A DNA stretch of 64,000 nucleotides, from contig JAGWMZ010000019.1 of assembly GCA_028871475.1 (NCBI GenBank), positions 16,102 to 80,101 of the forward strand. The letters run 5' to 3'. The notes under the pieces are model-generated. The model did not search any database. It was not told the origin of the DNA and saw only the letters and a list, made by a program, of their open reading frames with translations. Source of the stretch: Sphingomonadales bacterium. Lineage in GTDB: Bacteria > Pseudomonadota > Alphaproteobacteria > Sphingomonadales > Sphingomonadaceae. Shown one piece after another: positions 1 through 64,000 of this stretch (within the stretch, counting starts at the first letter, position 1; each line of letters opens with the position of its first letter). The position numbers and the translations under genes are program-made.

Positions 1-1
1 C

Positions 2-181
2 ATGAACACCAAAACCGGTCTCCTCATCCAGAAGATGACCTTCACCCGTATGCCCAAGCCCTGGATCAGCTTCAATCTGGCCAGCGGCGAACTGGTGACA
101 GCCGATCGCGTCACCGTGGGCAAACCTGCTCCCGGGAAATTCATCACCCCGGTCGAAATCTGGGTGAGCCCGAAGGATTGA
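2..181 (+). CDS. 3' end of an upstream gene (C-terminal 59 codons, product unknown)
   Basis: The frame is open from the window edge to TGA at 179-181. Third codon positions are strongly G/C-biased, as in the other genes here. No recognisable motif. Confidence 0.45.
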   Translation: MNTKTGLLIQKMTFTRMPKPWISFNLASGELVTADRVTVGKPAPGKFITPVEIWVSPKD

Positions 182-188
182 GGCATTA

Positions 189-404
189 TCAGGGAACTGT
201 CGGTGCCGCCTGGGCTGCGACACCATGCCCGGCCGCTGATGAGGCATCGAGCCGGGTCTGCAATTCCTCCTCCATCGAACTGGCCGCCGCCACCGCCTGA
301 TCGGATTGCTTCTGATAGCGCTCGTCAAAATCATCACGGTGATGGCAGGCACAAGCCGCCATCACCAGAATGACTGCCCAGCCATGTGCCAGAAGCCGCC
401 GCAT
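189..404 (-). CDS. small putative lipoprotein, translationally coupled to tamB
   Basis: ATG at 404 shares one nucleotide with the tamB stop (404-406). The N-terminus MRRLLAHGWAVILVMAAC looks like a signal peptide with a lipobox Cys. Confidence 0.45.
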   Translation of the reverse strand: MRRLLAHGWAVILVMAACACHHRDDFDERYQKQSDQAVAAASSMEEELQTRLDASSAAGHGVAAQAAPTVP

Positions 405-3400
405 CAATAGCGCTTGCGATAGCGCGCCGTCACGCTTTCGCCTCCAAATTGCCCCGCCGCGCTCAGCACCGAAAGCGCCTTGGTCAGGCTGACCTCAAGC
501 TGGGTGGCGGTATAGCCACGCGCATCGGTGATCACTTCGACATAGATGTTGTTGGTGATGTATTTCCCCGCCGCAACGGCTGTTTCCCGCCCTGTTGCGG
601 CATCGGCGCCCAGCACGCGCAGGCGACTGATCCCCGTCGCCGACTGCAAAGTCCCCAGCGGATTGAGTCCCCCCTTCCCGCCGCGCAGCGTGTTGAGCGA
701 GGATGCCAGTTGCACGGCCTGCAAGGTCGTCAGACTGCCCACAGACCCGCCAAACAGCACGCGTGCCATCAATTCATCCTGCGGCAGGCTGGGGGTTGAG
801 GAGAAACTGATCTGCGGACTGGTTGCGGTGCCCGTAATGCTGATCGTCATATCCACATCCGAGATTGTGCTGGTCGCGGAGATCTTCAGGACTGGGTCGG
901 CCAGCCCGCCACCGTCAAAGGTGATCAGGCTGGAATTGTCGAGATCGAAGGAATGGCCGGCAAAGCTGAGCGTGCCGCGCACCACGCCGATGGTGCCGGT
1001 GATGGCGGGCGAGCCCGTGGTGCCGCGCACGCGCAGGTTCGCCGCCCATTCGCTATCCAGCCCCATGCCCGTCACGAAAATCTGATTATCGGCCTTCACC
1101 CGGATGTTGAGCTTCCAGTTGGATGGCACGCTGGTCATCGGTTCGGCGCTGCCCGTGATGCGCTGGGGGCCAACGGCAGGCTTGTGATGAACACCGGTCA
1201 GCGTTGGCACGGTGGCAGAGCCTTCACGCACAATCTTGTAGTGCGTTTCGGGCAGGTTCACCGTGCCGCTGATTGTCGCGGGCTGACCGGGACCATTGAC
1301 GATCTGGATATCGCCACTGGCCCGGGCGGAAAGATCCTGGCCGGTGGCAAGCTGCGCATTATCCATGTTGATGCCCAACTGAATGGGATAGCCCTGCGCG
1401 GCGCTGAGCGAAACGAAGCCGCTGGCGCTGATCGTGCCGTTCCGGGCGCGTGCCGTCAGCTTTTCAACCTGCAGCCGGTCATTGGTGAAATGGCCGAGCA
1501 CCTGCATCTGCGTCAGCTTGGTGCCATAAGAGGCGTTTTCATAGGTCAGGTCATTGCCGCGCACCTCGCCCGTCAGCGAAGGGGCATTGACCGTTCCACC
1601 AAAATCGGCAGCAAGCCCGATGGGCCCCCGCAGGCTCTGATCGGCCAGCGTTGCCATCGACGCCAGCACGTCAGCCGGGCCATTATAGCGCACGCCGCCC
1701 GATAGTGGCGCGGCCATCAGCCTGGTTGACCAGCTTCCAGCCTCGGGCCCATAGGGCGACAGGTTCACCTGCATCTGCCCGATTGCCGTTCCGCCGCGTC
1801 GCAGCAGCGCCTGTGCATGGCCACCGCTCGCTGCAAGTTGTCCGGCCATGGTGATGTCCACCGGCTCGGAGACGGCGACAAGGCTGGTCCGGGTAAAGCC
1901 GGTGATGGCAAGGCGGGCATCGGCCTGCGGGAAGGCATCGGCAGAGGATTGCGAAAAATCGAGGCTGCCCGACGCATGGCCGCCGATCCCGGCCTGCGGG
2001 GCAAAGGCATTGACCAAAGCAAGGTCGACATCCTTGAGGCGGCTCTGCACAGCCATGCCATCGCCATAGCGTCCCTCGATCTGAAGTGTCCCTGTGTTCA
2101 CCGACAGCACGGCGGGACGCAAGGTGTAGGTCCCCTTCTCCGGCACGATCTGCAAGGGCGCGCGGGTGGCCACATCAACCCCGTTCACCCGGCCACGCAG
2201 CGCAACGCGCCACAATTCGGGGGCAAGCTGCGCATTGGCGGCCAGACGGAAGGGATATTGGCGACGCCCCTCCATCAGCAGTTTGGCCTGTCCCGCACCC
2301 GCATGATAGGCCAGATCAGCCCGCGCCACGGCGATATAGAGACCGCCCACGCGCGTTCCCGCCAGTTGCACGTCGCCGCTCATCTGCGGCTGATCGGTCA
2401 TCACCACATCTGCATTGACCAGGGCCCGGTCGACTGTCAGCCCCACCTTCCCCGGCAGGCTGGCATTCTTCGCGGCAAGCGCAATCGACGCCTTTTGCCG
2501 CCCGCCCTGCTCCGACAGATCCATATGCCCGGCAACGCCCGCTCCGGCGAGTGCCACGGTTCCGCCAAACGGGCCCGAGGCCAGTTTGATGATCCGCCCG
2601 GTCATGCCAATGCCGGAAAAGCTGGTCCCTGCCCTGAGATTAACCACCAAGGGGCCCTTGCCAGCGTCCACTGCCAGATCGGCCTTGAGCGGGCCGTAAT
2701 CCGTGCCGGCATGGGCCGTGATGCGATAGACGTTCTTCTCACCCGTCACATCGGCCACCAGATCGGCCAGCCCGACTCCGACGCCGGGCCGGGGGGCGTT
2801 GAGATGCAGCACAGGGCTGCCCACCGTGCCGCTCGCGCTGACAGTCAGCGGGCCATATTGATCCGAGGAGGCATTGGCGGCAAAGGCGATATGGCCTTGC
2901 GCGTCATACTGCCCATGGCCGCCGACCATGCGAAATTGCGGCGCGGCAATGGTCAGCCGGTCAAGCGTGGCGAGGCCATTGCTGTCATAGCCGACATCGG
3001 CATTGATCAGCGTATTGCCGCCAAGAAACCCTGCCAGGCCGTCATTGAGCAGCCGCGTCGAACGCGCCGCCACATGGCCGCCCAGCCTGAAATAGCCGTT
3101 CCCTCCGGTCTTGAGCCCGATGTTCGAGTCGAGGTTGAAGGTGCCGACACTGTCGACGAGATAGCCATTCACGCGTCCGTTGAGTGTGCCCGTATAGAGC
3201 GCCTTGTTCATGTCGGCGATGACGACGGCTTTGGCATCAATCCGGCTGGATTGCAGATGGATGTTGTCCGACAGCAACCGCCCTTTGGCATAAGCGAAAT
3301 CGCCGCTCAGGCGCAGATTGGTCAGCAAGGGCGCGACGCTGGCGCTGACACCCGTGATGGATCGGGCCACCCCCGTGATCGGAATAAGCCACTGGTCCTT

Positions 3401-4642
3401 GTCCAGCTTCGCGCTGCCCGAAACGGCAAGGCCATCGATGCGGGTGGCGCCGAAACCAACCCAGTCCGCGCTGAGCCGATATGTGAGCTGTGGCGCGACA
3501 AAGGGCCCGTTGAAGGTGGCCGTGGCATGGATCGCATCCCCCGCCAGGTTTTTGGTGATCACCTTGGGTTGCGTCAGCTGAAAGGCCAGCGTCATGCCGG
3601 AGAGCGTATTGTTGCCCATATCCATGCCGCCATCGGCCTTGAGCGCGAAACTGGCATTGCCCAGGGTTGCATGCAGATCCATGCGCCGCTGACTGAAGAC
3701 GGCAGCGGCGTCCACACGGGTTTGCGGTTCGAAAGGATTCTTCGCCTGCCCGGTCAACAGGACAGCGGGGCGCAGCACGCCGTGCATGCCAAAACTGCCC
3801 TTGCGCGCTGAAATGGCCACATCGCCCAGCCTCACCGCATCGACCTGCTGCACCAGATGTCCATCCCAGGCGTTCCAGTCGCCCTTGCCCTTGAGCGAGA
3901 TGTTGATGGTCCGCGCCGTGCCGCTCAACGATGCGAGCATCCCTTGCGCGGGCGCGTCAAGTTCCGTGTCGATCGCCAGCCGGTTGGTCTCAGGCGCCGC
4001 GTCGATCATGAGGTGGAGCTTGTCTCCCCCCGCTACGCCGGGAGCGACCAGCGCCTTGCTGTCCATCACGATTTGCGCGCGGCGATCGGCAATATGCACC
4101 CGCCCCGCAAAGGAGACGATATGCCGGTGACCGTCGATCGCCGGAGCGATGTCGAGCCGGTCCACCCGCACCACCCCCAGATCAATGTCGAGATCGGGCA
4201 GCAAGGGCGCATTGCTGGGCGGTGTGGGCTTGAAGGCGGGCTGGCGCAGAAGCTGGGCGCTGGGAACAACCAGCGAGGCAATGTTGATGTGCTGGCGCAG
4301 ATAGTCGAGCGGGGCATAATCGACCGCCACGGTTGGTGCCCGCAGGAACACGCCATGCCCGTCGCCAATCGCCAGATCCCTGATCCGCATTGAGGAGAAG
4401 ATCGATCCTTCGATCCGTCCGATATGCAGGGTCATGCCATTGGCAAAGCTGAGCGCCGAAATGCGCCTTGCGACAAAATCCCGCCCGCTGTCCGTGCCCA
4501 GCCACAAAAAGACGCCGCCGACAAGCAGCGCCAGCACGCCGATGACGCCCAGCAGCGAAAAGGCGATCCTACGCATCCACGGTTTGCGGGTGGCAACGGC
4601 TGGCAGGCCTTCTACCTCGTGCTTGGGAGTGCCCTGCGCCAT
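404..4642 (-). CDS. tamB: translocation and assembly module protein TamB (DUF490 family)
   Basis: 1412 aa with one N-terminal TM anchor, a long beta-rich Gly/Ala/Thr repetitive body and a conserved C-terminal region. It lies directly downstream of, and overlaps, a BamA/TamA-type gene. Confidence 0.88.
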   Translation of the reverse strand: MAQGTPKHEVEGLPAVATRKPWMRRIAFSLLGVIGVLALLVGGVFLWLGTDSGRDFVARRISALSFANGMTLHIGRIEGSIFSSMRIRDLAIGDGHGVFLRAPTVAVDYAPLDYLRQHINIASLVVPSAQLLRQPAFKPTPPSNAPLLPDLDIDLGVVRVDRLDIAPAIDGHRHIVSFAGRVHIADRRAQIVMDSKALVAPGVAGGDKLHLMIDAAPETNRLAIDTELDAPAQGMLASLSGTARTINISLKGKGDWNAWDGHLVQQVDAVRLGDVAISARKGSFGMHGVLRPAVLLTGQAKNPFEPQTRVDAAAVFSQRRMDLHATLGNASFALKADGGMDMGNNTLSGMTLAFQLTQPKVITKNLAGDAIHATATFNGPFVAPQLTYRLSADWVGFGATRIDGLAVSGSAKLDKDQWLIPITGVARSITGVSASVAPLLTNLRLSGDFAYAKGRLLSDNIHLQSSRIDAKAVVIADMNKALYTGTLNGRVNGYLVDSVGTFNLDSNIGLKTGGNGYFRLGGHVAARSTRLLNDGLAGFLGGNTLINADVGYDSNGLATLDRLTIAAPQFRMVGGHGQYDAQGHIAFAANASSDQYGPLTVSASGTVGSPVLHLNAPRPGVGVGLADLVADVTGEKNVYRITAHAGTDYGPLKADLAVDAGKGPLVVNLRAGTSFSGIGMTGRIIKLASGPFGGTVALAGAGVAGHMDLSEQGGRQKASIALAAKNASLPGKVGLTVDRALVNADVVMTDQPQMSGDVQLAGTRVGGLYIAVARADLAYHAGAGQAKLLMEGRRQYPFRLAANAQLAPELWRVALRGRVNGVDVATRAPLQIVPEKGTYTLRPAVLSVNTGTLQIEGRYGDGMAVQSRLKDVDLALVNAFAPQAGIGGHASGSLDFSQSSADAFPQADARLAITGFTRTSLVAVSEPVDITMAGQLAASGGHAQALLRRGGTAIGQMQVNLSPYGPEAGSWSTRLMAAPLSGGVRYNGPADVLASMATLADQSLRGPIGLAADFGGTVNAPSLTGEVRGNDLTYENASYGTKLTQMQVLGHFTNDRLQVEKLTARARNGTISASGFVSLSAAQGYPIQLGINMDNAQLATGQDLSARASGDIQIVNGPGQPATISGTVNLPETHYKIVREGSATVPTLTGVHHKPAVGPQRITGSAEPMTSVPSNWKLNIRVKADNQIFVTGMGLDSEWAANLRVRGTTGSPAITGTIGVVRGTLSFAGHSFDLDNSSLITFDGGGLADPVLKISATSTISDVDMTISITGTATSPQISFSSTPSLPQDELMARVLFGGSVGSLTTLQAVQLASSLNTLRGGKGGLNPLGTLQSATGISRLRVLGADAATGRETAVAAGKYITNNIYVEVITDARGYTATQLEVSLTKALSVLSAAGQFGGESVTARYRKRY

Positions 4643-6876
4643 CAGAAAGCCTGCCCGATGGAGATATAGACCGCAACGCGCGATTCACCGATCTCGCGAT
4701 GGATAGGCGTGGCGATGTCAAGCCGAAGTGGCCCGAAATTGGTGTAGAGCCGGGCGCCGATACCAGCGCCAAGCCGATAGCCGGAGAGCGAGGGAATGCT
4801 GCTGGTCGACAGTTGGCCGCCATCGACAAAGGCAACCAGGCCGTAATCGCCGAAACGGTAACGCGCTTCCACCGAGCTTTCCACCACGCTGCGCCCGCCG
4901 ATGGGCTCGCCATTGGGGTCTTTGGGCCCGAGTTCCTGATAGCCGAAGCCGCGCACCGAACCGCCCCCGCCCGCATAAAGCCGCCGCGACGGCGCGATGC
5001 TCTCACGCGATGCCCCACCGATTACGCCTACCATTGCGCGCCCGGCCAGGACAAAGCCCTTGGCGATGGGGTAATAGCCTGTCGCCTGAACGGAACTGCG
5101 CGCATAGACCTGTCCGCCCGCCCCCAGCGAGGTTTCGGGCGAGAAGGTGAAGGACAGGCGATAACCGCGTGTCGGATCGAGCAGCGAGTTCGACCGATCA
5201 TAGGTCACCTGTCCCGGCAGCGCCAGAACATAGAAGGTACGCCGACGATAACCGCCGAGCTGGACGTCATAATCCTGCTCATTGGTGCCCTCCAGTTCAA
5301 AGCCGTAGGAATAGGTCCAGCGCTTTTGCCAGATCGGTGTGCTGGCATAGGAGATGCGGCCATAGAGCTTGCCGGTATAGGCTTCATAGGCATTGAGGTT
5401 GGAGTGGTCGGCGCTGATGCCGATCTCGACGGTCCGGTCGCGCTGCCCGGCATTGGAGCGCCGAAACGTGCCGGCCAGCCCTTGCTCATTGGTGCCCAGC
5501 GTGGCGCTGCCGATCAGCGCACCTTCGGGCGGGAAGAAGTTGCTGTGCGTCCAGCTTCCCGTCGCCTTGAGGCCTTCGCCCGTGGCATAGCCGGCCTGAG
5601 CCGACAGTGAGCGCGGTGGACCGGCCTGTTCCTGCACCAGCAGATCGGCAAATTCGGTGTTGTCAGGCGCGGGCTTGCCGGTCTGCTGGGGCGTGACGGT
5701 CACGACCGAATAAAGCCCCGTTGCAACGAGCGCCTTGCGCAGATCATCGATCTTGCGACTGTCATACAACTCGCCCTTTTTGAACCGGGCGATGGTAGCG
5801 ATATGTCCGGGCTGGAACACCCGGCGGCGGCCTTTGACGATAATATCGCCATAGCGGCTGCGCGGACCGGGTGTGACCGGCAGGGTGTAGTCGCCCTTGC
5901 GTGTCTCTGCGTCGAGCTCGATGTCGCGCTGGCCGACCTTCACAAAGGGATAGGCCGCCTGAGGCAAGGCGACCCCGATGTTCGCCTCGGCCGCGAGAAT
6001 GCGATCGGCGACAATGGGCTCGCCGCTTTTGGGCACGAAGGCCTTCTCGATCAGATCGCCCGGTGTCACGGGAGGCGAATCGAAACGGATTGCCCCCAGC
6101 ACATAACGCGGCCCCGGCGCGGTATCGAGCGTCACGAGAATTGGCCCGTTGCTGCCCTGCTTTGGCAATTCAACGCTGCCGTGCACGCTGGCATCGAAAA
6201 AACCTTGCGATGACAGCACATCGGCCAGTGTTTTCTGGTCCTGCGTCATGCGCGCCTCGATCATCGCGCCATTGGCAGCCTTGCCCTTTCCCTCCCGCAG
6301 CGCCGAGACGGCATTGAACTGGTCGCGTATGGCATTGCCGTCAATCGGGGCGACGGAGGCATGATCGGCCAGCCTGTCGAGCCCGGTTATCTGATAGGTG
6401 TAATGGATCTGGGCGTCAGGCTTGTCATCGGTCTTGCCAGTGGCGGCGACCAGCGGCTGGGCATCGAAATCGGCCAGTGGTGTGAGCGGTCTGGCAAGCT
6501 CGGCATCCACCGGTGGAAGCGCATCAAGGGTGGTGATCTGCGACGATGGCTCCGTGGTTGCGGGCATGCTGGCGGGCCTTGTCTGCTTTTGCTGGGCCAT
6601 CCAGTCCCGGGCCGCGCCCAGGGGTGCTCCTGACGTGTCGATGGGAGGCAAGGCTGCGTCGAAATCCTTGTCAGGCAGGATGGGTGTGGTGGGGATGTCG
6701 GCCGGGGCCGGTGTCGAAACCGGGGATGTGGCGGGCGTGTGAACGCCTGTTTGGTCTACGGTTTGCCCCATCGCCAGATGGGCGCCGCACACCGCAAGAC
6801 AAACACCGCCAGCCATGATCAAGGCTCGGCGCCGGGACAACGCCATTGTTTCGAGGGGCGCAACCTTGCGTCTCAT
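4642..6876 (-). CDS. tamA: outer-membrane assembly protein TamA (BamA/Omp85 family)
   Basis: 744 aa with a signal peptide, a Pro/Thr-rich linker, POTRA-like region and a C-terminal beta-barrel ending ...YISIGQAF (terminal aromatic). Its stop overlaps the tamB start (TGATG). Confidence 0.88.
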   Translation of the reverse strand: MRRKVAPLETMALSRRRALIMAGGVCLAVCGAHLAMGQTVDQTGVHTPATSPVSTPAPADIPTTPILPDKDFDAALPPIDTSGAPLGAARDWMAQQKQTRPASMPATTEPSSQITTLDALPPVDAELARPLTPLADFDAQPLVAATGKTDDKPDAQIHYTYQITGLDRLADHASVAPIDGNAIRDQFNAVSALREGKGKAANGAMIEARMTQDQKTLADVLSSQGFFDASVHGSVELPKQGSNGPILVTLDTAPGPRYVLGAIRFDSPPVTPGDLIEKAFVPKSGEPIVADRILAAEANIGVALPQAAYPFVKVGQRDIELDAETRKGDYTLPVTPGPRSRYGDIIVKGRRRVFQPGHIATIARFKKGELYDSRKIDDLRKALVATGLYSVVTVTPQQTGKPAPDNTEFADLLVQEQAGPPRSLSAQAGYATGEGLKATGSWTHSNFFPPEGALIGSATLGTNEQGLAGTFRRSNAGQRDRTVEIGISADHSNLNAYEAYTGKLYGRISYASTPIWQKRWTYSYGFELEGTNEQDYDVQLGGYRRRTFYVLALPGQVTYDRSNSLLDPTRGYRLSFTFSPETSLGAGGQVYARSSVQATGYYPIAKGFVLAGRAMVGVIGGASRESIAPSRRLYAGGGGSVRGFGYQELGPKDPNGEPIGGRSVVESSVEARYRFGDYGLVAFVDGGQLSTSSIPSLSGYRLGAGIGARLYTNFGPLRLDIATPIHREIGESRVAVYISIGQAF

Positions 6877-7128
6877 CGAAATGCTGGAAACAAAACTATT
6901 CCCCCTCTGGCGTTTTCGCCCGCTTGGTCACTTGGCCATGTGCACTGGTATGCTTGGCGATGGCAAATGTTCCATGGGTAAAATGTGTTTTCCCACAATG
7001 GCGTATGCCCCTTGCCCGAAAGATTCGAACAGGTCGGCACAATTTTCTCCACAATGGGCGGAACACCTGACCTGTTGCTGTCTTTTCCTGATGATAGGCG
7101 AGAGACGTGTCTGCCACAGGAGGCCAAG

Positions 7129-7488
7129 ATGAAAAAGACAATAGCGCTGGTTTTGCTGACCCTGGCAACCGTGCCGCTGGCCGCGTGCGAGGAGGATGGC
7201 TACGGCGGTGTCTACAGCTATGGCCCCGGCCCCTATGCCTATGACGGCTATTATGATGGCTATTACGGCCCAATCTATGATGGTTATTGGGGCAGCGACA
7301 ATTATTTCTATTACCGCCATGGCGCGGGCGACAGAGCCTATATCCGCGGGGGACGCGATCATTTCTCCCGTAGTATACCTGATCGCGGCGGTCATAATTA
7401 CCAGCCGCTGCATGGCACGATGAACCCGGGGCAAGGCATGCACATGCCGCATTTCCCACACGGGGGCGGTCGCGACCATCATCGCTGA
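7129..7488 (+). CDS. Gly/Tyr-rich small lipoprotein
   Basis: ATG at 7129 follows AGGAGG. MKKTIALVLLTLATVPLAAC is a lipobox. The mature part is low-complexity Tyr/Gly/Asp with a His-rich tail. Confidence 0.6.
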   Translation: MKKTIALVLLTLATVPLAACEEDGYGGVYSYGPGPYAYDGYYDGYYGPIYDGYWGSDNYFYYRHGAGDRAYIRGGRDHFSRSIPDRGGHNYQPLHGTMNPGQGMHMPHFPHGGGRDHHR

Positions 7489-7664
7489 GGTGATCATCAG
7501 GTGATGTCGGGCGCCACGTTCCACCTGGAGCGGGCGGCGTCATTGCCTGACGTTCACTCAGGCGATCGGCGGTGCGTTGTGCCAGCTCTTCCCGCAACAT
7601 CCGGCCTTGGCCCTCTTGCCTGAAGCTTATACCATGGCGAGACGCGTGATGGGCAGCGGCCCGG

Positions 7665-8591
7665 ATGGAGAGGCTAGGCGTGCGACTGGACGATTTCGAC
7701 CCCGACAATGTGGATGTGGGCGATCAGCGCGGGCGTGGTGGCGGCTTTCCCGGATTTGGTTTCGGGAACGGTCAGGGCTTTAGCCTTGGCGGAGGGGGGC
7801 TGGGTATCGGCACGATCATCCTGCTGATGATCGGCGCATGGATGCTGGGGATCAATCCGCTCTCCGTTCTGGGCCTCGCCGGATCTGGTGCCGGCAGCGG
7901 CCCCGCCAGCGCGCCTACTGCCGCGGGTTCCGATGCCGCCAGCAGTTGCCGGGTCGACCGCTTTAGCCTTGAAAGCTGTAATGCGCTGGCCTCGCTCAAC
8001 ACCACCTGGAGCAAGACATTCGCCCAAGCCGGCTACCCCTTCAGCCGCCCTCGCCTGTGGTTCTATTCGCGCTATGGCCGCTCAGGCTGCGGCGCGGCGC
8101 AAAGCGCGATGGGGCCATTCTATTGCCCGGCGGATCACGGCATCTATCTCGACACCGATTTCTACCGCGAAATGGATCAGAAACTGGGCGCCAAGGGGCA
8201 ATTCGCGCGACTTTATGTCATCGCCCATGAATATGGGCATCACATTCAGGTACTGCGCGGCGTGTCGGACAAGATCAGCCGCCTGCAACAGAGCGAACCC
8301 GATCAGGCCAATCATCTCTCGGTCATGCTGGAACTGCAGGCCGACTGCTATGCCGGCGTCTGGGCCGCCAAGAACCGGGACAGGCTGGAGCCCGGTGACA
8401 TGGAGAGCGGCCTCAACGCCGCGCATCAGATCGGCGATGATGTTCTGCTGGCAGCAGCAGGGCGAACGCCCACCGAGTCTGCCTTCACCCATGGCAGCGC
8501 GGCACAGCGCATGGCATGGCTCAAACGCGGCATGGAAACCGGCGACCCGGCCCAGTGCAACACGTTCAAGGCGATAGGCACCGCCAGCTAG
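7665..8591 (+). CDS. ypfJ: YpfJ-family neutral zinc metallopeptidase
   Basis: N-terminus has RLDDFDPDNVDVGDQRG followed by a Gly-rich TM segment. HEYGHH zinc motif. General layout matches YpfJ/DUF933-type peptidases. Confidence 0.75.
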   Translation: MERLGVRLDDFDPDNVDVGDQRGRGGGFPGFGFGNGQGFSLGGGGLGIGTIILLMIGAWMLGINPLSVLGLAGSGAGSGPASAPTAAGSDAASSCRVDRFSLESCNALASLNTTWSKTFAQAGYPFSRPRLWFYSRYGRSGCGAAQSAMGPFYCPADHGIYLDTDFYREMDQKLGAKGQFARLYVIAHEYGHHIQVLRGVSDKISRLQQSEPDQANHLSVMLELQADCYAGVWAAKNRDRLEPGDMESGLNAAHQIGDDVLLAAAGRTPTESAFTHGSAAQRMAWLKRGMETGDPAQCNTFKAIGTAS

Positions 8592-8665
8592 TGGTCCGAT
8601 TCTGACATTCGATATCGTGTGACGAAAGGGCGCGTTCGAATGTCAGAATCTTTTCGGACCACTAG
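8588..8665. repeat. palindromic CTAG-flanked repeat element, copy 1 (REP/MITE-like hairpin)
   Basis: The left arm is CTAGTGGTCCGA+TTCTGACATTCGA. It pairs with a right arm whose reverse complement is identical apart from a 5-nt bulge. The central loop is about 23 nt. The ypfJ stop TAG lies inside the left arm. Confidence 0.6.
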
Positions 8666-8677
8666 AAACCTTTGATG

Positions 8678-8756
8678 CTAGTGGATTTTACGATTTTGAC
8701 ATTTGCAGACCCATCCCATCCGCCAGGGGATGCAAATGTCAAAATCAATCCACTAG
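8678..8756. repeat. palindromic CTAG-flanked repeat element, copy 2 (diverged relative of copy 1)
   Basis: The left arm is CTAGTGGATT(TTAC)GATTTTGACATTTGCA. The reverse complement of the right arm is the same sequence without the 4-nt bulge. It shares the CTAGTGG and TGACATT cores with copy 1. The fumC stop codon lies in the right terminal CTAG. Confidence 0.6.
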
Positions 8757-10144
8757 CGCCCGATCATGGCCTCAGGCCTCACGACGCGGTCGAAGGTCGC
8801 CTCGTCGATCAGGCCAAGCGCCAGGCCTGCCTCCTTCAGCGACAAGCCTTCGTGATGGGCGTGTTTTGCGATTTTGGCCGCATTGTCATAGCCGATCTCC
8901 GGCGCCAGAGCCGTCACCAGCATGAGCGAGCGATCAAGCAGGCCAGCGATACGGGACAGATCGGGCTCGATCCCCTCGACACAGCGCTCCGCAAAGCTGG
9001 CCATGCCCGTCGCCAACAGGGCGATCGAGTGGAGCACATTGGCGCCGATCAGCGGCTTGAAGACGTTGAGTTCCATATGGCCCTGCATGCCGCCCATGGT
9101 GGTGGCGACATGATTGCCCATCACCTGCGCGCAGACCATGGTCAGCATCTCGCACTGGGTCGGGTTGACCTTGCCGGGCATGATCGAGGAGCCCGGCTCG
9201 TTTTCGGGCAATTTCAACTCGCCAAAACCGCAGCGCGGGCCCGAGCCCAGCAGGCGGATGTCATTGGCGATCTTGGTGAGCGACACGGCAAGCGTGTTGA
9301 GCGCGCCAGAGAGGTGAACCAGCGCGTCATTGCAGGCCAGAGCCTCGAACTTGTTGGGCGCCGTGACGAAAGGCAAGCCGGTGATCGCCGCGATTTCCGT
9401 CGCTATATCGACAGCAAAGCCGGGCGGGGTGTTGAGCCCGGTGCCCACCGCCGTCCCGCCTTGGGCAAGGCTGAGCGTGGCAAGGCATGCCTGCTCGATC
9501 CGCTCACGACCGTGAGCGACCTGCGCGGCATAGGCGGAAAATTCATCGCCCAGCGTCAGCGGCGTGGCGTCCTGCAAATGGGTGCGGCCGATCTTGACGA
9601 TGGCGTCCCACGCCTGCGCCTTGGCATCCAGCGCCTGATACAGTCGGGTCAGGGCCGGTAAAAGGTCACGGTGAACGGCCAGCGTTGCGGCGATATGGAG
9701 TGCCGTCGGAAAACTGTCGTTCGACGATTGCCCCTGATTGACGTGATCATTGGGATGGACGGGCGATTTGCCACCGCGCTTGCCCGTCAGCGCTTCATTG
9801 GCGATCCCCGCGATCACCTCATTCACATTCATGTTCGACTGGGTGCCGGATCCGGTCTGCCAGATCACCAGCGGAAACTGATCGTCAAATGCCCCCTTAG
9901 CCACGCGGGCAGCGGCAGCTTCGATGCCCTCGGCCAGATCGGGTGCCAGACCATGTTGGCGGTTCACCCTGGCCGCCGCCTGCTTCACGATGGCCAAAGC
10001 GTGAACGATGCCCAGCGGCATCCTTTCATGCGCAGAAAAGGGGAAATTGTGAATCGAACGCTCGGTCTGGGCGCCCCAATAGGCATCGGCAGGGACTTCG
10101 ATGGGGCCAAAGCTGTCGGTCTCGGTCCTTGTCACACGCATCAC
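8753..10144 (-). CDS. fumC: class II fumarate hydratase
   Basis: 463 aa with the signature [15 protein letters not shown] and full-length resemblance to FumC/aspartase-family lyases. Confidence 0.95.
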
Positions 10145-10204
10145 GGCACTCCACGCATACTGTTGCCGGCAAGCCTGCGTCAGCCGCGCCCCATTTTCAA
10201 CAGC

Positions 10205-11476
10205 TTATGCGACGCGCGGCGCCAGATGCCACTGAGGCGGCGTTTCCCGTTGCCCCAATCGGGCCGCCTCCGTCTGGATATAATCGCGCGTCATGGGAAG
10301 AACGCCCTGCCGCTTGACGCTCTGGATATGGAAATTAACGAGGCGGTCATTGCGGAAAGCCTGCTCGGCGCCAGCCAGATAGAACTGCCACATGCGCAGC
10401 AGTTCGGCATCGTAAAGGCGGGTGATCTCCTCGCCATGCAGCGTCGTGCGCCGATACCATTCGGCCAACGTTTCGGCATAATGATAGCGCAGGATCTCGA
10501 CGTCACCCAATTGCCAGCCCGTCCGCTCGATCGGGCGGATGAGTTCGCTCATGGCCGGGATATAGCCGCCCGGGAAGATGTATTTCCGGGTCCAGGCGTC
10601 GGTAAAGCCCGGCCCGTCGGTGCGTCCAATGGTGTGGGTGAGCATGATGCCATCATCATGCAGCCGGTCAAAAGTATGCTTGAAATATTCGCCGAAATGG
10701 CGAGCACCGACATGTTCAATCATGCCCACGCTGGTGATGCGGTCGAAGCGCTCCGTCAGGTCGCGGTAATCGACCAACTGGAATTTGACCTTGTCGGCAA
10801 CGCCGGCGGCGGCGGCTCGCTCATTGGCGAATTGCACCTGGTCGGGCGCCAGCGAGATGCCCAGCACCTCGCATCCATAGTGGCGGTTGAGATAGAGCCC
10901 CAGGCCGCCCCAGCCACAGCCAATGTCCAGCACGCGCATGCCGCTGGCGTCGGCGGGCATGTGCAGCTTGGCCGCAATCAGGGCCTTCTTCTCAAGCTGG
11001 GCGCGTTCCAGCGTAGCCTTGCCATCGGCAAAATACGCCATGGTGTATTGGCGGTCCTCGTCGAGGAACAGTTCATAGAACTGCCGGTCGAGGTCGTAAT
11101 GGTGCTTGACGTTCTTGCTGGACCGCGCGCGATAGTTGAACTGGTCGGCCCACCAGCCCAGCTTGTCGAACAGAAGGCGCATCTTGCTGCGCGCCTCGAT
11201 CCCTTCGCTGGCATGGCTGGCCTGTGCCGTGATCATCAGGACCAGATCGCGGATGTCATGCGGTGCCTCGACCACCAGCCAACCGCGCATATAGGCCTCA
11301 CCGGCACCGAGTGCGGGATAGCGCGCAATGTGCATGGCGGTGCGCTTATCGGTAAAGCGCAGATGGATGCGGGCCTGCTCGCCTTGGCCGTAGTTATAGA
11401 CGCGCCCGTCCGCATCGGTGATGGTCAATCGACCGGAGCGAACCACCTTGCGCAGGAAACGGTCAAGCAACCACAT
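10205..11476 (-). CDS. cfa: cyclopropane-fatty-acyl-phospholipid synthase (SAM-dependent methyltransferase)
   Basis: 423 aa with the SAM-binding motif VLDIGCGWGGLG and HYDL..FYELFLD typical of the CFA/mycolic acid synthase family. Confidence 0.88.
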   Translation of the reverse strand: MWLLDRFLRKVVRSGRLTITDADGRVYNYGQGEQARIHLRFTDKRTAMHIARYPALGAGEAYMRGWLVVEAPHDIRDLVLMITAQASHASEGIEARSKMRLLFDKLGWWADQFNYRARSSKNVKHHYDLDRQFYELFLDEDRQYTMAYFADGKATLERAQLEKKALIAAKLHMPADASGMRVLDIGCGWGGLGLYLNRHYGCEVLGISLAPDQVQFANERAAAAGVADKVKFQLVDYRDLTERFDRITSVGMIEHVGARHFGEYFKHTFDRLHDDGIMLTHTIGRTDGPGFTDAWTRKYIFPGGYIPAMSELIRPIERTGWQLGDVEILRYHYAETLAEWYRRTTLHGEEITRLYDAELLRMWQFYLAGAEQAFRNDRLVNFHIQSVKRQGVLPMTRDYIQTEAARLGQRETPPQWHLAPRVA

Positions 11477-11505
11477 GAGGACCCTCGTTCAAGCCAGCAA
11501 AAGTT

Positions 11506-11531
11506 AACGCATAAAGGAACTGATTGGTTCC
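11506..11531 (-). promoter_or_regulatory. ECF (EcfG-type general stress) sigma promoter-like motif upstream of cfa
   Basis: On the minus strand the sequence reads GGAAC-N17-CGTT (GGAACcaatcagttcctttatgCGTT). It ends about 30 nt upstream of the cfa ATG. Confidence 0.4.
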
Positions 11532-11668
11532 AAGGAGAATTTCATCCTATACCTTGGTCGCACAACGTATGCCTGCTTTCGCCCTGCCTTGTCAGACCTT
11601 TACGCCATGCCTTGTATTACCCCTTATATCAGCATCTTGATCCGGGCACACGAAGCGCCCCTTCTCCC

Positions 11669-13066
11669 TTACCCTTCGTTCAAAACTGAGGTGCGGAACG
11701 AATAGGTAAAATAGATCAAGCTCGCCACCACGATCCAGACCGCGAACATGAGATAGGTATCGGCTGGCAACCCCGAAATAAGATACAGACAAAAAGCAAC
11801 GCTGGCGACCGGCAAAACGGGATAGAGCGGCACCTTGTAACTGCGCTGCAGGTCCGGTCTCGCCCGGCGCAGCAGAATGACACCGAGCGAAACTGCGGCA
11901 AAGGCGATCAAGGTGCCCATGCTGGTGAGATTGACCAGCACGTCGAGTGGTACGAGCGCCGCCAACAGCGCAACGCCCCCCGAAACGACCCAGGTGTTGA
12001 GGCGAGGCACCCGCTGCTTCTCGTCGACCGTCTGGAACAAGCGGGGCAGCAGGCCGTCACGGCTCATGGCGTAAAGGATGCGGGTCTGGCCATAGAGCGT
12101 GGTGAGCAGCACGCTGAAAATCGAGGCGAGCGCGCCGGCCGAAATCACCACCGCAGGCCAGCCGGCACCGGTCAGATTATGCAGGATAACGGCAAGCCCC
12201 GCCTCTTGTCCGGCAAACTCCGTCCAGCTTTGGGCACCAATGGCGGCCAGAGCCACGAGGATATAGGCCGCCGTCACGATAGCCAGCGACAGAATGATGG
12301 CCAAAGGCAGGTTACGGCGCGGATTTTCCACCTCGTCGCCTGCAGTCGCCACTGTATCGATGCCGATGTAGGAGAAGAAGATCGAGGAGGCTGCCGTGCC
12401 GATGCCGGCCATGCCCTTGGGCGTGAAGGGGTGCAGATGTGCAGGATCGAAATGCATCAGGGCGATGCCCACGAACAGCACCAGCACCAACAGTTTGGCA
12501 GCCACCAGCACCGTATTGGCCAAAACCGACTCCTTGGCCCCCCGCAGCAGCAGGATCAGGCACATGGTAACCAGAAACACCGCGGGCAGATTGACAACGC
12601 CGCCAGCTCCGGGCGGGTTGGCTATGGCTGCCGGCAAGCGCCAGCCAATCGTATCGGCCAGCAATTCATTGAGATACTGCCCCCAGCCGACCGCGATCGC
12701 CGAAGCCGACACGCCATATTCCAGCAAAAGGCAGGCGCCGATCAGAAAGGCGGGCAGTTCACCAAGCGTGGCATAGGCATAAGAATAAGATGAGCCAGTC
12801 GCAGGAACGGCAGAGGCAAGCTCCGCGTAACAGAGCGCCGTCAAGGCCGCCGTGATGCCGGCCAGCACGAAGGACACCAGCACCGCAGGTCCCGCCTCGG
12901 GAACAGCGGCGGTCAGGGCCACGAAAATACCCGTGCCGATTGTCGCCCCGACCCCCAGCATGGTAAGGTGCAGCAGACCGAACCGCCGGGCCAGCCGTGG
13001 CTGATCGCCCTCCTCATCATCCTCAAAGAAGCCGGTGATCGGTTTGGCGCGCACCAGAGCCGTCAT
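11669..13066 (-). CDS. APC-superfamily amino acid permease (cationic amino acid transporter-like)
   Basis: About 12 predicted TM helices and the motif GVGATIGTGIFV. The ATG at 13066 (MTALVRAKPI...) is preferred over the longer track ORF, whose extension has no support. Confidence 0.85.
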   Translation of the reverse strand: MTALVRAKPITGFFEDDEEGDQPRLARRFGLLHLTMLGVGATIGTGIFVALTAAVPEAGPAVLVSFVLAGITAALTALCYAELASAVPATGSSYSYAYATLGELPAFLIGACLLLEYGVSASAIAVGWGQYLNELLADTIGWRLPAAIANPPGAGGVVNLPAVFLVTMCLILLLRGAKESVLANTVLVAAKLLVLVLFVGIALMHFDPAHLHPFTPKGMAGIGTAASSIFFSYIGIDTVATAGDEVENPRRNLPLAIILSLAIVTAAYILVALAAIGAQSWTEFAGQEAGLAVILHNLTGAGWPAVVISAGALASIFSVLLTTLYGQTRILYAMSRDGLLPRLFQTVDEKQRVPRLNTWVVSGGVALLAALVPLDVLVNLTSMGTLIAFAAVSLGVILLRRARPDLQRSYKVPLYPVLPVASVAFCLYLISGLPADTYLMFAVWIVVASLIYFTYSFRTSVLNEG

Positions 13067-13487
13067 GAACGAAGCGACTGACAAAACTTCATACCCCAAT
13101 CGAAACTTTCCAGCCTCCCCGTCGCATGCGGGCGATTGGAGGGCAAGGGGGCGATTCGCGCGCCCAAGCGTGACCCGCCATAGCTGCCAGCGCATACTGC
13201 ATCCGGCATCGCATTCACGATTTCCGCGCCATGTCTGAGGGTTGGTAGCAATGTTGCATGCATTTCGGGGCGAATTTTCTGTGCCTCCACACCCTCGATT
13301 GTTTCACGCCCACGCCTGCTGCACCCATGGTTGAACCTGCGTGCGCCTTAGCCTATATGCGTCATATGCCCCGGCCGCGCGGCGGTGTCGTTTTCTGCGC
13401 GACACAGCCTCGCGCCGGGGCTCTCCATTTTGGGGCGTTCATGCGCTCCGCTCGTCTGACGCTGTTGAATTGATGAAGGATTTGCCC

Positions 13488-14273
13488 ATGTCCCGTCGCC
13501 GCCAGATCTACGAAGGCAAGGCCAAGATCCTTTATGAAGGCCCCGAGCCCGGTACCATCATCCAGTATTTCAAGGATGATGCCACCGCCTTCAACGCTCA
13601 GAAGAAGGGCACCATCAACGGCAAGGGCGTGATCAACAACCGCATCAGCGAGTATGTTTTCACCCGCCTGAACCACATCGGCATCCCCACCCATTTCATC
13701 AAGCGCCTCAACATGCGCGAGCAGCTCGTCCGCCAGGTCGAGATCATCCCCATCGAGGTGGTGGTGCGCAATGTGGCCGCCGGCTCGATCAGCAAGCGCC
13801 TGGGCATCCCCGAGGGCGAGCCCCTGCCCCACACGCTGATCGAATATTATTACAAGGACGATGCGCTGGGCGATCCGATGATCGCCGAAGAGCATATCGC
13901 GGCCTTTGGCTGGGCCACCAATGAGGAGATGCACGACATTTCCAGCATGGCCATCCGCGTGAACGACTTCATGTCGGGCATGTTCGCTGCCATCAACATC
14001 CGCCTGATCGACTTCAAGCTGGAATTCGGCCGCATCTGGGATGGCGATTACAGCCGCGTGATCCTGGCCGACGAAATCAGCCCCGATGGTTGCCGCCTGT
14101 GGGACATGGTGACCGGCGAGAAGCTCGACAAGGACCGCTTCCGTCGCGATCTGGGTGGCGAGGAAGAGGCCTATCAGGAGGTTGCGCGTCGCCTCGGCCT
14201 GCTGGAAAACGAGAACAACGGCCCTTCGGAAGTCTTCGACCTGTCGGTCCATCGCAAGCTGCGGGGCAAGTAA
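13488..14273 (+). CDS. purC: phosphoribosylaminoimidazole-succinocarboxamide (SAICAR) synthase
   Basis: Begins [22 protein letters not shown], the canonical PurC N-terminus. About 261 aa. ATG verified at 13488. Confidence 0.95.
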
Positions 14274-14355
14274 GCTGAACCATACGTCGTCGCGCTCGCT
14301 TCGGGTTTCCGCTCTGTCTCTTCGCACCGTGCTGCTGGTCGCCTGTGCCGGCAGC

Positions 14356-17196
14356 ATGATGTTTGCCCCCGTCGTCGGGGCACGGGAGGTCAGGAACAAG
14401 CCTGCAGCCAGCGCGGCGGCGATACCTTTGGCCACAAGCCCCGACTGGGCCTTTGCCAAGAGCGATGTGCCGCTCGACCCGGCCTATCACTTTGGTCGTC
14501 TGCCCAATGGCATGCGTTACATCATCCGGCCCAATGCCACGCCCAAGGGGGAAGTGTCGATTCGGATGGAGGTGGCGGCAGGATCGCTCGATGAGAGTGA
14601 TGCCGAGCGCGGCTATGCCCATTTTGTCGAACATATGGCCTTTCAGGGCTCGACCCATGTTCCCTCGGGTGAGATGGTGCGCGAACTGGAACGGCTAGGA
14701 CTGGCCTTTGGCGCAGACACCAACGCGCAAACTTCCTTCGACCGCACGACCTATCTCTTCGACCTGCCCCGCAACGATCCCGCGCTGATCGACAAGGCGC
14801 TGATGCTGATGCGGGAAACGGCCAGTGAACTGACCTTCCCCACGGCTGAAACCGCGCGCGAACGCGGCGTGGTGCTGGCCGAAAAGCGCGATCGCAACAG
14901 CTGGGCCTATCGGGCGCTGGAAAACCGGCTTGATTTCCTGGCTCCCGGCGCCCGCTATGTGCAACGCATGCCCATCGGCACCGACGCCACGCTCAATGCC
15001 GCCACGCCAGCGGCGCTGCGGGCATTCTGGGCCCGCAATTACGTGCCGCAAAAGACAACCGTGATCGTGGTGGGTGACATGAACCCCGACGCCGTGGAGG
15101 CGATGATCAAGGTACATTTTGCCAGCTGGAAGCAAAAGCCGTCACCATTGGCGGCCAAAGGCGGCCCGATCGACCTGGCGAACAAGGGCAAGACCTCGAT
15201 CTACATTGATGCGGCCAGCCCGGAACACATCACCATCAGCCGCGAGGGAAGCTGGCCCGTCGAGCCCGACACGATGGCCCAGCGCGACCTCGACCAACTG
15301 CGCTCGATCGGCTATTCGATCATCATGCGCCGCCTGCAGAAGCTGGCAACACAGGCCCAGCCCCCTTTCCGTGCCGCCAGCTATGGCACGTCGGGCATGC
15401 AAAAGGCCGGTCGCATGACCAGTCTGATCGTGGAAACCGACACGGGCAAGTGGCGCGAAGGATTGATGGCCGCCGCCGTCACGGTGCGTCGCGCGCTTGA
15501 GCAGGGCTTTACCGAGCAGGAAGTGGCCCAGCAGGTTGCCAATCTGAAGACCAACGCCGAACATGCCGCCACCGCGCAGGCCACGCGTTCCACTGCGGCC
15601 CTGCTGGGCGCCTCCTTTGCCTTGCTGCGCGAGGATGAAGTGCCCTCGATGCCGACCACTGACTGGGGGCGCATCGAGAAGCTCATCCCGCGCATCACGC
15701 CAGCCTCGGTCCTCGCCGCGCTCAAAAGCGAGATCGTCCCGCTCGATGAGCCGCTCATCCGCTTCGAGGCACCGCTTCAGCCGGATGGCGGGGCCCCGGC
15801 CCTGCGCGCTGCATGGGAGGCGGCCAATAAGGCACCTCTCACGGTCGAGGCTCTCGAACAGCTCAAGCCCTTCGCCTATACCAATTTCGGGCCGGCGGGC
15901 AAAGTCGTCGCCGACAGGCGTGAGCCTTTGCGCGGCATTCGGGAAGTCCGCTTTGCCAATGGAGTACGACTCAACATCAAGCATACCGACCTGGCCAAGG
16001 ACCAGGTGCAGGTCACCATGTCGCTGGATGGCGGATTGATGCTGGCAACAAAGGGCAATCCGCTGGCCGTGGCCATGACCAGCGCCCTGCCTGCCGGCGG
16101 TCTGGGACAGCAAAGTCGCGATGATTTGCGTTCAGTACTGGCCGGCCATTCCTATGGCTTCACACTGGGCACGGGCGGCGATACTTTTGTGAGCACTGGC
16201 GCGGTGTTACCTGCTGACCTTGACCTTCAGCTTGAACTGATGACGGCGCTCATCACCGATCCGGGCTACCGTCCCGAAGGCGAAGTGCTTTACCGGCAGG
16301 CAGTCGATACCATGTTCGCCCAGCGTCGCGCCACGCCGGGGGCGGCTCTCGTCGATGTGCTGGGCGGCATTCTGTCCGATGGTGATCCACGCTTTACCCG
16401 GCAACCGATCGAATCCTATCGTGGGCAGAATTTCACCAAGCTCAAACAGGCTATCGGTGACCGGCTGGCTCATGGTGCCATCGAGGTGGGCATCGTGGGC
16501 GATGTCGACGAAGATAAGGCGATTGGCGCGGTGGCTCGCACACTCGGCGCCCTGCCGGCGCGGGAGGCGCAATTCCAGCCCTATGCCGATCGCCGCAGCC
16601 GCCCCTTTTCGATGAACCACACATTGCGGATCGTTCGCCATGATGGCGCCAAGGATCAGGCACTGGTCTATCTGGCCTGGCTGACGCGCGACGATGAGGA
16701 TCCGCAGGAAAAGCAGGTTCTGAACATGCTCGACCGGGTCGTCCGCATCGAATTGACCGAAACGCTGAGGCAGAAACTGGGTAAGGCCTATTCCCCCGGC
16801 GCGGGCAGCGAAACATCACGCACCTACAAAGGCTTTGGCCTTTTCACCATCAACGCATCGGTCGACGTGAAGGATGTGCCCGCCACGCGCGATGCCATTC
16901 GCGAAACGCTGGCCAACCTGCGCGAGCATGGGGTCAGCGATGACGTGTTCCAGCGTGCGCGTGCGCCCCTGGCCGAAGCTTTTGACAATGCACTCAAAAG
17001 CAACAATGGCTGGATGGCACTGACCATGCGTGCGCAGAGCGAGCCCGAGCATATCGAACGCAACGCCCATGCCAAGGACAGGCTGATGGCGGTCACTCCG
17101 GTGCAGGTTCAAAGGGCAGCGCAGCACTATCTGACCGATGCCCTGGCGGTCGAAACGGTGGTTTTACCCGAAGGCGTCGCTCTGCCTAAATCCTGA
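14356..17196 (+). CDS. M16-family (pitrilysin/insulinase-like) zinc peptidase, two-unit PqqL-like
   Basis: Inverted zinc motif HFVEHMAFQG (HxxEH) and about 950 aa with a duplicated M16 architecture. The start is uncertain: the first ATG is 14356, and GTG at 14329 would add a hydrophobic signal-like segment. Confidence 0.85.
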   Translation: MMFAPVVGAREVRNKPAASAAAIPLATSPDWAFAKSDVPLDPAYHFGRLPNGMRYIIRPNATPKGEVSIRMEVAAGSLDESDAERGYAHFVEHMAFQGSTHVPSGEMVRELERLGLAFGADTNAQTSFDRTTYLFDLPRNDPALIDKALMLMRETASELTFPTAETARERGVVLAEKRDRNSWAYRALENRLDFLAPGARYVQRMPIGTDATLNAATPAALRAFWARNYVPQKTTVIVVGDMNPDAVEAMIKVHFASWKQKPSPLAAKGGPIDLANKGKTSIYIDAASPEHITISREGSWPVEPDTMAQRDLDQLRSIGYSIIMRRLQKLATQAQPPFRAASYGTSGMQKAGRMTSLIVETDTGKWREGLMAAAVTVRRALEQGFTEQEVAQQVANLKTNAEHAATAQATRSTAALLGASFALLREDEVPSMPTTDWGRIEKLIPRITPASVLAALKSEIVPLDEPLIRFEAPLQPDGGAPALRAAWEAANKAPLTVEALEQLKPFAYTNFGPAGKVVADRREPLRGIREVRFANGVRLNIKHTDLAKDQVQVTMSLDGGLMLATKGNPLAVAMTSALPAGGLGQQSRDDLRSVLAGHSYGFTLGTGGDTFVSTGAVLPADLDLQLELMTALITDPGYRPEGEVLYRQAVDTMFAQRRATPGAALVDVLGGILSDGDPRFTRQPIESYRGQNFTKLKQAIGDRLAHGAIEVGIVGDVDEDKAIGAVARTLGALPAREAQFQPYADRRSRPFSMNHTLRIVRHDGAKDQALVYLAWLTRDDEDPQEKQVLNMLDRVVRIELTETLRQKLGKAYSPGAGSETSRTYKGFGLFTINASVDVKDVPATRDAIRETLANLREHGVSDDVFQRARAPLAEAFDNALKSNNGWMALTMRAQSEPEHIERNAHAKDRLMAVTPVQVQRAAQHYLTDALAVETVVLPEGVALPKS

Positions 17197-17362
17197 CATC
17201 GCGCAATATTTATGCTTTTTTGCGCATGAAGGGGGGCTGGTCGACAGTTTTCCCAACTGTTCCGATTTCACCTGATTCGTTCGCGTAATAAATTGTCACC
17301 GACTTGCCAAGTGCGTGTCTTGACCTTGACTTGCCCCCCAAGGTCGACCGAAGACGCCGTTC

Positions 17363-18598
17363 ATGAGCCGTACAGTTTTGTCGCGCGCTTCGGCGTGTCA
17401 TTCCCTTTCCGCCCGTCAAGGCGCCCGCTTCTCCCGCGCCCTTATTTCGGCTGGGTTGGCGCTCACCCTGTCCATCTCGCTGGCCGCCTGCGGCAACAAG
17501 GACGACAAAAAGGGTGCCAAGGGACCGGCGGAAGTCGGCTATTGGGTGGCGACGGAAAGCCAGGTCCCCCTGGAGGTGGAACTGCCCGGACGCACGTCGG
17601 CCTATCGCATTTCGCAAGTGCGACCGCAGGTGTCGGGCGTCATCGAAAAGCGCCTGTTCGAGGAAGGCGCGATGGTCAGGGCCGGGCAGCCGCTCTATCA
17701 GATCGACGCCAGCCTGTACCGCGCCGCCGCCAATCAGGCCGCCGCCAATCTCAGTAGCGCGCAGGCAACGGCGGAGGCCACGAAAATCAAGGCGGACCGT
17801 TACAAGCCACTGGCCGCCAGCCAGGCCGTCGCCCAGCAGGATTACACCGATGCCGCCGCCGCCGCGCGCACAGCCGCAGCCGGCGTCGCCCAGACCAGGG
17901 CAGCGCTTGATACGGCTAGGATCAACCTGCGCTACACCACCGTGCCGGCGCCGCTCACTGGCCGCATCAGTCGCTCCGCCGTCACTGATGGCGCGCTGGT
18001 GACGGCCAATCAGGCCGATGCGCTGGCCACCATATCGGTTCTCGACCCGATCTATGTCGATATCCAGCAAAATGCGGCTGACATCATGAAGCTGCGTCAG
18101 GCGTTGGCCAGTGGAGGCATGCAGGCCAGGGAACCCAAGGTCTCGCTGACGCTTGATGATGGCACGCCCTATCCCCTGCCCGGCACACTGGAATTTTCCG
18201 AAGTGACGGTGGATGCGACAACCGGCACCGTTACCTTGCGGGCGCGCTTTCCCAATCCCCACAACCTGCTGCTGCCGGGCCTGTTCGTCCGTGCCCGGTT
18301 GAGCGAGGCTGTGCAGAGCAAGGTCGTACTGGTCCCGCAGGGCGCGCTGACCCGCGATCCGCGCGGCAATGCTACGGTCTATCTGGTCAGCGCCGATGGC
18401 AAGGCCATCGCACATCCCGTGATCGCCGCGCGCACCATGGGCGACAAATGGGTGGTAACGCAGGGGCTCAAGGCCGGCGACAAGGTCATCACCCAGGGCA
18501 TCGGCCTGCTTCAGCCGGGCAAGTCGGTGAAGGCTGTGCCAGAAAACACGAAACAGACCTACCGGCTTGGTGATGGCGCCAAGAGCGCGGCGAAGTAA
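17363..18598 (+). CDS. RND efflux periplasmic adaptor (AcrA/MexA family membrane fusion protein)
   Basis: Lipoprotein signal (LSISLAAC), a coiled-coil hairpin region, and motifs such as YQID..LY and INLRYT..AP..G. Confidence 0.9.
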   Translation: MSRTVLSRASACHSLSARQGARFSRALISAGLALTLSISLAACGNKDDKKGAKGPAEVGYWVATESQVPLEVELPGRTSAYRISQVRPQVSGVIEKRLFEEGAMVRAGQPLYQIDASLYRAAANQAAANLSSAQATAEATKIKADRYKPLAASQAVAQQDYTDAAAAARTAAAGVAQTRAALDTARINLRYTTVPAPLTGRISRSAVTDGALVTANQADALATISVLDPIYVDIQQNAADIMKLRQALASGGMQAREPKVSLTLDDGTPYPLPGTLEFSEVTVDATTGTVTLRARFPNPHNLLLPGLFVRARLSEAVQSKVVLVPQGALTRDPRGNATVYLVSADGKAIAHPVIAARTMGDKWVVTQGLKAGDKVITQGIGLLQPGKSVKAVPENTKQTYRLGDGAKSAAK

Positions 18599-18604
18599 AC
18601 GGCC

Positions 18605-21600
18605 ATGTCACGCATCTTCATCGACCGGCCCATTTTCGCCTGGGTCATTGCCATCATCACCATGATGATCGGCGTGGGCGCCTTGCTGAACCTTCCCGTG
18701 CAGCAGTTTCCCGACATTGCCCCGCCGCAGGTGAACATCAACGCCACCTATCCGGGCGCATCGGCCGCGACGCTGGAAAGCAGCGTGACGCAGATCATCG
18801 AACAGCAGCTGACGGGGCTTGATGGACTGCTCTATTTCAGCGCCACATCCAGTTCGGCGGGCACGGTGGGCATCACCGCCACCTTCGCGAAGGGCACCAA
18901 TCCCGACATCGCGCAGGTGCAGGTGCAGAACAAGGTGCAGCAGGCCCTTTCGCGCCTGCCCGCCGCCGTGCAGGCGCAGGGCATTCGTGTCACCAAGTCC
19001 AACCCTGACTTCCTGATGATCGCGGCCTTCTACGACGAGACCGACAAGGCGACCAACATCGACGTGTCGGATTTCATGGTCAGCCATATGCAGGAGCCGA
19101 TCGGCCGTATTCCCGGCGTAGGGCAGACCAATGTGTTCGGCTCGCAATATGCGATGCGCATCTGGCTCGATCCGAACAAGCTGGCCAGCTATGCGCTGAT
19201 GCCCAGCGACGTGATCAGCGCGATCACCGCGCAGAACGCCGAAGTCGCCGCCGGCGAAGTGGGCGCGGTGCCCAGTCCCGCCGGCCAGATGCTTGATGCG
19301 ACGGTGACCGCGCAAACGCGCCTGCAGACGCCTGAGCAATTCGCCCAGATCGTCGTCAAGACGCAGCCCAATGGCGCCAATGTCCTGCTCAAGGATGTGG
19401 CCCGCATCGAACTGGGCGCGGAAACCTATGGCGTGTTCAGCCGTGTCAACGGGCATCCCGGCGCGGCGCTGGCGGTATCGCTGTCGCCGGGCGCGGACGC
19501 TTTGGCCACGGCGGAACTGGTGAAGGCTGAGTTCAAGCGGCAGGAGCATTCCTTCCCGCGCGGCTACAAATATGCCTTTGCCAATGACTCGACCCGCTTC
19601 ATCACCAAATCGGTCCATGACGTGGTGGAAACGCTGATCGAGGCCATCGCGCTGGTTGTGGTCGTCATGTTCGTCTTTCTGCAAAGCTGGCGCGCCACGC
19701 TGATCCCGGCGATTGCGGTGCCGGTGGTGCTGCTCGGCACCTTTGGCGTCTTTGCGGCCTTTGGCTATTCCATCAACACGCTGACCCTGTTCGGCATGGT
19801 GCTGGCCATCGGCCTGCTGGTCGATGATGCCATCGTTGTGGTGGAAAATGTCGAGCGCCTGATGGCCGAAAACCCCGGCATGAGCCCGCGTGATGCCACG
19901 ATCCAGTCGATGAAGGAAATCTCGGTCGCTCTGGTTGCCATCGCGCTGGTGCTGTCGGCGGTGTTCCTGCCCATGGCCTTTTTTGGTGGTTCAACGGGCG
20001 TCATCTACCGCCAGTTCTCGCTGACCATCGTGGCGGCCATGGCGCTGTCGGTGCTGGTGGCGCTCATTCTCTCGCCGGCCCTGACAGCAACCTTGCTCAC
20101 CCGGCCGGAGGATGAGAACGAGCACTCGCTGATCGGTCGCGCCAGCCACTGGATGCGCGTCAAGTTCGACAAATACTTTACCGGCCTGCTCGACTGGTAT
20201 CATCCGCGCGCCGCCTATGTGGCGACGCATAAGCGCATACCGATGATCGCCTATGCTCTCTCGCTCATCGCACTGGCATTCCTTTTTGCGCGGCTGCCCA
20301 CCGGCTTTCTGCCCAAGGAAGATCAGGGCTTTGGGCAGTTGAGCTTCCAGTTGCCATCCGGCGCCACGGTGGAGCGCACGCAGGCCGCCCAATTGGCGAT
20401 CGAGAAATATTTCCTCGAGCATGAGCCCAAGAATGTCGAAACCGTGCTCACCGTTGCGGGCGGTGGTGGCGGCGGATCGACCGGGCAGAATGCCGGACGC
20501 GGCTTTATCGCCATGGCTGATTGGGACAAGCGCCCGGGTGAGCAGAACACCGCCCAGGCGATCACCCAGCGCGCGACCAAGGCGCTCACCGGCTTCCGTG
20601 ACGTCGAATTCTACGCGCTCGAGCCCCCCATCGTACGCGGTCTCGGCCAGTCGACAGGCTTTACCGCCGAGTTGCAGAACACCGGCGGGATGAGCCGGGA
20701 GCAATTCGCGCAGGTCCGCGACCAGATCCTTGCCGATGCCCGCGCCGACACGCAGCTGGCCAATGTGCGCCTGACGAACCTGCCCGACCAGCCCACGCTG
20801 CGCATTACGACCGATACAGCCAAGCTGGCCACGCTGGGCCTGACGGCGGCCAGCGTGAATGCTACGCTGTCCACCGCCTGGGGCGGCACCTATGTCAATG
20901 ATTTCGTCGATCGTGACCGTGTGAAGCGCGTCTATGTTGAAGGCGATGGTCCGTTCCGTTCGCGGCCAGAGGATCTTTACGCCTGGCATGTGCGCGGATC
21001 GGGCGGTCAGATGGTCCCTTTCTCGACCTTTGCCACAGCGACCTGGGGTAAGGCGCCGACCTCGCTTCTGCGCTTCAACGCCATCTCCAGCTATGAATTT
21101 TCCGGCCAGCCCACGCCGGGTTATTCTTCCGGCGATGCGATGAACAGCTTTGCGGAGATTGCCGCCAAATATCCTGGCGTCGGGGTTTCCTGGTCGGGCA
21201 CCTCCTATCAGGAGCGTCTGTCGAACGGGCAGGCCCCGATCCTTTATGGCGTGTCGTTGATCGTGGTTTTTCTCTGCCTTGCGGCCCTTTATGAAAGCTG
21301 GAGCGTGCCGGTCGCTGTCCTCCTGGTCATTCCGCTCGGGCTCATTGGTGCGATAGTGGCGGTAAGTCTGCGCGGGCTGCAAAACGACGTTTATCTCCAG
21401 ATCGGCTTGACCACGACCATGGGGCTGGCGGCGAAGAACGCCATCCTCATGATCGAGTTCGCCGAGGCGGAGGTGCATAAAGGCGTCGGCATTCTCGACG
21501 CGGCCCTTTCCTCCGCCCGCATCCGCCTCAGGCCGATTTTGATGACATCCTGTGCCTTCATCTTCGGCGTTATGCCGCTGGCTCTGGCGCATGGCGCCGG

Positions 21601-21781
21601 CGCCAACGCCCGCATTGCCATCGGCACCAGCGTGATCGGCGGCATGTTGACGGCCACGGTTCTGGCGGTGTTCTTCATTCCGCTGTTCTTCGTCGTCGTG
21701 CGCCTGACGCTGAAGGAACAATGGGCCCAGTGGTTCGGCGGGCACAAACGCCGGGGCGGAATTGCGGAGGCGCAGGCATGA
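18605..21781 (+). CDS. RND multidrug efflux permease (AcrB/MexB family)
   Basis: 1058 aa starting MSRIFIDRPIFAWVIAI, with 12 TM helices and two large periplasmic loops. Classic HAE1 family. Confidence 0.95.
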   Translation: MSRIFIDRPIFAWVIAIITMMIGVGALLNLPVQQFPDIAPPQVNINATYPGASAATLESSVTQIIEQQLTGLDGLLYFSATSSSAGTVGITATFAKGTNPDIAQVQVQNKVQQALSRLPAAVQAQGIRVTKSNPDFLMIAAFYDETDKATNIDVSDFMVSHMQEPIGRIPGVGQTNVFGSQYAMRIWLDPNKLASYALMPSDVISAITAQNAEVAAGEVGAVPSPAGQMLDATVTAQTRLQTPEQFAQIVVKTQPNGANVLLKDVARIELGAETYGVFSRVNGHPGAALAVSLSPGADALATAELVKAEFKRQEHSFPRGYKYAFANDSTRFITKSVHDVVETLIEAIALVVVVMFVFLQSWRATLIPAIAVPVVLLGTFGVFAAFGYSINTLTLFGMVLAIGLLVDDAIVVVENVERLMAENPGMSPRDATIQSMKEISVALVAIALVLSAVFLPMAFFGGSTGVIYRQFSLTIVAAMALSVLVALILSPALTATLLTRPEDENEHSLIGRASHWMRVKFDKYFTGLLDWYHPRAAYVATHKRIPMIAYALSLIALAFLFARLPTGFLPKEDQGFGQLSFQLPSGATVERTQAAQLAIEKYFLEHEPKNVETVLTVAGGGGGGSTGQNAGRGFIAMADWDKRPGEQNTAQAITQRATKALTGFRDVEFYALEPPIVRGLGQSTGFTAELQNTGGMSREQFAQVRDQILADARADTQLANVRLTNLPDQPTLRITTDTAKLATLGLTAASVNATLSTAWGGTYVNDFVDRDRVKRVYVEGDGPFRSRPEDLYAWHVRGSGGQMVPFSTFATATWGKAPTSLLRFNAISSYEFSGQPTPGYSSGDAMNSFAEIAAKYPGVGVSWSGTSYQERLSNGQAPILYGVSLIVVFLCLAALYESWSVPVAVLLVIPLGLIGAIVAVSLRGLQNDVYLQIGLTTTMGLAAKNAILMIEFAEAEVHKGVGILDAALSSARIRLRPILMTSCAFIFGVMPLALAHGAGANARIAIGTSVIGGMLTATVLAVFFIPLFFVVVRLTLKEQWAQWFGGHKRRGGIAEAQA

Positions 21782-23214
21782 TGCGCCCTCCTTGCGTCAT
21801 CGCTTTAGCCTGTGCGCTGGCATCGCAGGCAGCATGGGCAAAGCCGGTCAACACCGGCGGCACCCTGCCCATTCCGACACAGTTTCCAACCGGCCCAGCC
21901 TATCCATCACTGACCAATCAGGCCCCCAGCTATTCCTACCGCGATGCGCTGGCCGATCCACGTCTGTTGACGCTGATTGACCAGGGTCTGACGCATAATC
22001 AGGACATCGCCGCGGCGCTGGCCAACATCGAGGCATCACAGGCACAATTTCACATCGCGCGCGCGGCGCTGTTTCCCGAGTTCGATGCCAGCGCGGGTTG
22101 GGTGCACTCTGGCGGCGACCGGGGCCTTGGCGTTTCAAGCAGCGCGAAAGGCGATGCCTTCAATGCACAGGGCATTGTGTCATCCTATGAACTCGACCTC
22201 TTTGGCCGCCTGCGCGATCTGAGCGACCAGGCCCGCGCCAGCTACCTTGGCACCCAGGCTGCCGCCCAGGCAACCCGGCTCACCCTTGTGGCCAGCATTG
22301 CCACCGGTTGGCTGACCTATGGCGCGGACACCAGCCTCCTCCAGTTGGCACGCGATACGGCAAAATCCGCGCAGGCCAGCGTCGAACTGACCAGGAAACG
22401 CGTCGATGGCGGCATCGCGCCACTGGCAGACTTGCGCAAGGCCGAGATCACCTTGCGGCAGGCACAGGCCGACATCGCCAATCAGACCGCGTTGCAGGCG
22501 CAGGATGTCAATGCGTTGCGCCTGCTTGTCGGGGCCGATATTTCGCCAGCCACGCTGCCGACCAGTCTTGCCGATGCCTCGGGACATCTTTCCACCATTC
22601 CTGCCGGGCTCTCCTCCGATATTCTACTGCGCCGGCCTGATGTGATGCAGGCCGAAGATGCCCTTGCTGCCGCGCAGGCCAATGCGGCCGCGGCACGCGC
22701 CGCACTCTTTCCCAGGATCACCCTGACCGGCCTGCTCGGGACAGCCTCCACGGCGCTGGCCAATCTGTTCACCGGCGGCACCTTTGCCTGGGCCGGTGGC
22801 AGCACGATCAGCTATCCCATCTTTCGTGCCGGCGCCGCCAAGGCCACCGCTCGGCAGGCCGAGGCACAGCAACGCGCTTCGCTCGCCGCCTATCGCAAAT
22901 CCGTTCAGGCGGCCTTTTCCGACGTCGCCAATGTTTTGGCCCGGCGCGGCACCATCGCCGATCAGCTCGCCGCCAGCACGGCGGCGCGTGATGCGGCCCG
23001 TGAAAACTATGATCTGACCAGTCAACGCTATCGCGGCGGTATCAATCCCTATCTCGATGTTCTCTCGGCCGAGCAGACGCTCTACAGCTCGGAAAAGACG
23101 TTGATTGCCACGGTGCTGGCCGATGGCGTCAACCGCGTTTCGCTGTATCGCGCGCTGGGTGGTGACCGGCTCGATGGGCCCGGCCTGCCCCGACCGGTGC
23201 GCGATGGCGGTTGA
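21778..23214 (+). CDS. efflux outer-membrane factor lipoprotein (NodT/OprM family)
   Basis: ATG at 21778 overlaps the permease stop (ATGA). Duplicated OEP repeats. Third gene of the efflux operon. Confidence 0.88.
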   Translation: MMRPPCVIALACALASQAAWAKPVNTGGTLPIPTQFPTGPAYPSLTNQAPSYSYRDALADPRLLTLIDQGLTHNQDIAAALANIEASQAQFHIARAALFPEFDASAGWVHSGGDRGLGVSSSAKGDAFNAQGIVSSYELDLFGRLRDLSDQARASYLGTQAAAQATRLTLVASIATGWLTYGADTSLLQLARDTAKSAQASVELTRKRVDGGIAPLADLRKAEITLRQAQADIANQTALQAQDVNALRLLVGADISPATLPTSLADASGHLSTIPAGLSSDILLRRPDVMQAEDALAAAQANAAAARAALFPRITLTGLLGTASTALANLFTGGTFAWAGGSTISYPIFRAGAAKATARQAEAQQRASLAAYRKSVQAAFSDVANVLARRGTIADQLAASTAARDAARENYDLTSQRYRGGINPYLDVLSAEQTLYSSEKTLIATVLADGVNRVSLYRALGGDRLDGPGLPRPVRDGG

Positions 23215-23301
23215 GAGGCGCGCAGCCTCTTGGCTTTTGCGGCCATCGGGGCCATAGGGACGCGCGATTCCCTTTTAGCCGACCAGAAAGGCCTTGCCCC
23301 C

Positions 23302-23538
23302 ATGAAAGTGCGCGTTTTCGTCAGCCTCAAGAACGGCGTGCTCGATCCACAGGGCCGCGCCATCCATCATGCCATCGAAGGGCTGGGCTTTTCGGGCGTG
23401 GCCGATGTGCGCGCCGGCCGCATGATCGAGCTGGAGGTTGACGACACCGTCACCGACGCGGCGCTCGACCAGATGGCGCAGAAGCTGCTCGCCAATATGG
23501 TGATCGAGAACTACTCGATCGAGCGGGTGGCGGCATGA
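23302..23538 (+). CDS. purS: phosphoribosylformylglycinamidine synthase subunit PurS
   Basis: Starts [18 protein letters not shown], a typical PurS N-terminus. 78 aa. Overlaps purQ by 4 nt. Confidence 0.9.
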
Positions 23539-24212
23539 CCTTCCGCTCGGCTGTCATCACCTTTCCGGGTTCGAACTGCGACCGCGACATGGCGGTGGCG
23601 GTCGAGCAGGTCTGCGGCGGCGACGTCCATCGCGTGTGGCACGGCGATGCCAACCTGCCCGAGGGCCTTGATTTCATCGCCCTGCCCGGCGGTTTTTCCT
23701 ATGGCGACTATCTGCGCAGCGGCGCCATGGCGGCCCGCAGTCCGGTGATGCAGGCGGTGATTGCCGCGGCCAACCGCGGTGTGGCCGTGCTGGGCGTCTG
23801 CAACGGCTTTCAGGTGTTGACCGAGGCCGGCCTGCTGCCCGGCGCGTTGATGCGCAATGCCGGCATCCGCTTCGTCTGCCGCGAGGTGGCCCTGCAGGTC
23901 GAGAACAACACCTCGATCTTCACCAACCGCTACTTCAAGGATCAGCGGATCACGGTTCCCGTGGCGCATCACGACGGCAATTTCTTTGCCGACGAGGCCA
24001 CGCTCGACCGTCTGGAGGGCGAAGGCCAGATCGCCTTCCGCTATGCCGAGGAGGTCAATGGTTCGGTACGCAACATCGCGGGCGTGCTCAACGCGAAGGG
24101 CAATGTGCTGGGCATGATGCCTCACCCGGAGCGTCACATCGAAAAGGCGCAAGGCGGCATTGATGGTCGCGCGCTGTTCGAAAGCGTGGTGCGTTCGCTG
24201 GTTTCGGCCTGA
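23535..24212 (+). CDS. purQ: phosphoribosylformylglycinamidine synthase, glutamine amidotransferase subunit PurQ
   Basis: Has the GFSYGDYL motif, the catalytic Cys in GVCNGFQ and MPHPER near the C-terminus. Confidence 0.95.
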
Positions 24213-24233
24213 TCGCATCACCCTGTCATCAGA

Positions 24234-24270
24234 AAGGCCCGGCGGATCTGATCCGGCCGGGCCTTTTTGC
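24234..24270. terminator. bidirectional intrinsic terminator hairpin between purQ and the GGDEF-EAL gene
   Basis: AGGCCCGGCGGATC...GATCCGGCCGGGCCT forms a stem with one bulge. It is flanked by AAA on one side and TTTTT on the other. Confidence 0.6.
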
Positions 24271-24275
24271 ATCGG

Positions 24276-26696
24276 TCAAACTTGACGTGCCCGCCGGTTC
24301 TCGCGGGCGAAAAGGCGGTTGATGGCCACGCTGTCCATGGGCCGGCCAAAGAAATAACCCTGCACCCGCGTGCAGCCCAGTTCGCGCATCAAGGCCAGCT
24401 CCTCGGCTGTCTCTACCCCTTCCGCGACGATGCCCATCTCGAGCCCCTGCGCCATGGCCACGACCGCGCGGATGGTGGCAAGACTCTCCACATTGCCCGA
24501 CAGCGCGCCTTTGACGAAACCGCGATCGACCTTGATGGAAGAGAACTGGAGCTTGCGCAGATAGTCCAGCGAGGAATGACCCGATCCGAAATCATCCAGG
24601 CTGACGGTGCAACCCAGGGCGAGAATGCGCTCCAATGTGGCCCGGATCGCATCGGGGTCACGCTTGAAGATGCTCTCGGTGACTTCAATGTCGAGGCGTT
24701 GTGGAGCCAGCCCTGACACCGCCAAAGCCTGCACCACACTGTCGACGAAATCCGCCCCCATAACCTGACGCGGTGTCACATTGACGCCGATCCGCGCCGG
24801 ACCGGGCCAGCCCGCAGCCTCGCGCGCCGCGGCGTTGAGCACCCATTGGCCGAGCGGCAGGATCAACCCCGTTTCTTCTGCCAGTGGAACGAACTGATCG
24901 GGCCCCAGTAGCCCCTGGGTAGGGTTCTGCCATCGCACCAGCGCCTCGAAGCCGACGACCCGTTCACTGACAAGATCGACAACGGGCTGATATTGAAGGT
25001 GGAACTGCTCGCGCTCCAGAGCCGTGCGCAGGGCATCTTCCTGCCTCTCCCGCTCCCGCACCCGCGCCTGCAGGCTTGCATCATAGGGACTATGGATGCC
25101 GCGTCCGCTGCCTTTTGACCGGTACAGAGCGAGATCGGCGTTGCGCATCATCTCTTCCACGCTGCGCCCGTCGCGCGGGCCCATGGCCGAACCGATGCTG
25201 GCCCCGATCTGCAACTCGTTGGACCCCACCGTGAAGGGTTGCGAGATGCTGTCGATGACCGCATCGGCCAGTGTGGCGATCCGCCCGCTGTCGGCGCCAT
25301 CGGTCAGCACAATGGCGAACTCGTCACCGCCAAGGCGGCCAACCATTTCGCTGGACCTTGTCAAGCCGCGCAGGCGCTGTGCCACCTGTGCCAGCAAGGC
25401 ATCGCCCACCGGATGGCCCAGCGTATCGTTGACGGCCTTGAACCGATCGAGGTCGATCATCATCAGCGCGCAATTGCCGTTCCATTTGCCCGCGCGCGCA
25501 AGGGCATCGCCCAGGGCCTCGGTCACCATCATGCGGTTGGGCAGGCCTGTGAGCGTGTCATAGCGCGCCAGATAGGCAATCCGTTCGGCAGTCTCGCGTT
25601 GCTCGGTGACGTCGGAGGCGACGCCGTGAAAGCCTTCGAACCCACCTGCCGCATCCCAACGCGGCGCGCCGGACATCTCCCACCAGCGCAATCGGCCCAT
25701 GACGTGAACGCGCACCGCAAGCCCGGCAAAGCCCTCTCTGCCCCGCAATCGCGCGACCAATTCCCGCAAGGACGGATGAACATCGCCGGTCTCCCACCCA
25801 GGGCCGGCGATCAGTTGAAAGAGACTTTGTCCCTCGGCATCTTCCGGCGGCAGCCCAATCGCATCGGCGAAGCGGCGGCCAGGCTTGGAAACCCGATGCC
25901 GCGCGTCGAGTGTCCACAGCCAGTCCGCGCCCTCATCCTCTGATTCGCGCAGCAGCAGGCTGACCACCTCGTTGCGTTCGGCAACGCTGGCCACCGCCAT
26001 GCGCGAGAGTAAAAACTGGCGTGCGGATTCCACCGTTCCCAATGCGATGCAGGCGATGAACAGCCCCGCAACGCCGGCCATGGCCATATAGCCGCCGCCG
26101 ACAAAAGACCCAATGGCCGCTCCCCCCACGATGGCTGAAAACAGCAAGGTGGCCATCGGCACGGTGGGAATGACCACTGCGGACACGGTCATCAGCATGG
26201 CCAGGACGGTCCATATTTCGAAATGAGCCTGCCGTGGGCCATAGGGCACGAAAACCCACAAAACCGCGCTCCACACCAAAGCATTGACCACCACCGCCAC
26301 CGCCTGAAACAGGAACTCATAGGCGGTCACCTGCCGAACCTCGGCATTGGCGAGATTGCGGTCACCCAGCATCATGAAGAGCAGCGATGTGACAAGGGCC
26401 AGACACCAGATCGCCATTTGGTCCATGCCCAGCAACGGGGCATAGAGTGCAACGACGACAAGCGCGGCAAGGGCCTGGGTCAGCAGGCGGGTCCGGCTGA
26501 CCTTGGCCAGTTGGGCATATTGAAAACCGCGCAGCCGCGCAGCGTCCTGCGAGCCGAGACCCTTCAACCCCAGCACCATCAAGGTGCTGAGTTCGCCTGT
26601 TGTGGTCGGTGCAACATAGCCTTTCATTCCTGCAGTGTAGCGGGCAATGATTGGCACACCGTAAAGATACTGAAATTGATGGATATTAATCATCAA
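24276..26696 (-). CDS. membrane-anchored PAS-GGDEF-EAL signalling protein (c-di-GMP turnover)
   Basis: Multi-TM N-terminal half, GGDEF motif (RLGGDEFAI) and EAL domain (EALVRW, DDFGSGHSSL). The true start may be an internal Met near 26627. Confidence 0.9.
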   Translation of the reverse strand: MMINIHQFQYLYGVPIIARYTAGMKGYVAPTTTGELSTLMVLGLKGLGSQDAARLRGFQYAQLAKVSRTRLLTQALAALVVVALYAPLLGMDQMAIWCLALVTSLLFMMLGDRNLANAEVRQVTAYEFLFQAVAVVVNALVWSAVLWVFVPYGPRQAHFEIWTVLAMLMTVSAVVIPTVPMATLLFSAIVGGAAIGSFVGGGYMAMAGVAGLFIACIALGTVESARQFLLSRMAVASVAERNEVVSLLLRESEDEGADWLWTLDARHRVSKPGRRFADAIGLPPEDAEGQSLFQLIAGPGWETGDVHPSLRELVARLRGREGFAGLAVRVHVMGRLRWWEMSGAPRWDAAGGFEGFHGVASDVTEQRETAERIAYLARYDTLTGLPNRMMVTEALGDALARAGKWNGNCALMMIDLDRFKAVNDTLGHPVGDALLAQVAQRLRGLTRSSEMVGRLGGDEFAIVLTDGADSGRIATLADAVIDSISQPFTVGSNELQIGASIGSAMGPRDGRSVEEMMRNADLALYRSKGSGRGIHSPYDASLQARVRERERQEDALRTALEREQFHLQYQPVVDLVSERVVGFEALVRWQNPTQGLLGPDQFVPLAEETGLILPLGQWVLNAAAREAAGWPGPARIGVNVTPRQVMGADFVDSVVQALAVSGLAPQRLDIEVTESIFKRDPDAIRATLERILALGCTVSLDDFGSGHSSLDYLRKLQFSSIKVDRGFVKGALSGNVESLATIRAVVAMAQGLEMGIVAEGVETAEELALMRELGCTRVQGYFFGRPMDSVAINRLFARENRRARQV

Positions 26697-26809
26697 GCAG
26701 CTGGAGTCAGGAAAAACACCTTATTTGTCAGCAGTTTGCTTCATTAAGGCGATTATCATCCGAGCCTTCGCCGGTCAGCAGGCCCAGCCCGCACACCGGC
26801 GACGTTAAC

Positions 26810-28633
26810 TCACTCCACCGTCACGGATTTTGCCAGATTGCGTGGCTGATCCACATCCGTTCCCTTCACGCAGGCCACATGATAGGCCAGCAATTGCACC
26901 GGCACGGCATAGACCAGCGGCGCGATCAGCGGATGAACCTTGGGCATCTCGATCGTGGCGATGCACCCCTCGCCCGCCTCGGCCAGACCTTCCGCATCCG
27001 AGATCAGCACGATCTTGCCGCCGCGCGCCCGCACTTCCTGCATGTTGCTGACCGTCTTTTCAAAGAGTGGCCCGCTCGGCGCCAGAACGATCACCGGCAC
27101 ATTTTCGTCGATCAGCGCGATGGGGCCATGCTTCATTTCACCAGCCGCATAACCTTCGGCATGTATATAGCTGATTTCCTTGAGTTTTAGGGCGCCCTCA
27201 AGCGCCAGCGGATAGTCCTGACCACGGCCCAGATACAGCACATCACGGGCCGGGGCGATGAGATGCGCCATGCTGGCGATCGCCTCATCATAGGCCAGGG
27301 CGGCATTGAGCGCGGCAGGCGTTTCCACCAGCTGATGCACCACATGGCGCTCCTCCTCGCGTGTCATGCGACCACGCTTGACCGCCAGATGCGCGGCAAG
27401 GGCGGCGAGCACCGCAAGCTGACAGGTGAACGCCTTGGTTGAGGCCACCCCGATTTCCGGGCCCGCATGGGTGGGAAGCAGCAGGTCTGCCTCACGCGCC
27501 ATCGAGCTGGTTGGCACATTGACCACGACCGCGATCGTTTGCCCATGCGCCTTGCAATGGCGCAGGGCCGCCAGCGTATCAGCCGTCTCACCGGATTGGC
27601 TGATGAAAATGGCCAGACCGCCCGGCTCCAGCACCGGGTCACGGTAACGGAATTCGCTGGCCACGTCGATGTCGACCGGCAGGCGGGCAAAGGCCTCGAA
27701 CCAGTATTTGGCGACGAGACCCGCGTAATAGGAGGTTCCGCAGGCCACGATCGTCACCCGGCGGATGGCGGAAAGGTCGAAGTCAATCTGCGGCAAGGCA
27801 ACGCTCTCATCGACCTGCCGCACATAGGAGCGCAGCGTCTGCGCCACCACCGTGGGCTGGTCGAAAATTTCCTTCTGCATGAAGTGGCGATAATTGCCCT
27901 TCTCGACCGCTGCGGCCGAGGCGCCGCTCGCCACGATGGGGCGGGTAACGGCATGGTTATCCTTGTCGAAGATCTGCGAGCCATCCCGGGTAATGATGAC
28001 CCAGTCGCCCTCTTCGAGGTAGCAGATCCGCTGTGTCAGCGGCGCCAGCGCCAGCGCATCGGAACCCAGATAGGTCTCACCCTCGCCGTAGCCCACCACC
28101 AGCGGCGAGCCCAGACGCGCGCCGATCAGCATGTCGGGGAATTGGCGGAAGGCGATGGCCAGCGCAAACGCACCGCGCAGTTGCGGCAGCGACTGCTTCA
28201 CCGCATCGACAGGCGAAAGCCCCGCCTCAACCTTGGCCGAGATCAGATGGGCGACCACCTCCGTATCGGTTTGCGATTCAAACTGGCGACCCTGGGCCTC
28301 CAGCTCTTCGCGCAGGCTCCGGAAGTTTTCGATAATGCCGTTATGGACCAGCGCCAGAACCGACGTCGCATGCGGATGGGCATTGGCTGCCGTCGGCGCG
28401 CCATGGGTGGCCCAGCGCGTGTGGGCGATGCCCGTCTGGCCCGGCGCGGGATTGACGGCCAGCTCCTTCACCAGATTGTTCAGCTTGCCTGGCGCGCGGC
28501 GGCGGATCAGCTCTCCATCATGGATGGTGCAGACACCGGCCGAATCATAGCCACGATATTCCATCCGCCGCAGACCATCGACCAGACGATCCGCCACTTC
28601 CTCTTTGCCCACGATGCCAATGATGCCGCACAT
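26810..28633 (-). CDS. glmS: glutamine--fructose-6-phosphate aminotransferase
   Basis: Starts MCGIIGIV (N-terminal nucleophile Cys) at the ATG verified at 28633. Ends ...NLAKSVTVE. Two SIS domains. Confidence 0.95.
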   Translation of the reverse strand: MCGIIGIVGKEEVADRLVDGLRRMEYRGYDSAGVCTIHDGELIRRRAPGKLNNLVKELAVNPAPGQTGIAHTRWATHGAPTAANAHPHATSVLALVHNGIIENFRSLREELEAQGRQFESQTDTEVVAHLISAKVEAGLSPVDAVKQSLPQLRGAFALAIAFRQFPDMLIGARLGSPLVVGYGEGETYLGSDALALAPLTQRICYLEEGDWVIITRDGSQIFDKDNHAVTRPIVASGASAAAVEKGNYRHFMQKEIFDQPTVVAQTLRSYVRQVDESVALPQIDFDLSAIRRVTIVACGTSYYAGLVAKYWFEAFARLPVDIDVASEFRYRDPVLEPGGLAIFISQSGETADTLAALRHCKAHGQTIAVVVNVPTSSMAREADLLLPTHAGPEIGVASTKAFTCQLAVLAALAAHLAVKRGRMTREEERHVVHQLVETPAALNAALAYDEAIASMAHLIAPARDVLYLGRGQDYPLALEGALKLKEISYIHAEGYAAGEMKHGPIALIDENVPVIVLAPSGPLFEKTVSNMQEVRARGGKIVLISDAEGLAEAGEGCIATIEMPKVHPLIAPLVYAVPVQLLAYHVACVKGTDVDQPRNLAKSVTVE

Positions 28634-28721
28634 GCGCCTCAATATCCCTGTTCTGCCTGCCCGGCCTTGCGAGCCGGAGCCTGATAATCCTGACTGGCTT
28701 TCCGCCAGATGAAGCGTCTCA

Positions 28722-30104
28722 TCAGCCCTTCTTGGGCAATTTTTCCGCCTTTTTCTTCCGCATGAGATCATGGAACTGGTCGGCCCAGCCCGGCTTCACC
28801 ATCTGCTCGGCACGGACCATGCGCAATTCGCCCGGCGCCACGTCGCGTGTCACCGCGCTGCCCGCCGCCACGATGGCGTCCGCACCAATGGTGATGGGAG
28901 CGATCAGCGAGGAATTCGAACCGATAAAAGCCCGTTCGCCGATGATGGTTCTGTGTTTGAAATAGCCGTTGTAGTTGCAGGTGATCGTCCCCGCGCCCAG
29001 ATTGGCCCCCGCACCCACTTCGGCATCGCCGACATAGGTCAGGTGGTTGGCCTTGGCGCCTTCGCCCATCACAGCGTTCTTGATCTCGACGAAATTGCCG
29101 ACCTTGGCCTTTTCTCGAATATCGGCGCCCGGGCGCAAGCGCGCATAGGGCCCGATGTCAGCCCGTGAGGCGACCGTCGCGCCTTCCAGATGCGAAAAGG
29201 CATGGATCGTGACGTGATCGGCCACCCGAACGCCCGGCCCGAAGATGACATTCGGCTCAACCACGACATCGCGACCAATCACCGTATCCCAGCTGAACCA
29301 CACCGTGTCGGGCGCCACCAGCGTGGCGCCATCGGCCATGGCCTGAACCCGCCGCCGCGCCTGCCAGCGCGCCTCTGCCTGCGCCAGCTCACCGCGACTG
29401 TTGATACCGGCCACCTCATCGGCATCATCGGTCACCACCACGGCGCAGATGCGGCCATCGGCATTGGCGATGTTGACGATGTCGGTAAGGTAATATTCGC
29501 CCTGCGCATTGTCATTGCCGACACGCGCCAGCAAATCCCACAAGTCCGCCGATTTCACCGCCATCAGCCCCGAATTGCAGAGGCGACAGGCACGCTCGTC
29601 CTCGGTCGCATCCTTGTGCTCGACCATCTTCTCGATGCGGCCATGGCTGGCGATAATGCGGCCATACTGCAAAGCGTCCTCAGGCTCGAAACCCAGCACC
29701 ACCACCGCCGGATTGTCCGCCGCGTTCAACCGCGCCAGCATGGCCCGCATCGTCGCCGCGCGCACAAAGGGCACATCGCCATAAAGGATCAGCACATCGC
29801 CGGAAAAGTCCGCAAGGGCCTGCTGTGCCATCTGTACCGCGTGCCCCGTGCCCAATTGCGGTTCCTGCAGCGCGATGTCTGCCCGGCCTCCCAGCGCCTT
29901 TTCCAGCTGATCACGCCCGTGCCCTGCCACCACCACCTGACGGCTCGGCGCAAGCTCGTGTGCGCTGGCCAGCAGATGGTCGAGCATGGAGCGCCCGGCG
30001 ATGCAATGCAGCACCTTGTGCGTATCGCTTTTCATGCGGGTGCCCTTGCCGGCGGCAAGAATGACGGTGGCCAAAGGGGCGGAAGGATTGGCGGTGTCGG
30101 TCAT
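28722..30104 (-). CDS. glmU: bifunctional UDP-N-acetylglucosamine pyrophosphorylase / GlcN-1-P N-acetyltransferase
   Basis: Has LAAGKGTRM, a left-handed beta-helix hexapeptide C-terminal half, and sits upstream of glmS. ATG verified at 30104. Confidence 0.95.
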   Translation of the reverse strand: MTDTANPSAPLATVILAAGKGTRMKSDTHKVLHCIAGRSMLDHLLASAHELAPSRQVVVAGHGRDQLEKALGGRADIALQEPQLGTGHAVQMAQQALADFSGDVLILYGDVPFVRAATMRAMLARLNAADNPAVVVLGFEPEDALQYGRIIASHGRIEKMVEHKDATEDERACRLCNSGLMAVKSADLWDLLARVGNDNAQGEYYLTDIVNIANADGRICAVVVTDDADEVAGINSRGELAQAEARWQARRRVQAMADGATLVAPDTVWFSWDTVIGRDVVVEPNVIFGPGVRVADHVTIHAFSHLEGATVASRADIGPYARLRPGADIREKAKVGNFVEIKNAVMGEGAKANHLTYVGDAEVGAGANLGAGTITCNYNGYFKHRTIIGERAFIGSNSSLIAPITIGADAIVAAGSAVTRDVAPGELRMVRAEQMVKPGWADQFHDLMRKKKAEKLPKKG

Positions 30105-30166
30105 GATTTGCTCCTGTGCCACCAAATGGTTGCGGATTCCATAGAGAGCAGGCACAGAACCGCGCC

Positions 30167-30868
30167 ATGAATGCAGTTACCCCCATCCCCTTCGATCTGG
30201 TCGGCTTTGACCTTGACGGCACCCTTGTCGACAGCGCGGGCGATCTGGGCGCCGCGCTCAACCACGCGCTGGTGCTGGCCGGGCGGAGCCCCGTATCGCT
30301 GGAGGCGGCGCGAAGCTATGTCGGCGGCGGTACGAGGGTGATGCTGGAACGTGCGCTGGCGGCCAATGGCGGCCCTTTACCCGACGACAGGTTTGAGGCC
30401 CTGCTGCCACAACTGGTCGATTATTATGCCGCCCATATCGCCGTGCATTCCACCCTTTATCCAGGCGTGACCGATATGTTGCAGGGTCTGGCGGATGCGG
30501 GGATCAAGCTGGCACTCGTCACCAACAAGCTGGAACGTCTGGCGGTCAAATTGCTGGAAGAGCTTGAGCTGTCGCCGCATTTCTACACGATCATCGGCGG
30601 GGACACGCTGGGTCATGGCAGGGCCAAACCGGCGCCCGACCTGCTGCGGCTGATGATGGAGCGCTCCGGCCTTCCTGCGCCATGCGCCGCCTATGTCGGC
30701 GATACGGTGTATGATTCAAAAGCTGCGCAGGCCGCGGGATTGCCCGTCGTGCTGGTCGATTTCGGATTTTCGCAGGTGGATGTCGGCACGCTTGGCGCCA
30801 ACGCCGTCATCAGCCATTTCGACCAGTTGATGCCTGCCTTGGCGAGGATCGAACGGATCGGCGCCTAA
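30167..30868 (+). CDS. gph: HAD-superfamily phosphoglycolate phosphatase-like hydrolase
   Basis: HAD motif I (FDLDGTLVDS), VTNK and the GD..D motifs. Confidence 0.75.
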   Translation: MNAVTPIPFDLVGFDLDGTLVDSAGDLGAALNHALVLAGRSPVSLEAARSYVGGGTRVMLERALAANGGPLPDDRFEALLPQLVDYYAAHIAVHSTLYPGVTDMLQGLADAGIKLALVTNKLERLAVKLLEELELSPHFYTIIGGDTLGHGRAKPAPDLLRLMMERSGLPAPCAAYVGDTVYDSKAAQAAGLPVVLVDFGFSQVDVGTLGANAVISHFDQLMPALARIERIGA

Positions 30869-31224
30869 CTGTCCACGGCCTTCATCAGTCGCCGCTCGAT
30901 CGGACTGAGCACACTGGCCAGCTCATGGCCACGTTTGAGCACCTGGCCATTCTCGCCAAGCAGGCTCCACATGCCCTGTTTGCCGCGCAAGGCCGGGCAT
31001 TTTTCAATGCGCGCCTGCGGCCTTTCCGCCGTGCGTTGAAAAGCGCTGAAACTGGCGGCTTCCCTGGTGAAATTCATCGCATAATCGCGCCAGAAACCGG
31101 CTGCGACCATTCGCCCATAAAGGTCAAGGATGCGCGTCAGTTCAAGCCGGTCGAAACTGACCTGCGGGACGGCGCGCGGAAAGGCGATGATGGTCGAGGC
31201 GGGATTGGTCCCTTTCGGCTCCAT
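30865..31224 (-). CDS. conserved alphaproteobacterial hypothetical protein (DUF2794-like)
   Basis: 119 aa with good coding bias. The family assignment is from memory of similar small proteins and is unverified. Confidence 0.5.
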   Translation of the reverse strand: MEPKGTNPASTIIAFPRAVPQVSFDRLELTRILDLYGRMVAAGFWRDYAMNFTREAASFSAFQRTAERPQARIEKCPALRGKQGMWSLLGENGQVLKRGHELASVLSPIERRLMKAVDS

Positions 31225-31232
31225 CCCCGCCG

Positions 31233-31937
31233 TTACCCCTTCGTCCCGTCACGCGAGGCGCCACCGCTGGCGGCCTGCGCCAGAACATCGGCAATCTGCG
31301 CCCTGAGGGCAGCCACCTCGCCTTCCAGCGCCTCGATCCGCGATGTCGCCGGCTCGGCATCCGAACATGGCTCGCGGCATGGCGTGCCATAGGGAATAAA
31401 GTCCTTGGCCCAGGTCTCCGCCGCCACCAGCGTGGAGCGCGCCTTGACACCCACCATGGTGGCGCCCTCGGGCACATCCTCGGTCACCACCGCATTGGCA
31501 CCGACGCGCGCGCGCTTGCCGACAATGATGGGCCCGAGAATTTGCGCTCCCGAGCCAATGATGCAGCCATCGGACAGGGTGGGGTGACGTTTGCCCCCCA
31601 CACCATTGGCCGGATTGGTGCCGCCCAATGTAACGCACTGATAGATCGTCACATTGTCACCGATCAGGCTGGTTTCGCCAATCACGGTGAACCCATGATC
31701 AATGAACAGGTGTCGGCCGATCGTGGCGCCGGGGTGAATGTCGATGGCCGTCAGGAAACGGCTGAGGTGGTTGACTGCTCGTGCCAGAAAAAACAGCCGC
31801 GCGGTAAAGAGACTATGTGCCACGCGGTGAAAGGCCAGCGCCCACAGGCCGGGATAGAGCAACACTTCCCAACGCGAGCGCGGCGCCGGATCGCGCGCCA
31901 CTACCGAGTCAATATAGGCCAACAGTCGAGCAAACAT
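31233..31937 (-). CDS. cysE: serine O-acetyltransferase
   Basis: Hexapeptide-repeat core (DIHPGA.IG..LFIDHG..VIGET) and a C-terminal coiled-coil-like tail. Confidence 0.88.
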   Translation of the reverse strand: MFARLLAYIDSVVARDPAPRSRWEVLLYPGLWALAFHRVAHSLFTARLFFLARAVNHLSRFLTAIDIHPGATIGRHLFIDHGFTVIGETSLIGDNVTIYQCVTLGGTNPANGVGGKRHPTLSDGCIIGSGAQILGPIIVGKRARVGANAVVTEDVPEGATMVGVKARSTLVAAETWAKDFIPYGTPCREPCSDAEPATSRIEALEGEVAALRAQIADVLAQAASGGASRDGTKG

Positions 31938-31983
31938 CCGCTCTTATCCCATGCCGACCGCCCCGAGACAAGTACCGCCCTTT

Positions 31984-32592
31984 TCAGGAACGGTTACCCG
32001 GGCCGGCCACCTCCTCCAATGCTTCACGCCAGATCGCCGGGCCGGGCGCGCTTTTGCGCTCCAGGCTCAACCGGTCGATCGCAGCGACAAGCTCCTCGAT
32101 GCCCAGATGGGAACGGGGCCCGCGACTTGCAAGATAGTGGCACGCCTCATCACCCAGCGGCAGGCCGCGTTGTTCGGCATGAACGCCGATCAGCTCTTCC
32201 AGCATGGCATCGTCGGGCTCACCAATGTCGAGCCGCAAGGCCGAACGCAGCCGTGTACCCAGATCGGGCAGCGTCACCTGCCAGTCGAGCACGCCCGAGG
32301 TCAGCAGCAAGGGCGTGGCGCTTTCCTGCGCGCGGTTCCACAGGTGGAAAAGTTCCGTCTCATCCATCCGCTCGGCGTCATCGACCACTTCGCCCAACCG
32401 GGCCTGTTCGAACCAGTTGGCGAGCAAGCTCTTCCCGCTCCTTGGCGGGCCAAAGACGATGGCCGTGTGGTAAGGCCAGTTCTGCGTATGCTGAAACGCC
32501 TCGACGATGTTGCCGTTCGCCGGCCCCACGACGATGTGCGAAGGGTCTCTGCGCCCCAGCGGCCCCAAAGGCAGGGCGATCTGTCCAACCAT
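31984..32592 (-). CDS. hdaA: DnaA regulatory inactivator HdaA-like AAA+ protein
   Basis: N-terminal QIALPL (clamp-binding-like), Walker A GPPRSGKS, about 200 aa and no DNA-binding domain IV. Confidence 0.65.
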   Translation of the reverse strand: MVGQIALPLGPLGRRDPSHIVVGPANGNIVEAFQHTQNWPYHTAIVFGPPRSGKSLLANWFEQARLGEVVDDAERMDETELFHLWNRAQESATPLLLTSGVLDWQVTLPDLGTRLRSALRLDIGEPDDAMLEELIGVHAEQRGLPLGDEACHYLASRGPRSHLGIEELVAAIDRLSLERKSAPGPAIWREALEEVAGPGNRS

Positions 32593-32604
32593 AATCTTGC
32601 GCCC

Positions 32605-33993
32605 TTATCGGTGAATTCTGAGTGTGCCGCCTGATGCAGTCACCTGCCAACCGCGCGCGCGCAGCAGGGTGGCAAGTTCGGCGGCCGTGCCCGCGAAACT
32701 GACCCGCATGACGGAGGTGCCGCCAATGGCAATGCTGGTCGTGGCGGCATTTTCCACGCCCTTTGCTCCCCGCACACCTGCCAGCGCCTGATCGACAGCG
32801 GCGGCATCGGGCGAGGCAAACTGAATTGTGATCGCGCTGGCCGCAGCCTTGGCATCAGGGCGCGGCGCGGCGGCAGGCACTGGCTGCTCGGCCAGGGCTG
32901 CGGCGGCGGCGCGTTCGGCAGCGGCGGCCTGGGCCGCCTGCGCCGCGCGGCCGGCATCGATCAATTGCTGCAAACCGGGATCAATCGCCGGATGCTCAAA
33001 GCTCAGCGTCGGGTCAGGCCGCAATTTGCCGCTGGTCAGTGCCTGCGTGAAAATCTGGTCGAAACGCGCGATCGCCTGATTGAGCATGGCGGGCACCTGC
33101 CCTTCATCCGCCGCGTTCAAGGTGAAACTGTCGAGATAGACATTGTCGGCGCCGTAACGCGCGGTGAAGGTGCCTTTCACAGGACCACCGGGCCATTGCC
33201 GTTCAAGTCGCGCCTCGGGCATCAGCACATCGCTGGCACCGAACTGGTCGAGCAGCCCGCGCCACCAGACACGGCTGCGGCGCCCGGGCTGCCCTGCGGT
33301 CAACAGCAGCGAATCCCCGCCCGAACCTTGCGGACGGATATAGTCAATCGCGCTGCCGCCGGTATGGAACTCAGCCCAGGCCTTCTGCCAGGGGGTGCGC
33401 ATCTCATACACCTGCGCCACGCCGCCGGAATAGAGCACGGGAATGATCAGCATCGGCGCCGAGCGCATACCGCCCGAGGGACCATGGCCCGCAAGGTAGC
33501 CCGATGCCTTGCCCCGATCGAAGACCACGCCAAGGCTGGCACGATAACGGTGCGGGCCGATTTCCTCATTGTCCACCACTACGGCGGAAACGAGATTTTC
33601 GATGGCGTCGGCCCCCATGTCGGGGCCGCCCGCCTTGGCCCAGGCCTGCTTGTAGGCTTCGCGCCACCCGGCCTGACGCGCCTCGAGCGCGGTCTTGCCC
33701 TGCACATCGACCTTGAGGCCGTTGATCTCGATATCGCCGGTCGTGATGACGGGGGAGATCCCGCGATCGCCCTCCACCTGCGCGATGAGCCGTGACGGGC
33801 CGACTGCGACCACGCCGATCGCCAAAACCAGAGCCGCACCGCCGGCGAGCACGGCGTAGGGGCGACGCGCCCACAGGCGGCGCATCGGCACAAGCCGGTT
33901 CTCACGCCTGATTTCGGGAGGAAAAAGGGTCTGCATCGCGCCTACAATCATCAAAGCTGTGCGCGTATTGGCGTAACCCCCATGGAAATCCAA
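32605..33993 (-). CDS. membrane-anchored periplasmic hypothetical protein with Ala-rich linker
   Basis: One TM helix (AVLAGGAALVLAIGVVAV), a long conserved-looking body, an Ala/Gln-rich linker and a C-terminal alpha/beta-like module. No catalytic motif recognised. The start is uncertain. Confidence 0.55.
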   Translation of the reverse strand: MDFHGGYANTRTALMIVGAMQTLFPPEIRRENRLVPMRRLWARRPYAVLAGGAALVLAIGVVAVGPSRLIAQVEGDRGISPVITTGDIEINGLKVDVQGKTALEARQAGWREAYKQAWAKAGGPDMGADAIENLVSAVVVDNEEIGPHRYRASLGVVFDRGKASGYLAGHGPSGGMRSAPMLIIPVLYSGGVAQVYEMRTPWQKAWAEFHTGGSAIDYIRPQGSGGDSLLLTAGQPGRRSRVWWRGLLDQFGASDVLMPEARLERQWPGGPVKGTFTARYGADNVYLDSFTLNAADEGQVPAMLNQAIARFDQIFTQALTSGKLRPDPTLSFEHPAIDPGLQQLIDAGRAAQAAQAAAAERAAAAALAEQPVPAAAPRPDAKAAASAITIQFASPDAAAVDQALAGVRGAKGVENAATTSIAIGGTSVMRVSFAGTAAELATLLRARGWQVTASGGTLRIHR

Positions 33994-34060
33994 GCCGGAA
34001 AGCGCTAGGCGGCGCGCAAAAGCTGTTCACTAGCTCTTATCGAAAGCCCATAACGCCGCC

Positions 34061-35167
34061 ATGACCGACGCAAAAACTCCTCCCGCCAGCTACACCTATG
34101 AGCATTCCGGCGTGTCGATCGCCGCGGGAAATGCACTGGTCAAGGCCATCGGCCCGTTGGCCAAATCGACCGCACGCCCGGGCGCTGACGCTGATCTTGG
34201 CGGATTTGGCGGTTTCTTTGACCCGCGCGCCGCCGGCTACAAGGACCCGCTGCTGGTGGCAGGCAATGACGGTGTGGGCACCAAGGTCAAGCTGGCCATC
34301 GATCATGACCGGCATGACCATATCGGCATCGACCTTGTCGCCATGTGCGTCAACGACCTCATCGTGCAGGGCGCCGAGCCGCTGTTCTTCCTTGACTATT
34401 TCGCCACCGGCAAGCTGGAGAATGGCGTCGCGGAACGCGTCGTCGCGGGCATTGCGCAAGGTTGCAAGATGGCGGGCTGCGCGCTCATTGGCGGTGAAAC
34501 GGCCGAAATGCCAGGCATGTATGCTGCCGGCGATTATGATCTGGCCGGTTTCTGCGTCGGTGCGGTGGAGCGCGGTGAGCAGTTGACGGGCGACAAGGTG
34601 GCAGAGGGCGACGTTCTGTTGGGCCTTGCCTCGTCGGGCGTCCATTCCAACGGCTATTCGCTGGTCCGCCGCCTCGCCGCCGACAAGGGCTGGAAGCTGG
34701 ACCGCCCCGCCCTGTTCGACGCCGATCGCCTGCTGATCGATTTCCTGATCGAGCCGACGCGCATCTATGTGAAGACGCTGCTGCCCTTCATTCGCGCCGG
34801 GCGCATTCATGCGCTGGCCCACATCACCGGCGGGGGCCTGCTGGAGAACGTGCCGCGCGTTCTGCCAGCGCACCTTCATGCTCACATCGACGCGGGCGCG
34901 TGGGAGCAAACCCGCCTGATGGCTTTCCTGCAGGCGCAGGGCAACATCGAGCCCGAGGAAATGGCGCGCACCTTCAACTGCGGCGTGGGCATGGTTCTGG
35001 CCGTCGCGCCCGAGGAAGCCGAGGGGCTGGCCGCCGATCTGACCGCTGCTGGCGAAACCGTCTTCACCATCGGGCGGATCGAGGCGGGCCGGCGCGGCTG
35101 CACCGTCTCGGGCGCTGCCGAGGTCTGGTCGGCGCGTGAGGCATGGACCGCTACCCATAATGCCTGA
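34061..35167 (+). CDS. purM: phosphoribosylformylglycinamidine cyclo-ligase (AIR synthase)
   Basis: [14 protein letters not shown] and DYFATGKL motifs. Confidence 0.95.
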
Positions 35168-36137
35168 CGTCATCCGCCAGTCCGCCCGGGAACGCGCAAA
35201 GGTCGCGGTGCTGATTTCGGGCAGCGGGACCAATATGGCAGCCCTGCTCTATGCCAGCAGGGCCGCCGATTGCCCCTATGAACTCGTGCTGGTGGCCAGC
35301 AACAATCCGCAGGCCGGCGGCCTTGCTCTGGCGGCGGCAGAGGGCGTGGCCACCTTTGCCCTTCCTCACAAGGGGATGACCCGCGCCGAGCATGATGCCG
35401 CAATGGATCAGGCCATCCGGGTCTCGGGCGCGCAATATGTGGCGCTTGCAGGCTATATGCGCATCCTGACGGATGACTTCGTGCAGGGTTGGAGCGGCAG
35501 GATGCTCAACATCCATCCCTCGCTGCTGCCCAAATACAAGGGGCTCCACACGCATCAGCGCGCGATCGAGGCGGGCGACAGCCATGGCGGCGTCAGCGTT
35601 CATCTCGTCACGCCCGAGTTGGATGACGGGCCGATCATCGGCCAGACGCCGGTGGCCATCATCCCGGGCGACACGGCCGACAGCCTTGCAGGCCGCGTGC
35701 TCTTTGCCGAACATCAGCTCTATGCCCGCTGCCTTGCCGCCTGGGTCACGCGTGAGACTTCGCCCGAATGGCTCAGCGCTCAGGTCCGCGCGCGCGCCCT
35801 GGCCCTGCCCGAAGCGGATGAAGTCAACAGCCATGGCATGGCCTGTTTCGGCATCGTGAAGGGCAAGAAATTCGCTTATGTTGCAGCCAACCATCATGCG
35901 GGCGGCCATGTTGCACTGCTGGTCAAGATCAGCGGCGCCGACGAGCAGGCCGGACTGATCGAGCAGGACTGGCAGCGTTATTTCCGCCCGGCCTATTTCG
36001 GTGACAACTGGATCGGCATCCGACTCGATCTGGGCGATACCGATTGGGACGCGATCGAAGGCTGGCTTTCGCGCAGCTGGCGTTCGGTCGCACCTCGGAA
36101 ACTGGCTCATCTGATGGACCTTGCCGATCAGTTCTGA
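35160..36137 (+). CDS. purN: phosphoribosylglycinamide formyltransferase PurN fused to a C-terminal YjbR/MmcQ-like domain
   Basis: The N-terminal 200 aa or so carry PurN motifs ([30 protein letters not shown]). An extra 125 aa or so (from about 35754) resembles YjbR/MmcQ (DUF419) proteins. Confidence 0.85.
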
Positions 36138-36224
36138 TCAGCAAGGTGATCTGTTCATCTGGCAGCAATCTCGCACCGGGCACCAATCGGCGCGCGACAC
36201 CCTGCTGAACCATAAGGATATACC

Positions 36225-36959
36225 ATGCGTCTTCCTTCGCGCAGGCTGGCACTGCCGCTTGTTGTCATAACTGCGGCACTTCTGGCGACTGGTCCGGCCC
36301 TCGCTCAGGGTATGGGTGGCATGGGTGGTATGGGAGGTGGCATGGGTGGAATGGGCGGGGGCGGCCCCGGCGGCGGCGTCGACCACGGGCCCGATGGTCC
36401 GGTCGGCCAATTTCGGCCCCGCCAGGCAAAGCCGATCTCGCTCAAACAGTTCGACGCGGCGGTGACCGATATGTTCCGTATCGCCGATGCCAATCACGAT
36501 GGCATGGTCACGCTGGCAGAATTCAACGAGGTGATCACTGCCCGGCGTGATGCCATCATCCGCGCCCGCTTCAAATCAGTCGACACCAACCACAATGGCC
36601 AGATCGACGAGAGCGAGTTCATTGCCTGGCAGCGTGCCATGGGGTCCACCGCGCTGTCGGAAAGCGCCTCGACCCAATATGACGAGATTATCCCCAACAG
36701 CATCAGCCCCGAATTTCACGATGGCGAAAAGGACGAGGCGCTGGCAATCGCGGTGGAGCCGCTCAACGCGGTGGTGATCGCCGCGGCGAACACGAATTAC
36801 GATGCCGGCATGGGCCTTGCGGAATTGCTCGCCTATGAGCATGCCCGCTTTGACAAGGCCGATGCCGACAAGGACGGTGTGCTGTCGCGCGAAGAGGTCG
36901 ACAGCCTGCAGCCACATCGCCGTGGCCCGGGTGGTCCCGGCGGCCGCCCGCCGCGCTGA
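36225..36959 (+). CDS. secreted EF-hand calcium-binding protein with Gly-Met repeat
   Basis: Signal peptide, a (GMG)n tract, and three EF-hand loops: DANHDGMVTLAEF, DTNHNGQIDESEF and DADKDGVLSREEV. Confidence 0.8.
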   Translation: MRLPSRRLALPLVVITAALLATGPALAQGMGGMGGMGGGMGGMGGGGPGGGVDHGPDGPVGQFRPRQAKPISLKQFDAAVTDMFRIADANHDGMVTLAEFNEVITARRDAIIRARFKSVDTNHNGQIDESEFIAWQRAMGSTALSESASTQYDEIIPNSISPEFHDGEKDEALAIAVEPLNAVVIAAANTNYDAGMGLAELLAYEHARFDKADADKDGVLSREEVDSLQPHRRGPGGPGGRPPR

Positions 36960-36970
36960 TCGTCATGTTG

Positions 36971-36999
36971 ACGAGGGGCGCGATAACCGCGCCCCTCGT
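36971..36999. terminator. perfect 12-bp stem hairpin between convergent genes
   Basis: ACGAGGGGCGCG-ataac-CGCGCCCCTCGT. Confidence 0.6.
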
Positions 37000-37008
37000 G
37001 CCATAGGC

Positions 37009-37260
37009 TTACCGGGCGGCCAGCGCCGCCTCAAGCGCTGCGACACGCTCCTTGAGCGCCTCGGTTTCCTCACGCGCCTTGGCGGCCATGGTCTTGACGG
37101 CATCGAATTCCTCACGGCTTACGAAATCGAGCCCGCCGAAGGTTTCGCGCAGGCGCTCACGCGCCGTTTCCCGAGCTTCCCGCGTAGCGCCGGCAACCGT
37201 GCCCGCCGCACTGTTCATCAGCTTGACGACATCGGCCAGAAAGGGATTTTCGCTCTGCAT
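37009..37260 (-). CDS. ubiK: UbiK/YqiC-family accessory factor (BMFP-like coiled-coil protein)
   Basis: About 83 aa. MQSENPFL....V.REEFDAVK....REE...L..RV..LE is typical of this family. Confidence 0.65.
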   Translation of the reverse strand: MQSENPFLADVVKLMNSAAGTVAGATREARETARERLRETFGGLDFVSREEFDAVKTMAAKAREETEALKERVAALEAALAAR

Positions 37261-37338
37261 AGGGTTGGTATCCACCAGTGAATGTCAGCAATGCGCCCGC
37301 CTTAGCCGCCAAAGGCCATCTGCGCCAGAGTGTGCGGC

Positions 37339-37890
37339 CTAGAACTTCACATGCACCGCCGCAGGGTCAGGCGCACCGTCCGCGCCGGGGTTGAGCGTGA
37401 GGATCTGCCAGTTCAGCAGGCTGGCAAAGAGGATCCACCCCATCACCGGCACCAGCAGCAAAGCTGCCACCGGGCGTAACCGGGCGAACAGCAGAATGGA
37501 GAGCGCCAGTGTCACATCCATCGCCGCAATATCGATCAGCGCCGCAACAATGCGATGGCCGCCAAAGAACAGCGGCGACCAGACCAGATTGAGGGCCACA
37601 TGCAGCGTGAACACGCCAATGGCCAGCCCCCGGCCCGCAGACCCTCGCGCCGATACCACCATCGAAAGCGCCAGCCCCATCAGCACATAGGCCACCGACC
37701 AGACGATCGGGAACAATTGCGCCGGCGGATAGAGGTCCGGCTTGACCAGCGCGGAAAACCAGACGTTCTGTTCACCGCTGTTGGACGCGGCCGCCGACAG
37801 GAAGCCCAGCAACAGCATGGCTGGCACAAACACCGCCACCCAGCGCATCAGCGCTCCCAACAACTGGCCCCGAGAAGCGATTTCCGTCAT
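37339..37890 (-). CDS. tspO: TspO/MBR tryptophan-rich sensory protein
   Basis: Five TM helices with LVWSPLFFG and LNW motifs. Confidence 0.85.
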   Translation of the reverse strand: MTEIASRGQLLGALMRWVAVFVPAMLLLGFLSAAASNSGEQNVWFSALVKPDLYPPAQLFPIVWSVAYVLMGLALSMVVSARGSAGRGLAIGVFTLHVALNLVWSPLFFGGHRIVAALIDIAAMDVTLALSILLFARLRPVAALLLVPVMGWILFASLLNWQILTLNPGADGAPDPAAVHVKF

Positions 37891-38256
37891 CGTATGTAAG
37901 GCCCCGCCTGTCCGATGGTTAACTAGGTGTCCACCCTCATGTTCAACCTTAGGCAAAGAGAAGGCTTCCGAAAAGGGGCCTGTGACCTTCTCCGCATTTT
38001 GCCGTGGTTGAGCGAAAAAGCGCGGACCGAGGCATCAGCGTTGTCACGGCAACCCCTACGCCTTGGTTAACGCGCCGCCTGTCATAGCACCCAGGTCTGA
38101 GGCATGGGGCCAAGGCGTCGGTCTGACCGAGCGGCAACCCATGCGCCTTGGCCTAAACGCCCAAGACAGACATAATTTCAGATGCTTAAAGCAAGACCAT
38201 GAGGCGGCTGAGGACGGTATCTCGTTGACGACCTCCTCGACGACCTCAAGGGCAAT

Positions 38257-39033
38257 TCAGCCGCGAAGGGCGGAAATAAGAAACTCGACATTGCCTTCAG
38301 GACCAGTGATCGGGCTTTCGACTATGCCATCAACGGCAAAACCCAGTCCCTCCACCCACGCCTGTACTTCCGCGCAGACACGCGCATGCAGCGCCGAATC
38401 GCGCACAACGCCTTTGCTGCCCACTTCCGCGCGCCCGACTTCGAACTGGGGCTTGATCAAGGCCACAAGGCGGCAGCGCGGAGCGGCCAGGCGCAGGGGA
38501 ACATCAAGCACTTTGGCAAGCGCGATAAAACTGGCGTCACATACCACCCAGTCGCAAGGCCGGTCGATCTGTGCCTCGGTCAGAATCCGCGCGCTGGTCT
38601 GTTCCAGCACGGTAACGCGCGGGTCCTGACGCAGCTTCCAGGCGAGCTGGTTCGTCCCCGAATCGACGGCAAAGACATGCTCTGCCCCCTTGGTCAGCAA
38701 AACATCGGTAAAGCCGCCCGTCGAACTGCCGATGTCCATGGCCGTAACGCCGCTGGGGTCGAGCGCGAAATGCTCAATGGCATGGGCCAGCTTGATCCCG
38801 CCTCTGCTGACCCATGGGTGGTCGCGCCCACGCGTCTCCAATGGCGCATCGGCCGGGATCGTCTGCCCGGGCTTGGCGATTTTTACCTCGCCCGAAAAGA
38901 CCAGACCGGCAAGCACCAACGCCTGAGCGCGCGCGCGGCTCTCAACCAGCCCGCGATCGACCAGAGCCTGATCGACGCGAATTTTTCCGGGCTTTGACGC
39001 GCCTTTGACGGGGCGGGAAGGAGACTGGCTCAA
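38257..39033 (-). CDS. tlyA: TlyA-family 23S/16S rRNA (cytidine-2'-O)-methyltransferase
   Basis: N-terminal S4 domain (RVDQALV.RGL..SR..A) and an FtsJ-type methyltransferase with DIGSSTGGFTD. Confidence 0.9.
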   Translation of the reverse strand: MSQSPSRPVKGASKPGKIRVDQALVDRGLVESRARAQALVLAGLVFSGEVKIAKPGQTIPADAPLETRGRDHPWVSRGGIKLAHAIEHFALDPSGVTAMDIGSSTGGFTDVLLTKGAEHVFAVDSGTNQLAWKLRQDPRVTVLEQTSARILTEAQIDRPCDWVVCDASFIALAKVLDVPLRLAAPRCRLVALIKPQFEVGRAEVGSKGVVRDSALHARVCAEVQAWVEGLGFAVDGIVESPITGPEGNVEFLISALRG

Positions 39034-39174
39034 GACAGGACCTGTTGGTGGTAAAGAAAGGTTTCGACTCTTGCCGATCCGGGCCCCTCATTCCATAGGG
39101 AGCCGATGAAGGCAAATCGCCCCCTTTGGCCGCTGTGCCCGCCGCTTGCTCCACCTCGTCACCGCCCGCATTCA

Positions 39175-39702
39175 ATGGGGCTCGGGCTTGGCCTGATCGC
39201 GCTGCTGGCAGGCTGCGTAAGCGCGCCAAGGCCGGCTCCTGCGCCTCCACCGCGCCGGGTCACGCCTCCCGTCGCGCGGCCGCTTGCGCCCCCACCCAAG
39301 CCCGCGCCGGCGGTGGACTGGCGCGATGCCCCGATCACACCGGGAGATTGGCACTGGGCCCGCGAAGGAGGCGATTCGGTTGCGCGCTTTGGCCTGCCAG
39401 GAACAACAACGCTTGCGCTACGCTGCATTGCGGCCACCCGCATGGTGGCCATCGACATGGCCAATCCGGGCAGCAGCCAACCCATGACGGTCACGATCGC
39501 CACCTCCAGCCAGACGCGCAATCTGCAAGGGCAGACGCGCGGTCCATGGCTGGAAATCACGTTTGGCGCGCGCGATAATTTTCTGGACGCGATGGCCTTT
39601 TCGCGCGGTCGCTTCATGGTGCTTGCCAGCGGACGGTCCGGGCTTTTCCTGCCCAGTTGGCCTGAAGTGACACGCGTGATCGAGGATTGCCGCAGCCAGT
39701 GA
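39175..39702 (+). CDS. Pro-rich putative lipoprotein
   Basis: MGLGLGLIALLAGC is a lipobox, followed by a Pro/Ala-rich linker. No known domain recognised. Confidence 0.5.
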   Translation: MGLGLGLIALLAGCVSAPRPAPAPPPRRVTPPVARPLAPPPKPAPAVDWRDAPITPGDWHWAREGGDSVARFGLPGTTTLALRCIAATRMVAIDMANPGSSQPMTVTIATSSQTRNLQGQTRGPWLEITFGARDNFLDAMAFSRGRFMVLASGRSGLFLPSWPEVTRVIEDCRSQ

Positions 39703-40025
39703 GTCTGTCACGGCGGCGGCAAATAGTGACAGCAATTATTCGCAATGCAAGTCTTGTTGTGCGCCGCAAAAGAGCGCAAATATCGACTCAAGGCCGAAGG
39801 GTTCCGCACTTTTTGGCCCCGCCGTTGGAAGCTGGCTCAGGCCTGACACGGGCATTGGGCAGCATCGCGGCTCAACACTTGGCTCAACAGCGCGAAAGGA
39901 GGTGATCCGATGTCTCATGGTTCAGCAGAGAGGTCGGCAACCCGCATCGCGGAGCATTATTGCTGAATTTCGATACAGCGATAAAGGCTCCGTTTGCGGC
40001 ACTTCCCGGCCGCTGACCATGCGAA

Positions 40026-40073
40026 GGGCTGTGACGGTGACGGGCCGTCGCAGCCCTTCTCATTTTCGCGTTT
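40026..40073 (+). terminator. intrinsic terminator-like hairpin plus U-rich tail in the ilvE upstream region
   Basis: GGGCTGTGACGG-tgacggg-CCGTCGCAGCCC (one G-U pair) followed by TTCTCATTTTCGCGTTT. Confidence 0.45.
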
Positions 40074-40269
40074 GGCGCCTGCGCTGGCTGTGATAACAAC
40101 ATGCCACAAACCGCTTCTTTCTGAAACTTTCCGGGGCAAACGCCCAGTTTTGCGCTCTCGATCCGGCATGCTATGTCGGAGATGAGAGTTTTTTTATGTC
40201 TTCTGGCTTGCATTTTGTGAAATTTTCATGCAGTTGGCCGGCTGACAAGTCCCCAAAGGAGTAAGCATC

Positions 40270-41364
40270 ATGGCGAGCGCCGCCGATCTGCCCATCACCG
40301 CCCTGCCCCACCCCGCTCCCACACCGGCGGACGTGCGCGATGCGGTGCTGGCCAATCCGGGTTTCGGCACGAACTTCACCGATCACATGGTGACGATCGA
40401 GTGGAGCGAAGGCAAGGGGTGGCATGATGCCATTCTTGGCCCACGCGGCCCCATTGCGCTCGACCCTGCCGCCAGCGTGCTTCACTATGCGCAAGAAATC
40501 TTCGAGGGGCTCAAGGCTTACAAGCAGGCCGATGGCTCCATTGCCCTGTTCCGCCCCGAGGCGAATGCTGCCCGCTTCAACCAGAGCGCCACGCGCCTGG
40601 CCATGCCCACCATCCCGGAGGGCCTGTTCGTCGAGGCCATCCGCCAGCTCGTTTTGGCCGACAAGGACTGGATTCCCGGCCAGGATGGCGCCTCGCTCTA
40701 TCTGCGCCCCTTTATGATCGCGACCGAGGCGTTCCTGGGTGTGCGCCCGGCCAAGCAATACAAGTTCATCGTCATCGCCAGCCCGGCGGGCAATTATTTC
40801 AAGTCGGGCGCTCCGGCAGTGTCGATCTGGGTCAGCCAGTACACCCGCGCGGCGCCTGGTGGCACGGGCGCGGCCAAATGCGGTGGCAACTATGCCGCCA
40901 GCCTCGTGCCGCAGGCCGAAGCCATGGCGCTGGGGCACGATCAGGTCGTTTTCCTCGATGCCGCCGAGCATAAGTGGATTGAGGAACTGGGCGGCATGAA
41001 CCTCTATTTCGCCTTTGACGATGGTTCGCTCATCACCCCGCCGCTCTCGGGCACGATCCTGCCCGGTATCACGCGCGATTCGATCCTGACACTGGCGCGG
41101 GAGGAAGGGCTCACCGTTCGCGAGGAGCGCTACAGCATCGACCAGTGGCGCGCTGACGCTGCCTCGGGCAAGCTGCTCGAAACCTTCGCTTGCGGTACGG
41201 CTGCCGTCGTCACGCCGGTTGGCAAGGTTTCCGACACGAACAGCGCCTTCACCATCGGCACGGGCGGGCCGGGGCAGATCACGGGCAAGCTCAAGGACCG
41301 GCTGGTTGCCATTCAACGCGGCGCGGCGCCTGATACGCATGGCTGGGTTATGAAGCTGAGCTGA
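40270..41364 (+). CDS. ilvE: branched-chain amino acid aminotransferase (long-form class IV)
   Basis: 364 aa with AKCGGNY and LPGITR motifs. AAGGAG lies upstream of the ATG. Confidence 0.95.
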   Translation: MASAADLPITALPHPAPTPADVRDAVLANPGFGTNFTDHMVTIEWSEGKGWHDAILGPRGPIALDPAASVLHYAQEIFEGLKAYKQADGSIALFRPEANAARFNQSATRLAMPTIPEGLFVEAIRQLVLADKDWIPGQDGASLYLRPFMIATEAFLGVRPAKQYKFIVIASPAGNYFKSGAPAVSIWVSQYTRAAPGGTGAAKCGGNYAASLVPQAEAMALGHDQVVFLDAAEHKWIEELGGMNLYFAFDDGSLITPPLSGTILPGITRDSILTLAREEGLTVREERYSIDQWRADAASGKLLETFACGTAAVVTPVGKVSDTNSAFTIGTGGPGQITGKLKDRLVAIQRGAAPDTHGWVMKLS

Positions 41365-41375
41365 CCCGTTACAGA

Positions 41376-41401
41376 GCGCGGGTCGCATCCTCGACCCGCG
41401 C
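41376..41401 (+). terminator. GC-rich hairpin after ilvE
   Basis: GCGCGGGTCG-catcct-CGACCCGCGC with no clear U-tail. Confidence 0.4.
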
Positions 41402-41507
41402 GTCGTCCTCATTCAATCTGTAAATCAATTCCCCTCGCCCCTCACCTCTGGCCAAGTGGCTTGCGGCTTCCTAAGTTCCTGAGGACGCATTTGTCAGGAG
41501 CCATTTC

Positions 41508-42359
41508 ATGACCGAAGCCTACACGCCCCCCACGGTATGGACATGGGACAAGAAGCCGGGCGCCTCCGCCGCGGCTCTCAATCGCCCCGTCGCCGGGGCC
41601 ACGCATGACGCCGCCCTGCCCGAGGGTGAACATCCGTTTCAGCTTTATTCGCTGGGAACACCCAATGGGCAGAAGGTCACCATCCTGTTTGAGGAGCTGA
41701 TCGAGGCCGGCCATGCGGCTGAGTATGATGCCTGGTTCATCAGCATCGGCAATGGCGACCAATTCGGCAGCGGCTTTGTGGAGATCAACCCGAATTCCAA
41801 GATTCCAGCTCTGCTCGACCGCAGTGGACCCGAGCCAGTTCGCGTGTTCGAATCGGGCTCGATCCTGGTGCATCTGGCCGAAAAGTTCGGCGCCTTCCTG
41901 CCCACCAGTGGCCCTGCTCGCACCGAGACCTTCAATTGGCTGATGTGGCAGATGGGCTCTGCCCCCTTCATCGGAGGCGGGTTCGGGCATTTCTATTTCT
42001 ATGCCCCCGAGAAGATCGAATATGCGATCAATCGCTATGCGATGGAGGCCAAGCGGTTGCTGGACGTGGCCGATCGCCGCCTTGGCGAAAGCCGCTTCCT
42101 GGCTGGCGATGACTATACCATTGCGGACATGGCAACCTTCGGATGGTTTCGCGGATTGATCCAGGGCGATGCCTATGGCGATGCAGCCCAGTTCCTTTCG
42201 ACCTCTGACTATACGAATCTGACACGCTGGGTGGATGAAATTGACGCTCGCCCGGCCACGCATCGCGGCCGTTTCGTCAACAAACCCGATGGCATTCGTG
42301 AACGTCACTCAGCCGCCGATTTCGCTCCGCTTTTCGCTAAGGGTGCAGCGGGGCTTTAA
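41508..42359 (+). CDS. yghU: Nu-class glutathione S-transferase-like disulfide-bond oxidoreductase YghU
   Basis: Near-collinear resemblance to E. coli YghU as I remember it: VWTWDK, HP.QLYSLGTPNGQKVTI, EYDAW.I.IG.GDQF.SGFVE.NPNSKIPAL. Confidence 0.88.
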   Translation: MTEAYTPPTVWTWDKKPGASAAALNRPVAGATHDAALPEGEHPFQLYSLGTPNGQKVTILFEELIEAGHAAEYDAWFISIGNGDQFGSGFVEINPNSKIPALLDRSGPEPVRVFESGSILVHLAEKFGAFLPTSGPARTETFNWLMWQMGSAPFIGGGFGHFYFYAPEKIEYAINRYAMEAKRLLDVADRRLGESRFLAGDDYTIADMATFGWFRGLIQGDAYGDAAQFLSTSDYTNLTRWVDEIDARPATHRGRFVNKPDGIRERHSAADFAPLFAKGAAGL

Positions 42360-42368
42360 TTACACATA

Positions 42369-42410
42369 CAAGAGGGGTTTTTCCGCGAAAATTTGCGGTT
42401 TCCCCTCTTG
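42369..42410 (+). terminator. compound hairpin after yghU
   Basis: CAAGAGGGG...CCCCTCTTG encloses an inner CCGC-gaaaattt-GCGG hairpin. Confidence 0.45.
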
Positions 42411-42469
42411 CCCACCGGCTTCAATTCCTGCAAAGCGCGCGTCCGCAGACACGAAATGGTCTGCCATGC

Positions 42470-42544
42470 TGGGGCGTAGCCAAGCGGTAAGGCAGCGGTT
42501 TTTGGTACCGCCATGCGGAGGTTCGAATCCTCCCGCCCCAGCCA
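42470..42544 (+). tRNA. tRNA-Gln (anticodon UUG), CCA encoded
   Basis: TGGGGCGTAGCCAAGCGGTAAGGCA... is near-identical in architecture to E. coli tRNA-Gln. The anticodon arm is GCGGT-ttTTGgt-ACCGC, the T-arm is GGAGGTTCGAATCCTCC, and the acceptor stem pairs TGGGGCG with CGCCCCA. Confidence 0.95.
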
Positions 42545-42674
42545 GTCGTCGAAATAAACCCCTGATTTTAAAAGATTGACCTCATTTTCCACTTTCGGCG
42601 TCCGCCGAAGGTGTTCCGGGCCTTGTGCCGCATCATGTGACGCGTCGGCACAGGCCAGAACCGAGGACAATCCC

Positions 42675-44603
42675 ATGGCCATTCGCCAGTTGAATCTCAT
42701 CCGCCGCGGCGACACTTTCTATTATCGCGCAAGCTTCTCACTGGATGGAAAGGTTTCGGAGGTAAGGCTCTCGCTGAAGACCGGTGATCGTCGCGTCGCC
42801 CGTCAGCGTGCGATCGAGATGGATCGCCTTCTCAGGAGCCAGTGGCAGCGATTGTCGAGAATGAACGAAGGCATCTCCCCATCAGATCGGCTCTCCATCC
42901 TGCGCGAGGGCGCCATCAGGGCGCGCGACGCCTTCGAGCAGGTTTTCGCGGTTGAGCAGCACGACGGCTACGACGACGCCGATGAGGTTCAGCGCGAGAA
43001 CCTGCGCACGCTGCGCTCCATGGATCTGGTCGTCCGGGACATCTTCGCTCACGGCCTTGGTCCTTCCTTCGGCACGCACGACCATTTCCACTCCCGCTTC
43101 GTCGAAGGGATGCCGGATCTGTCCCTCGAGGACGGCGTCCGGGTGCAGGAGATCCTTTTCGTCGCCGAAGAACTGCGCACCGCGATCCAGAAGGGCGCCC
43201 ATCGGGCTCTGGTCCGTCGGAACCTGGAAGTGACCCCGGCTAACCTGACATTGGCACGTCAGCAGATGATGGCCGGCGTGGCGCTTGCTATGCGCGATCT
43301 CCAGAAGGAGATCGCGGAGCCCCACGCCAAGGTTGACGACATCCTGGCCTCGCTGTCGCTCGACGACCTGATCGCCGGCGCGGGGCGGGAGTCCGATCAG
43401 GCCTCGCAGCCGGCTCCGCCTCCTCCTGCCGCTCCACCGCCAGCGGCCAGGGACATGGCGCCCGCGGCTGCAATTGTCCTGTCCGAGCCGGTCACACCTT
43501 CCGCTTCGGCTATGTCCATCCGCCAGGCATCCGAGGCCTTTCTTGCCGCGAACCCCAAGCTTGACGCCGATGTCGCCGGCGCCCGCTGGACTCCGAAAAC
43601 AAGAAGCCAGTTCGAGGCTGCGATCTTCCTGGCGGACAAGCATTTCGGTTCAACGGCAGATATTCGGGGCATCGAAGAGACCCAACTCGCCAATTTCTTC
43701 CGGGTTCTGCGCAAGCTGCCCAGCTCCCATCACAAGACCCCGGCCCATGCGGGCATGACGCTCGCGGAAATCGGGGCTGCCAACAACGGCGACGGTCTGA
43801 GCCTGGCCACCACCAACCGCCACATGCGCTTCCTCAAGGCCGTCTTCCAATGGGTCGCCAAGCGGACGCCCGGGGCTCCGATCATCGAATGGTCCGCTTT
43901 CATCGAAGCCGACACCCGGCTGAAGCGCGACAAGCGTGACGCCTTCAAGGTCGACGAGTTGGAGAAGCTGTTCCACGGTCCCGTGTGGAGCGGGTCGGAC
44001 TCCCGCACCCGTCGCCTCAAGCCGGGGCACACGGTCTTCCAGGACGCTTGCTACTGGATCCCTTTACTTTTGACCTATACCGGCGCGCGGCGCGAGGAGG
44101 TCAGCAAGGCGATGGTGCAAGACGTCGAACTGATCGACGGCATCTGGTGCCTGCGCATCCGGGTCAGTGAAACCGGGCGGGTCAAGAACGTAGCGGCAGT
44201 CCGGGATGTCCCCGTCGCAACGGAACTCAGGAGGCTCGGCTTCTTGGAATTCGTCGAAGGCGTACGCGCCGAAGGGCACAGCGAGCTGTTCCCGGAACTC
44301 AGCACCGGGGGCGCCACCTACGGCGACGCCTTTTATAAGAGGTGGTGGCGGGCGTTCATGCGCGCTGATCTTGTGCCAATGGGCAAGGACATGCATTCGA
44401 TCAGGCATTTCGTCGCGGTACAGCTGGGAATAAAAGGCGTGTCCGAGGAGCGTCGCGCGGACCTGCTCGGCCACACCCTCGACAGCAGCGAGACGGTCAC
44501 GACCTATAGCGAGCGCGCCCCGCTCGAACTTCTTCTCAAGGTCGTGGACACCATTCCGTTGGTCACCAGGCATCTGAAGAGGATGCCGCTTCGACGACCG
44601 TAA
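42675..44603 (+). CDS. int: tyrosine-type site-specific integrase (large, with Pro/Ala-rich linker)
   Basis: The C-terminal catalytic region has ARREE (Arg), HSIRHF..VQL, LLGH and a downstream Tyr (TTYSER). ATG verified at 42675. Adjacent to the tRNA. Confidence 0.88.
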   Translation: MAIRQLNLIRRGDTFYYRASFSLDGKVSEVRLSLKTGDRRVARQRAIEMDRLLRSQWQRLSRMNEGISPSDRLSILREGAIRARDAFEQVFAVEQHDGYDDADEVQRENLRTLRSMDLVVRDIFAHGLGPSFGTHDHFHSRFVEGMPDLSLEDGVRVQEILFVAEELRTAIQKGAHRALVRRNLEVTPANLTLARQQMMAGVALAMRDLQKEIAEPHAKVDDILASLSLDDLIAGAGRESDQASQPAPPPPAAPPPAARDMAPAAAIVLSEPVTPSASAMSIRQASEAFLAANPKLDADVAGARWTPKTRSQFEAAIFLADKHFGSTADIRGIEETQLANFFRVLRKLPSSHHKTPAHAGMTLAEIGAANNGDGLSLATTNRHMRFLKAVFQWVAKRTPGAPIIEWSAFIEADTRLKRDKRDAFKVDELEKLFHGPVWSGSDSRTRRLKPGHTVFQDACYWIPLLLTYTGARREEVSKAMVQDVELIDGIWCLRIRVSETGRVKNVAAVRDVPVATELRRLGFLEFVEGVRAEGHSELFPELSTGGATYGDAFYKRWWRAFMRADLVPMGKDMHSIRHFVAVQLGIKGVSEERRADLLGHTLDSSETVTTYSERAPLELLLKVVDTIPLVTRHLKRMPLRRP

Positions 44604-44908
44604 GATCGACGGCGGGCTAACCGTGGCCGACGGCGCGCGTGGTCGCAATCCGCGCGGGCCGGGCGCGACGCCCCCAATGTCGTGAGACCGGCGCTTGGGA
44701 TCCTTTGGTGGTTGGCAGAGCCCGCGCACGCCAAGGGATGCCTTCCGCCGGGCGCGATCTGACCTCATTCATCCCGGAAGGTGGACGCGACCGAACGGCG
44801 CCATCGTACAAGATTGCACGCCCGAGAAGTGTTCACCTCCCTCTCGCCGCCAACCCCAAGTCAGGGTTCGGGGGCGTTCCTCACCAGAGGTAGTGTCAGG
44901 ACAGCGCG

Positions 44909-45448
44909 ATGGAATGGGTGCCGATTATCCTCCTCACGTTCAAGGCCACCGTGCTTTTCGTGGGCATGTTCTTCGCCATCAAGTGGCACCACGACCAGGA
45001 CCGGAACCAGAGGATCGAGACCGGAGGATCGGAGACGTCCCCCGACATGCGCCTCTTCATGACGATGATCATCGCCCTCGGCATGTCGCTGATCGGGATC
45101 GTCTACGCCGGATGCTGGGGTGTCGCGGCGCATGGAGGATGGGGCGGCGCGCTGGGATGCGCCTTCACCTTCTTCATGCTCCTCATGTCCAGACGTGACG
45201 CTGAGGAGGGCCTGGCGGGAACCGCGGGACAGCCCGGCCACGGTCGCATTGGGCAGGTCCAGGCGCCAATGGGCGAAGACCACGGCGAGGTTGCTGTCCT
45301 CAAGTCTCAGGCCGAACGCCTGCGCGACGCCTTGGTCATCCGGGTGGGAGCCCTCGAACGGGAGAAGATCTATCTCGGCGTGGCGAGCACGGTGAGCGCG
45401 CTGGCCTGGAAGTTTGGTGACACCGCCGCCGCCTGGCTCAAATTCTAG
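44909..45448 (+). CDS. hypothetical integral membrane protein
   Basis: Three or four hydrophobic helices followed by a coiled-coil-like C-terminus. No motif recognised. Confidence 0.45.
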   Translation: MEWVPIILLTFKATVLFVGMFFAIKWHHDQDRNQRIETGGSETSPDMRLFMTMIIALGMSLIGIVYAGCWGVAAHGGWGGALGCAFTFFMLLMSRRDAEEGLAGTAGQPGHGRIGQVQAPMGEDHGEVAVLKSQAERLRDALVIRVGALEREKIYLGVASTVSALAWKFGDTAAAWLKF

Positions 45449-45571
45449 CTCTGCAGGCGCTCGGTCTCTACCTTCCGGTCCAACGCCGGGATGTCGGCTC
45501 TCCATTCTGGAGATCCCCGACGTGCGGCTCGGCAAGTGTATGACCCATTTCTGGGATCTGCCGTAAACACG

Positions 45572-46003
45572 CTAGATGCCTTTGGTGTCAGCCGGAGAAG
45601 GCTTTGTCGGTGGCGGGACTTCGTTTTCGATGGCGGTGGCAAAAAGATCGGCATAATCTTCAAGCTTAGCCAGTTTGATGGCTTCGCGGTTGTCGATTTG
45701 CCCGGCAGACCAGGCATCGAGTATGCCGGAGAGCGACTCCAGATTCTGTTCAGCCCTGGCGATCTCCATGAACGCGCCATCGAGGCTGCGCGCAGCGGAA
45801 ATCATACCGATGAGCCTGACCAGCTGTTCTCCTTCGATACGGCCATGCTCCTCGAACGCGATCACTTCTTGATCGCGCATCTTCGCGCGTCTGGCGATAT
45901 CATGCACGGTCAGGTCTTCACGCACGCGGAGCGCCTTGAGACGAGCGCCAAGCTCTCGCGCCGTAGGAAGCGGTGGCTTTGGAGGCGCATATGACGTTGC
46001 CAT
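45572..46003 (-). CDS. XRE-family helix-turn-helix transcriptional regulator
   Basis: LGARLKALRVREDLTVHDIARRAKMRDQEVIAFEEHGR is a typical HTH_3 pattern. Confidence 0.65.
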   Translation of the reverse strand: MATSYAPPKPPLPTARELGARLKALRVREDLTVHDIARRAKMRDQEVIAFEEHGRIEGEQLVRLIGMISAARSLDGAFMEIARAEQNLESLSGILDAWSAGQIDNREAIKLAKLEDYADLFATAIENEVPPPTKPSPADTKGI

Positions 46004-46373
46004 TCAAACCTCCTTTTAGTTCGACGCCATATCTGGCCATGAGTGGCATTGTACCATTGAAGCTTCTCCGACGGAATTCCCAAAGGATATCGATATGTCA
46101 GGAAGGGTGGTCAGCCATGGGCCACTGGGCTTCGGCCAAAACGACCGGATGATGGGCTGCACAGTTGCCGTTCCATATGGCGATCGCTCTATTATAGCGC
46201 GCTTTTCCTCCACCCCGATGCCTACAAATGCCTGGCCGGACATGAATGGATTTATGCCTGCGGCTTGACAGGTAGGGCCTGCGAGAGGAGGGCCGCCCCG
46301 GGGACGCTGAGTCCATCGAGTTGCTTCCCCCACCAGGTCCGGTTGGGCAAAGCGGAAGGGTAAGAGCAACGCA

Positions 46374-46973
46374 ATGTCAGGCTTTTCGATCGATCTGTTC
46401 GGCGCTCCCCTGCTGCCTGGTCTCGAAGGGGCCGACGACATCCTTTCCGCAGACGAGGAAGCCGCGCTTATCGCCCGCATCGACGAGCAGGCGCTTTCAC
46501 CCTTCAAGTTCCAGGGATGGGAGGGCAAGCGCCTCACGACCTCCTTTGGCTGGAACTACGACTTCGAGAAGGGAACCGCGGCCCGCGCGGCTGAGATTCC
46601 GGACTGGCTTCAGGCCATCAAGGCGCGGGCCGCCGCCTTCGCCCGACTGCCCGACGGCGAACTCGTCCAGGCGCTGCTGATCCGCTACGATCCGGGCGCC
46701 GGGATCGGCTGGCACAGGGATCGCCCGATATTCGAGCACGTCGTCGGCATCTCGCTCGGCGTCCATGCCGTGATGCGGTTTCGCAGGCGCATCGAGAAGG
46801 GTTTCAACCGCGTCTCGGCGCCGCTCGCTCCCCGCTCGATCTACCATCTGAGCGGCGAAGCCCGGTACGAATGGGAGCACAGCATCGCCGAGATGGAGGA
46901 GACACGCTGGTCCATCACCTTTCGCAGCCTGTCGACGCGGGGCCGACGGGAACTCTATATCGAGCCCGCCTAG
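46374..46973 (+). CDS. alkB: AlkB-like Fe(II)/2-oxoglutarate-dependent dioxygenase
   Basis: IGWHRD (HxD), a distal His (EWEHSI) and RWSITFR (2OG-binding Arg), with the size typical of AlkB repair dioxygenases. Confidence 0.8.
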   Translation: MSGFSIDLFGAPLLPGLEGADDILSADEEAALIARIDEQALSPFKFQGWEGKRLTTSFGWNYDFEKGTAARAAEIPDWLQAIKARAAAFARLPDGELVQALLIRYDPGAGIGWHRDRPIFEHVVGISLGVHAVMRFRRRIEKGFNRVSAPLAPRSIYHLSGEARYEWEHSIAEMEETRWSITFRSLSTRGRRELYIEPA

Positions 46974-47140
46974 CCTCCGCCACGCCCAGATCCCATGGCC
47001 TGGCCTCGATATGCCACCGGGGCGAATGCCAACCGGGCGCCCGTCGCCGGCAACCTCGGTTTTCACGTCGCGAGATCAGAGCCTTTTGTCCGCCTCCAGG
47101 CCGAGCGTCTTCTTATGTGGGACGCGGCGTGTGATGACGA

Positions 47141-47833
47141 TCATCCCCGCCAACTGGCTGGGAATAGGCGCTTGAGCGCCTCCACCTTCGGCCGGTCGTT
47201 GATCACGATGTAGGGATAGGTCGGGTTGAGCGCATAGAAGTTCTGGTGGTAGGCCTCGGCCGGGAAGAAGTGCTTGTTGTCCTCGACGCGCGTGGCGATG
47301 GGACGGGCGAAGACGTGAGCCGCCGCGAGCTGCGCGATGTATGCGCGGGCGATCTTGTCCTGTGCCGGGGTCACCGGGAAGAGCGCTGAGCGGTACTGCG
47401 TCCCCACGTCGGGCCCCTGCCGGTTGACGAGCGTGGGATCGGCCACCACCGAAAAGTAGATGCGCAGCAGATCTGAATAGTCGACCTGGGCGGGATCGAA
47501 GACGACCTGGACGGATTCGGCGTGCCCTGTGCTGCCCGTCGAGACCGTCTCGTAGTCGGCGGTCGTCGAGTTGCCTCCCGCATAGCCCGGGGTGGCGCTG
47601 ATGACGCCCCGGACATGGGAGAAGACCCCCTGGACGCCCCAGAAGCAGCCGCCGGCGAAAACGGCGGTTTCGCGATGGCCCGACGCATGCTCGGCGGCGG
47701 CCGGCGGCGGCGCCAGCACGGCGGGCTCCGCGGCGATGCCGGGCGCCATGAAGGCGAGCGCGCCTCCACTGACGCACAACGCGGCGATGAAGGGCATGAA
47801 CCGGGATCTGCGATGGGTGCGAACAAGGGACAT
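47141..47833 (-). CDS. msrA: exported peptide-methionine (S)-S-oxide reductase
   Basis: GGCFWGVQGVF active-site motif and an N-terminal signal-like segment (RRSRFMPFIAALCVSGGALAFMAPGIAA). ATG verified at 47833. Confidence 0.88.
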   Translation of the reverse strand: MSLVRTHRRSRFMPFIAALCVSGGALAFMAPGIAAEPAVLAPPPAAAEHASGHRETAVFAGGCFWGVQGVFSHVRGVISATPGYAGGNSTTADYETVSTGSTGHAESVQVVFDPAQVDYSDLLRIYFSVVADPTLVNRQGPDVGTQYRSALFPVTPAQDKIARAYIAQLAAAHVFARPIATRVEDNKHFFPAEAYHQNFYALNPTYPYIVINDRPKVEALKRLFPASWRG

Positions 47834-48338
47834 GACGGTGAACTCCGTTGGGCGATCCCTCTCAACTACGAAGCGAAGCGGCGGAACGTCACACGGGCTG
47901 CCAAATTTTTTCCTCGATGTCCTCGCGTATCGCGGATGGATCAACCGATGCGGCCCACATCACGTCCGCAGTCGTCAACCTCAGTCGTCGCACCGGCCAG
48001 ACTTGGCGCGTTGCCTATCGGGAGGCTGTGCTTACGGCGATCAGGACAACTGCCGTGAACCGCCCTGCCGCCTTCGGGAAGGTAGCGCCATAGTTCCTCT
48101 CGGGATTGAGTGCGGAAAGCGCCTGACATTCCCTTTTCTGGTGATTGCTCACCTTCCTGCATGTCAGATCGCGCAAGCTACAGAGAACCATCGAAATCCA
48201 TCAAGTCTTGTAAAGACATCTAAAAAACGCATAATAATCTGACGTTATCCATTGGAATCCCTTTTCTTTTATCATGCTTTGTGTCCTGTCTCCTCCAAGC
48301 AACGGACCAAGGGAGATTTTAATCTAAACGACACCTTG

Positions 48339-48359
48339 AATGTCGGATAATCCGACATT
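48339..48359. promoter_or_regulatory. perfect 10-1-10 palindrome, candidate XRE operator
   Basis: AATGTCGGAT-A-ATCCGACATT lies 38 nt upstream of the first ATG of the operon, inside an AT-rich promoter-like stretch. Confidence 0.45.
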
Positions 48360-48396
48360 ATAAAGAAGGAATGTAGGCAAAACGCTCGAGGTCACG

Positions 48397-48741
48397 ATGG
48401 CAACGATCGCTCCCGCAATTCCGAAACCAGACATTTTTCCCCGTGACGACGTCATCAAAGCCTTGGTCGCAGAACTGCTCCAGAATGCAGTCGCCGAGGC
48501 GCAGGTCCGTGGCATCAATCTCCCGGCTGATGTGCCTGGGCGCATGACGGCAGCCGTTCCGATGGATTCACTTTCCGTCGTCGCGACGTTGGTCGCCGTC
48601 GAGGCCGTGGTGGGATTTGAACTGAAGGACAGTCTCGTCCGCACCGGTGGCTACGCCTCGGTCCAAGCTGCCGTCGACCATGTCGTGCCCCGCATCCAGG
48701 CTGTCTGGGAGAAGAAGAAAAGCAAGGGCAAGAAGGCGTGA
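48397..48741 (+). CDS. carrier-protein-like small protein (ACP/PCP-fold candidate)
   Basis: The segment PMDSLSVVATLVAVEAVVGFELKD...YASVQAAVDHV parallels ACP [24 protein letters not shown]...TTVQAAIDYI, including the DSL serine. Its stop overlaps the next start (GTGA). Confidence 0.5.
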   Translation: MATIAPAIPKPDIFPRDDVIKALVAELLQNAVAEAQVRGINLPADVPGRMTAAVPMDSLSVVATLVAVEAVVGFELKDSLVRTGGYASVQAAVDHVVPRIQAVWEKKKSKGKKA

Positions 48742-49106
48742 CCCGCGAAGCACCTCCGATCGAGGACGACGACGCGGCTCGACGCCAGCTCGGCGAGCGA
48801 CTGAAGGAGGCGCGAAAGTACCTCGGCCTGACGCAGGAGGAGGTTGCCGCATATCTTCGGATTGGACGCACCGCCCTCGGAGACATCGAGAGCGGTCAGC
48901 GCCGGGTCGAGGTCATCGAACTGACCCGGCTCGCGAAGCTCTACCGGCAATCGGTGGGATACTTCACCGGCGAGGAGGAATCGTCCGGACTTCCTGCCGA
49001 TGTGGCGCACCTCGCGCGCAGGGTGGCCGATCTGTCGCAAGACGATCGCGACGAACTGGCACGCTTCGCGGATTATCTCCGCACGCGGTCGAGCGGTGAG
49101 CGCTGA
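48738..49106 (+). CDS. XRE-family HTH regulator (ImmR-like)
   Basis: LGERLKEARKYLGLTQEEVAAYLRIGRTALGDIESGQR is a canonical HTH_3 domain. It lies immediately upstream of an ImmA/IrrE-type peptidase. Confidence 0.85.
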   Translation: MTREAPPIEDDDAARRQLGERLKEARKYLGLTQEEVAAYLRIGRTALGDIESGQRRVEVIELTRLAKLYRQSVGYFTGEEESSGLPADVAHLARRVADLSQDDRDELARFADYLRTRSSGER

Positions 49107-49109
49107 ACG

Positions 49110-50120
49110 GTGGCGGCAGATTATCCCAGCGCCGTCAGGGCTGGTGCGCTCGCGGCGGCGCGCCTGCACAACCAACTCGCTGTCCGCGCCGCCGTCGAGA
49201 CCGGAGGCGGTTCCATCGACGTCTTCAGCGCCATCAACGCGCTGGAGCTGCCGCTGCTCCTGCGCCCGCTGAAAGGCCTATTGGGCGCATATCTGAATCT
49301 ACCGGTGCCGGGCGTGCTGGTTACGACCGAACGGCAGATGAGCATCCAGAGGTTCACAGCCGCCCACGAACTCGGCCACTACTTCATGAAGCACGAGCCC
49401 AGCCTCGATGACGAGAGCATCCTGCGACGCATGCCGACGTCTCCCGAGCCCGGCGGACTGTTTCAGGAGGCCGAGGCGGATTCCTTCGCGGTCGCCTTCA
49501 TGATGCCGATGTGGCTGATCCTGATGCACGCTGCCCGACAGGGCTGGCAGGTCCCGGACTTCCAGCGTCCGAACATCGTGTATCAGGCGTCATTGCGCCT
49601 GGGCGCCAGCTACGAGGCCACCTGCAGGACACTCGCCCGTTACGATCTCATCTCCCAGTGGACTATGCACGACCTTCTCAACGTCAAGCCGCGCGAGATG
49701 AAGGTCGATCTCCTCCGGGAGTACCGCCCCCCCAACTACAGGGGCGACGTCTGGCTGCTCACCGCGAAGGACGCGGGGACGCGTATCGATGGCAGCCGCA
49801 ACGACGTGTTCGTGCTCAGATTGAACGAGCATAGTGGTGGTGGCTATCTTTGGGACTTCGAACAGCTGGCGCAAAGTGGTTTCGCCATTGTCCGGGACGA
49901 CCGGGAAGCGATCGATCCCGAGGGGATCGGCAGCCCGGTGATCCGACGCGTGACCGCGGCGATCGAGGATGCCGACCGGGGGCGTATGTCGTTGAGCGAA
50001 CGGCGTCCATGGCAGCCCTCGACCGCGATCGCGGATCTGACCTTCGACTATGATGTCACCGGTCCCGAGCGGGCTGGCCTATCGCGTGCGGAGCGCCGCG
50101 CTCGCCTCGAGGTGGCATGA
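49110..50120 (+). CDS. ImmA/IrrE-family (M78) zinc metallopeptidase fused to a chagasin-like (I42) cysteine-peptidase inhibitor domain
   Basis: HELGHYFMKH zinc motif at 49365-49379 in a COG2856-like context. The C-terminal 105 aa or so carry the three chagasin loop motifs in order: GGGYLWDF (cf. NPTTGYxW), IGSPV (cf. GxGG) and RRPWQP (RPW). GTG start. Confidence 0.75.
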   Translation: MAADYPSAVRAGALAAARLHNQLAVRAAVETGGGSIDVFSAINALELPLLLRPLKGLLGAYLNLPVPGVLVTTERQMSIQRFTAAHELGHYFMKHEPSLDDESILRRMPTSPEPGGLFQEAEADSFAVAFMMPMWLILMHAARQGWQVPDFQRPNIVYQASLRLGASYEATCRTLARYDLISQWTMHDLLNVKPREMKVDLLREYRPPNYRGDVWLLTAKDAGTRIDGSRNDVFVLRLNEHSGGGYLWDFEQLAQSGFAIVRDDREAIDPEGIGSPVIRRVTAAIEDADRGRMSLSERRPWQPSTAIADLTFDYDVTGPERAGLSRAERRARLEVA

Positions 50121-50803
50121 TGGCAACGATTGAGATCGAGGTCGATTTGCGGGAGCGTTTCGGCCCCGCCCGCGACCAGGGCCCGCGACCGACTTGCCTG
50201 GCTTTTGCGACAAGCGACAACCACGCCGGACTTCGCGCGGGCTGGCAGCCGCTCTCGTGTGAATATCTCTACTTCCACGCTCAGCGCCGCGCCGGCCGGT
50301 TGCCAGGGCAAGGGGCCGTGCTCCCGGCTATGCTGGAGGCCCTGCGCGGTGACGGGCAGCCGGTTGAAGCCGGCTGGCCCTATCTGGACGCCTCGCCGCC
50401 GGAAGGCGACGCTTGGAAGCCGCCAATCGAGGTCGGATCATGCTACGGGCGCGTCGGTGTCGCGTCGCAGCCGGACGTTAGCGGCGTTCGCAGCATGCTC
50501 TCGCTGGGCCATCCCATAGTCGTGCTTTCGATGCTCTCGCGCTCATTCTTCAGGCCGGTTGACGGCGCGGTTGCGCCCGTACCGGGAGAGCAGCCGGAAC
50601 CGAGCCAGCGCCATGCGGTCGTCGCCGTCGGCCACGGCAGGGTTGACGGTGAACCGGCGACGCTCGTTCGGAACAGCTGGGGACCCGGGTGGGGGCTCGA
50701 TGGGCACGCATGGCTCACAGACGCATTTCTCGCACCCCGCATCTTCGCCACAGCCACGTTAATGGAGGAAGTGAATGTACCTTCCCGTGCCATCGCAGCC
50801 TGA
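50117..50803 (+). CDS. papain-like (C1 family) cysteine peptidase, no signal peptide, no prodomain
   Basis: DQGPRPTCLAF parallels NQGSCGSCWAF (oxyanion Gln plus catalytic Cys27). HAVVAVGHG parallels HAVAAVGYG. VRNSWGPGWGLDGHAWL parallels IKNSWGTGWGENGYIRI. ATGA overlap with the preceding gene. Confidence 0.78.
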   Translation: MMATIEIEVDLRERFGPARDQGPRPTCLAFATSDNHAGLRAGWQPLSCEYLYFHAQRRAGRLPGQGAVLPAMLEALRGDGQPVEAGWPYLDASPPEGDAWKPPIEVGSCYGRVGVASQPDVSGVRSMLSLGHPIVVLSMLSRSFFRPVDGAVAPVPGEQPEPSQRHAVVAVGHGRVDGEPATLVRNSWGPGWGLDGHAWLTDAFLAPRIFATATLMEEVNVPSRAIAA

Positions 50804-51554
50804 CTGCATCTCCGCATGGCTCAAGGCGGTTCGCCTCGTCGACGCCGAGACCGGCCACCACGCCCACAACGTGATCATCGACGTCGAGGATCCGACGGCG
50901 CGGGCGTCGATGTCGGACCCTGCGGTTGCGGCGGTCAGCCAGTTCCTCGCCGACCACGACAAGAAGCCTGTCGAGACCGTGGCGAACACCATCTTCCCGG
51001 CTGGGCTCTACACCCGATACGGCGCCCCCGCCTTCTTCGACAGGTTCCGGGAGGATGTCCTTCCGAAGGTCCGTCGCTCCGAGGATTGGTCCGGCTACTA
51101 TTTCGAACGGATGATGCATCTGCCTCAGGTCGAGGGCGATCCGATCAACCAGCTCTGGGAGATCGTCGGGCGGCTGCGAAACCCCAATGTGCGGGCGCTG
51201 AACAAGTTCGAGCTGAGCATCTTCGATGCCGCGCGGGACGTGAACGACTCGCCATACGGCGGACAGTGCCTGAGCTTCGCCAGCCTGAAGCTGGTGGGGA
51301 AGCCCGATGCGCGACGGCTCACGATGACGGCCTTCTACCGCAACCACTTCTACATCGAGAAGCTTCTCGGCAACCTCATCGGCCTGGGACGGCTACTCAA
51401 GTTCCTGGCGGTGGAAGGACGAGTCGAAATGGGCTCGCTCACGATCGTGTCAACCCACGCGGAGATCGACATGGCGAAATGGACGCGCGACGACTTCCTC
51501 GAACTGGTGCGAACCGCCGATCAGGCGAACGCCGAAGTCTTGGCCGCTGTGTAG
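50775..51554 (+). CDS. thymidylate synthase / dCMP hydroxymethylase-fold protein (divergent)
   Basis: INQLWEIVGRLRNPNVRA...GGQCLSF...LTMTAFYRNHFYIEKLLGNLIGLGRLLKFLA follows the ThyA pattern DQL...LK.NP.SRR...PCH.F.QF...L.C.LYQRS.D..LG.PFNIASYALL. GGAGG lies 6 nt upstream of the ATG. 29-nt overlap with the peptidase gene. Confidence 0.55.
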   Translation: MYLPVPSQPDCISAWLKAVRLVDAETGHHAHNVIIDVEDPTARASMSDPAVAAVSQFLADHDKKPVETVANTIFPAGLYTRYGAPAFFDRFREDVLPKVRRSEDWSGYYFERMMHLPQVEGDPINQLWEIVGRLRNPNVRALNKFELSIFDAARDVNDSPYGGQCLSFASLKLVGKPDARRLTMTAFYRNHFYIEKLLGNLIGLGRLLKFLAVEGRVEMGSLTIVSTHAEIDMAKWTRDDFLELVRTADQANAEVLAAV

Positions 51555-52219
51555 GCGTTCTCGAAGGGCAGCTTCGGCTCGTCCTCGCCGGACACCCCGT
51601 AGAGGCCGAACATGCTATCGATGAACTCGCGCTGCCCGCCATAGCTCGGGTGCCGCACCCCTTCGGTCGGAAGACCGAATTCCGTGAGCGCCAGCTGCGC
51701 ATCCCGTCCGATCGCGATGATCTGCCGCGGCCTGAGCATCTCGATCAGCGCCTCGAGAAGGGGCCAGGTCGCAACGCGTTCCGCGCGCGTGTGGCAGCGG
51801 TTCGAAAGCGGACTATTGGGCTCGTGAGGGTGGAACGGGAACACGTTCCACAGCATCACCGGCTGGCCGATCCGGCTCAGAACCCTCCATGTCACGGCAG
51901 CCGTCCGCTCGGCCACGACTGGCCCCTCCGTCGCCCGCGCCAGCTCGATCCCGCCCATGAGCGCTGCGGCGCTATCCAGGTGGACCTCGTCGGTAAGGGG
52001 AACGCCAGTCCGGCGCCCTCCCCGGTATCCGAGATCCCGCGCGATCCAGATCGTTTCAACTCTCGTCTCCAGCGCGGCGTCCAGCATCCGCTCCAGATTG
52101 GTCCGCCGCCGCGCCGCCGCGTCCTCGCGGTCATGGACCGGGCACACGTCTGACCACGGATTGAAAACCGAAGGCAGGCGGGCCTCCGAGAGGGCGGTTA
52201 CGAATTCACGGGGCGTCAC
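51521..52219 (-). CDS. uracil-DNA glycosylase-superfamily protein (divergent motif A, HPS motif B)
   Basis: IARDLGYRGGRRTGVPLTDE sits at the motif-A position, with NVFPFHP and GVRHPSYGG (HPS motif B). The GTG start at 52219 overlaps the upstream stop (GTGA). Confidence 0.65.
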   Translation of the reverse strand: MTPREFVTALSEARLPSVFNPWSDVCPVHDREDAAARRRTNLERMLDAALETRVETIWIARDLGYRGGRRTGVPLTDEVHLDSAAALMGGIELARATEGPVVAERTAAVTWRVLSRIGQPVMLWNVFPFHPHEPNSPLSNRCHTRAERVATWPLLEALIEMLRPRQIIAIGRDAQLALTEFGLPTEGVRHPSYGGQREFIDSMFGLYGVSGEDEPKLPFENAYTAAKTSAFA

Positions 52220-53391
52220 TGGGGCAAGTCCTTGATGCGCAGACGGCGGTTGTTCAGGTCTATCGTCACGCGGCCGCGCCGATGCTGCTGGAGGAAGCGG
52301 AACGCCGCGTAGCCCTGGAGGATAGCGTCCTCCCAGAGCCACAATGGGCATTGCGCCACCTCGTAGCCGGCGACGAACTGGCGCACATGCTTCAACATGT
52401 CCAGCGGTAATCCTCCGACCTTCACGTGCGCAAAGAACTCAAGCTGTTGCGCCTGGCCGAACAGCCAGGAGGTGACCCCCTCCTCGATCAGGATCGCCCG
52501 GGCGCCATCCTCCACCTCGTCGATTCGCGGTGCGCTCTTCCGCTTAAGGCGCAGGAGGGACCGGAGGACGGGCGACCAGCCGAGTACCGCGACATAGGCG
52601 TAGTGGAACACGTCATGGAAGCGATAGTCGTCTGGCTCGGCGGAATTGTCGGTGAGCCGATCGCCGACGAACGCCCCGCTCGACCTCTGATATACGTAAG
52701 TCTGCGACCGCACGGTGCGTTCGTAAATGTCGATCGTCATCCTTCTGGGAAGCTGCTCCTCGGGATCCATCGCCGCATCGAAAGACGCCGGATACACCCG
52801 CTCGCGAGGCCAGCGGTCGAAGATCTTGTGGAGATTCTTGACGGCCGCGGCCTCCATGGTCACGCCGGATTCGTTCGCCGCCTGTATGAGCCTCCCCATC
52901 ACCGTTACCAGCCTCCGCCGCAGTTCGGCGGTGACGACGGGGAGCCCCGGACGGAAATCGGCCAGCAGGCCGCCGACTTCGCCGGCAAGCGTCAGCAGGG
53001 TGTTCTCGAATGCCGTGGTCGGGGCCTTCACAAGCGGAATGTGGGCCGGCTGAAGGCTGTGGAACGTAAGGGCGTCGTTGCCGCCCATCACCCACTCCCC
53101 GCCCTCGCGGATGGCTGCCGCGGCAATGTCCGACAGGGAGAAGCGGGTTCGCCGTGAGATGGCGGCTAGATACCAGAGGACGTCGCCGAGCTCCTCGGCC
53201 ACCGCGTCTGCATATCCAAGGTAGGACGCCGCATCACGCTGCTTCTTCTTGGCTACGGAGAGCAGACTTCCCGTCTCTCCGAAGAGCCCAAGCATGGAGA
53301 AGCCGAGGGCTTGGCCCCCTCCCCGCTGGTCCGTCTTGGCCGCCTGCTTGGCGTAGTCCGCCACGGTCAGGGCCTCGAAGTCCTCTCCCAT
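52216..53391 (-). CDS. MazG-like all-alpha NTP pyrophosphohydrolase domain protein with about 230-aa C-terminal region of unknown function
   Basis: The N-terminal domain carries LGLFGETGSL and AVAEELGDVLWYLAAI (EExxD metal motif). A second helical segment ends KNLHKIFDRW. No motif was recognised in the C-terminal half. Confidence 0.65.
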   Translation of the reverse strand: MGEDFEALTVADYAKQAAKTDQRGGGQALGFSMLGLFGETGSLLSVAKKKQRDAASYLGYADAVAEELGDVLWYLAAISRRTRFSLSDIAAAAIREGGEWVMGGNDALTFHSLQPAHIPLVKAPTTAFENTLLTLAGEVGGLLADFRPGLPVVTAELRRRLVTVMGRLIQAANESGVTMEAAAVKNLHKIFDRWPRERVYPASFDAAMDPEEQLPRRMTIDIYERTVRSQTYVYQRSSGAFVGDRLTDNSAEPDDYRFHDVFHYAYVAVLGWSPVLRSLLRLKRKSAPRIDEVEDGARAILIEEGVTSWLFGQAQQLEFFAHVKVGGLPLDMLKHVRQFVAGYEVAQCPLWLWEDAILQGYAAFRFLQQHRRGRVTIDLNNRRLRIKDLPQ

Positions 53392-53396
53392 CAGCG

Positions 53397-53690
53397 CTAG
53401 CCCCCTCTTCGCCGAGCAGTGTCTTCAGGAATGTTCATCCGGTCTGGAGCGAAAGCCCCACGGCCGCTCATTCGGATCGATTCGCCGTAGCGAAATAAGT
53501 GCCGGTCCTGCACTTCTCGTGGGAACTGCGGAAAATGGATCTTGATGTCTTCCCCGACGACCTCATCACCATCCCCCCCTGACGTCATGATGTGTGCATG
53601 AAAACATCGGAAGAGGAAAACATCAAGCTTCTTGCGATACTCGTCTGAATAGGCACCACCCGGCGAGACTAGCGCGACCGATATCCGCAC
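53397..53690 (-). CDS. possible small leader ORF of the MazG-like operon (doubtful)
   Basis: The stop lies 5 nt before the MazG-like ATG. The most plausible start is ATG at 53588 (63 aa). The region has lower GC and weak coding bias. Confidence 0.2.
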   Translation of the reverse strand: MRISVALVSPGGAYSDEYRKKLDVFLFRCFHAHIMTSGGDGDEVVGEDIKIHFPQFPREVQDRHLFRYGESIRMSGRGAFAPDRMNIPEDTARRRGG

Positions 53691-53809
53691 GCTTCGCCAG
53701 ATCGGACAGTTACAGCGGTGAAGCAGAAAGCATCTTCATCGAGGACTTCGGTCGATCGAATTGGCTTTCTGCCTTGCTATTGCGAGGCATGATCCTCCAT
53801 GGGTGGTCG

Positions 53810-54991
53810 ATGACGCATCGCGAACCCCGTGCCTTCTGGATCTGGCTCCATCGCTACACCGGGCTGTTGGCCTGCCTGTTTTTGGGCTTCGCCGCGATAA
53901 CCGGCTGCGTGCTGTGCTTCGTCCGCCCGCTCGATGCGGCGATCAATGCGGACCTGTTCAAGGCGGCGCCCGTGGCGCGGGGGATCGATGTGGCCACGGC
54001 GGTCGACCGCTTCCAGGCGGTACATGCCGACCTGTACGTCCGTTCTTTTCCCCTCTCGATCCCACTCGACCAGACTATTCCGGTGAAGGTGGAAGCGGCG
54101 CGCATGGGTAAGGCCCTGCCGTTCGATCAGGTCTTCCTGGACCGGGGCGACGGGCATCTCGTCGGCACCCGCCGGTCGAAGGCCGCATGGAGCCGCCGGG
54201 GCGCCATGGAACTGTTGCATGACGCGCATTACACGCTGTTGGGTGGCGACTGGGCCAAATGGTTCATGGGTGTGATGGCGTTGCTCTGGCTGATCAGCAA
54301 TCCGGTGGGTGCCTATCTGACCCTGCCGCTGCGCAGGCCCTTCTGGAGGAACTGGCGGCGGATGTGGCGCTTCAGCTTCGGGAGCCAGTTGCCACGCCTG
54401 CTGCTCGACCTGCACCGATCCAGCGGCCTGTGGCTTCTGCTGCCGATGACGGCGCTGGCCTTCACGTCGGTCGCGCTCAACTTCTTTACCCTCGCCTATG
54501 AGCCGACCGTCTCCAAGCTGGTGCCAGCGAACCCCTCGCCCTTCGACGGCAAGCCCGCCTTCCCCACCGGTGTCGCGGGCAAGATCGGGTTTGCCAGGGC
54601 CGTCGCACTGGTCTCGGCAGACAATGTGCGCAGCGGCGAGCCGTGGCTTCCCGCCACCGTGCAATATGTGTCCAAGCGCGGGATCTACGGCGTCTCGCTG
54701 ACCGATGACGGCCTGCCCGGCTACAAGGGCCTGGGTCCGAAAACCATCTACCTGCATGGCGACGGTGGCAGCCCGGCCGGCATGGACAGCCCCTACGGCA
54801 ACCCCGGCCTGGCGCTGATCCCCTTCCTCTATCCCGTCCACAGCGGGCGCATGGGCGGGGTCTGGGGTGTGGCCCTCGTCTTCCTGCTCGGCCTGGTGAC
54901 CACTGGCCATTGCATCACGGGCGTCTACATCTGGTGGAAGAAGCGGCGCTCCCGCGTGGCCTCGGCCCGGAAGGTCGCGGCGGCCCGGTGA
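53810..54991 (+). CDS. PepSY-associated TM-helix domain protein
   Basis: FWIWLHRYTGL at the N-terminus, four TM helices, a C-terminal YPVHSGR...G motif and a basic tail. This is the family usually partnered with TonB-dependent siderophore receptors. Confidence 0.8.
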   Translation: MTHREPRAFWIWLHRYTGLLACLFLGFAAITGCVLCFVRPLDAAINADLFKAAPVARGIDVATAVDRFQAVHADLYVRSFPLSIPLDQTIPVKVEAARMGKALPFDQVFLDRGDGHLVGTRRSKAAWSRRGAMELLHDAHYTLLGGDWAKWFMGVMALLWLISNPVGAYLTLPLRRPFWRNWRRMWRFSFGSQLPRLLLDLHRSSGLWLLLPMTALAFTSVALNFFTLAYEPTVSKLVPANPSPFDGKPAFPTGVAGKIGFARAVALVSADNVRSGEPWLPATVQYVSKRGIYGVSLTDDGLPGYKGLGPKTIYLHGDGGSPAGMDSPYGNPGLALIPFLYPVHSGRMGGVWGVALVFLLGLVTTGHCITGVYIWWKKRRSRVASARKVAAAR

Positions 54992-55009
54992 AGGCCGCCG
55001 CAAGGTTAC

Positions 55010-55240
55010 TCAGTATTCGAAGGTCAGCGACGACTTGATCGTGCGCGGCGTCCCCTGCAGCAGATAGCCGCCGAAGGCCGAGGCCCAGTAGCGCGTGTTG
55101 GCGATGTTCTCCACGCTCACGCGGAAGGTGATCGGGTGCTTCGCCGCGACCGCCACGTAGCGCAGCCCCAGATCGACATGCGTCCAACCGGGTACCCTCT
55201 GGAGGTTGGTCCCACGGGTTGGCCTTTTTTTCGTCCGCAC
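55010..55240 (-). pseudogene. C-terminal remnant of a TonB-dependent receptor
   Basis: VPGWTHVDLGLRY...FRVSVENIANTRYWAS...GTPRTIKSSLTFEY is the last few strands of a TBDR barrel with the terminal aromatic. Only about 75 codons remain, and the upstream frame is lost before the imuA promoter. Confidence 0.7.
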
Positions 55241-55344
55241 GGCACGCCACTCTCGAATGGTTCGTTGCCCGCCTCCTTCGGTGAAAATGCTAACCCCCTG
55301 TGGACACGCATTTCATCCAGCTTGACGCGCAGCGCCCTTCACGA

Positions 55345-55359
55345 GAACATAAAGGGAAC
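55345..55359 (+). promoter_or_regulatory. alphaproteobacterial LexA (SOS) box
   Basis: GAAC-ataaagg-GAAC (GAAC-N7-GAAC, i.e. GTTC-N7-GTTC on the other strand) lies 18 nt upstream of the imuA ATG. Confidence 0.6.
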
Positions 55360-55376
55360 GAAAGAGTCGTTTTCCT

Positions 55377-56150
55377 ATGTCCTTGCCTTCTGCCTTCCCT
55401 GCTGCCTCCCGCGACCAACTCGATGCCCTGCGCGCCGAGCTTTCCAGTGCGCGCAGACTGCGGGGGCCGGCTCTGCCCTTTGGCGTGCCGATGCTCGACG
55501 ACCGGCTGGCCGCTCAGGGGCTGGATGGCGCGGGGCTCCACGAGATCGCCGCAGCCTCGTCGCGCCTGGGCGATGACGCTGCAGCCTCCCTCTTCGCCGC
55601 CGGCATCGCCGCACGCTTCGCCGATCAGGGCAACTTCACCGTCCTGTGGGCCCTGTCGCGCTTCGATCTCTATGCTCCCGGCCTGGAACAGGTCGGCCTT
55701 GCTCCCTCGCAACTGCTCTACGCCCAGGGCAGGAACGATCAGGAGGTGCTGGCGGTCGCCGAGGACGCCCTGCGCGACGGCTCGCTCGCCTGCGTGATCG
55801 CGGAAGTGAAGGCGGCCGACATGACCGCCACGCGCCGCCTTCAGCTGGCGACCAGCGACGGCAAGACGCCCATGCTGCTCTACCGGCGACACCGGGCCCG
55901 TGACCACTGCCCGCTGACGCAGAACTCGTCGGCCATGACGCGGTGGCGGATCGGCTGCCTGCCATCCCTTCCACTGCCCCACCCTGGCGTCGGCCGGTCC
56001 CGCTGGTCGGTCGAACTCGTCCGCCAGCGTGGCGGCAATCCCTTTTCCCTCGACTTGGATGCCTGCGATGACAAGGGTTGCCTCGCTCACCCTGCCCTTT
56101 CTGCCGATCGAGCGATTGCGTCGGCTGGAAAGGCCAGTCGCGTGGCCTGA
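55377..56150 (+). CDS. imuA: ImuA, RecA-fold SOS mutagenesis protein
   Basis: It is the first gene of the imuA-imuB-dnaE2 arrangement. It has the G.P.LD..L..GL..G.LHE pattern and a W.VEL.R.RGG tail. Confidence 0.78.
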   Translation: MSLPSAFPAASRDQLDALRAELSSARRLRGPALPFGVPMLDDRLAAQGLDGAGLHEIAAASSRLGDDAAASLFAAGIAARFADQGNFTVLWALSRFDLYAPGLEQVGLAPSQLLYAQGRNDQEVLAVAEDALRDGSLACVIAEVKAADMTATRRLQLATSDGKTPMLLYRRHRARDHCPLTQNSSAMTRWRIGCLPSLPLPHPGVGRSRWSVELVRQRGGNPFSLDLDACDDKGCLAHPALSADRAIASAGKASRVA

Positions 56151-57876
56151 ACCCATCGCCTTCGGCGCGCCTGCGCCCTCCGTCATCGACGACGATCCCG
56201 GCGCCTGCTCGGTGCCGCGTGGCGGTGGCTGGCGCCCCGGCGCGCGATGGGCGCGCGATGGCGCGCTTGCATCAGACAGGGCGAGCCAAGCAGAGATCGA
56301 CACCCTGCCGGCGCACCAGCGCCCGACCATGCGCGAGATGGGCCGCCGCAGCGAAGGTGCGGATCATCCCTTCAAGGCCATGCCAGCTGATGAGGGATCG
56401 CCTGCGCCTGCACCGCGCCTGACCTGGGCCAACCTCTGGGGCACGCCGACCGTGCTGGTCACCCGGACCGGCCAGCGCGACGTGATCACCGCAGCCTGCC
56501 CGGTCGCCATCGGCCTCGGCCTGCATCTCGGCATGGCTGCGGCCCATGCCCGCGCGCTGGTGGCCGATCTGGAAGTGCGCGAGGCGGAACCGCAAAAGGA
56601 CCGCGCTTGGCTCGATCGGCTCGCGCTCCATGCCGTCAGACATTGGACACCCGGCGCCAGCGTTTCAGGGGACGACGGCCTATGGCTGGACCTCTCGGGC
56701 ACCAGCCATCTCTTCGGAGGTGAGGAGCGCTTCTGCCGCCGACTGCTGCGTTTCCTGGCCCGCCTTGGCTTCTCCGCACAAATCGCCATCGCGGGGGCTC
56801 CCGGGGCGGCCAATGCGATGGCGCGCCACGGCGGCAAGGCCATAACGCTGGTCCATCCGGGCCGTGAGGCCGATGCTATCGCATCGCTGCCGCTGGAGGC
56901 GCTGCGGCTTACGCCCGATGTGTTGACGGCTGCAGCACGCGTCGGCCTGGAGCGCATCGCCGATCTCTACCCTATGCCCCGTGGACCTCTGGCCAAACGG
57001 TTCGGCATCGCCACCGTGACCCGCCTCGATCAGGCGCGCGGCATCGTCGCCGAGCCCATCGTGCCGGTGGTGCCCTTCGAGACACCGCAGGCCGAGCGCC
57101 GGCTGCTGGAGCCCATCGGCACGGCCGAGGCGATCGCCCAGGTGATCGGCGATCTGGTCGACGATCTGATGGGCCAGCTGCAGGAGCGCAGGCTGGGCCT
57201 GCGCACCGCCCTGCTCACCTGCCTAGTCGTCGATGGCGGCCAGCAGCGGATCGGGATCGGCACGGCCAAGGCCAGCCGCGATGCCCGCCACCTCAAGCGC
57301 ATGCTCGCCATGCGGATCGATCGCATCGACCCGGGCTTGGGCATCGAGGCGATGACGCTGGTGGCGCCGCGCGTCGAGGACCTGCAGCCTGAAGCCATTG
57401 CCGCCAAGCTGGGCACCGGCGACCGCCCAGCGGAGCTGGCGCCGCTGGTGGATCAGCTCTCTGGCCGGATCGAGCCGCAGGGCTTGTTCCGCATCGAGCC
57501 GAAGGAGAGCGATGTCCCTGAGCGAGCGACCCGTCGCGTCGATCCGTTGTCAAAACCTACAGGCTGGCCGGCATGGAAGCGCCCCGTCAGGCTGCTGGCC
57601 CGCCCGGAACCGCTGGCCCGCGTCATGGCCCTGCTTCCAGACGCGCCACCGCGCCGCTTCGAATGGCGCGGAGCGTCCTATCAGGTTGCCAGTGGCGAAG
57701 GGCCTGAGCGTATCCATGGCGAATGGTGGCGCAACGAGAGGGAGATGTGGGCGGTCCGGGACTATTTCATGGTCGAGGCCCAGACCGGCGAGCGCTTCTG
57801 GCTGTTCCGGCGCGGAGACGGCGTGGAGCCCCCCACAGGCGATTTGTCCTGGTATCTCCATGGGCTGTTCGGCTGA
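56068..57876 (+). CDS. imuB: ImuB, Y-family DNA polymerase-like protein
   Basis: Begins [17 protein letters not shown]. It has the length and position typical of ImuB, and its stop overlaps the dnaE2 start (TGATG). Confidence 0.82.
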
Positions 57877-60800
57877 TGGCCACCTATGTCGAACTTCAGG
57901 TGACCAGCCACTTCTCGTTCCTGCGCGGCGCCTCGGCACCCGAGGAGCTGTTCTCGAAGGCGGCGGCTCTCGGTCACAAGGCGCTGGGCCTGACCGACTG
58001 GGGAAGCGTGGCCGGCGTTGTCCGTGGCTGGACCGGCCAAAAGGACACAGGCGTTCGCATGATCCCCGGCGCGCGGGTCGATCTGACCGACGGCAAGGCA
58101 CTGCTGCTCTATCCCATGAACCGCGAGGCCTGGTCCCGGCTCACCCGCCTGCTCTCCGTGGGCAAGGCGCGCGGCGGCAAGGGCCGCTGCCTGCTCGACT
58201 GGAGCGATGTGGCCGCCCATGCCGAGGGGTTGATCGCCAACCTGGTCCCGGACATGCCCGACGAGCGAACCGTGTCCGACTTGAAGGCCTTGCGAGAGGC
58301 GTTTGGCTCGCATGGCTATTGCGCCCTGTCCTTTCGACGACGCCCCGGCGATGCCGGACGCCTCTATGCCCTAGATGCCATGGCCCGCACCGCTCGCGTG
58401 CGCTGCGTGGCGACCGGCGATGTCCTCTATCACGCCCCCGAGCTTCGCCCCCTGCAGGACGTGCTGACAGCCATCCGTGCCGGCTCAACCATCGACGCAC
58501 TGGGCTTTCGGCGCGAGCGCTACATGGACCGGAACCTGAAATCCCCGGAGGAAATGGAAAGGCGCTTCGCCTCCTATCCCGATGCTATCCAGGCCAGCGC
58601 CGACATCGCGGCCCAATGCACCTTCGATCTGGGCGAGATCCGCTACCAGTACCCCTATGAGCAGGTCATGGCCGAGCGCAGCGCCCAGGATGCGCTCGCG
58701 GCGCTGACCGAGGAGGCCGCCGCCGCTATGTTCCCGAGCGGTCTGCCCGCCCCCTACCGTAGCCAGATCGACCATGAGCTGCGGCTGATCGACAGCCTGG
58801 GCTATGCCCCCTATTTTCTCACCGTCCATTCCATTGTGGCAGAAGCCCGGCGGCGGGGCATCCTCTGCCAGGGACGCGGCTCGGCGGCCAACAGCTGTGT
58901 CTGCTACATGCTGGGCATCACCTCGATCGATCCGATCCAGCATGAGCTGCTCTTCGAGCGCTTCGTCTCGGGCGAGCGCAAGGAGCCACCCGACATCGAT
59001 GTGGACTTCGAGCATGAGCGCCGCGAGGAGATCATCCAGTGGATCTATGAGACCTATGGCCGCCATCGCTCGGCGCTGACCGCCGTCGTCACCCGCTACC
59101 GCACGCGCGGCGCGGTGGCAGAAGTGGGCAAGGCACTCGGTCTGCCGCGCGATCTCACCAAGATGCTCACCGGCCTGGTCTGGGGCTGGTCGGTCGACGG
59201 TATCTCGGATGAGCAGATCGAGAGCCTGAACCTCAATGCCCAGGATCACCGTCTGCGACTATGCCTCGATCTCTCCCGGCAGCTGATCGGCACGCCGCGC
59301 CATCTCTCGCAGCATCCTGGCGGCTTCGTGCTAACGCAGGATCGACTCGATGACCTCGTGCCCATCGAGCCAGCCCGCATGGCCGATAGGCAGATCATCG
59401 AGTGGGACAAGGACGATATCGACGCGCTCAAATTCATGAAGGTCGATATCCTGGGGCTGGGCATGCTGGGCTGCATGAACCGGGCCTTCAACATGCTGGC
59501 GGACATGAAGGGCATCGCCATCGGCATGGCCGATCTCCAGAAGGACGACCCTGCCGTCTATGCGATGATCCAGAAGGCGGACACGCTGGGCACCTTCCAG
59601 ATCGAGAGCCGGGCCCAAATGTCGATGCTACCCCGGATCAAGCCCGCTAAATTCTATGATCTCGTGATCGAGGTGGCCATTGTGCGCCCCGGGCCCATCC
59701 AGGGCGATATGGTCCATCCCTATCTGCGGAGGCGAGAAGGTCGCGAGAAGCCCGAGTACCCGAAACCAGAATTACGCGCCGTGCTCGAAAAGACGCTGGG
59801 CGTGCCCCTCTTTCAGGAGCAGGCGATGAAGGTCGCCATCGTCGGCGCTGGCTTCACCCCCGCCGAGGCCGATCAATTGCGCCGGGCCATGGCGACCTTT
59901 AAGATGACGGGCGGCGTCAGTCATTTTTACGACCAGCTGGTCGGCGGTATGGTCTCGCGCGGCTACAGTCAGGACTTTGCCGAGCGCACATTCAAGCAGA
60001 TCGAGGGATTCGGGAGCTACGGCTTTCCCGAGAGCCATGCCGCCAGCTTCGCCAAGATCGCCTATGCTTCATGCTGGATGAAGCACCACCACCCCGACGT
60101 CTTCTGCGCCTCGTTGCTCAATGCCCAGCCCATGGGATTCTACGCCCCGGCCCAGATCGTGGCGGATGCCAGGAAGCACGGGGTGGAGGTTCGGCCCGTC
60201 TCGATCAACCACAGCCATTGGGACTGTACGCTCGAATACACCAACCGCCGGCACCTGGCCGTGCGCCTCGGCTTCCGGCAGGTGCGCGGGCTGGCCAACC
60301 TGCACGGCGCGCGGATCGTGGCCGCCAGAGGCGATCAGCCCTATGGCAGCGTGGAGGAGGTCTGGCGGCGGGCGGGCGTGCCGCGCGCGGCGATCGAGCG
60401 CCTGGCCGAAGCCGATGCCTTCTCGGCCATCGCGCAGGACCGGCGGCAAGGGTTATGGAAGGTCAAGGGACTGGGTGATGCCCCCTTGCCCCTCTTTGCA
60501 GCAGCGGATGCCAAAGAGGAGCAGTTCTCACCTGAAGGTGTCGAGCCGACCGTGACGCTCATGCCGCTGACCGAAGGACGGGAGGTGGTCGAGGATTATC
60601 GCTCGATCCAGCTCTCCCTGCGGGCCCATCCGGTGAGCTTCCTGCGCGAGGAGCTGGCGGGCATGAAGATCGTGTCCTGCGGCGATCTGCCCAGCCAGCG
60701 CGATGGCCGCAATCTGGAGGTGGCCGGCATCGTGCTGGTCCGCCAGCGCCCCGGCAGCGCCAAGGGCGTGCTCTTCGTCACCATCGAGGACGAGACAGGC

Positions 60801-61136
60801 GTGGCCAACGCCATCCTGTGGCCCGACAAGTTCGAGACCTATCGGCGCCAGATCATGTCGGCCTCGATGATCGCGGTGCGGGGGCGCCTGCAGAAGGAGG
60901 GCGAGATCATCCATGTCATCGCTGACAGGATCACGAACCTGGACGCCATGCTGCGCTCGATCGGGAGGCAGGACCTGCAGCTACCTCACGGGCGCGGCGA
61001 TGGCGCGGCTCAGGGCGGTGGCCCCGACCCTCGCGACCCAGGTTTTCCGAAGGGCCGCGTGCTTTCAGCTCCCGCCTTCAGGACCGATGGGAAGCAGGAT
61101 GAGATACTGCCCGTCCGCAGCCATGATTTTCATTGA
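57876..61136 (+). CDS. dnaE2: error-prone DNA polymerase DnaE2 (ImuC)
   Basis: Begins [20 protein letters not shown] (PHP domain). Also has the Pol III alpha core ([22 protein letters not shown]) and an OB fold. Confidence 0.95.
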
Positions 61137-61290
61137 AGGCGGGTGCACGCCATAGAAAGGCGCCGATGCGTTTTCAAATTCTACAGCGAAAAGCTAAGCC
61201 ATTTTCGCGGAGATTGAACAATCCTTCCCTGTCGCATCTGTCACACAGAAACTATAGAATGGCTCAATCCGCTTTCATGATGGGGATGCT

Positions 61291-62349
61291 ATGCGCGCGC
61301 TTCTGACCGCCCTTGTCCTGTCGCTTGCCACTCTCAACCCAGGTACCGCCATGGCATGGGGAGAACCGGGGCATCAGGTGATCGGGTCCATTGCGCAGCA
61401 GATCCTGGAGAAGGATCACCCCGACATCGCCAGTCAGGTAAAGCAGATCCTGCCCGAATTCGACCTGCCGCTTGCCTCGACCTGGGCGGACTGCGCCCGC
61501 GATGTCCACAAGGATGCGAGCGGCACCTTCAGCTATGCCACGGGCCGCTACACACCCAATATCTGCCTGTCGATGCCAGCGGGGGAGACGCAGCACATGA
61601 TCGATTACGCCTCTCGCAACTGGGACAACTGCGTCTACACCGCCAGCGAGGGTTGCCTGGGCGCCTACCATTTCGCGGATGCCGCCTACCAGCATGGCAA
61701 CTACAGCCGCACCTATGTCGGCACGAGCGAACACGACATCGTCAGCGCCATCAACGCTGCGATCATCGTCCTGCAAGGCGGCACCGCGCCCGAACCGTTC
61801 TCGATCGCCAGCAAGCGCGAAGCCTTGCTGATGCTCGCCCACTTTGTCGGCGACCTGCACCAGCCTCTCCATGTGGGAGCCGTCTATCTCGATCCGAACG
61901 GGAGCGTCGTCGATCCCGACGCGCAAGGGCTCGCCCTCAACTACTGCGAAGGCGGGGTTCAGGCTCCCTGCACCGAAGGCGGAAACGCCATCGCCACCTC
62001 GCGTAGTGAAAATCTGCATCACGTATGGGACACGATACCCGCCGCGCTCGGGACGAGTGCCAGCGCGGATCTCGTGAGCGCGGCGGAGGCTGTACCTGCA
62101 ACCGATGGGCCGGTCTCAGGCTGGGCGGCGGCATGGGCGTCCGACACGGTGAACGAGGCTGCCACGACGGCGTTTCAAGGTCCTGCCTACGCCGGCAACA
62201 GCGACAGTGCCCACCCCAAGTGGACCGTCACCCTTCCGGCGACCTATGCCTCCATGCGTGATGCGGAACAGCGCCAGCAGCTGATCAAGGGTGGCGGACG
62301 GCTGGCCCAATTGCTGGTTGCGGCCCTAAGCGCTCAGCCCATACAATAA
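61291..62349 (+). CDS. secreted S1/P1-family zinc nuclease
   Basis: Signal peptide followed by AWGEPGHQVIGSIAQ, HFVGDLHQPLH and NLHHVWD motifs. Confidence 0.88.
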   Translation: MRALLTALVLSLATLNPGTAMAWGEPGHQVIGSIAQQILEKDHPDIASQVKQILPEFDLPLASTWADCARDVHKDASGTFSYATGRYTPNICLSMPAGETQHMIDYASRNWDNCVYTASEGCLGAYHFADAAYQHGNYSRTYVGTSEHDIVSAINAAIIVLQGGTAPEPFSIASKREALLMLAHFVGDLHQPLHVGAVYLDPNGSVVDPDAQGLALNYCEGGVQAPCTEGGNAIATSRSENLHHVWDTIPAALGTSASADLVSAAEAVPATDGPVSGWAAAWASDTVNEAATTAFQGPAYAGNSDSAHPKWTVTLPATYASMRDAEQRQQLIKGGGRLAQLLVAALSAQPIQ

Positions 62350-62557
62350 ATCTATCTGCCGAGGTGTACGGAACGATGCGATCTGCGCCCCGGAATTGCG
62401 ATGGCTACTGTCGGCATCACGAGACCTGAAGCGGTGGCAGGTGACCAAGGTTGGTTATTCTTTTCGACTAGGGCGAACGTCTAATCCTGCAAGACACCGC
62501 ATTGACGACGAGTGGAATTCAGGGGGAGCCGTGGACCACGTTACTGCATCGACGATC

Positions 62558-63169
62558 ATGAAAATTGCCCTCGACGCTGCCGACCAGGCGACCATCGATA
62601 GTGATGAACATGACCTCTCAGCCCGCGAACTTGGCCTCCTGAACGAGCAGTGGATCCACTCTTACGTTGGCGACGCCATATCCCGACACCTACAGGCCGC
62701 GTATGATGGCGCTCATTGCCGCCCTTTCGTTACCTACGAGACTTCGGTGTCGTGGCTGGAATACTTCATCGACCAGGAGCGGACCCGCGGGCGAATCCCG
62801 GGCAAGCTTTCCGACAGAAGGCGGTTCGACCTGACAGTGTGGTCGCGGGACAGACAGGCGATGGGCCTCATAGAGATAAAATATCAGCCCATAATGTCGA
62901 CCTACTCGCGCACTTCCGACCCCGAGAAACTCCTCGGCGCGCTTCGGCGATGGGACAGCTTGCGTTGGGGCATGTTCTTATATTGCACGAGAAACAACAG
63001 TGGGAGGGACGGAGAAAAACTCCTCAAGCACCTCAAGGAGTCATCCAAGCGAACGTTCAACCTCATAGAGGAAGCTTTATCGGGAAGGGCTCGCTTATCT
63101 TACAAGGTCTCGGACGTCATTGAGCGGCAGGCGCTCTGGGCCGCCGTGTTGGTTCGACGCCCAGGCTAA
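62558..63169 (+). CDS. hypothetical protein with PD-(D/E)xK nuclease-like motif
   Basis: E (YETSV) ... FDLTVW ... LIEIKY spacing fits the E-D-ExK restriction-endonuclease fold. Lower local GC. ATG verified at 62558. Confidence 0.45.
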   Translation: MKIALDAADQATIDSDEHDLSARELGLLNEQWIHSYVGDAISRHLQAAYDGAHCRPFVTYETSVSWLEYFIDQERTRGRIPGKLSDRRRFDLTVWSRDRQAMGLIEIKYQPIMSTYSRTSDPEKLLGALRRWDSLRWGMFLYCTRNNSGRDGEKLLKHLKESSKRTFNLIEEALSGRARLSYKVSDVIERQALWAAVLVRRPG

Positions 63170-63338
63170 GGCAGATACCGACCAGATTGGGACGTTCGAC
63201 GCTGCTGGCGCGAACGTCGCAATATGACGGAAGCGGTCATTCGAGTTACCTCAGACCGTCAGGTGACCTGTAAACATCATGTTGCGGTAGCCGCTATGCC
63301 CACGATGGGGCATTTAGGCTTGCATCCATGTAACGGGG

Positions 63339-64000
63339 TCAAAGTCGCTCGATCTCATCGGAACAGAACCAATTGTTGCGGAGTGCTGCAGCAACGACAG
63401 CATCAGGATCCTGAGTATAGGCAACAAGCGCTAAGCTTTTCCTCGCACGAGTGCAGGTGACGTACAGAAGGCGCCGGGTTCGATTGATTCCACCATCGGT
63501 GGCATCGGCAAGATGCTTACGGTCCGTATCCGACAGCGGCTTGGCTTCGAATAGTTTTTCATAAGAGAAGAGAAAACCTCGCGCGTCGCTATCATCGAGA
63601 ATTACTAGGACACGCTCAAACTCAAGCCCTTTGACGCCTTGGTGGGTTCCGAATGGCCCACGGTCGCTGACATATTCGGCGAAGGGGGTCGTCTGGCGAA
63701 AAGGTGTCTCCAGAAAAGCACGCCATGCTTCGAGACTTGCAGGAGACACCTCTACCGTTTCGTCGTCAGGTTCCAATTTCTCTTCGTCGATGATCGCGTC
63801 GGCACTTGTTGCCTCTGGACCGTGATCATCAGCCACAAAAGGCCGCAGTGAGGCTGGAATGTCAAATAGTTGGTATTTAGCCACACATTCAAGAACGGCG
63901 AGGAAGGTGGTTGTCGGGCTTTCAGGATTGAGAGCGAGCAGTGCTTCCACTCCCGCCCGTACCGGCCGCAGAGGATCGTCCGGGGGCGTAGTTTGGACAA
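63339..64000 (-). CDS. UvrD/Rep-like superfamily 1 helicase, C-terminal part (5' end outside window)
   Basis: HQGVKGLEFERVLVILDD and RRLLYVTCTRARKSLALV are the SF1 motifs V/VI. The frame stays open upstream of 63950 to the window edge. Confidence 0.7.
   Translation of the reverse strand, partial: VQTTPPDDPLRPVRAGVEALLALNPESPTTTFLAVLECVAKYQLFDIPASLRPFVADDHGPEATSADAIIDEEKLEPDDETVEVSPASLEAWRAFLETPFRQTTPFAEYVSDRGPFGTHQGVKGLEFERVLVILDDSDARGFLFSYEKLFEAKPLSDTDRKHLADATDGGINRTRRLLYVTCTRARKSLALVAYTQDPDAVVAAALRNNWFCSDEIERL

Follow-up and report, generated by a model that had tools for sequence, protein, structure and literature searches.

A mobile cassette joining a repressor–peptidase core to nucleotide and DNA-base enzymes as a candidate anti-phage system

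What could be the function of an operon that links a repressor-like XRE protein and an M78-domain protein to a papain-like peptidase, a fused chagasin-type inhibitor domain, a carrier-like protein and a thymidylate-synthase (TS)-fold protein? This gene set (O1–O5; Table 1) lies in a 64,000-nt stretch of DNA from a Sphingomonadales bacterium, hereafter the window, and a preliminary description had proposed that it is a translationally coupled, undescribed conflict system. All five forward-strand genes are present at the positions in Table 1, and all four overlapping or near-abutting junctions are found: a GTGA overlap at 48738 (O1/O2), a 3-nt gap at 49107–49109 (O2/O3), an ATGA overlap at 50117 (O3/O4) and a 29-nt overlap at 50775–50803 (O4/O5), where a GGAGG at 50764–50768 lies 6 nt 5′ of the O5 ATG. 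In support of coupling, about 40 non-redundant loci show this geometry, with spacings of −4 or −1 for O1/O2, +2 to +8 for O2/O3 (0 in L078), −4 or +3 to +8 for O3/O4 and, in nearly all loci, −29 for O4/O5. On balance, and by analogy with described systems, we favor a model whereby these genes form the constant core (operon A) of an inducible, protease-gated conflict cassette, probably anti-phage, that comprises two convergent operons and is carried as the cargo of mobile elements.

Table 1. Features of the cassette in the window
Feature	Position	Strand	Description
Promoter and operator	48336-48364	+	−35, palindromic spacer, −10
O1	48397-48741	+	114 aa, ACP-like (carrier-protein fold)
O2	48738-49106	+	122 aa, XRE-family HTH, CapH-like, predicted repressor
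O3	49110-50120	+	336 aa, M78 zinc metallopeptidase + C-terminal chagasin-family (I42) fusion
O4	50117-50803	+	228 aa, papain-family (C1) cysteine peptidase
O5	50775-51554	+	259 aa, thymidylate-synthase-fold protein (ThyA / dNMP hydroxymethylase superfamily)
UDG-superfamily protein	51521-52219	-	232 aa with corrected start
MazG-MazG_C	52216-53391	-	MazG nucleotide pyrophosphohydrolase fused to MazG_C; comes first among the large genes of the partner operon
Small ORF	53397-53591	-	64 aa, directly upstream of MazG

The five genes are a real and conserved unit, as originally proposed, but the boundaries had been drawn too narrowly. Among 80 genome loci found via O3, O1 to O4 are present in all 80, O5 in 79, the UDG-like gene in 75 and the MazG gene in 74; the missing genes fall at contig ends, except in one decayed copy (L037), and 79 of the loci are consistent with a full cassette. 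Likewise, 46 of 47 metagenome loci that had room for the cassette, and that were found independently via MazG, are complete. The MazG and UDG genes, previously regarded as mere neighbors from nucleotide metabolism, thus constitute an obligate convergent partner operon in the clade of the window. O5 and the UDG-like gene overlap by 34 nt at their 3′ ends, and the latter is translationally coupled to MazG via a GTGA that places its GTG start codon (52219) on the MazG stop. An alternative start at 52351 was dropped because the additional 45 upstream codons hold stops in other loci. The cassette therefore extends to about 53391, or to 53591 if the small upstream ORF is counted.

The most informative feature of the locus, absent from the preliminary description, is the pairing of the core with enzymes that modify nucleotides or DNA bases. 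The same architecture is found at 35–50% identity in L162, and in distant clades the five-gene core is kept at about 30–40% identity, O1–O5 holding together as a set down to about 30–35%, while the partners change. Across these clades the partners include a 5-hmdU DNA kinase, a dCTP deaminase, ThyA and a metallophosphatase-TS fusion, in sets such as MPP-TS, HMUDK_hel and Thymidylat_synt (L252), MazG-MazG_C, Nmad1-like, TylF and HMUDK_hel (L254), or MazG-like, DCD and HMUDK_hel (L255). Nucleotide-enzyme partners are thus exchanged modularly around a constant core.

How might this core be controlled? Upstream of O1, a −35 element (TTGAAT, 48336–48341) and a −10 element (TATAAA, 48359–48364) are separated by a 17-nt spacer filled by the previously described palindrome, AATGTCGGATAATCCGACATT, at 48339–48359. 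The 19-mer at its core is found a single time in the window, with 0 expected from 100 shuffles, and the window holds no second copy of the operator. The arrangement TTGCAT/TTGAAT - ATGTCGGA-N3-TCCGACAT - CATTATA is kept upstream of O1 in essentially all of about 40 non-redundant loci whose flanking DNA is unrelated. A generic sigma-70 scanner did not call this promoter, because TATAAA does not have the T that the scanner demands at position 6, and the TTGAAT/CATTAT pairing reaches only 8 of 12 matches. The palindrome is presumably the binding site of the XRE protein O2, which matches Pfam HTH_3 (2.2e-11) and, over nearly the full profile, the PADLOC capH model (1.3e-12), as well as RmrA (4.4e-12), and is 65–82% identical across the 80 loci. 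Its partner O3 carries Peptidase_M78 (1.2e-7) and Inhibitor_I42 (4.7e-7) domains, both above the Pfam gathering cut-offs, and matches capP (7.5e-13) and, like O2, RmrA models; HELGH (H86, E87, H90) and E120/E122 are invariant.

The XRE–ImmA identity of this pair therefore stands, and its nearest described relatives, not mentioned in the preliminary description, are the CapH/CapP regulators. CapH/CapP pairs control immune operons in response to ssDNA, which CapP senses through a GAF domain and a regulatory cysteine (PMC13228613). In contrast to CapP, O3 has no GAF domain, and its loop between HExxH and the E120 position, where the regulatory cysteine of CapP resides, contains no cysteine; the CapP trigger can therefore not be transferred to O3. 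In our model, O2 would repress the operon-A promoter, which is of the sigma-70 type with the putative operator in its spacer, and the M78 part of O3 would act in the manner of ImmA, IrrE or CapP, such that a trigger, possibly DNA damage or infection, leads to repressor cleavage and so turns on the operon.

Homology to ImmA/ImmR could also suggest that the pair is the master regulator of a surrounding integrative element, governing its excision and transfer. The cassette is indeed cargo of mobile elements. Its flanks are unrelated to one another. Genes for T4SS/TraG, relaxase, ParB, ArdC, integrases and transposases prevail in them, and AbiJ, McrBC and caspase domains are found as well; a 21-kb ICE segment that bears the cassette is 96–100% identical among 28 species representatives, and in a widespread sphingomonad ICE the cassette sits between relaxase and traG. 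In the window, it adjoins an integrase and tRNA-Gln, a tRNA-island setting that proved not to be conserved. We consider a role as element regulator highly improbable, since the cassette has a promoter and operator of its own in ICEs, prophages and chromosomal islands alike, the single operator copy in the window is that of operon A, and no conjugation genes lie near the cassette within the window. Some distant copies adjoin OLD-TOPRIM, cas1/2/4 and Bub-type operons, which, like the flanking genes above, speaks for a role in conflict or defense.

The second unusual element of the core is the peptidase. O4 matches Peptidase_C1 (3.2e-8; 34.4 bits against a cut-off of 20.7), and Q21, C27, H166, N186 and W188 are invariant in the family (26 sequences), bearing out its assignment as a papain-like enzyme; from local motifs and the known papain numbering, we take these residues to be the equivalents of papain Gln19, Cys25, His159, Asn175 and Trp177. 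O4 has neither a signal peptide nor a pro-region, the position of the catalytic cysteine at residue 27 leaving no space for a prodomain, and is presumably cytoplasmic. It is encoded directly 3′ of the I42-bearing gene in 80 of 80 genome loci and in five of six informative distant contigs. The fusion proposed for O3 is also borne out: the I42 domain spans residues about 230–316, followed by a conserved tail, and the chagasin contact loops EHSGGGYxW, G-x-P (G274, P276) and RPW (R299, P300, W301) are invariant or nearly so. A search with the I42 segment returned 139 cluster representatives at E ≤ 1e-10, and nearly all full-length relatives are about 320–357 or about 453–485 aa long with the match at the C-terminus, which makes the fusion the rule. 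We suggest that the chagasin-like domain plugs the active site of co-translated O4, so that the switch protein holds a protease in latent form, and that O4 would be set free for the execution step once O3 is lost, cleaved or rearranged. O3 and O4 arise, presumably 1:1, from one coupled transcript, a point against the favored model, which does not account for release of the peptidase. Moreover, L258 encodes an I42-bearing HTH-M78 protein without any C1 peptidase, suggesting that I42 may be a sensor domain instead of, or besides, an inhibitor.

The preliminary description had put the peptidase forward as effector of an abortive-infection or toxin–antitoxin-type system, which would be a possible role. 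A peptidase coupled translationally to its putative inhibitor could also be a toxin–antitoxin module that merely stabilizes the mobile element, with O4 as toxin, the O3 I42 domain as antitoxin, XRE/M78 autoregulation as in COG2856-XRE (RosmerTA-like) modules and the nucleotide enzymes as unrelated passengers. The RmrA matches of both O2 and O3, carriage on ICEs and the Ala-Ala ends of O3 and O4 in the alignments, which could be protease-labile C-termini, would fit. However, O5 lies inside the operon, sharing 29 nt with O4 at almost every locus, and is therefore no passenger, and a set of nucleotide-enzyme partners stands beside the core in every clade examined, making this explanation quite improbable as it stands. 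Because toxin–antitoxin and defense roles are not mutually exclusive, it overlaps with the model that we favor.

The conflict-cassette model must accommodate these enzymes. O5 has no Pfam match, and its NCBIfam match to thy_syn_methano (2.8e-6) is far below cut-off; nevertheless, its AF2 model (pLDDT 87, pTM 0.89) gave 386 Foldseek matches in the PDB at E ≤ 1e-3 (best 1.4e-7, TM about 0.5), the best 50 of which are ThyA, the CMP hydroxymethylase MilA and one dCMP-binding flavin monooxygenase. The invariant C165, R189 and N200 align by hhalign with C146, R166 and N177 of E. coli ThyA, and the TS-fold call is thus sustained, the catalytic Cys, Arg and Asn being kept. The UDG-like protein matches Pfam UDG (1.1e-5; 25.9 bits, cut-off 24.3), and the profile of its family matches the family-4 UDG TM0511 at E 0.012; motif B, HPS (H190, P191, S192), is invariant, and the motif-A region has an unusual sequence, WIARDLGYRGGRRTG. 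MazG-MazG_C matches Pfam MazG_C (6e-81) and MazG (1.9e-5), the MazG-like pyrophosphatase PHROG 229 (2.4e-50) and, in a profile search against the PDB, MazG-like proteins and dCTP pyrophosphatase 1 (DCTPP1/RS21-C6; E 0.004–0.015). MazG_C is a predicted nucleotide kinase (PMC13092281). Together, O5, MazG-MazG_C and the UDG-like protein would act on pyrimidine nucleotides and DNA bases.

These activities also invite two readings other than defense. In the first, the TS-like protein, MazG-MazG_C and others would make a modified pyrimidine for the DNA of the mobile element itself, as an epigenetic self-mark or as anti-restriction on entering a new host, and the UDG-like protein would exchange or police bases. 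The partners are those of phage thymidine hypermodification (TS homolog, HMUDK, MazG, DCD, Nmad), the top viral structural match of O5 is the T4-type gp42 dCMP hydroxymethylase (8e-8), and both the position between relaxase and traG and the frequently adjoining ArdC anti-restriction genes are consistent with such a role. We nevertheless regard it as fairly unlikely, given that the loci examined hold no DNA polymerase, glycosyl- or aminoacyl-transferase or aGPT-Pplase, that the viral contigs searched yielded no TS-like homolog of O5, that a repressor/protease switch with a latent peptidase would be unusual for constitutive modification and that a relative in a P4 satellite, described below, occupies a known defense-gene hotspot. 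In the second, analogous to the Deinococcus IrrE/DdrO regulon, stress or DNA damage would induce a nucleotide-pool sanitation and repair module for the benefit of host or element, in which MazG clears non-canonical dNTPs, the UDG-like protein excises bases and the TS-like protein supplies dTMP. The relationship of the M78/XRE pair to IrrE/DdrO and ssDNA-sensing CapP/CapH, the matches to house-cleaning DCTPP1 and to the UDG superfamily, and nearby repair-type genes in the window (AlkB-like oxygenase, MsrA, DnaE2), with which a role in stress response would be consistent too, speak for it. It is unlikely in our view, because those neighbors are not conserved in other loci, the cassette is patchy, horizontally spread ICE and prophage cargo, MazG and UDG lie outside the control of the operon-A operator, the HMUDK 5-hmdU DNA kinase, dCTP deaminase, TIR-like and Nmad2 partners seen in other clades belong to hypermodification and defense repertoires rather than to repair, and the intracellular papain-like peptidase with its fused inhibitor and the ACP-like protein would be left unexplained.

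Support for the idea that the cassette is an anti-phage system comes from its relatives. Between psu and int of a P4-like satellite, a position documented as an antiviral hotspot (PMC9122126), a MazG-MazG_C/UDG core is accompanied by Nmad2 and a TIR-like protein. In experiments, an E. coli system combining ThyA, HMUDK and Nmad2 domains gave protection, and a MazG/MazG-C/NMAD/UDG system has been predicted, though not validated, to be defensive (PMC13092281). PADLOC picks up only the CapH/CapP-like regulators, its models covering none of O1, O4, O5, the UDG-like protein and MazG; the defense assignment, which we consider credible, therefore draws on context and analogy. In line with the original proposal, PADLOC names no system for the effector genes and a literature search found no description of a system of this make-up, which apparently is undescribed.

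Two small proteins complete the cassette or border on it. Upstream of MazG, with a 1–4-nt overlap with its start, a conserved 63–74-aa protein is encoded in 55 of the 80 genome loci and in 41 of the 47 metagenome loci; it has no Pfam or PDB match and, by residue pattern only, looks ribbon-helix-helix-like. The 64-aa ORF of the window, possibly a diverged homolog of this protein, is collinear with it at weak similarity (hhalign E 6e-4, probability 28%) and shows homology at the DNA level; its membership of the cassette is uncertain. At the other end, homologs of O1 lie 5′ of the XRE gene in 80 of 80 genome loci. O1 has no Pfam match above cut-off, and Foldseek gave weak matches topped by ACP domains (E 0.3). 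In its AF2 model (pLDDT 83), a bundle of helices, Ser58 starts a helix, and the Asp-Ser-Leu (D57, S58, L59) and VRTGGY motifs are invariant. All but four of 57 matches of the O1 profile in the PDB are acyl carrier proteins (best E 3.8e-4), whose phosphopantetheine serine aligns with the DSL serine, lending moderate support to an ACP-like carrier fold and upholding the earlier carrier-like call.

Taken together, our results slightly favor a model whereby the five-gene operon A (O1–O5) and the convergent partner operon, which encodes a MazG-MazG_C protein and a UDG-like protein, make up a cassette that acts as an inducible conflict system of mobile elements, probably against phages. In this model, an XRE/M78 switch composed of O2 and O3 would control operon A, the switch protein O3 would carry an inhibitor of the co-expressed cytoplasmic papain-like peptidase O4, and the TS-fold enzyme O5 would be part of the output, acting jointly with enzymes of the MazG-kinase and UDG types on the bases of DNA or on pyrimidine nucleotides. 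Observed directly are the gene content, its conservation, the genomic context, and the place of the operator; the proposed repression, repressor cleavage, peptidase inhibition, trigger, substrates, and phenotype are inferences. Regulators of this kind are known, and a defensive role has previously been predicted for part of the partner operon. Should the cassette indeed function in conflict, it would bring together three elements without a described counterpart in the searched libraries: an ImmA/CapP-type metallopeptidase in which a cysteine-protease inhibitor replaces the sensor domain, a cognate intracellular bacterial papain-family peptidase as a native target for bacterial chagasin homologs, and a conserved regulatory core that has been combined time and again with varying pyrimidine-modifying enzymes (MazG-kinase, UDG-like, 5-hmdU DNA kinase, dCTP deaminase, and ThyA). 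It would also tie newly validated "nucleotide-modification" defense genes to a concrete control module.

The preliminary description had proposed a candidate undescribed five-gene conflict system at 48339–51554, and its five ORFs and four junctions were found in the sequence as described there: O1 and O2 overlap in a GTGA at 48738, O2 and O3 are separated by a 3-nt gap (49107–49109), O3 and O4 overlap in an ATGA at 50117, and O4 and O5 overlap by 29 nt (50775–50803) with a GGAGG ahead at 50764–50768. Its domain calls were likewise right, that of O1 as carrier-like being reasonable but not proven.

Features of the cassette and its surroundings in the window
Feature	Position	Strand	Remark
tRNA-Gln, then tyrosine integrase	42470-44603		
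AlkB-like 2OG-Fe(II) oxygenase	46374-46973		
MsrA	47141-47944		
Perfect palindrome AATGTCGGATAATCCGACATT	48339-48359		Upstream of O1
O1	48397-48741	+	ORF seen in sequence
O2	48738-49106	+	ORF seen in sequence
O3	49110-50120	+	ORF seen in sequence
O4	50117-50803	+	ORF seen in sequence
O5	50775-51554	+	ORF seen in sequence
UDG-like	51521-52219	-	Partner operon
MazG-MazG_C	52216-53391	-	Partner operon
DnaE2-type Pol III alpha	57723-61136		

The interpretation given there is supported in part. The gene set is conserved as a unit. A scan with the O3 alignment, covering a single genome for each GTDB species, yielded 149 relatives, from which 80 loci were kept; O1–O4 are present in 80/80 and O5 in 79/80 of them, and the UDG-like gene (75/80) and the MazG-MazG_C gene (74/80) occur in the same order and in convergent orientation. 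Missing cassette genes are accounted for by contig ends, save in one decayed copy (L037), and a MazG-anchored metagenome search found the full set in 46 of the 47 loci with enough room. The five genes stand as a genuine conserved core that appears to be undescribed, but the unit is larger than five genes and modular. None of the integrase, HTH, MsrA, and PepSY neighbors of the window recurs by the cassette among the 80 genome loci, and the 2OG oxygenase neighbor recurs only in L042 and L043, which are nearly identical to each other. Nor are the tRNA-Gln and DnaE2-type genes of the window kept beside the cassette in other loci. We consider it rather unlikely that the cassette, with its MazG-MazG_C and UDG-like enzymes, is a damage-inducible module for pool sanitation or repair. 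Decayed copies take several forms: in L037 (11008–11796), a deletion joins C1 residues 1–175 to TS-like residues 159–249, and UDG and MazG genes are absent; L213 (3951–4859) has a truncated UDG-like gene followed by a helicase gene; and in L256 (6432–6794), C1 is reduced to a fragment of 120 aa.

In 28 GTDB species representatives (L005–L033), which belong to no fewer than eight genera of Sphingomonadales, a 21-kb stretch is 96–100% identical; it is an ICE encoding TrbB/E/L, TraG, and a DUF3363 relaxase (e.g., L006:1–21008), and the cassette lies between its relaxase gene and traG. That the cassette is the master regulator of the ICE is, in our view, highly improbable. Because identity is this high across the 28 representatives, the ICE segment points to very recent and wide horizontal spread. 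The flanks of 33 other loci mostly encode T4SS/coupling proteins, ParB, ArdC, integrases, recombinases, and transposases, with AbiJ, McrBC, and caspase domains also among them. In the window, the cassette is ~4 kb downstream of the tRNA-Gln/integrase pair, and att-type direct repeats bounding the tRNA-Gln island were found at chance level only; no PLSDB plasmid was matched in a megablast search with the ICE-type cassette. Being ~5 kb in size and located on an ICE recently spread through many sphingomonads, the cassette is tractable and suits the study of how modified nucleotides, or glycosylases directed against them, are used by bacteria in immunity.

Upstream of O1, ~40 non-redundant loci have in common a TTGCAT/TTGAAT element, followed by ATGTCGGA-N3-TCCGACAT and then CATTATA, and the DNA farther 5' of this promoter is unrelated among them. 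In the window, the palindrome is present in a single copy, with 0 expected in shuffles. The palindrome thus fills the spacer of a sigma-70-type promoter, the classic site of a repressor operator. By analogy to CapH/CapP, ImmR/ImmA, and DdrO/IrrE (PMC13228613), we suggest that O2 would bind the palindrome as a repressor and would be cleaved by O3. No second copy of the operator was found upstream of the MazG operon in a search of the window, and a generic promoter scan of the window missed the conserved O1 promoter. The 5' UTR from the -10 element to the O1 start (48365–48396 in the window, and the equivalents in L001–L080) is also conserved beyond Shine-Dalgarno needs and comes in two clade-specific forms, ...ATGTAGNNAAATCRTGCGAGG... 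and ...GTCYTAGAAAGACACA....

O2 is an XRE HTH protein (Pfam HTH_3, 2.2e-11, above gathering) with capH as its best PADLOC model (1.3e-12; residues 18–114 versus profile positions 7–98 of 103), while O3 matches Peptidase_M78 (Pfam, 1.2e-7, above gathering) and capP as its best PADLOC model (7.5e-13). The O3 metal site, comprising H86, E87, and H90 (HELGH) and E120/E122, is invariant in 19 homologs. As in CapH/CapP and the related ImmR/ImmA and DdrO/IrrE switches, an XRE-type HTH repressor is encoded next to an M78 HExxH peptidase at the head of an operon in a mobile or defense locus, with a palindromic operator inside the promoter; unlike in those switches, an ACP-like gene precedes the repressor gene. 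In CapP and IrrE, an HTH in mid-protein and a GAF domain at the C-terminus shape an ssDNA-binding groove, which the GAF domain forms with the peptidase domain, and many CapP proteins, but not all, have a cysteine-switch loop (PMC13228613). By contrast, O3 has a chagasin-family domain in place of the GAF domain, of which no match was found, and the loop between HELGH and E120 is free of Cys in O3 and in the homologs aligned. Because O3 lacks both GAF domain and cysteine loop, by which CapP senses ssDNA, the trigger of CapP cannot simply be transferred to the cassette.

The chagasin-family domain of O3 (Inhibitor_I42, PF09394) spans the C-terminal residues 230–316 (Pfam, 4.7e-7; 30.4 bits versus a gathering cut-off of 27.2). 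The I42 family is recognized by three conserved contact loops (NPTTG-like, GxGG, and RPW), and in O3 the contact loops EHSGGGYxW, G-x-P (G274, P276), and RPW are fully or almost fully conserved in 19 homologs and are still present at 35% identity in the distant loci L162 and L252. Searched alone against 1.84 billion cluster representatives at E<=1e-10, the I42 segment gave 139 matches. In nearly all full-length matches the domain is C-terminal, in proteins of ~330 aa or in variants of ~453–485 aa with an HTH fused ahead; HTH and M78 are mostly on separate proteins and are fused only in these longer variants. Known I42 proteins are small stand-alone inhibitors that in bacteria often occur without a cognate C1 peptidase. 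The cassette resembles the chagasin/ICP family in its PF09394 match, in the three loops kept, and in the intact C1 gene immediately downstream; it differs in that the domain is fused to a signaling metallopeptidase and that its presumed target is cytoplasmic, free of a pro-region, and encoded on the same transcript. From the gene adjacency in 80/80 loci, we infer that the I42 domain of O3 would be a tight-binding inhibitor of the C1 peptidase. A counter-example to this pairing is L258, which is without any C1 gene; the absence of a C1 peptidase beside its fusion protein suggests that an I42-like domain can serve other than by inhibiting a cognate peptidase. This fusion of HTH, M78, and I42 in one protein of 485 aa (L258:8001–9458) is solitary, since not even a remnant of a C1 peptidase gene accompanies it, and it adjoins a Bub-type ubiquitin-like operon (BubE, ThiF/JAB, Prok-E2_E, and Multi_ubiq). 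In the literature available to the search, we found neither a description of the cassette nor a link of chagasin-type inhibitors with ImmA/M78 proteins, defense, or conjugative elements.

O4 matches Peptidase_C1 (PF00112, 3.2e-8; 34.4 bits versus a cut-off of 20.7) over residues 122–200 only, and Q21, C27, H166, N186, and W188, which by their local motifs correspond to the full papain catalytic set, are invariant in 26 homologs. A secretory signal and an inhibitory pro-region are typical of C1A enzymes. O4 is without either: its N-terminus is not hydrophobic, and a catalytic Cys as early as residue 27 leaves space for neither. C1 matches in viral contigs are generic, at 23–33% identity. In nearly all sequences, O3 homologs end in ...LEAA or ...LEVA (50106–50120 in the window) and O4 homologs in ...AAA, IAA, or LAA (50789–50803); these Ala-Ala C-termini resemble ssrA-type degradation tags and would fit unstable, TA-like components.

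The switch also has features in common with the toxin–antitoxin-like RosmerTA / COG2856-XRE defense modules (RmrA/RmrT), since RmrA is the PADLOC runner-up for both O2 (HTH) and O3 (M78) and a potentially toxic effector is encoded alongside. However, in RmrA the HTH and M78 parts are fused into one protein, which is accompanied by just one, variable toxin, whereas the cassette M78 protein carries a C1-inhibitor-type domain and the operon runs on into nucleotide enzymes. That the cassette is a plain addiction module is, in our view, decidedly improbable.

In the partner operon, the MazG_C domain is a Pfam match (6e-81), and MazG-C has been described as a predicted nucleotide kinase (PMC13092281). 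The UDG-like gene is coupled to the MazG gene by a GTGA overlap, its true start, GTG 52219, overlapping the MazG stop; a 276-aa ORF (51521–52351) was rejected in favor of this 232-aa protein because its first 45 codons hold stops in other loci, marking the long ORF as an artifact. The UDG-like protein reaches 25.9 bits against PF03167 (cut-off 24.3), has an invariant motif B (H190, P191, S192), and is weakly similar to the family-4 UDG TM0511; the NCBIfam family-4 models score far under cut-off, and the motif-A region, WIARDLGYRGGRRTG, is not of the canonical GQDPY or GEAPG type of named UDG families. A protein of 63–74 aa overlaps the MazG start in 55/80 genome loci and 41/47 metagenome loci, and its possible window counterpart, a 64-aa ORF (53397–53591), is only weakly similar. 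This small protein has no Pfam match and no meaningful PDB match, and its residue pattern may be read as ribbon-helix-helix-like. At their 3' ends, the convergent O5 and UDG-like genes share 34 nt in the window (51521–51554) and 28–34 nt in nearly all related loci, and a terminator scan of the window found no terminator-like site between the two operons, whose expression may be linked or set against each other by convergent transcription.

The core also recurs with other partners. At 35–50% identity, the architecture is unchanged in L162, a viral contig. In this divergent, prophage-borne copy, a DUF4031 gene (6452–6805; 2.7e-26) replaces the small protein upstream of MazG and has a divergent XRE-type HTH gene beside it. 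In the contexts of eight distant I42 proteins, with 29–43% identity over the I42 segment, O1–O5 recur: O1, O3, O4, and O5 were confirmed by profile matches in L252, L254, and L255, and O1, O4, and O5 in L257, where O3 was the look-up query; O2 was identified from the Pfam annotation of called genes or, in L252, is fused to O3. The partners are a convergent Metallophos-TS fusion, HMUDK_hel, and Thymidylat_synt in L252; co-directional MazG-MazG_C, Nmad1-like, TylF methyltransferase, and HMUDK_hel in L254; and MazG-like, dCTP deaminase, and HMUDK_hel in L255, which has an OLD-TOPRIM gene (4605–6470) as upstream neighbor. Exceptions are L256, in which C1 is truncated and cas1/2/4 adjoin, and L258 with its neighboring Bub-type operon. 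A Metallophos-TS fusion of ~740 aa, with a calcineurin-like metallophosphatase part and a second TS-like domain (Thymidylat_synt, Pfam, 3.8e-4), is also the direct neighbor of a window-type cassette at seven of the genome loci (L060:6886–9108(-), L039, L062, L067, L071, L076, and L078); the L252 fusion (8108–10315(-)) is 33% identical and lies inside the partner operon.

Conversely, the MazG-MazG_C and UDG-like pair occurs without the core in L081 (37–44% identity to the window pair), where it is accompanied by Nmad2 and a TIR-like protein of 144 aa; this P4-like satellite has the genes in its psu-int interval, a documented antiviral hotspot (PMC9122126). In complete E. coli genomes, this MazG/UDG/Nmad2 system was not found, and satellite flanks alone were matched. 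A MazG/MazG-C/NMAD/UDG system has been predicted, though not validated, by DefensePredictor, and an E. coli system ('NTTI') with Thymidylat_synt, HMUDK_hel, and Nmad2 domains is experimentally protective (PMC13092281). In common with these systems are the adjacent MazG-MazG_C and UDG-like pair and the TS-family, HMUDK, and MazG-type enzymes, which are validated or predicted defense components there. The cassette differs from both in that Nmad2, of which tblastn found no match in any of the 80 genome loci, is present there whereas the XRE/ImmA-I42/C1/ACP-like/TS-like operon is not; the accessible part of the tables of that study has no Peptidase_C1 or Inhibitor_I42 entry (PMC13092281). O1, O4, O5, and the UDG-like and MazG proteins have no match in PADLOC-DB v2.0.0, and neither do the L162 and L081 homologs, save a weak TIR match. 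MazG/UDG contexts may be discussed by Burroughs et al. (NAR, 2015).

O5 has no Pfam match and scores under every TS-family HMM cut-off (27 bits for NCBIfam TIGR03283, cut-off 174.55). Based on its AF2 model (pLDDT 87, pTM 0.89), O5 is predicted to have a TS fold: Foldseek gave 386 PDB matches at E<=1e-3 (best 1.4e-7, TM ~0.5), of which the best 50 are ThyA, the CMP hydroxymethylase MilA, and one dCMP-binding flavin monooxygenase, and the top match in the viral structure library is the gp42 dCMP hydroxymethylase (8e-8). As a lead, invariant C165, R189, and N200 align to what we take to be C146, R166, and N177 of E. coli ThyA, at an hhalign E of only 0.0065; they would thus be the putative catalytic Cys nucleophile, phosphate-binding Arg, and base-reading Asn. 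No TS-like O5 homolog was found among the viral contigs searched, and O5 has no similarity to Nmad2. The putative catalytic-Cys equivalent in a TS fold and the HMUDK_hel, DCD, and MazG partners are reminiscent of phage thymidine and cytosine hypermodification enzymes (dNMP hydroxymethylases of the ThyA superfamily, 5-HMUDK, and MazG-type dNTPases); in contrast, the cassette genes, rather than belonging to a phage replication module, are carried by mobile elements of bacteria and controlled by a repressor/protease switch. It is unlikely that the cassette serves the element itself in DNA hypermodification or anti-restriction.

It is tempting to speculate about a poison-and-excise type of abortive mechanism gated by a protease-inhibitor lock, although we think it quite unlikely that this reading is correct. 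Infection would fire the XRE/M78 switch; the TS-like enzyme together with MazG and the MazG_C kinase would turn the pyrimidine pool into a C5-modified deoxynucleotide of the 5-hydroxymethyl type, with MazG clearing canonical dNTPs; the modified nucleotide would enter replicating DNA; and the UDG-like glycosylase, or in other clades the 5-hmdU DNA kinase in its role, would attack the modified bases, thereby destroying replicating phage DNA. The chagasin-locked peptidase would be freed to serve as another effector or as an activator, perhaps in concert with the ACP-like protein. If this holds, the cassette would represent a family of defense systems in which the DNA-hypermodification chemistry of phages is used against the phages themselves.

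The window O1 has no match to PF00550 (PP-binding), and the best of 24 homologs reaches an E of 0.043; the DSL motif is invariant in the alignment of homologs. With a 26%-identical homolog included, the O1 family profile gave 57 PDB matches, all but four of them ACPs (best E 3.8e-4), with the DSL Ser aligned, and the AF2 model is a helical bundle with Ser58, the candidate site of phosphopantetheinylation, at a helix N-terminus. As the Pfam PP-binding cut-off is not reached and Foldseek matches to the model are weak (E 0.3 at best), the name "carrier-like" is reasonable but not proven. O1 has no similarity to the 144-aa TIR-like protein, which had been considered as an analog. The cassette is without a PPTase gene. 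In L255, a holo-ACP synthase gene (ACPS, PF01648; 13408–13758) lies ~2.3 kb beyond the end of the five-gene core and ~0.5 kb beyond HMUDK_hel, the last partner gene, and this PPTase could serve the ACP-like protein or be a housekeeping acpS.

What the first reader, a model, noticed from the sequence alone, without database searches (positions are those of the whole stretch)
49743..50063. Chagasin-like (I42) cysteine-peptidase inhibitor domain fused to the C-terminus of an ImmA/IrrE metallopeptidase
The last 105 residues or so of the HELGH metallopeptidase show the three chagasin/ICP loop signatures in the right order and spacing. These are LRLNEHSGGGYLWDF (L2, NPTTGYxW-like), GIGSPV (L4, GxGG-like) and ERRPWQP (L6, RPW).

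The next gene encodes exactly the class of enzyme that chagasin-type domains inhibit. A protease carrying the inhibitor of a second protease suggests a proteolytic switch. In that model, self-cleavage or triggered cleavage of the fusion would release or destroy the inhibitor and unleash the C1 peptidase.
Basis: partly seen in the sequence, partly recalled or inferred. Interest (0 to 1): 0.8.

Follow-up and report, generated by a model that had tools for sequence, protein, structure and literature searches.

The report
Protease-inhibitor domain guarding neighbouring cysteine protease
A bacterial regulatory metalloprotease carries a real chagasin-type inhibitor domain and is always encoded just before a prodomain-less papain-like protease, which looks like an undescribed toxin-antitoxin-style two-protease module carried on conjugative elements.

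Summary
Residues about 210-315 of the 336-aa HELGH metallopeptidase (49110-50120) are a genuine I42/chagasin domain. Pfam scores 30.4 bits against a cut-off of 27.2. A PDB profile search gives E=5e-7 to amoebiasin-2. The AlphaFold model (pLDDT 94.5) superposes on EhICP2 and chagasin at TM 0.79.

The domain replaces the GAF sensor domain of IrrE/CapP-type peptidases. The next gene, whose start overlaps the stop codon, is a cytoplasmic C1 peptidase with no prodomain and an intact Gln/Cys/His/Asn site.

Across 64 diverse relatives the three inhibitor loops are nearly invariant, while HExxH is lost in 12. Those lineages still sit next to intact C1 genes, sometimes as bare HTH / dead-M78-I42 / C1 modules. 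So inhibitor plus C1 is the conserved core.

In the window the pair lies in one translationally coupled operon: ACP-like protein, XRE repressor, M78-I42, C1, thymidylate-synthase-fold enzyme. It has a conserved palindromic operator and faces a convergent MazG-MazG_C/UDG-like pair. All 80 retrieved genome loci, five metagenome or genome contigs and three plasmid loci (including a haloarchaeal one) keep this core, mostly among conjugation genes.

Best reading: a Rosmer/CapHP-like, TA-style module with I42 as antitoxin and C1 as effector. Binding, trigger and targets are untested.

The parts
48336..48364 (+). Promoter with embedded operator: TTGAAT (-35), perfect palindrome AATGTCGGAT-a-ATCCGACATT (48339-48359), then TATAAA (-10, 17-nt spacer).
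   Evidence: Palindrome found. It is unique in the window, with 0 expected by chance. The same TTG(C/A)ATGTCGGAnnnTCCGACATTATA layout lies upstream of g1 in all 19 non-redundant related loci. The hexamer assignment comes from reading the sequence. The consensus scanner did not call it because the -10 ends in A.
48397..48741 (+). g1: 114-aa acyl-carrier-protein-like protein with invariant Asp57-Ser58-Leu59. First gene of the operon.
   Evidence: Alignment A6. The profile hits almost only ACPs in the PDB, best E=0.006, with DSL aligned on the phosphopantetheine serine. Phosphopantetheinyl transferase genes lie next to its orthologues in L091, L092 and L093. No Pfam hit.
48738..49106 (+). XRE-family HTH repressor, 122 aa, CapH-like. 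Overlaps the g1 stop by 4 nt.
   Evidence: Pfam HTH_3 at 2.2e-11. Best PADLOC hit is capH at 1.3e-12 over residues 18-114, followed by RmrA N-termini.
49110..50120 (+). M78(ImmA/IrrE)-I42 fusion protein, 336 aa. It comprises a peptidase domain (about 1-135), a helical linker (136-205), the I42 domain (210-315) and a conserved tail (316-336).
   Evidence: (capP 7.5e-13).
49365..49379 (+). HELGH zinc-binding/catalytic motif (H86, E87, H90). The probable third ligand is E120 (49467-49469).
   Evidence: Invariant in close homologues. E120 is present in 51 of 52 HExxH-positive relatives and lost together with HExxH in 12 of 64. The ligand assignment is by analogy with CapP H97/H101/E128 (preprint 10.64898/2026.05.16.725639).
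49392..49460 (+). Loop between HExxH and the E120 helix (residues 95-117, HEPSLDDESILRRMP...). It occupies the position of the CapP 'cysteine switch loop' but has no Cys.
   Evidence: This is the only low-confidence stretch of the model (pLDDT<50 at 101-110), yet the sequence is conserved. H95 is present in 52/52 and D100 in 50/52 HExxH-positive members. The CapP loop is described.
49737..50054 (+). Chagasin/ICP (MEROPS I42) immunoglobulin-like inhibitor domain, residues 210-315.
   Evidence: Pfam above the gathering score. PDB profile hit to EhICP2. Foldseek TM 0.78-0.81 to EhICP2 and chagasin.
49827..49853 (+). Loop L2 equivalent: EHSGGGYLW (chagasin NPTTGYxW).
   Evidence: G245 and W248 are 64/64, Y246 is 54/64 and E240 is 57/64 in the diverse alignment A2.
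49923..49940 (+). Loop L4 equivalent: GIGSPV (chagasin GxGG).
   Evidence: G274 is 64/64.
50004..50012 (+). Loop L6 equivalent: RPW.
   Evidence: P300 is 60/64, W301 is 62/64 and R299 is 55/64, changing to Cys in 6 members, 5 of them in the HTH-fused dead-M78 clade. In chagasin itself, W93A lowers affinity for cathepsin L 100-fold (abstract of PMC2607524, listed).
50055..50120 (+). Conserved C-terminal tail (DVTGPERAGLSRAERRARLEVA plus stop). It forms a helix at 326-335 and ends in LLEAA in most relatives.
   Evidence: Invariant in close homologues. G323 is 61/64 and R329 is 50/64 in A2. Its function is unknown.
50117..50803 (+). C1 (papain-family) cysteine peptidase, 228 aa (227 by the NCBI start at 50120). 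Mature domain only, with no signal peptide or prodomain. Catalytic residues: Gln21, Cys27 (50195-50197), His166 (50612-50614), Asn186, Trp188.
   Evidence: Pfam. PDB hits align from about residue 8 to the start of mature enzymes. Catalytic residues are conserved in 42 distinct partner sequences and in all divergent lineages. The family is 224-229 aa throughout.
50775..51554 (+). g5: 259-aa thymidylate-synthase-fold enzyme with invariant GGQC165LS and YRNH motifs. Overlaps the C1 3' end by 29 nt.
   Evidence: NCBIfam TIGR03283 weak hit at 2.8e-6. AF2 pLDDT 86.8. Foldseek gives 316 PDB matches at E<=1e-3, and the 50 best listed are thymidylate synthases, a phage dCMP hydroxylase, a CMP hydroxymethylase and one designed protein. 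Conserved at 36% identity in the distant locus L086.
51521..52351 (-). g6: UDG-superfamily-like protein. The true start is probably internal, since orthologues are called at 223-235 aa. Its 3' end overlaps g5 convergently by 34 nt.
   Evidence: Pfam UDG at 25.9 bits (cut-off 24.3). Annotated as uracil-DNA glycosylase in L092 and L093. Present in 81 of 85 loci.
52216..53391 (-). g7: MazG nucleotide pyrophosphohydrolase fused to a MazG_C domain.
   Evidence: Pfam MazG_C at 6e-81 and MazG at 1.9e-5. phrog_229 at 2.4e-50. Present in 80 of 85 loci.

Best explanation
The I42 domain is the dedicated, co-translated inhibitor ('antitoxin' or safety catch) of the neighbouring cytoplasmic C1 peptidase. 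That enzyme lacks the prodomain that normally keeps papain-like enzymes silent.

Together with the XRE repressor, the fusion forms a Rosmer/CapH-CapP-like, type-II-TA-style module.

Proposed sequence of events:
1. The XRE dimer sits on the palindrome between -35 and -10 and keeps the operon low (inferred from the anatomy).
2. Overlapping stop and start codons deliver M78-I42 and C1 together. The L2/L4/L6 wedge plugs the C1 active-site cleft (inferred from homology to chagasin complexes).
3. A still unknown signal makes the M78 domain cut the repressor, as ImmA, IrrE and CapP do. The M78-I42 protein may also be removed, titrated or outlived.
4. Freed C1 then cleaves cellular, invader or operon-partner proteins.

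In the IrrE/CapP scaffold the I42 domain occupies the place of the ssDNA-sensing GAF domain. C1 occupancy may therefore also feed back on M78 activity.

In this window the module is built into a mobile operon with an ACP-like protein and a thymidylate-synthase-fold enzyme, next to MazG-MazG_C/UDG genes. The module probably controls a nucleotide-directed defence or DNA-modification function of conjugative elements.
For: Domain identity is supported at three levels.

The inhibitor loops are the most constrained residues of the family:
- G245, W248 and G274 are 64/64, W301 is 62/64 and P300 is 60/64.
- H86 and E87 are only 53/64.
- 12 relatives have a degenerate M78 site (H95, D100 and E120 lost as well). 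Their M78 identity to the window protein drops to 23%, while the I42 domain stays at 34%.

Those lineages still encode a C1 gene immediately downstream wherever the neighbourhood could be read. It has intact catalytic residues in L095/L096 and L097 and is decayed in L089 and L094. Some form minimal modules: HTH / dead-M78-I42 / C1 in L095/L096, and an HTH-dead-M78-I42 fusion / C1 in L097. This is the layout of a type II antitoxin, with a DNA-binding part and a neutralising part, followed by its toxin.

C1 is adjacent in the window and in 91 of the other 97 loci fetched, three of those copies being decayed or truncated. The other six are one contig too short to show it and five where it was not examined. 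The start lies -4 to +1 nt from the I42 gene's stop in the window and in the nine loci where gene calls or annotation give both ends.

Gln/Cys/His/Asn/Trp of C1 are conserved in 42 distinct partners and in all divergent lineages. C1 has no prodomain or signal peptide.

The three families are of similar size: 1813, 1778 and 1414 proteins.

XRE and M78 best match capH and capP, then RmrA. The operator is conserved. HTH-M78-I42 single-chain versions exist, which is the RmrA architecture plus I42.

ImmA-domain proteins are an established hub antitoxin class in the RosmerTA phage-defence systems (PMC10440598).
Against: - No binding, inhibition or toxicity was measured.
- The L2 loop (EHSGGG) lacks the two threonines of chagasin's NPTTG. 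In chagasin these tune affinity (PMC2607524), so potency and specificity are unknown.
- With strictly coupled 1:1 synthesis, the step that frees C1 is unexplained.
- In the window's clade the M78 site is under strong purifying selection. The protein therefore does more there than neutralise C1.
- The tight operon linkage to the ACP-like and TS-fold genes across all retrieved genome loci and three plasmid loci, one of them archaeal suggests C1 may have a specific in-pathway substrate rather than being a generic toxin.
- PADLOC has no model for C1, g1, g5, g6 or g7. A defence role is only contextual.
Confidence: 0.55

Rival explanations
1. Sensor model. The I42 domain is chiefly an input domain for the M78 anti-repressor. 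It replaces the ssDNA-binding GAF domain, and binding or release of the C1 peptidase allosterically switches M78 cleavage of the XRE repressor. Release could occur, for example, when C1 is engaged by a phage protein, a substrate or an inhibitor. C1 would then be a regulatory or guard subunit rather than the effector.
For: - The I42 domain occupies exactly the position of the GAF domain of IrrE/CapP. The N-terminal 170 or so residues superpose on IrrE/PprI, while the C-terminal domain is I42.
- In CapP and IrrE the activating ligand binds in the peptidase-GAF groove and moves an autoinhibitory loop.
- This family has a conserved but disordered loop at the same place, with H95 and D100 tied to the active site.
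- pTM 0.91 suggests a fixed interdomain geometry.
- The XRE partner and operator are conserved.
Against: Lineages with a dead M78 site keep the I42 loops and a C1 gene, catalytically intact in two of them. Controlling M78 therefore cannot be the universal role. The full catalytic apparatus of C1 is conserved everywhere, which is unexpected for a mere regulatory subunit.
Confidence: 0.2
2. Pathway-enzyme model. C1 is a processing or maturation enzyme of the nucleotide/DNA-modification pathway encoded around it. It might cleave or unload the phosphopantetheinylated ACP-like protein, or activate the TS-fold enzyme. The I42 domain merely times that step, and there is no toxin-antitoxin logic.
For: - ACP-like / XRE / M78-I42 / C1 / TS-fold genes form one translationally coupled operon in all 85 close loci and in Rhizobium, Bradyrhizobium and Haloarcula plasmids.
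- PPTase genes are adjacent in the three divergent plasmid loci.
- The accessory genes are all pyrimidine-nucleotide enzymes: MazG-MazG_C, UDG-like, dCTP deaminase, thymidylate synthase, 5-hmdU DNA kinase and dTMP kinase.
Against: Stand-alone HTH / I42 / C1 modules exist with no ACP-like, TS-fold or nucleotide genes (L095-L097). No protease is part of the described thymidine hypermodification pathways (PMC8989533).
Confidence: 0.15
3. Exogenous-target model. As with the secreted bacterial chagasin-like inhibitors, the I42 domain neutralises foreign papain-like proteases from a host, phage or competitor. Its position next to a C1 gene would then be incidental.
For: All characterised bacterial chagasin-like proteins in the searchable literature target host proteases outside the cell, for example Pseudomonas Cip1 and Cpi1.
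Against: The fusion protein has no signal peptide and is fused to a cytoplasmic regulator. C1 adjacency with overlapping stop and start codons holds from Alphaproteobacteria to Halobacteria. No phage record carries the domain.
Confidence: 0.03

Closest known systems
Chagasin / ICP family (MEROPS I42; chagasin, EhICP1/2, Pseudomonas ICP, Cip1)
   Same: Same Ig-like beta-sandwich fold (TM 0.78-0.81). The Pfam model scores above its cut-off. Three loops lie in the same order with G-Y-x-W, x-G-G/S and R-P-W signatures. The family's known targets are C1 peptidases, the class encoded next door.
   Different: - It is a C-terminal domain of a 336-aa metallopeptidase, not a free protein of about 110 aa.
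- It is cytoplasmic, not secreted, periplasmic or organellar.
- L2 reads E-H/N-S-G-G-G-Y-x-W instead of NPTTGYxW.
- It carries an extra conserved 21-residue tail.
- Relatives detectable by single-sequence search (272 clusters) include about 64 full-length fusion proteins. The rest are shorter, and the eight inspected begin inside the fusion sequence, so no canonical ICP stood out.
CapP/CapH, IrrE(PprI)/DdrO and ImmA/ImmR (M78 peptidase plus XRE repressor switches)
   Same: Best PADLOC hits are capP and capH. The HExxH...E peptidase plus helical linker superposes on IrrE/PprI. The XRE gene is adjacent, with a palindromic operator inside the promoter. There is a loop between HExxH and the third ligand at the position of the CapP switch loop.
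   Different: The C-terminal GAF domain, which forms the ssDNA-binding groove, is replaced by an I42 domain. There is no switch cysteine. A protease gene follows in the same operon.
RosmerTA (RmrA HTH+M78 antitoxin / RmrT toxins) and the 'ImmA hub' of type II TA systems (NetFlax D25)
   Same: An M78 protein, with or without a fused HTH, is paired with a variable downstream effector. RmrA models hit both XRE and M78. Family members of 453-485 aa are HTH-M78-I42 single chains. Loci sit among mobile-element and defence genes. ImmA antitoxins are described in PMC10440598.
   Different: Here the neutralising part is an identifiable inhibitor domain of known mechanism, and the 'toxin' is a papain-family protease. 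Neither was found reported in my searches. In this clade the pair sits inside a five-gene operon. Toxicity and phage defence are untested.
Staphostatin-staphopain and similar operon-encoded cytoplasmic inhibitors of bacterial cysteine proteases (from my own knowledge, not checked with tools)
   Same: A dedicated intracellular inhibitor is co-transcribed with a papain-like cysteine protease and protects the producer's cytoplasm from it.
   Different: The inhibitor fold is unrelated (lipocalin-like barrel). The protease is secreted with a prodomain. There is no link to a transcriptional switch.
Phage thymidine/cytidine hypermodification gene sets, and the MazG-MazG_C/UDG candidate defence system
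   Same: The accessory genes around the module match these sets: TS-family enzymes, 5-hmdU DNA kinase (HMUDK_hel at 5.5e-104 in L086 and 2.2e-66 in L091), MazG, dCTP deaminase and dTMP kinase. A MazG+MazG-C(+UDG) set is listed as an unvalidated predicted defence system by DefensePredictor (PMC13092281).
   Different: They are located on conjugative plasmids and ICEs of bacteria and an archaeon, not in phages. No aGPT-Pplase was seen. They are coupled to a protease-inhibitor pair and an ACP-like protein, which the described pathways lack.

Membership tests
MEROPS I42 / Pfam PF09394 (chagasin family inhibitor) | Profile match above the curated threshold | tested here: met
   30.4 bits (whole protein) and 33.5 bits (domain alone) against the 27.2 cut-off. 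Relatives score up to 43.5 bits (Haloarcula). PDB profile E=4.9e-7 to EhICP2.
MEROPS I42 / Pfam PF09394 (chagasin family inhibitor) | Immunoglobulin-like beta-sandwich fold | tested here: met
   AF2 pLDDT is 96-98 across residues 211-320. Foldseek gives EhICP2 at TM 0.79 and rmsd 2.6 A, and chagasin at TM 0.78.
MEROPS I42 / Pfam PF09394 (chagasin family inhibitor) | Three conserved binding loops L2 (NPTTGYxW), L4 (GxGG), L6 (RPW) | tested here: met
   GYxW, xG(G/S/A) and RPW are present and nearly invariant in 64 diverse relatives. The N-P-T-T part of L2 is replaced by E-(H/N)-(S/A)-(G/S).
MEROPS I42 / Pfam PF09394 (chagasin family inhibitor) | Tight-binding inhibition of clan CA family C1 peptidases | not testable with these tools
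   This needs enzymology.
Peptidase M78 (ImmA/IrrE) | HExxH plus a downstream Glu ligand, with a Pfam match above threshold | tested here: met
   H86-E87-H90 and E120 are present. Peptidase_M78 scores 32 bits against the 22 cut-off. All are invariant in close homologues.
Peptidase M78 (ImmA/IrrE) | Cognate XRE-family repressor encoded alongside and cleaved by the peptidase | tested here: inconclusive
   The XRE gene lies immediately upstream and an operator is present. Cleavage cannot be tested here.
CapP (CBASS-associated peptidase) / IrrE | C-terminal GAF domain forming the ssDNA-binding groove | tested here: not met
   The C-terminal domain is I42, not GAF.
CapP (CBASS-associated peptidase) / IrrE | Cysteine switch loop | tested here: not met
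   The loop at 95-117 has no Cys. It carries H95 and D100, conserved in 52/52 and 50/52 members. Per, not all CapP homologues have the Cys either.
RosmerTA | RmrA-type HTH+M78 antitoxin next to a toxin gene, with toxicity neutralised by RmrA and anti-phage activity | tested here: inconclusive
   RmrA models hit XRE (4.4e-12) and M78 (1e-8) only partially. Fused HTH-M78-I42 relatives exist. Toxicity and defence were not tested.
Peptidase C1 (papain family), for the partner gene | Gln19/Cys25/His159/Asn175 (papain numbering) and a Pfam match | tested here: met
   Q21, C27, H166 and N186 (plus W188) align with papain and are conserved across lineages.
Peptidase C1 (papain family), for the partner gene | Synthesis as a zymogen with an N-terminal inhibitory prodomain | tested here: not met
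   The 228-aa protein aligns from about residue 8 to the first residues of mature enzymes. All 120 listed homologues are 224-229 aa.
Type II toxin-antitoxin system | Adjacent, overlapping antitoxin-toxin genes, an antitoxin with DNA-binding and neutralising parts, and autoregulation | tested here: inconclusive
   The gene layout fits, most clearly in L095-L097. The operator lies within the promoter. Toxicity, neutralisation and antitoxin lability were not tested.

The most novel reading that the evidence does not exclude
The five-gene core is a phosphopantetheine carrier protein, an XRE repressor, M78-I42, a C1 peptidase and a thymidylate-synthase-fold enzyme. With its interchangeable pyrimidine-nucleotide partners (MazG-MazG_C, UDG-like, dCTP deaminase, TS, 5-hmdU DNA kinase, Metallophos), it may be a previously unrecognised conjugative-element system shared by Bacteria and Archaea. 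Such a system would make or plant a modified pyrimidine, either to protect the element's DNA or to poison an invader. Its output would be gated by a two-protease switch in which a chagasin-type domain holds a papain-like protease until the XRE/M78 circuit fires.
Probability: 0.3. Interest if true: 0.85.

Novelty: new variant of a known kind. Interest (0 to 1): 0.72.

Why it matters
It would be the first case of a chagasin-type inhibitor acting inside a prokaryotic cell as the antitoxin or safety catch of a co-encoded papain-like protease. It would also be the first ImmA/IrrE-type switch whose sensor (GAF) domain has been swapped for a protease-binding domain.

This gives a concrete and easily testable answer to an open point about Rosmer-like systems, namely how an M78 'antitoxin' neutralises its partner. 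It also adds a protease to the list of TA and defence effectors.

The module is not rare. Relatives occur in 346 of about 185,600 species-representative genomes. One C1 variant was seen on 997 contigs. It is carried on conjugative plasmids and ICEs, and it reaches haloarchaea.

It also flags an uncharacterised operon (ACP-like plus TS-fold enzyme plus nucleotide enzymes) that may encode new nucleotide chemistry.

Tried and rejected
The most direct in-silico test is therefore missing.
2. The 64-sequence alignment was too diverse for the genome scan. A 25-sequence alignment was used instead. Its search pattern contains AHE, so dead-M78 lineages are under-sampled.
3. Literature:
   - Searches for 'chagasin'+'ImmA' and for I42/chagasin-like terms found only secreted or parasite inhibitors.
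   - A six-term search was too loose to be useful.
   - The terms MazG_C and PF18722 returned nothing.
   - Burroughs et al. 2015 is not held.
   - The DefensePredictor supplements contain no I42, C1 or papain strings.
4. A sequence-only PDB search for g5 gave no thymidylate synthase hit. The fold assignment needed AF2 plus Foldseek.
5. g6 has no PDB sequence relative.
6. MazG_C and HMUDK show no pairwise similarity.
7. There is no second copy of the operator in the window, so the g7-g6 pair is not obviously under the same repressor.
8. No phage genome carries the I42 domain. No viral predicted structure has the two-domain architecture.
9. The short I42-only hits of about 130-150 aa look like truncated gene calls beginning inside the fusion. 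They were not counted as stand-alone inhibitors.
I could not check whether the L2/L4/L6 face is exposed or packed against the M78 domain.
Full report
**Observation**

The finding's coordinates (49743-50063) are residues 212-318 of a 336-aa ORF at 49110-50120, which is identical over its full length to a public protein from a Sphingomonadales MAG. The quoted motifs are all present.

- Pfam gives Peptidase_M78 at 32 bits (cut-off 22) on residues 80-175. It gives Inhibitor_I42 at 30.4 bits (cut-off 27.2) on residues 230-316, and 33.5 bits for the domain alone.
- A profile of 24 homologues hits amoebiasin-2/EhICP2 in the PDB at E=4.9e-7 over residues 214-311, with the three loops in register. It hits an IrrE orthologue and CapP with the N-terminal part.
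- An AlphaFold2 model built on 64 diverse relatives is very confident (pLDDT 94.5, pTM 0.91).
- Foldseek places the C-terminal domain on EhICP2 (E=8e-8, TM 0.79, rmsd 2.6 A), on chagasin alone, and on chagasin bound to cathepsin L or falcipain (TM 0.78). It places the N-terminal 170 or so residues on IrrE/PprI.

**Anatomy of the fusion**

By comparison with CapP, whose layout is peptidase 1-141, HTH-like 142-182 and GAF 182-288 (preprint 10.64898/2026.05.16.725639), this protein has four parts:

- peptidase, about residues 1-135
- helical linker, 136-205
- I42 domain, 210-315
- a conserved 21-residue tail, 316-336

The inhibitor domain has thus replaced the GAF domain. In IrrE and CapP the GAF domain forms the ssDNA-binding groove that activates the enzyme.

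The only low-confidence stretch of the model is residues 101-110. It lies within the loop between HExxH and the E120 helix, which is the position of CapP's autoinhibitory 'cysteine switch loop'. Here the loop has no cysteine, but H95 and D100 are present in 52/52 and 50/52 of the HExxH-positive relatives.

**The partner**

ORF 50117-50803 overlaps the stop codon (ATGA). It is a 228-aa C1 peptidase (Pfam 34.4 bits; PDB hits to cathepsins L/H/K, caricain and Der f 1).

- It aligns to mature papain-family enzymes from about residue 8. It therefore has neither signal peptide nor prodomain, and all 120 listed homologues are 224-229 aa.
- Gln21, Cys27, His166, Asn186 and Trp188 match papain's catalytic and oxyanion residues. 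They are conserved in 42 distinct partner sequences and in every divergent lineage examined.

**What is conserved across the family**

A search of 1.8 billion cluster representatives with the I42 domain alone found 272 clusters at E<=1e-3. About 64 of the 150 best listed are full-length, either about 321-357 aa with the domain at about 205-335, or 453-485 aa with it at about 335-450. The remainder are shorter and the eight inspected look like truncated calls. The long forms carry an N-terminal HTH, giving HTH-M78-I42.

In an alignment of 64 such proteins (26-57% identical to the query):

- The inhibitor-loop residues are the most conserved of all: G245, W248 and G274 at 64/64, W301 at 62/64, P300 at 60/64 and Y246 at 54/64.
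- H86 and E87 are only 53/64.
- Twelve members have lost HExxH, and most of these have also lost H95, D100 and E120. Their M78 domain has drifted to 23% identity with the query, while the I42 domain stays at 34%.

I looked up the neighbourhoods of several of these:

- L095/L096 are bare HTH / dead-M78-I42 / C1 modules.
- L097 is an HTH-dead-M78-I42 fusion followed by C1.
- In both cases the C1 gene has all catalytic residues.

The invariant unit is therefore 'I42 domain plus active C1 peptidase plus an HTH'. Metallopeptidase catalysis is an add-on retained in most lineages but not all.

**Genomic context**

In the window the pair lies in an operon of five translationally coupled genes. The junctions are a 4-nt overlap, a 3-nt gap, a 4-nt overlap and a 29-nt overlap.

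- g1 (114 aa) is ACP-like. It has an invariant Asp-Ser-Leu, and its profile hits almost only acyl carrier proteins (best E=0.006).
- The XRE repressor best matches capH in PADLOC.
- M78-I42 and C1 follow.
- g5 (259 aa) has a thymidylate-synthase fold. Its AF2 pLDDT is 86.8. Foldseek finds 316 PDB matches at E<=1e-3, and the 50 best listed are thymidylate synthases, a phage dCMP hydroxylase and a CMP hydroxymethylase, plus one designed protein. The GGQCLS and YRNH motifs are conserved.

Convergent to this operon are a UDG-like gene and a MazG-MazG_C gene.

Upstream of g1 lies TTGAAT, then a 17-nt spacer, then TATAAA. A perfect 10+10 palindrome fills the spacer. It is unique in the window, and the same arrangement recurs in all 19 non-redundant loci inspected.

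A scan of one genome per species found 346 genomes with a relative. All 80 loci retrieved, plus 5 from metagenome or genome contigs, have g1-g5 in the same order. Of these 85 loci, 80-81 have the convergent pair, and the rest are truncated.

More distant versions keep the g1-like / (HTH) / M78-I42 / C1 / g5 core and swap the accessories:

- L086 has thymidylate synthase, a 5-hmdU DNA kinase and a Metallophos protein, next to an integrase.
- Rhizobium and Bradyrhizobium plasmids add a dCTP deaminase.
- A Haloarcula marina plasmid has an HMUDK-like kinase, a dTMP kinase and a restriction endonuclease.

Phosphopantetheinyl transferase genes sit next to g1 in all three plasmid loci, which supports the carrier-protein reading.

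The element context is as follows:

- Seventeen plasmids carry the fusion, 11 of them conjugative. No phage genome does.
- Flanking genes of 21 non-redundant loci are enriched in T4SS coupling proteins, relaxase, ArdC, ParB, recombinases and transposases. Scattered defence genes also occur: Thoeris, AbiEii, MADS components and PDC candidates. Shedu and CRISPR adaptation genes appear in other loci.

**Most likely mechanism**

Shown:

- domain identities and the fold
- the conservation pattern
- gene adjacency and overlapping stop and start codons
- the intact C1 site
- the missing prodomain
- the conserved operator
- carriage on mobile elements

Inferred:

1. The XRE dimer represses the operon.
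2. M78-I42 and C1 are made together, and the I42 wedge blocks the C1 cleft, standing in for the missing prodomain.
3. An unknown signal makes M78 cut the repressor, as in ImmA/ImmR, IrrE/DdrO and CapP/CapH. The fusion may also be degraded or titrated.
4. Free C1 then acts on its targets.

This is the layout of a type II TA system, and more specifically of the RosmerTA / 'ImmA hub' systems. In those, an HTH+M78 antitoxin is paired with diverse toxins, and several protect against phages (PMC10440598). I give this reading 0.55.

**Rivals**

- I42 as the sensor input of M78, with C1 as ligand (0.2). This is attractive because of the GAF replacement and the switch-like loop. It is weakened by the dead-M78 lineages.
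- C1 as an in-pathway processing enzyme for the ACP-like or TS-fold proteins (0.15). This is supported by the tight five-gene operon and weakened by the minimal modules.
- I42 aimed at foreign proteases (0.03).

The first two rivals are compatible with I42 binding C1. They differ only in what the complex is for.

**Comparison and novelty**

Membership is met for I42 (profile, fold, loops) and for M78. The protein is not a CapP or IrrE in the strict sense, because it has no GAF domain and no Cys switch. RosmerTA and type II TA membership cannot be decided without toxicity data.

Public annotation pipelines already label these proteins 'protease inhibitor I42 family protein' or 'ImmA/IrrE family metallo-endopeptidase', so the architecture is visible in databases. 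I found no paper describing the fusion, the pairing or the cassette. The bacterial chagasin-like proteins in the literature are secreted or membrane-anchored inhibitors of host proteases.

The MazG-MazG_C(+UDG) pair has been listed as an unvalidated predicted defence system (PMC13092281), without the protease-inhibitor genes. I therefore class the finding as a new variant of a known kind: an ImmA-type TA or regulator module with a new neutralising domain and a new effector class.

**Limits**

- No interaction, inhibition, cleavage or phenotype was measured.
- The genome scan pattern favours HExxH-positive members.
- The trigger, the C1 substrates, and the chemistry of the ACP-like, TS-fold and nucleotide genes remain open.

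Noticed in passing
window 48397-48741; L091 4397-5485; L093 4785-5642; L092 4835-5627: The first operon gene is a small acyl-carrier-protein-like protein with an invariant Asp-Ser-Leu. In three divergent plasmid loci (Haloarcula, Bradyrhizobium, Rhizobium) a phosphopantetheinyl transferase gene lies right next to it. A carrier protein in a nucleotide/protease operon is unexplained.
   Followed up: partly
window 50775-51554: A 259-aa protein with no Pfam family has a thymidylate-synthase fold, with a conserved Cys165 in GGQCLS and a YRNH motif. Its nearest structures include a phage dCMP hydroxylase and a CMP hydroxymethylase. It overlaps the C1 gene by 29 nt and co-occurs with it even at 34-36% identity.
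   Followed up: partly
window 48336-48364: A conserved promoter/operator, TTG(C/A)ATGTCGGAnnnTCCGACATTATA, with the palindrome exactly filling the -35/-10 spacer. It is present in all 19 non-redundant loci inspected. There is no second copy near the convergent MazG/UDG pair.
   Followed up: yes
window 51521-51554 and 52216-52351: The + operon and the convergent g7-g6 pair overlap at their 3' ends by 34 nt, with no clear terminator between them. The longest g6 ORF overlaps g7 by 136 nt, so its real start is probably internal (orthologues are 223-235 aa).
   Followed up: no
window 49392-49460 (residues 95-117 of the fusion): A highly conserved yet disordered loop (SLDDESILRRMP) sits where CapP has its cysteine switch loop. 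H95 and D100 co-vary with the presence of HExxH. It could be an Asp/His-type autoinhibitory switch or a cleavage site.
   Followed up: partly
window 50055-50120: A conserved C-terminal tail follows the I42 domain (G323 in 61/64; most relatives end in ...RRxLLEAA). The ending is reminiscent of ssrA-type degrons, but I did not test this.
   Followed up: no
L086 6070-10315; L091 2044-3678; L093 10547-11212; L003 2901-5114: The accessory genes around the core vary but are all pyrimidine-nucleotide or DNA enzymes:
- thymidylate synthase
- 5-hmdU DNA kinase (HMUDK_hel)
- dTMP kinase
- dCTP deaminase
- a 735-aa Metallophos protein, recurring in about 12 loci
   Followed up: partly
L091 (Haloarcula marina plasmid NZ_CP100410.1, 71064-73341): The same g1 / HTH / M78-I42 / C1 / g5 core occurs on a haloarchaeal plasmid, with M78 at 52 bits and I42 at 43.5 bits. 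The module therefore crosses the Bacteria-Archaea boundary.
   Followed up: partly
L090 6432-6794; L089 8337-8492; L094 2190-2594: In three metagenomic loci the C1 gene downstream of an HTH-M78-I42 protein is truncated or carries a Cys-to-Phe change plus a stop. These are decayed copies of the effector while the inhibitor protein persists.
   Followed up: partly
window 56029-61136 and 42576-44603: Downstream lies an imuB (IMS+DUF6504) and dnaE2 error-prone polymerase cassette. Upstream lies a 675-aa protein with a weak phage-integrase match. A MsrA gene (47141-47944) and an AlkB-like 2OG-Fe(II) oxygenase (46374-46973) flank the cassette.
   Followed up: no
P0460: One C1 peptidase sequence of this family is recorded on 997 contigs and named 'MULTISPECIES ... 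[Pseudomonadota]'. About 28 of the retrieved genome loci give the same tblastn identities and coordinates for the cassette genes. Both point to recent horizontal spread of one element.
   Followed up: no

What the first reader, a model, noticed from the sequence alone, without database searches (positions are those of the whole stretch)
50117..50803. Cytoplasmic, prodomain-less papain-family peptidase
The 228-aa product retains the papain Gln-Cys-His-Asn constellation: DQG..TC27LAF, HAVVAVGHG and NSWGPGWG. It lacks both a signal peptide and the inhibitory propeptide that normally keeps C1A enzymes latent.

An enzyme that is active on synthesis in the cytoplasm would be dangerous without a dedicated inhibitor. 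This fits a toxin or effector role.
Basis: partly seen in the sequence, partly recalled or inferred. Interest (0 to 1): 0.65.

Follow-up and report, generated by a model that had tools for sequence, protein, structure and literature searches.

The report
Latent papain-like protease with fused inhibitor
The gene really encodes a cytoplasmic papain-family protease with no propeptide, but its missing safety catch sits in the gene just upstream, as a chagasin-type inhibitor domain fused to an ImmA/IrrE-type metallopeptidase, and both belong to a mobile, uncharacterised seven-gene cassette that looks like an inducible conflict or defence system.

Summary
ORF 50117-50803 encodes a 228-aa Peptidase_C1 protein. 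Gln21, Cys27, His166 and Asn186 are conserved across its family. It has no propeptide, no signal peptide and no papain-type disulfide cysteine. An AlphaFold2 model (pLDDT 96) matches xylellain and cathepsins.

The upstream gene (49110-50120), whose stop overlaps the C1 start, fuses an ImmA/IrrE (M78) metallopeptidase to a C-terminal chagasin (I42) inhibitor domain. An XRE/CapH-like repressor precedes it.

In 21 of 21 related loci the C1 gene follows this M78-chagasin gene. These loci include alpha-, beta- and gamma-proteobacteria, a Gemmatimonadota MAG and a haloarchaeal plasmid. None of 83 loci with more distant C1 genes has this arrangement.

The conserved operon is: ACP-like protein, HTH, M78-chagasin, C1, thymidylate-synthase-like enzyme. 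Variable nucleotide enzymes sit beside it; here these are a UDG-like gene and a MazG+MazG_C gene. In sphingomonads the whole unit is a sharply bounded 5.06-kb cassette on conjugative plasmids and islands.

Best reading: a repressor/ImmA-controlled conflict (probably anti-phage) cassette in which C1 is a latent protease held by the fused inhibitor. Toxicity, inhibition and the trigger are all untested. I found no description of this system in the papers I could search.

The parts
48336..48364 (+). Promoter with operator. The -35 box is TTGAAT (48336-48341), followed by a 17-nt spacer and the -10 box TATAAA (48359-48364). A perfect palindrome, AATGTCGGAT-A-ATCCGACATT (48339-48359), fills the spacer. 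It is the probable binding site of the HTH repressor.
   Evidence: Sequence read. Palindrome found. The block TTGcATGTCGGAnnATCCGACAyTATA is conserved in 5 sphingomonad loci while everything upstream diverges. It is the only such site in the window. Function is inferred.
48397..48741 (+). First gene of the operon, 114 aa. It encodes an acyl-carrier-protein-like small protein with an invariant Ser58 in a DSL motif and an invariant GGY motif.
   Evidence: Alignments A3 and A7. The PDB profile hits are almost all ACPs, but at E 0.1-1.5. PF00550 is found in 2 of 8 members. hhalign against E. coli AcpP gives E 8.5e-4 and places Ser58 on the phosphopantetheine-attachment Ser36. Some source databases name it acyl carrier protein. 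PPTase genes lie next to it in L015 and L020. Support is moderate to weak.
48738..49106 (+). XRE-family HTH repressor, 122 aa, CapH/DdrO/ImmR-like.
   Evidence: Pfam HTH_3 2.2e-11. PADLOC capH 1.3e-12, matching profile positions 7-98 of 103. Present in every related locus that has upstream sequence.
49110..50120 (+). ImmA/IrrE (M78) zinc metallopeptidase fused to a C-terminal chagasin (I42) cysteine-peptidase inhibitor domain, 336 aa. The M78 domain spans about aa 36-175 (49215-49634) and the chagasin domain about aa 214-316 (49749-50057). A conserved tail (G323-LSRAERR...LEVA) follows.
   Evidence: Pfam PF06114 scores 32 bits and PF09394 scores 30.4 bits, both above their cut-offs. PADLOC capP 7.5e-13. 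Family profile against PDB: amoebiasin-2 2.7e-10, P. aeruginosa ICP 5e-7, chagasin 2e-6, IrrE 7e-7, CapP 1.5e-6. H86, E87, H90, E120, G245, W248, G274 and W301 are invariant, and R299 is present in at least 90%. Pfam on 13 diverse members finds M78 in 13/13 and I42 in 11/13.
50117..50803 (+). The finding itself: a prodomain-less, signal-less papain-family (C1) cysteine peptidase, 228 aa, with Q21, C27, H166 and N186. The disordered C-terminal tail ends in -AIAA.
50775..51554 (+). Thymidylate-synthase-superfamily enzyme of an undescribed family, 259 aa. Its start overlaps the end of the C1 gene by 29 nt. The nucleophile-like Cys165 (GGQCLSFxSFK) and the YRNH and LGNLIGL motifs are conserved.
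   Evidence: All 12 diverse members match TIGR03283 thymidylate synthase, with a best E of 8.8e-12, all below the naming cut-off. There is no Pfam hit. Alignment A2. hhalign against a bona fide PF00303 TS gives E 1.1e-3 with the Cys aligned. It follows the C1 gene in every locus with downstream sequence.
51521..52219 (-). Uracil-DNA-glycosylase-superfamily protein, convergent with the operon. The probable true start is the GTG at 52219, which gives 232 aa. The longest ORF reaches 52351.
   Evidence: Pfam PF03167 8.1e-6, 26.4 bits against a cut-off of 24.3. RefSeq calls its homologues 'uracil-DNA glycosylase'. It is present in 8 of 12 complete related loci. The start is inferred from homologue lengths and the 4-nt overlap seen in L001.
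52216..53391 (-). MazG NTP pyrophosphohydrolase fused to a MazG_C domain (a predicted nucleotide kinase), 391 aa.
   Evidence: Pfam PF18722 6e-81 and PF03819 1.9e-5. Present in all 10 genome loci, and also in L011, L019 and L024.
48335..53395 (.). The whole cassette. It forms a single uninterrupted block of about 70% DNA identity with sphingomonad plasmid and chromosomal copies. The block runs exactly from the -35 box to the MazG start codon, and the flanks are unrelated.
   Evidence: blastn of the window against L001, L002, L003, L006, L008 and L024.

Best explanation
The ORF encodes a catalytically competent, cytoplasmic papain-family cysteine protease made without a propeptide. It is kept latent in trans by the chagasin-type (I42) domain at the C-terminus of the protein encoded immediately upstream and translationally coupled to it.

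That upstream protein is also an ImmA/IrrE/CapP-type zinc metallopeptidase. It is paired with an XRE/CapH-like repressor, which probably binds the palindrome inside the operon's own promoter.

The five co-directional genes are: ACP-like protein, repressor, M78-chagasin, C1 protease and a thymidylate-synthase-like enzyme. Together with adjacent nucleotide enzymes (here UDG-like and MazG+MazG_C) they form a mobile cassette.

My proposed mechanism is as follows.
1. In the resting state the repressor keeps expression low, and any C1 made is bound 1:1 by the chagasin domain.
2. A stress signal of the kind sensed by ImmA/IrrE/CapP peptidases activates the M78 domain. Candidate signals are DNA damage, phage replication or incoming ssDNA.
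3. The M78 domain cleaves the repressor and the operon is induced.
4. The C1 protease is freed by loss or rearrangement of the inhibitor protein. It then acts as the proteolytic effector or activator of the system, alongside the nucleotide-modifying arm.

Shown: gene content and order, domain identities, conservation of the catalytic residues and inhibitor loops, strict co-occurrence, and mobility.

Inferred: inhibition of C1 by the chagasin domain, repressor cleavage, the trigger, the release step, the substrates, and the defence function.
For: C1 identity and competence.

No propeptide or signal peptide; papain's disulfide Cys22 is replaced by an invariant Arg24.

Chagasin domain: Pfam above cut-off; family profile against PDB gives amoebiasin-2 2.7e-10, PA-ICP 5e-7 and chagasin 2e-6; I42 in 11/13 diverse members. 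The residues of the three inhibitory loops are invariant or nearly so down to 29% identity and into an archaeon: GYxW in L2, G274 in L4, R299-P-W301 in L6. Several of the matched PDB entries are chagasin-protease complexes according to my recollection, which makes this mode of inhibition structurally established.

Gene coupling: the ATGA overlap with the inhibitor gene first.

Co-occurrence: 21/21 family loci have M78-chagasin directly upstream of C1, against 0/83 loci with more distant C1 genes.

Regulator identity: PADLOC capH 1.3e-12 and capP 7.5e-13; IrrE and CapP structures hit by the family profile; invariant HExxH plus E. CapH/CapP biology is taken from bioRxiv 10.1101/2022.04.27.489752 and PMC13228613.

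Conserved promoter with a palindrome in the spacer.

Conflict or mobile context:
- 24 plasmid records, 11 of them conjugative.
- Next to an AbiEii toxin and a T4SS on pTA15-1.
- Next to a restriction endonuclease, a 5-hmdU DNA kinase and Tmk on a Haloarcula plasmid.
- Sharply bounded cassette.
- The window copy lies in a tRNA-Gln/integrase island.

Analogy: the validated E. coli defence system DS-3/NTTI combines TS, dNMP kinase, 5-hmdU kinase and a TIR effector. MazG/MazG-C+UDG systems are predicted to be defensive (PMC13092281).
Against: Nothing here is experimental. Toxicity, inhibition, repressor cleavage and phage protection are all untested.

The canonical chagasin L2 motif NPTTG is replaced by E-H/K-x-x-x-G, so affinity could differ from that of classical chagasins.

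The GAF domain, which forms half of the ssDNA-binding groove in CapP and IrrE, is absent here and replaced by the chagasin domain. The CapP cysteine-switch loop is absent too. ssDNA sensing therefore cannot simply be carried over.

Translational coupling predicts inhibitor and protease in equal amounts even after induction, and I have no evidence for how C1 is released.

The AlphaFold2 model of the M78-chagasin protein was poor (pLDDT 54) and gives no structural support.

The C1 protein and the TS-like protein match no PADLOC model.

In this window the immediate neighbours are not defence genes: MsrA, an AlkB-like oxygenase and a PepSY protein.

The obligatory partnership with a TS-like enzyme and an ACP-like protein is not explained by a simple 'killer protease' model.
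Confidence: 0.55

Rival explanations
1. The C1 enzyme is a processing or maturation enzyme rather than a toxin. It is a regulated protease, amidase or acyl-transferase that activates or edits another cassette component: the TS-like enzyme, the ACP-like protein or a carrier-bound intermediate. The real effector would then be the nucleotide-modifying arm, for example production of a modified or toxic pyrimidine nucleotide. The chagasin domain would time that activation.
For: The TS-like gene is translationally coupled to C1 by a 29-nt overlap and follows it in every locus with downstream sequence.

The variable neighbours are all nucleotide enzymes: MazG/MazG_C, UDG, a true TS, dCTP deaminase, 5-hmdU DNA kinase and Tmk.

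An ACP-like protein with an invariant Ser, and PPTase genes nearby in two loci, suggest carrier-protein chemistry.

In the validated NTTI system the TS/kinase genes accompany a separate effector, so the nucleotide enzymes could act as the sensor or generator and the protease as a relay.
Against: The active site and fold are those of bona fide endopeptidases, and the partner is a classical tight-binding protease inhibitor.

I identified no cleavage site or pro-sequence in the TS-like or ACP-like proteins.

No adenylation or loading enzyme for the carrier protein is present.
Confidence: 0.22
2. The cassette is a toxin-antitoxin-type addiction module for plasmids and islands. C1 is a stable toxin, the M78-chagasin protein a labile antitoxin and the HTH protein an autorepressor. 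Its selective value would be post-segregational killing or competition between mobile elements, not phage defence.
For: The gene order is inhibitor first with overlapping genes. It sits on conjugative plasmids and integrase-linked islands. There are none in 50,697 phage records.

In the close alphaproteobacterial clade, C1 ends in -AA in 115/120 cases and M78-chagasin in 103/120 (mostly -EAA). These endings are reminiscent of ClpXP-type C-terminal degrons and so suggest regulated instability.

Xre-COG2856 pairs have been discussed as TA-like modules; this rests on my own recollection of Makarova et al. 2009 and was not checked here.
Against: Both partners carry the -AA ending, so differential stability is not evident. 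The ending is rare in distant members (14/148).

A two-gene TA does not need five to seven conserved genes, including a TS-like enzyme.

Many TA systems are themselves defence systems, so this rival overlaps the main model.
Confidence: 0.15
3. It is an ordinary housekeeping cytoplasmic peptidase, a functional analogue of PepC/bleomycin hydrolase. Alternatively it is a secreted virulence effector aimed at a host, with the chagasin domain protecting against foreign proteases.
For: Cytoplasmic C1-family aminopeptidases without propeptides do exist (C1B, PepC); this is from my own knowledge. The bacterial chagasins characterised so far target host plant proteases (bioRxiv 10.64898/2026.06.02.729523).
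Against: There is no PF03051 (C1B) match for the window protein. The distribution is patchy and mobile, and the gene is always inside the same cassette.

Neither protein has a signal peptide or lipobox. The chagasin domain is fused to a cytoplasmic regulator-type peptidase.

The previously studied bacterial chagasins are secreted or surface-anchored, and the organism studied there lacks an endogenous C1 enzyme. That is the opposite of the situation here.
Confidence: 0.03

Closest known systems
Papain-family (MEROPS C1A) peptidases; the closest solved bacterial example is xylellain from Xylella fastidiosa (PDB 3ois)
   Same: The fold matches (Foldseek TM about 0.76). The order Gln-Cys-His-Asn, the NSWG motif and the Gly-rich substrate-binding strand are the same.
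   Different: There is no I29-type propeptide, no signal peptide and no disulfide cysteines (papain Cys22 is replaced by an invariant Arg24). The protein is compact, at about 205-230 aa. Latency appears to be supplied in trans by a separately encoded inhibitor domain rather than by a cis propeptide.
Chagasin/ICP family (MEROPS I42): chagasin-cruzipain in T. cruzi, amoebiasins, P. aeruginosa ICP, Pseudomonas Cip1 and Cpi1
   Same: The sequence family is the same (Pfam above cut-off; PDB profile hits between 2.7e-10 and 7.5e-6 for most entries). The L4 Gly and the L6 RPW motif are conserved, as is GYxW in L2. As in T. cruzi, the inhibitor is paired with an endogenous C1 enzyme.
   Different: Here the domain is cytoplasmic and fused to the C-terminus of an ImmA/IrrE metallopeptidase. 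The NPTTG core of L2 is replaced. The characterised bacterial members are secreted or lipoprotein inhibitors aimed at host proteases. I found no paper linking chagasin and ImmA.
CapH/CapP, DdrO/IrrE and ImmR/ImmA repressor-metallopeptidase switches
   Same: An XRE HTH gene is followed by an M78 peptidase gene at the head of an operon. The HExxH plus Glu zinc site is invariant. PADLOC matches capH and capP at about 1e-12, and the IrrE and CapP structures are hit. The promoter carries a palindromic operator.
   Different: CapP and IrrE have a C-terminal GAF domain that forms the ssDNA-binding groove together with the peptidase domain, and many CapP proteins have a cysteine-switch loop. Here the GAF domain is replaced by a protease-inhibitor domain and there is no cysteine in the equivalent loop. 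The controlled operon, C1 plus a TS-like enzyme, is not among those listed in the CapH/CapP papers, where 'papain' and 'chagasin' each occur 0 times.
Nucleotide-modification-type defence systems: the validated E. coli DS-3/NTTI (TS + dNMP kinase + 5-hmdU DNA kinase + TIR + Nmad2) and the predicted MazG/MazG-C + UDG systems (DefensePredictor, PMC13092281)
   Same: The enzymes come from the same families and are clustered with an effector-type protein: TS superfamily, MazG, the MazG_C predicted kinase and UDG. In the haloarchaeal copy there are also a 5-hmdU DNA kinase and Tmk.
   Different: The TS-like protein here belongs to a separate family with no Pfam model. The effector-type protein is a C1 protease with a dedicated inhibitor rather than a TIR domain. 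An HTH/ImmA switch and an ACP-like protein are integral parts. None of the terms 'Peptidase_C1', 'PF00112', 'Inhibitor_I42', 'PF09394' or 'papain' occurs in that paper's held supplements.

Membership tests
Peptidase family C1 (papain family, clan CA) | Significant match to the family profile | tested here: met
   PF00112 scores 34.4 bits against a cut-off of 20.7. Relatives match over profile positions 4-204 of 220. 158 PDB papain-family chains are hit.
Peptidase family C1 (papain family, clan CA) | Catalytic Gln, Cys, His and Asn in that order, conserved across homologues | tested here: met
   C27, H166, N186 and W188 are invariant and Q21 is present in at least 90% of 34 sequences down to 32% identity.
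Peptidase family C1 (papain family, clan CA) | Papain fold | tested here: met
   AF2 pLDDT 96.1. Foldseek PDB top hits are all C1 peptidases, TM 0.72-0.77.
Peptidase family C1 (papain family, clan CA) | Proteolytic activity | not testable with these tools
   Requires an enzyme assay.
Typical C1A zymogen (cathepsin/papain type) | N-terminal inhibitory propeptide (I29) and a signal peptide | tested here: not met
   The ORF cannot extend upstream. The Cys sits at residue 27. The family-wide Cys position is 21-27 and there is no hydrophobic N-terminus.
C1B (bleomycin hydrolase / PepC) | Match to PF03051 Peptidase_C1_2 | tested here: not met
   No PF03051 hit at E<=0.01 for the window protein.
Chagasin / ICP inhibitor family I42 (for residues about 214-316 of the upstream protein) | Significant match to the family profile and to solved members | tested here: met
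   PF09394 scores 30.4 bits against a cut-off of 27.2 and is found in 11/13 diverse members. PDB hits: amoebiasin-2 2.7e-10, PA-ICP 5e-7, chagasin 2e-6.
Chagasin / ICP inhibitor family I42 | Three conserved inhibitory loops: L2 NPTTG(Y/F)xW, L4 Gly-rich, L6 RPW | tested here: inconclusive
   L6 (R299-P-W301) and L4 (G274) are conserved. L2 keeps G245-Y-x-W248, but NPTT is replaced by E-H/K-x-x.
Chagasin / ICP inhibitor family I42 | Tight-binding inhibition of a C1 peptidase | not testable with these tools
   No multimer prediction or assay was available. The single-chain AF2 model was poor.
CapH/CapP (IrrE/DdrO, ImmA/ImmR) regulatory pair | Adjacent XRE HTH gene and M78 metallopeptidase gene with an intact HExxH...E site | tested here: met
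CapH/CapP (IrrE/DdrO, ImmA/ImmR) regulatory pair | C-terminal GAF domain forming the ssDNA groove (CapP/IrrE architecture) | tested here: not met
   The C-terminal domain is I42, not GAF. The CapP architecture is taken from PMC13228613.
CapH/CapP (IrrE/DdrO, ImmA/ImmR) regulatory pair | Signal-dependent cleavage of the repressor | not testable with these tools
   Requires biochemistry.
Known anti-phage systems in PADLOC-DB v2 | Core proteins match a system model | tested here: not met
   The C1, TS-like, ACP-like, UDG-like and MazG proteins give no hits. Only the regulators match, to capH/capP and RmrA.
Thymidylate synthase superfamily (for the downstream 259-aa protein) | Profile match with a conserved nucleophile Cys | tested here: met
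   12/12 members hit TIGR03283, best 8.8e-12, below the equivalog cut-off. Cys165 is invariant. It is not a member of Pfam PF00303.

The most novel reading that the evidence does not exclude
This would be a previously undescribed class of inducible conflict or anti-phage system. In it, an ImmA/IrrE-type sensor peptidase physically carries a chagasin 'safety catch' for a papain-like executioner protease. Activation of the sensor would derepress the operon and also release the protease. The protease would then kill the cell, or cleave invader proteins, in concert with a thymidylate-synthase-like nucleotide-modifying arm and an ACP-like carrier protein. The system is spread by plasmids and islands across bacteria and haloarchaea.
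Probability: 0.3. Interest if true: 0.8.

Novelty: new variant of a known kind. Interest (0 to 1): 0.64.

Why it matters
Papain-family proteases are normally made as zymogens for export or for lysosomes. Here a large prokaryotic family, about 1,800 clusters at 90% identity, makes them naked in the cytoplasm and appears to solve the latency problem with an inhibitor domain fused to a stress-responsive regulator peptidase.

If the model holds, it would add a protease-inhibitor pair of eukaryote-parasite fame (cruzipain-chagasin) to the repertoire of prokaryotic conflict systems. It would give chagasin-type inhibitors an endogenous cytoplasmic role in bacteria and archaea. It would show a new way of wiring an ImmA/CapP-type switch, with an effector-docking domain in place of the GAF sensor domain. 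It would also link proteolysis to the emerging class of nucleotide-modification defences.

The system is compact (5 kb) and self-contained. It can be tested directly by expression, point mutants and phage or plasmid assays.

Tried and rejected
1. AlphaFold2 of the M78-chagasin protein, using a 26-sequence alignment at 65% identity or more, gave pLDDT 54. I did not use it.

2. I searched for the far end of the tRNA-Gln island. No repeat of the tRNA 3' end and no convincing direct repeat was found in the window. The island limits remain undefined.

3. I looked for a second copy of the operator palindrome in front of the MazG/UDG pair and found none. Common regulation of the convergent pair is therefore unsupported.

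4. P0341, a 1181-aa protein containing a C1 domain, was examined as a possible 'Rosetta stone' fusion. It is simply a protein with three C1 domains.

5. Phage collections gave no family members. There was no hit in 50,697 GenBank phages. The 80 IMG/VR loci hold only generic C1 genes at 33% identity or less, without the partner genes. A prophage origin is rejected.

6. The TS-like profile against PDB by sequence found nothing meaningful. The assignment rests on NCBIfam and hhalign.

Nothing links chagasin with ImmA, COG2856 with papain, or Peptidase_M78 with Peptidase_C1. Burroughs et al. 2015 (NAR 43:10633) could not be read. A look-up under the PMC id I recalled for Iyer et al. 2013 also failed. 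Those are the papers most likely to mention MazG_C or TS-type systems, so prior in-silico description cannot be excluded.

8. The housekeeping PepC-like and secreted-effector readings were considered and rejected (see the rival explanations).


Full report
**1. The observation**

ORF 50117-50803 (+) is real and encodes 228 aa. It begins at the first start codon after an in-frame stop, so it cannot be longer at the N-terminus. Its ATG overlaps the stop codon of the upstream gene as ATGA.

Pfam assigns it to Peptidase_C1 above the curated threshold (34.4 bits against 20.7). phmmer finds 158 papain-family chains in the PDB.

In an alignment of 34 family members down to 32% identity, C27, H166, N186 and W188 are invariant and Q21 is nearly so. 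Papain's disulfide-forming Cys22 is replaced by an invariant Arg24.

An AlphaFold2 model is very confident (pLDDT 96.1, pTM 0.93). Its best structural matches are all C1 peptidases, led by the bacterial enzyme xylellain and by cathepsins S and H, with TM-scores of about 0.72-0.77.

The family is uniformly short. There are 3,341 representatives at E<=1e-3 and 120 at E<=1e-30, nearly all 205-230 aa and aligning from residue 2-5. The catalytic Cys sits at residue 21-27, and no member has a hydrophobic N-terminus.

**2.

The upstream gene (49110-50120, 336 aa) has two Pfam domains above threshold. One is Peptidase_M78 (ImmA/IrrE) and the other is a C-terminal Inhibitor_I42 domain, the chagasin family of tight-binding inhibitors of papain-like peptidases.

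A profile of 13 diverse homologues hits the following in the PDB:
- amoebiasin-2 (2.7e-10)
- the P. aeruginosa inhibitor of cysteine peptidases (5e-7)
- chagasin (2e-6)
- for the N-terminal half, IrrE (7e-7) and CapP (1.5e-6)

Across those 13 sequences, which go down to 29% identity and include an archaeon, the zinc site H86-E87-x-x-H90...E120 is invariant. So are the key residues of the three chagasin loops: G245-Y-x-W248 in L2, G274 in L4 and R299-P-W301 in L6. The classical NPTTG core of L2 is not kept.

The gene before that (48738-49106) is an XRE HTH protein. PADLOC matches it to CapH and matches the M78 protein to CapP.

CapH/CapP, DdrO/IrrE and ImmR/ImmA are repressor-peptidase switches. 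In them a stress-activated metallopeptidase cleaves the repressor. In CapP and IrrE the signal, ssDNA, binds between the peptidase domain and a C-terminal GAF domain. In the protein here, the chagasin domain occupies the position of the GAF domain.

**3. A conserved, mobile cassette**

All ten loci recovered from representative genomes keep the same genes around C1. They come from sphingomonads, Erythrobacter, Inquilinus, a Longimicrobiales MAG, a Pseudomonas and an alphaproteobacterial MAG.

Five distant homologues at 32-36% identity keep them too. So do a Burkholderia glumae plasmid and a Haloarcula marina plasmid.

In total, 21 of 21 family loci have the M78-chagasin gene directly upstream of C1, and every locus with downstream sequence has the same roughly 260-280-aa gene after it. 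Three plasmid-borne C1 genes at 28-29% identity and 80 IMG/VR loci at 33% or less have none of the partners.

The co-directional core has five parts:
- a 114-aa protein
- the HTH repressor
- M78-chagasin
- C1
- a thymidylate-synthase-superfamily enzyme

For the TS-like enzyme, 12 of 12 members hit TIGR03283, best 8.8e-12, and Cys165 is invariant. It has no Pfam family.

The 114-aa protein looks like an acyl carrier protein. It has a DSL motif with an invariant Ser58 that aligns on the phosphopantetheine-attachment Ser of E. coli AcpP (hhalign E 8.5e-4). Its PDB profile hits are nearly all ACPs but individually insignificant. PPTase genes are adjacent in two loci.

The flanking partners vary but are always nucleotide enzymes:
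- MazG+MazG_C and a UDG-like gene here
- a true thymidylate synthase in L013
- a dCTP deaminase in L015
- a 5-hmdU DNA kinase plus Tmk, next to a restriction enzyme, in the archaeon

At the DNA level, the window shares one uninterrupted block of about 70% identity with sphingomonad copies. It runs from 48335 to 53395, exactly from the -35 box to the MazG start codon, and the flanks are unrelated.

The promoter is TTGAAT-17 nt-TATAAA. It carries a perfect palindrome in its spacer that is conserved among sphingomonad copies and unique in the window.

The family is found in 24 plasmid records, 11 of them conjugative, and in none of 50,697 phage genomes. On pTA15-1 it lies between an AbiEii toxin with IS elements and the T4SS genes. 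In the window it lies in a region that starts with tRNA-Gln and an integrase-like gene.

**4. Mechanism**

Shown:
- domain identities
- conserved catalytic residues and inhibitory loops
- gene order with the inhibitor first and overlapping
- strict co-occurrence
- a private promoter with an operator
- mobility

Inferred: the chagasin domain binds and blocks C1 as chagasin blocks cruzipain, cathepsins and papain. The HTH protein represses the operon, and the M78 domain removes it on a stress signal. C1 is then released to act.

I rate the pairing of C1 with its inhibitor at about 0.8. I rate the whole 'inducible conflict system with C1 as latent effector' model at about 0.55.

The release step is unknown. 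One observation bears on it. In the close alphaproteobacterial clade, C1 ends in -AA in 115/120 cases and the inhibitor protein in 103/120, and the TS-like proteins have similar endings. These are reminiscent of ClpXP-type degrons, but they are rare in distant members.

The main rival (0.22) is that C1 is a processing enzyme serving the TS-like/ACP-like arm. A TA-type addiction role (0.15) overlaps with the main model. Housekeeping or secreted-effector roles are unlikely (0.03).

**5. Comparison with what is known**

The enzyme is a member of family C1, and the feature-by-feature tests were met. It is not a typical C1A zymogen, and it is not C1B.

The inhibitor domain is a member of I42 with a divergent L2 loop. 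Characterised bacterial chagasins are secreted or surface-anchored and act on host proteases. A cytoplasmic chagasin fused to ImmA/IrrE was not found in the searchable literature.

The regulator pair resembles CapH/CapP but fails the GAF-domain and cysteine-switch features. The CapH/CapP papers do not mention papain or chagasin.

The nucleotide arm resembles the validated DS-3/NTTI system and the predicted MazG/MazG-C+UDG systems of DefensePredictor. That paper's text and held supplements contain no C1 or I42 term.

RefSeq already names the proteins generically: 'C1 family peptidase', 'ImmA/IrrE family metallo-endopeptidase' and 'protease inhibitor I42 family protein'. The genes are therefore known. 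The system and its logic, as far as I could check, are not described.

Burroughs et al. 2015 could not be read, and a look-up under the PMC id I recalled for Iyer et al. 2013 also failed. An earlier purely computational mention remains possible.

**6. Verdict**

This is a new variant of known kinds: a C1 protease-chagasin pair and a CapH/CapP-type switch, combined in an undescribed architecture inside a widespread mobile cassette. Interest: 0.64.

Noticed in passing
window 48397-48741 (+); also L015 4141-4560, L020 3591-4238: The first gene of the operon encodes an ACP-like 114-aa protein with an invariant Ser58 (DSL motif) and an invariant GGY motif. 4'-phosphopantetheinyl transferase genes lie beside the operon in a metagenomic locus and on the Haloarcula plasmid. 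A carrier protein inside a repressor/ImmA-controlled operon is unexplained.
   Followed up: partly
window 50775-51554 (+): This is a thymidylate-synthase-superfamily enzyme of a family with no Pfam model. Cys165 is invariant and there are YRNH and LGNLIGL motifs. It always follows the C1 gene and overlaps it by 29 nt here. Its substrate is unknown.
   Followed up: partly
window 51521-53391 (-): A convergent pair, UDG-superfamily protein plus MazG fused to MazG_C (a predicted nucleotide kinase), belongs to the same conserved DNA block. It lacks the operator palindrome, and the similarity block ends at its start codon, so its promoter is not conserved. DefensePredictor lists a similar MazG/MazG-C+UDG pair as a predicted, unvalidated defence system.
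   Followed up: partly
C-termini of window 49110-50120, 50117-50803, 50775-51554 and their close homologues: Three proteins of the operon end in Ala-rich tails: ...LEVA here (mostly ...EAA in homologues), ...AIAA and ...LAAV. In the close clade, 115/120 C1 and 103/120 M78-chagasin sequences end in -AA, against 14/148 distant C1 representatives. These may be ClpXP-type degrons.
   Followed up: partly
L010 6075-7940: In an uncultured alphaproteobacterial MAG, the C1 gene is split just before the RNSWG motif by an insertion of about 1.9 kb. The insertion encodes a 460-aa reverse transcriptase/maturase with a YADD motif, which is group II intron-like.
   Followed up: partly
L020 (Haloarcula marina plasmid NZ_CP100410.1) 1-7427: The archaeal copy of the operon sits beside a 5-hmdU DNA kinase (PF18723, 2e-66), a dTMP kinase, a PPTase and a restriction endonuclease. 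This is a link to DNA-hypermodification-type enzymes and a case of inter-domain transfer.
   Followed up: partly
window 42470-44603: tRNA-Gln (42470-42544) is followed immediately by a 675-aa integrase-like gene. Its Phage_integrase and DUF6538 matches are both below the Pfam cut-offs. This suggests a genomic island, but no repeat of the tRNA 3' end was found in the window.
   Followed up: partly
window 55377-61136 (+): This looks like an imuA-imuB-dnaE2 type mutagenesis cassette. It comprises a 257-aa protein with no Pfam hit, a 615-aa Y-family polymerase-like protein (IMS plus DUF6504) and a 1137-aa DNA polymerase III alpha paralogue. It lies downstream of a PepSY_TM protein (53594-54991).
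   Followed up: partly
window 46374-46973 (+) and 47141-47944 (-): An AlkB-like 2OG-Fe(II) oxygenase and a methionine sulfoxide reductase A lie between the integrase and the cassette. They are not conserved next to the cassette elsewhere.
   Followed up: no
L019 9423-9737 (Burkholderia glumae plasmid): A DUF4031 protein follows the MazG/MazG_C gene in this copy, and a site-specific integrase lies next to the cassette.
   Followed up: no
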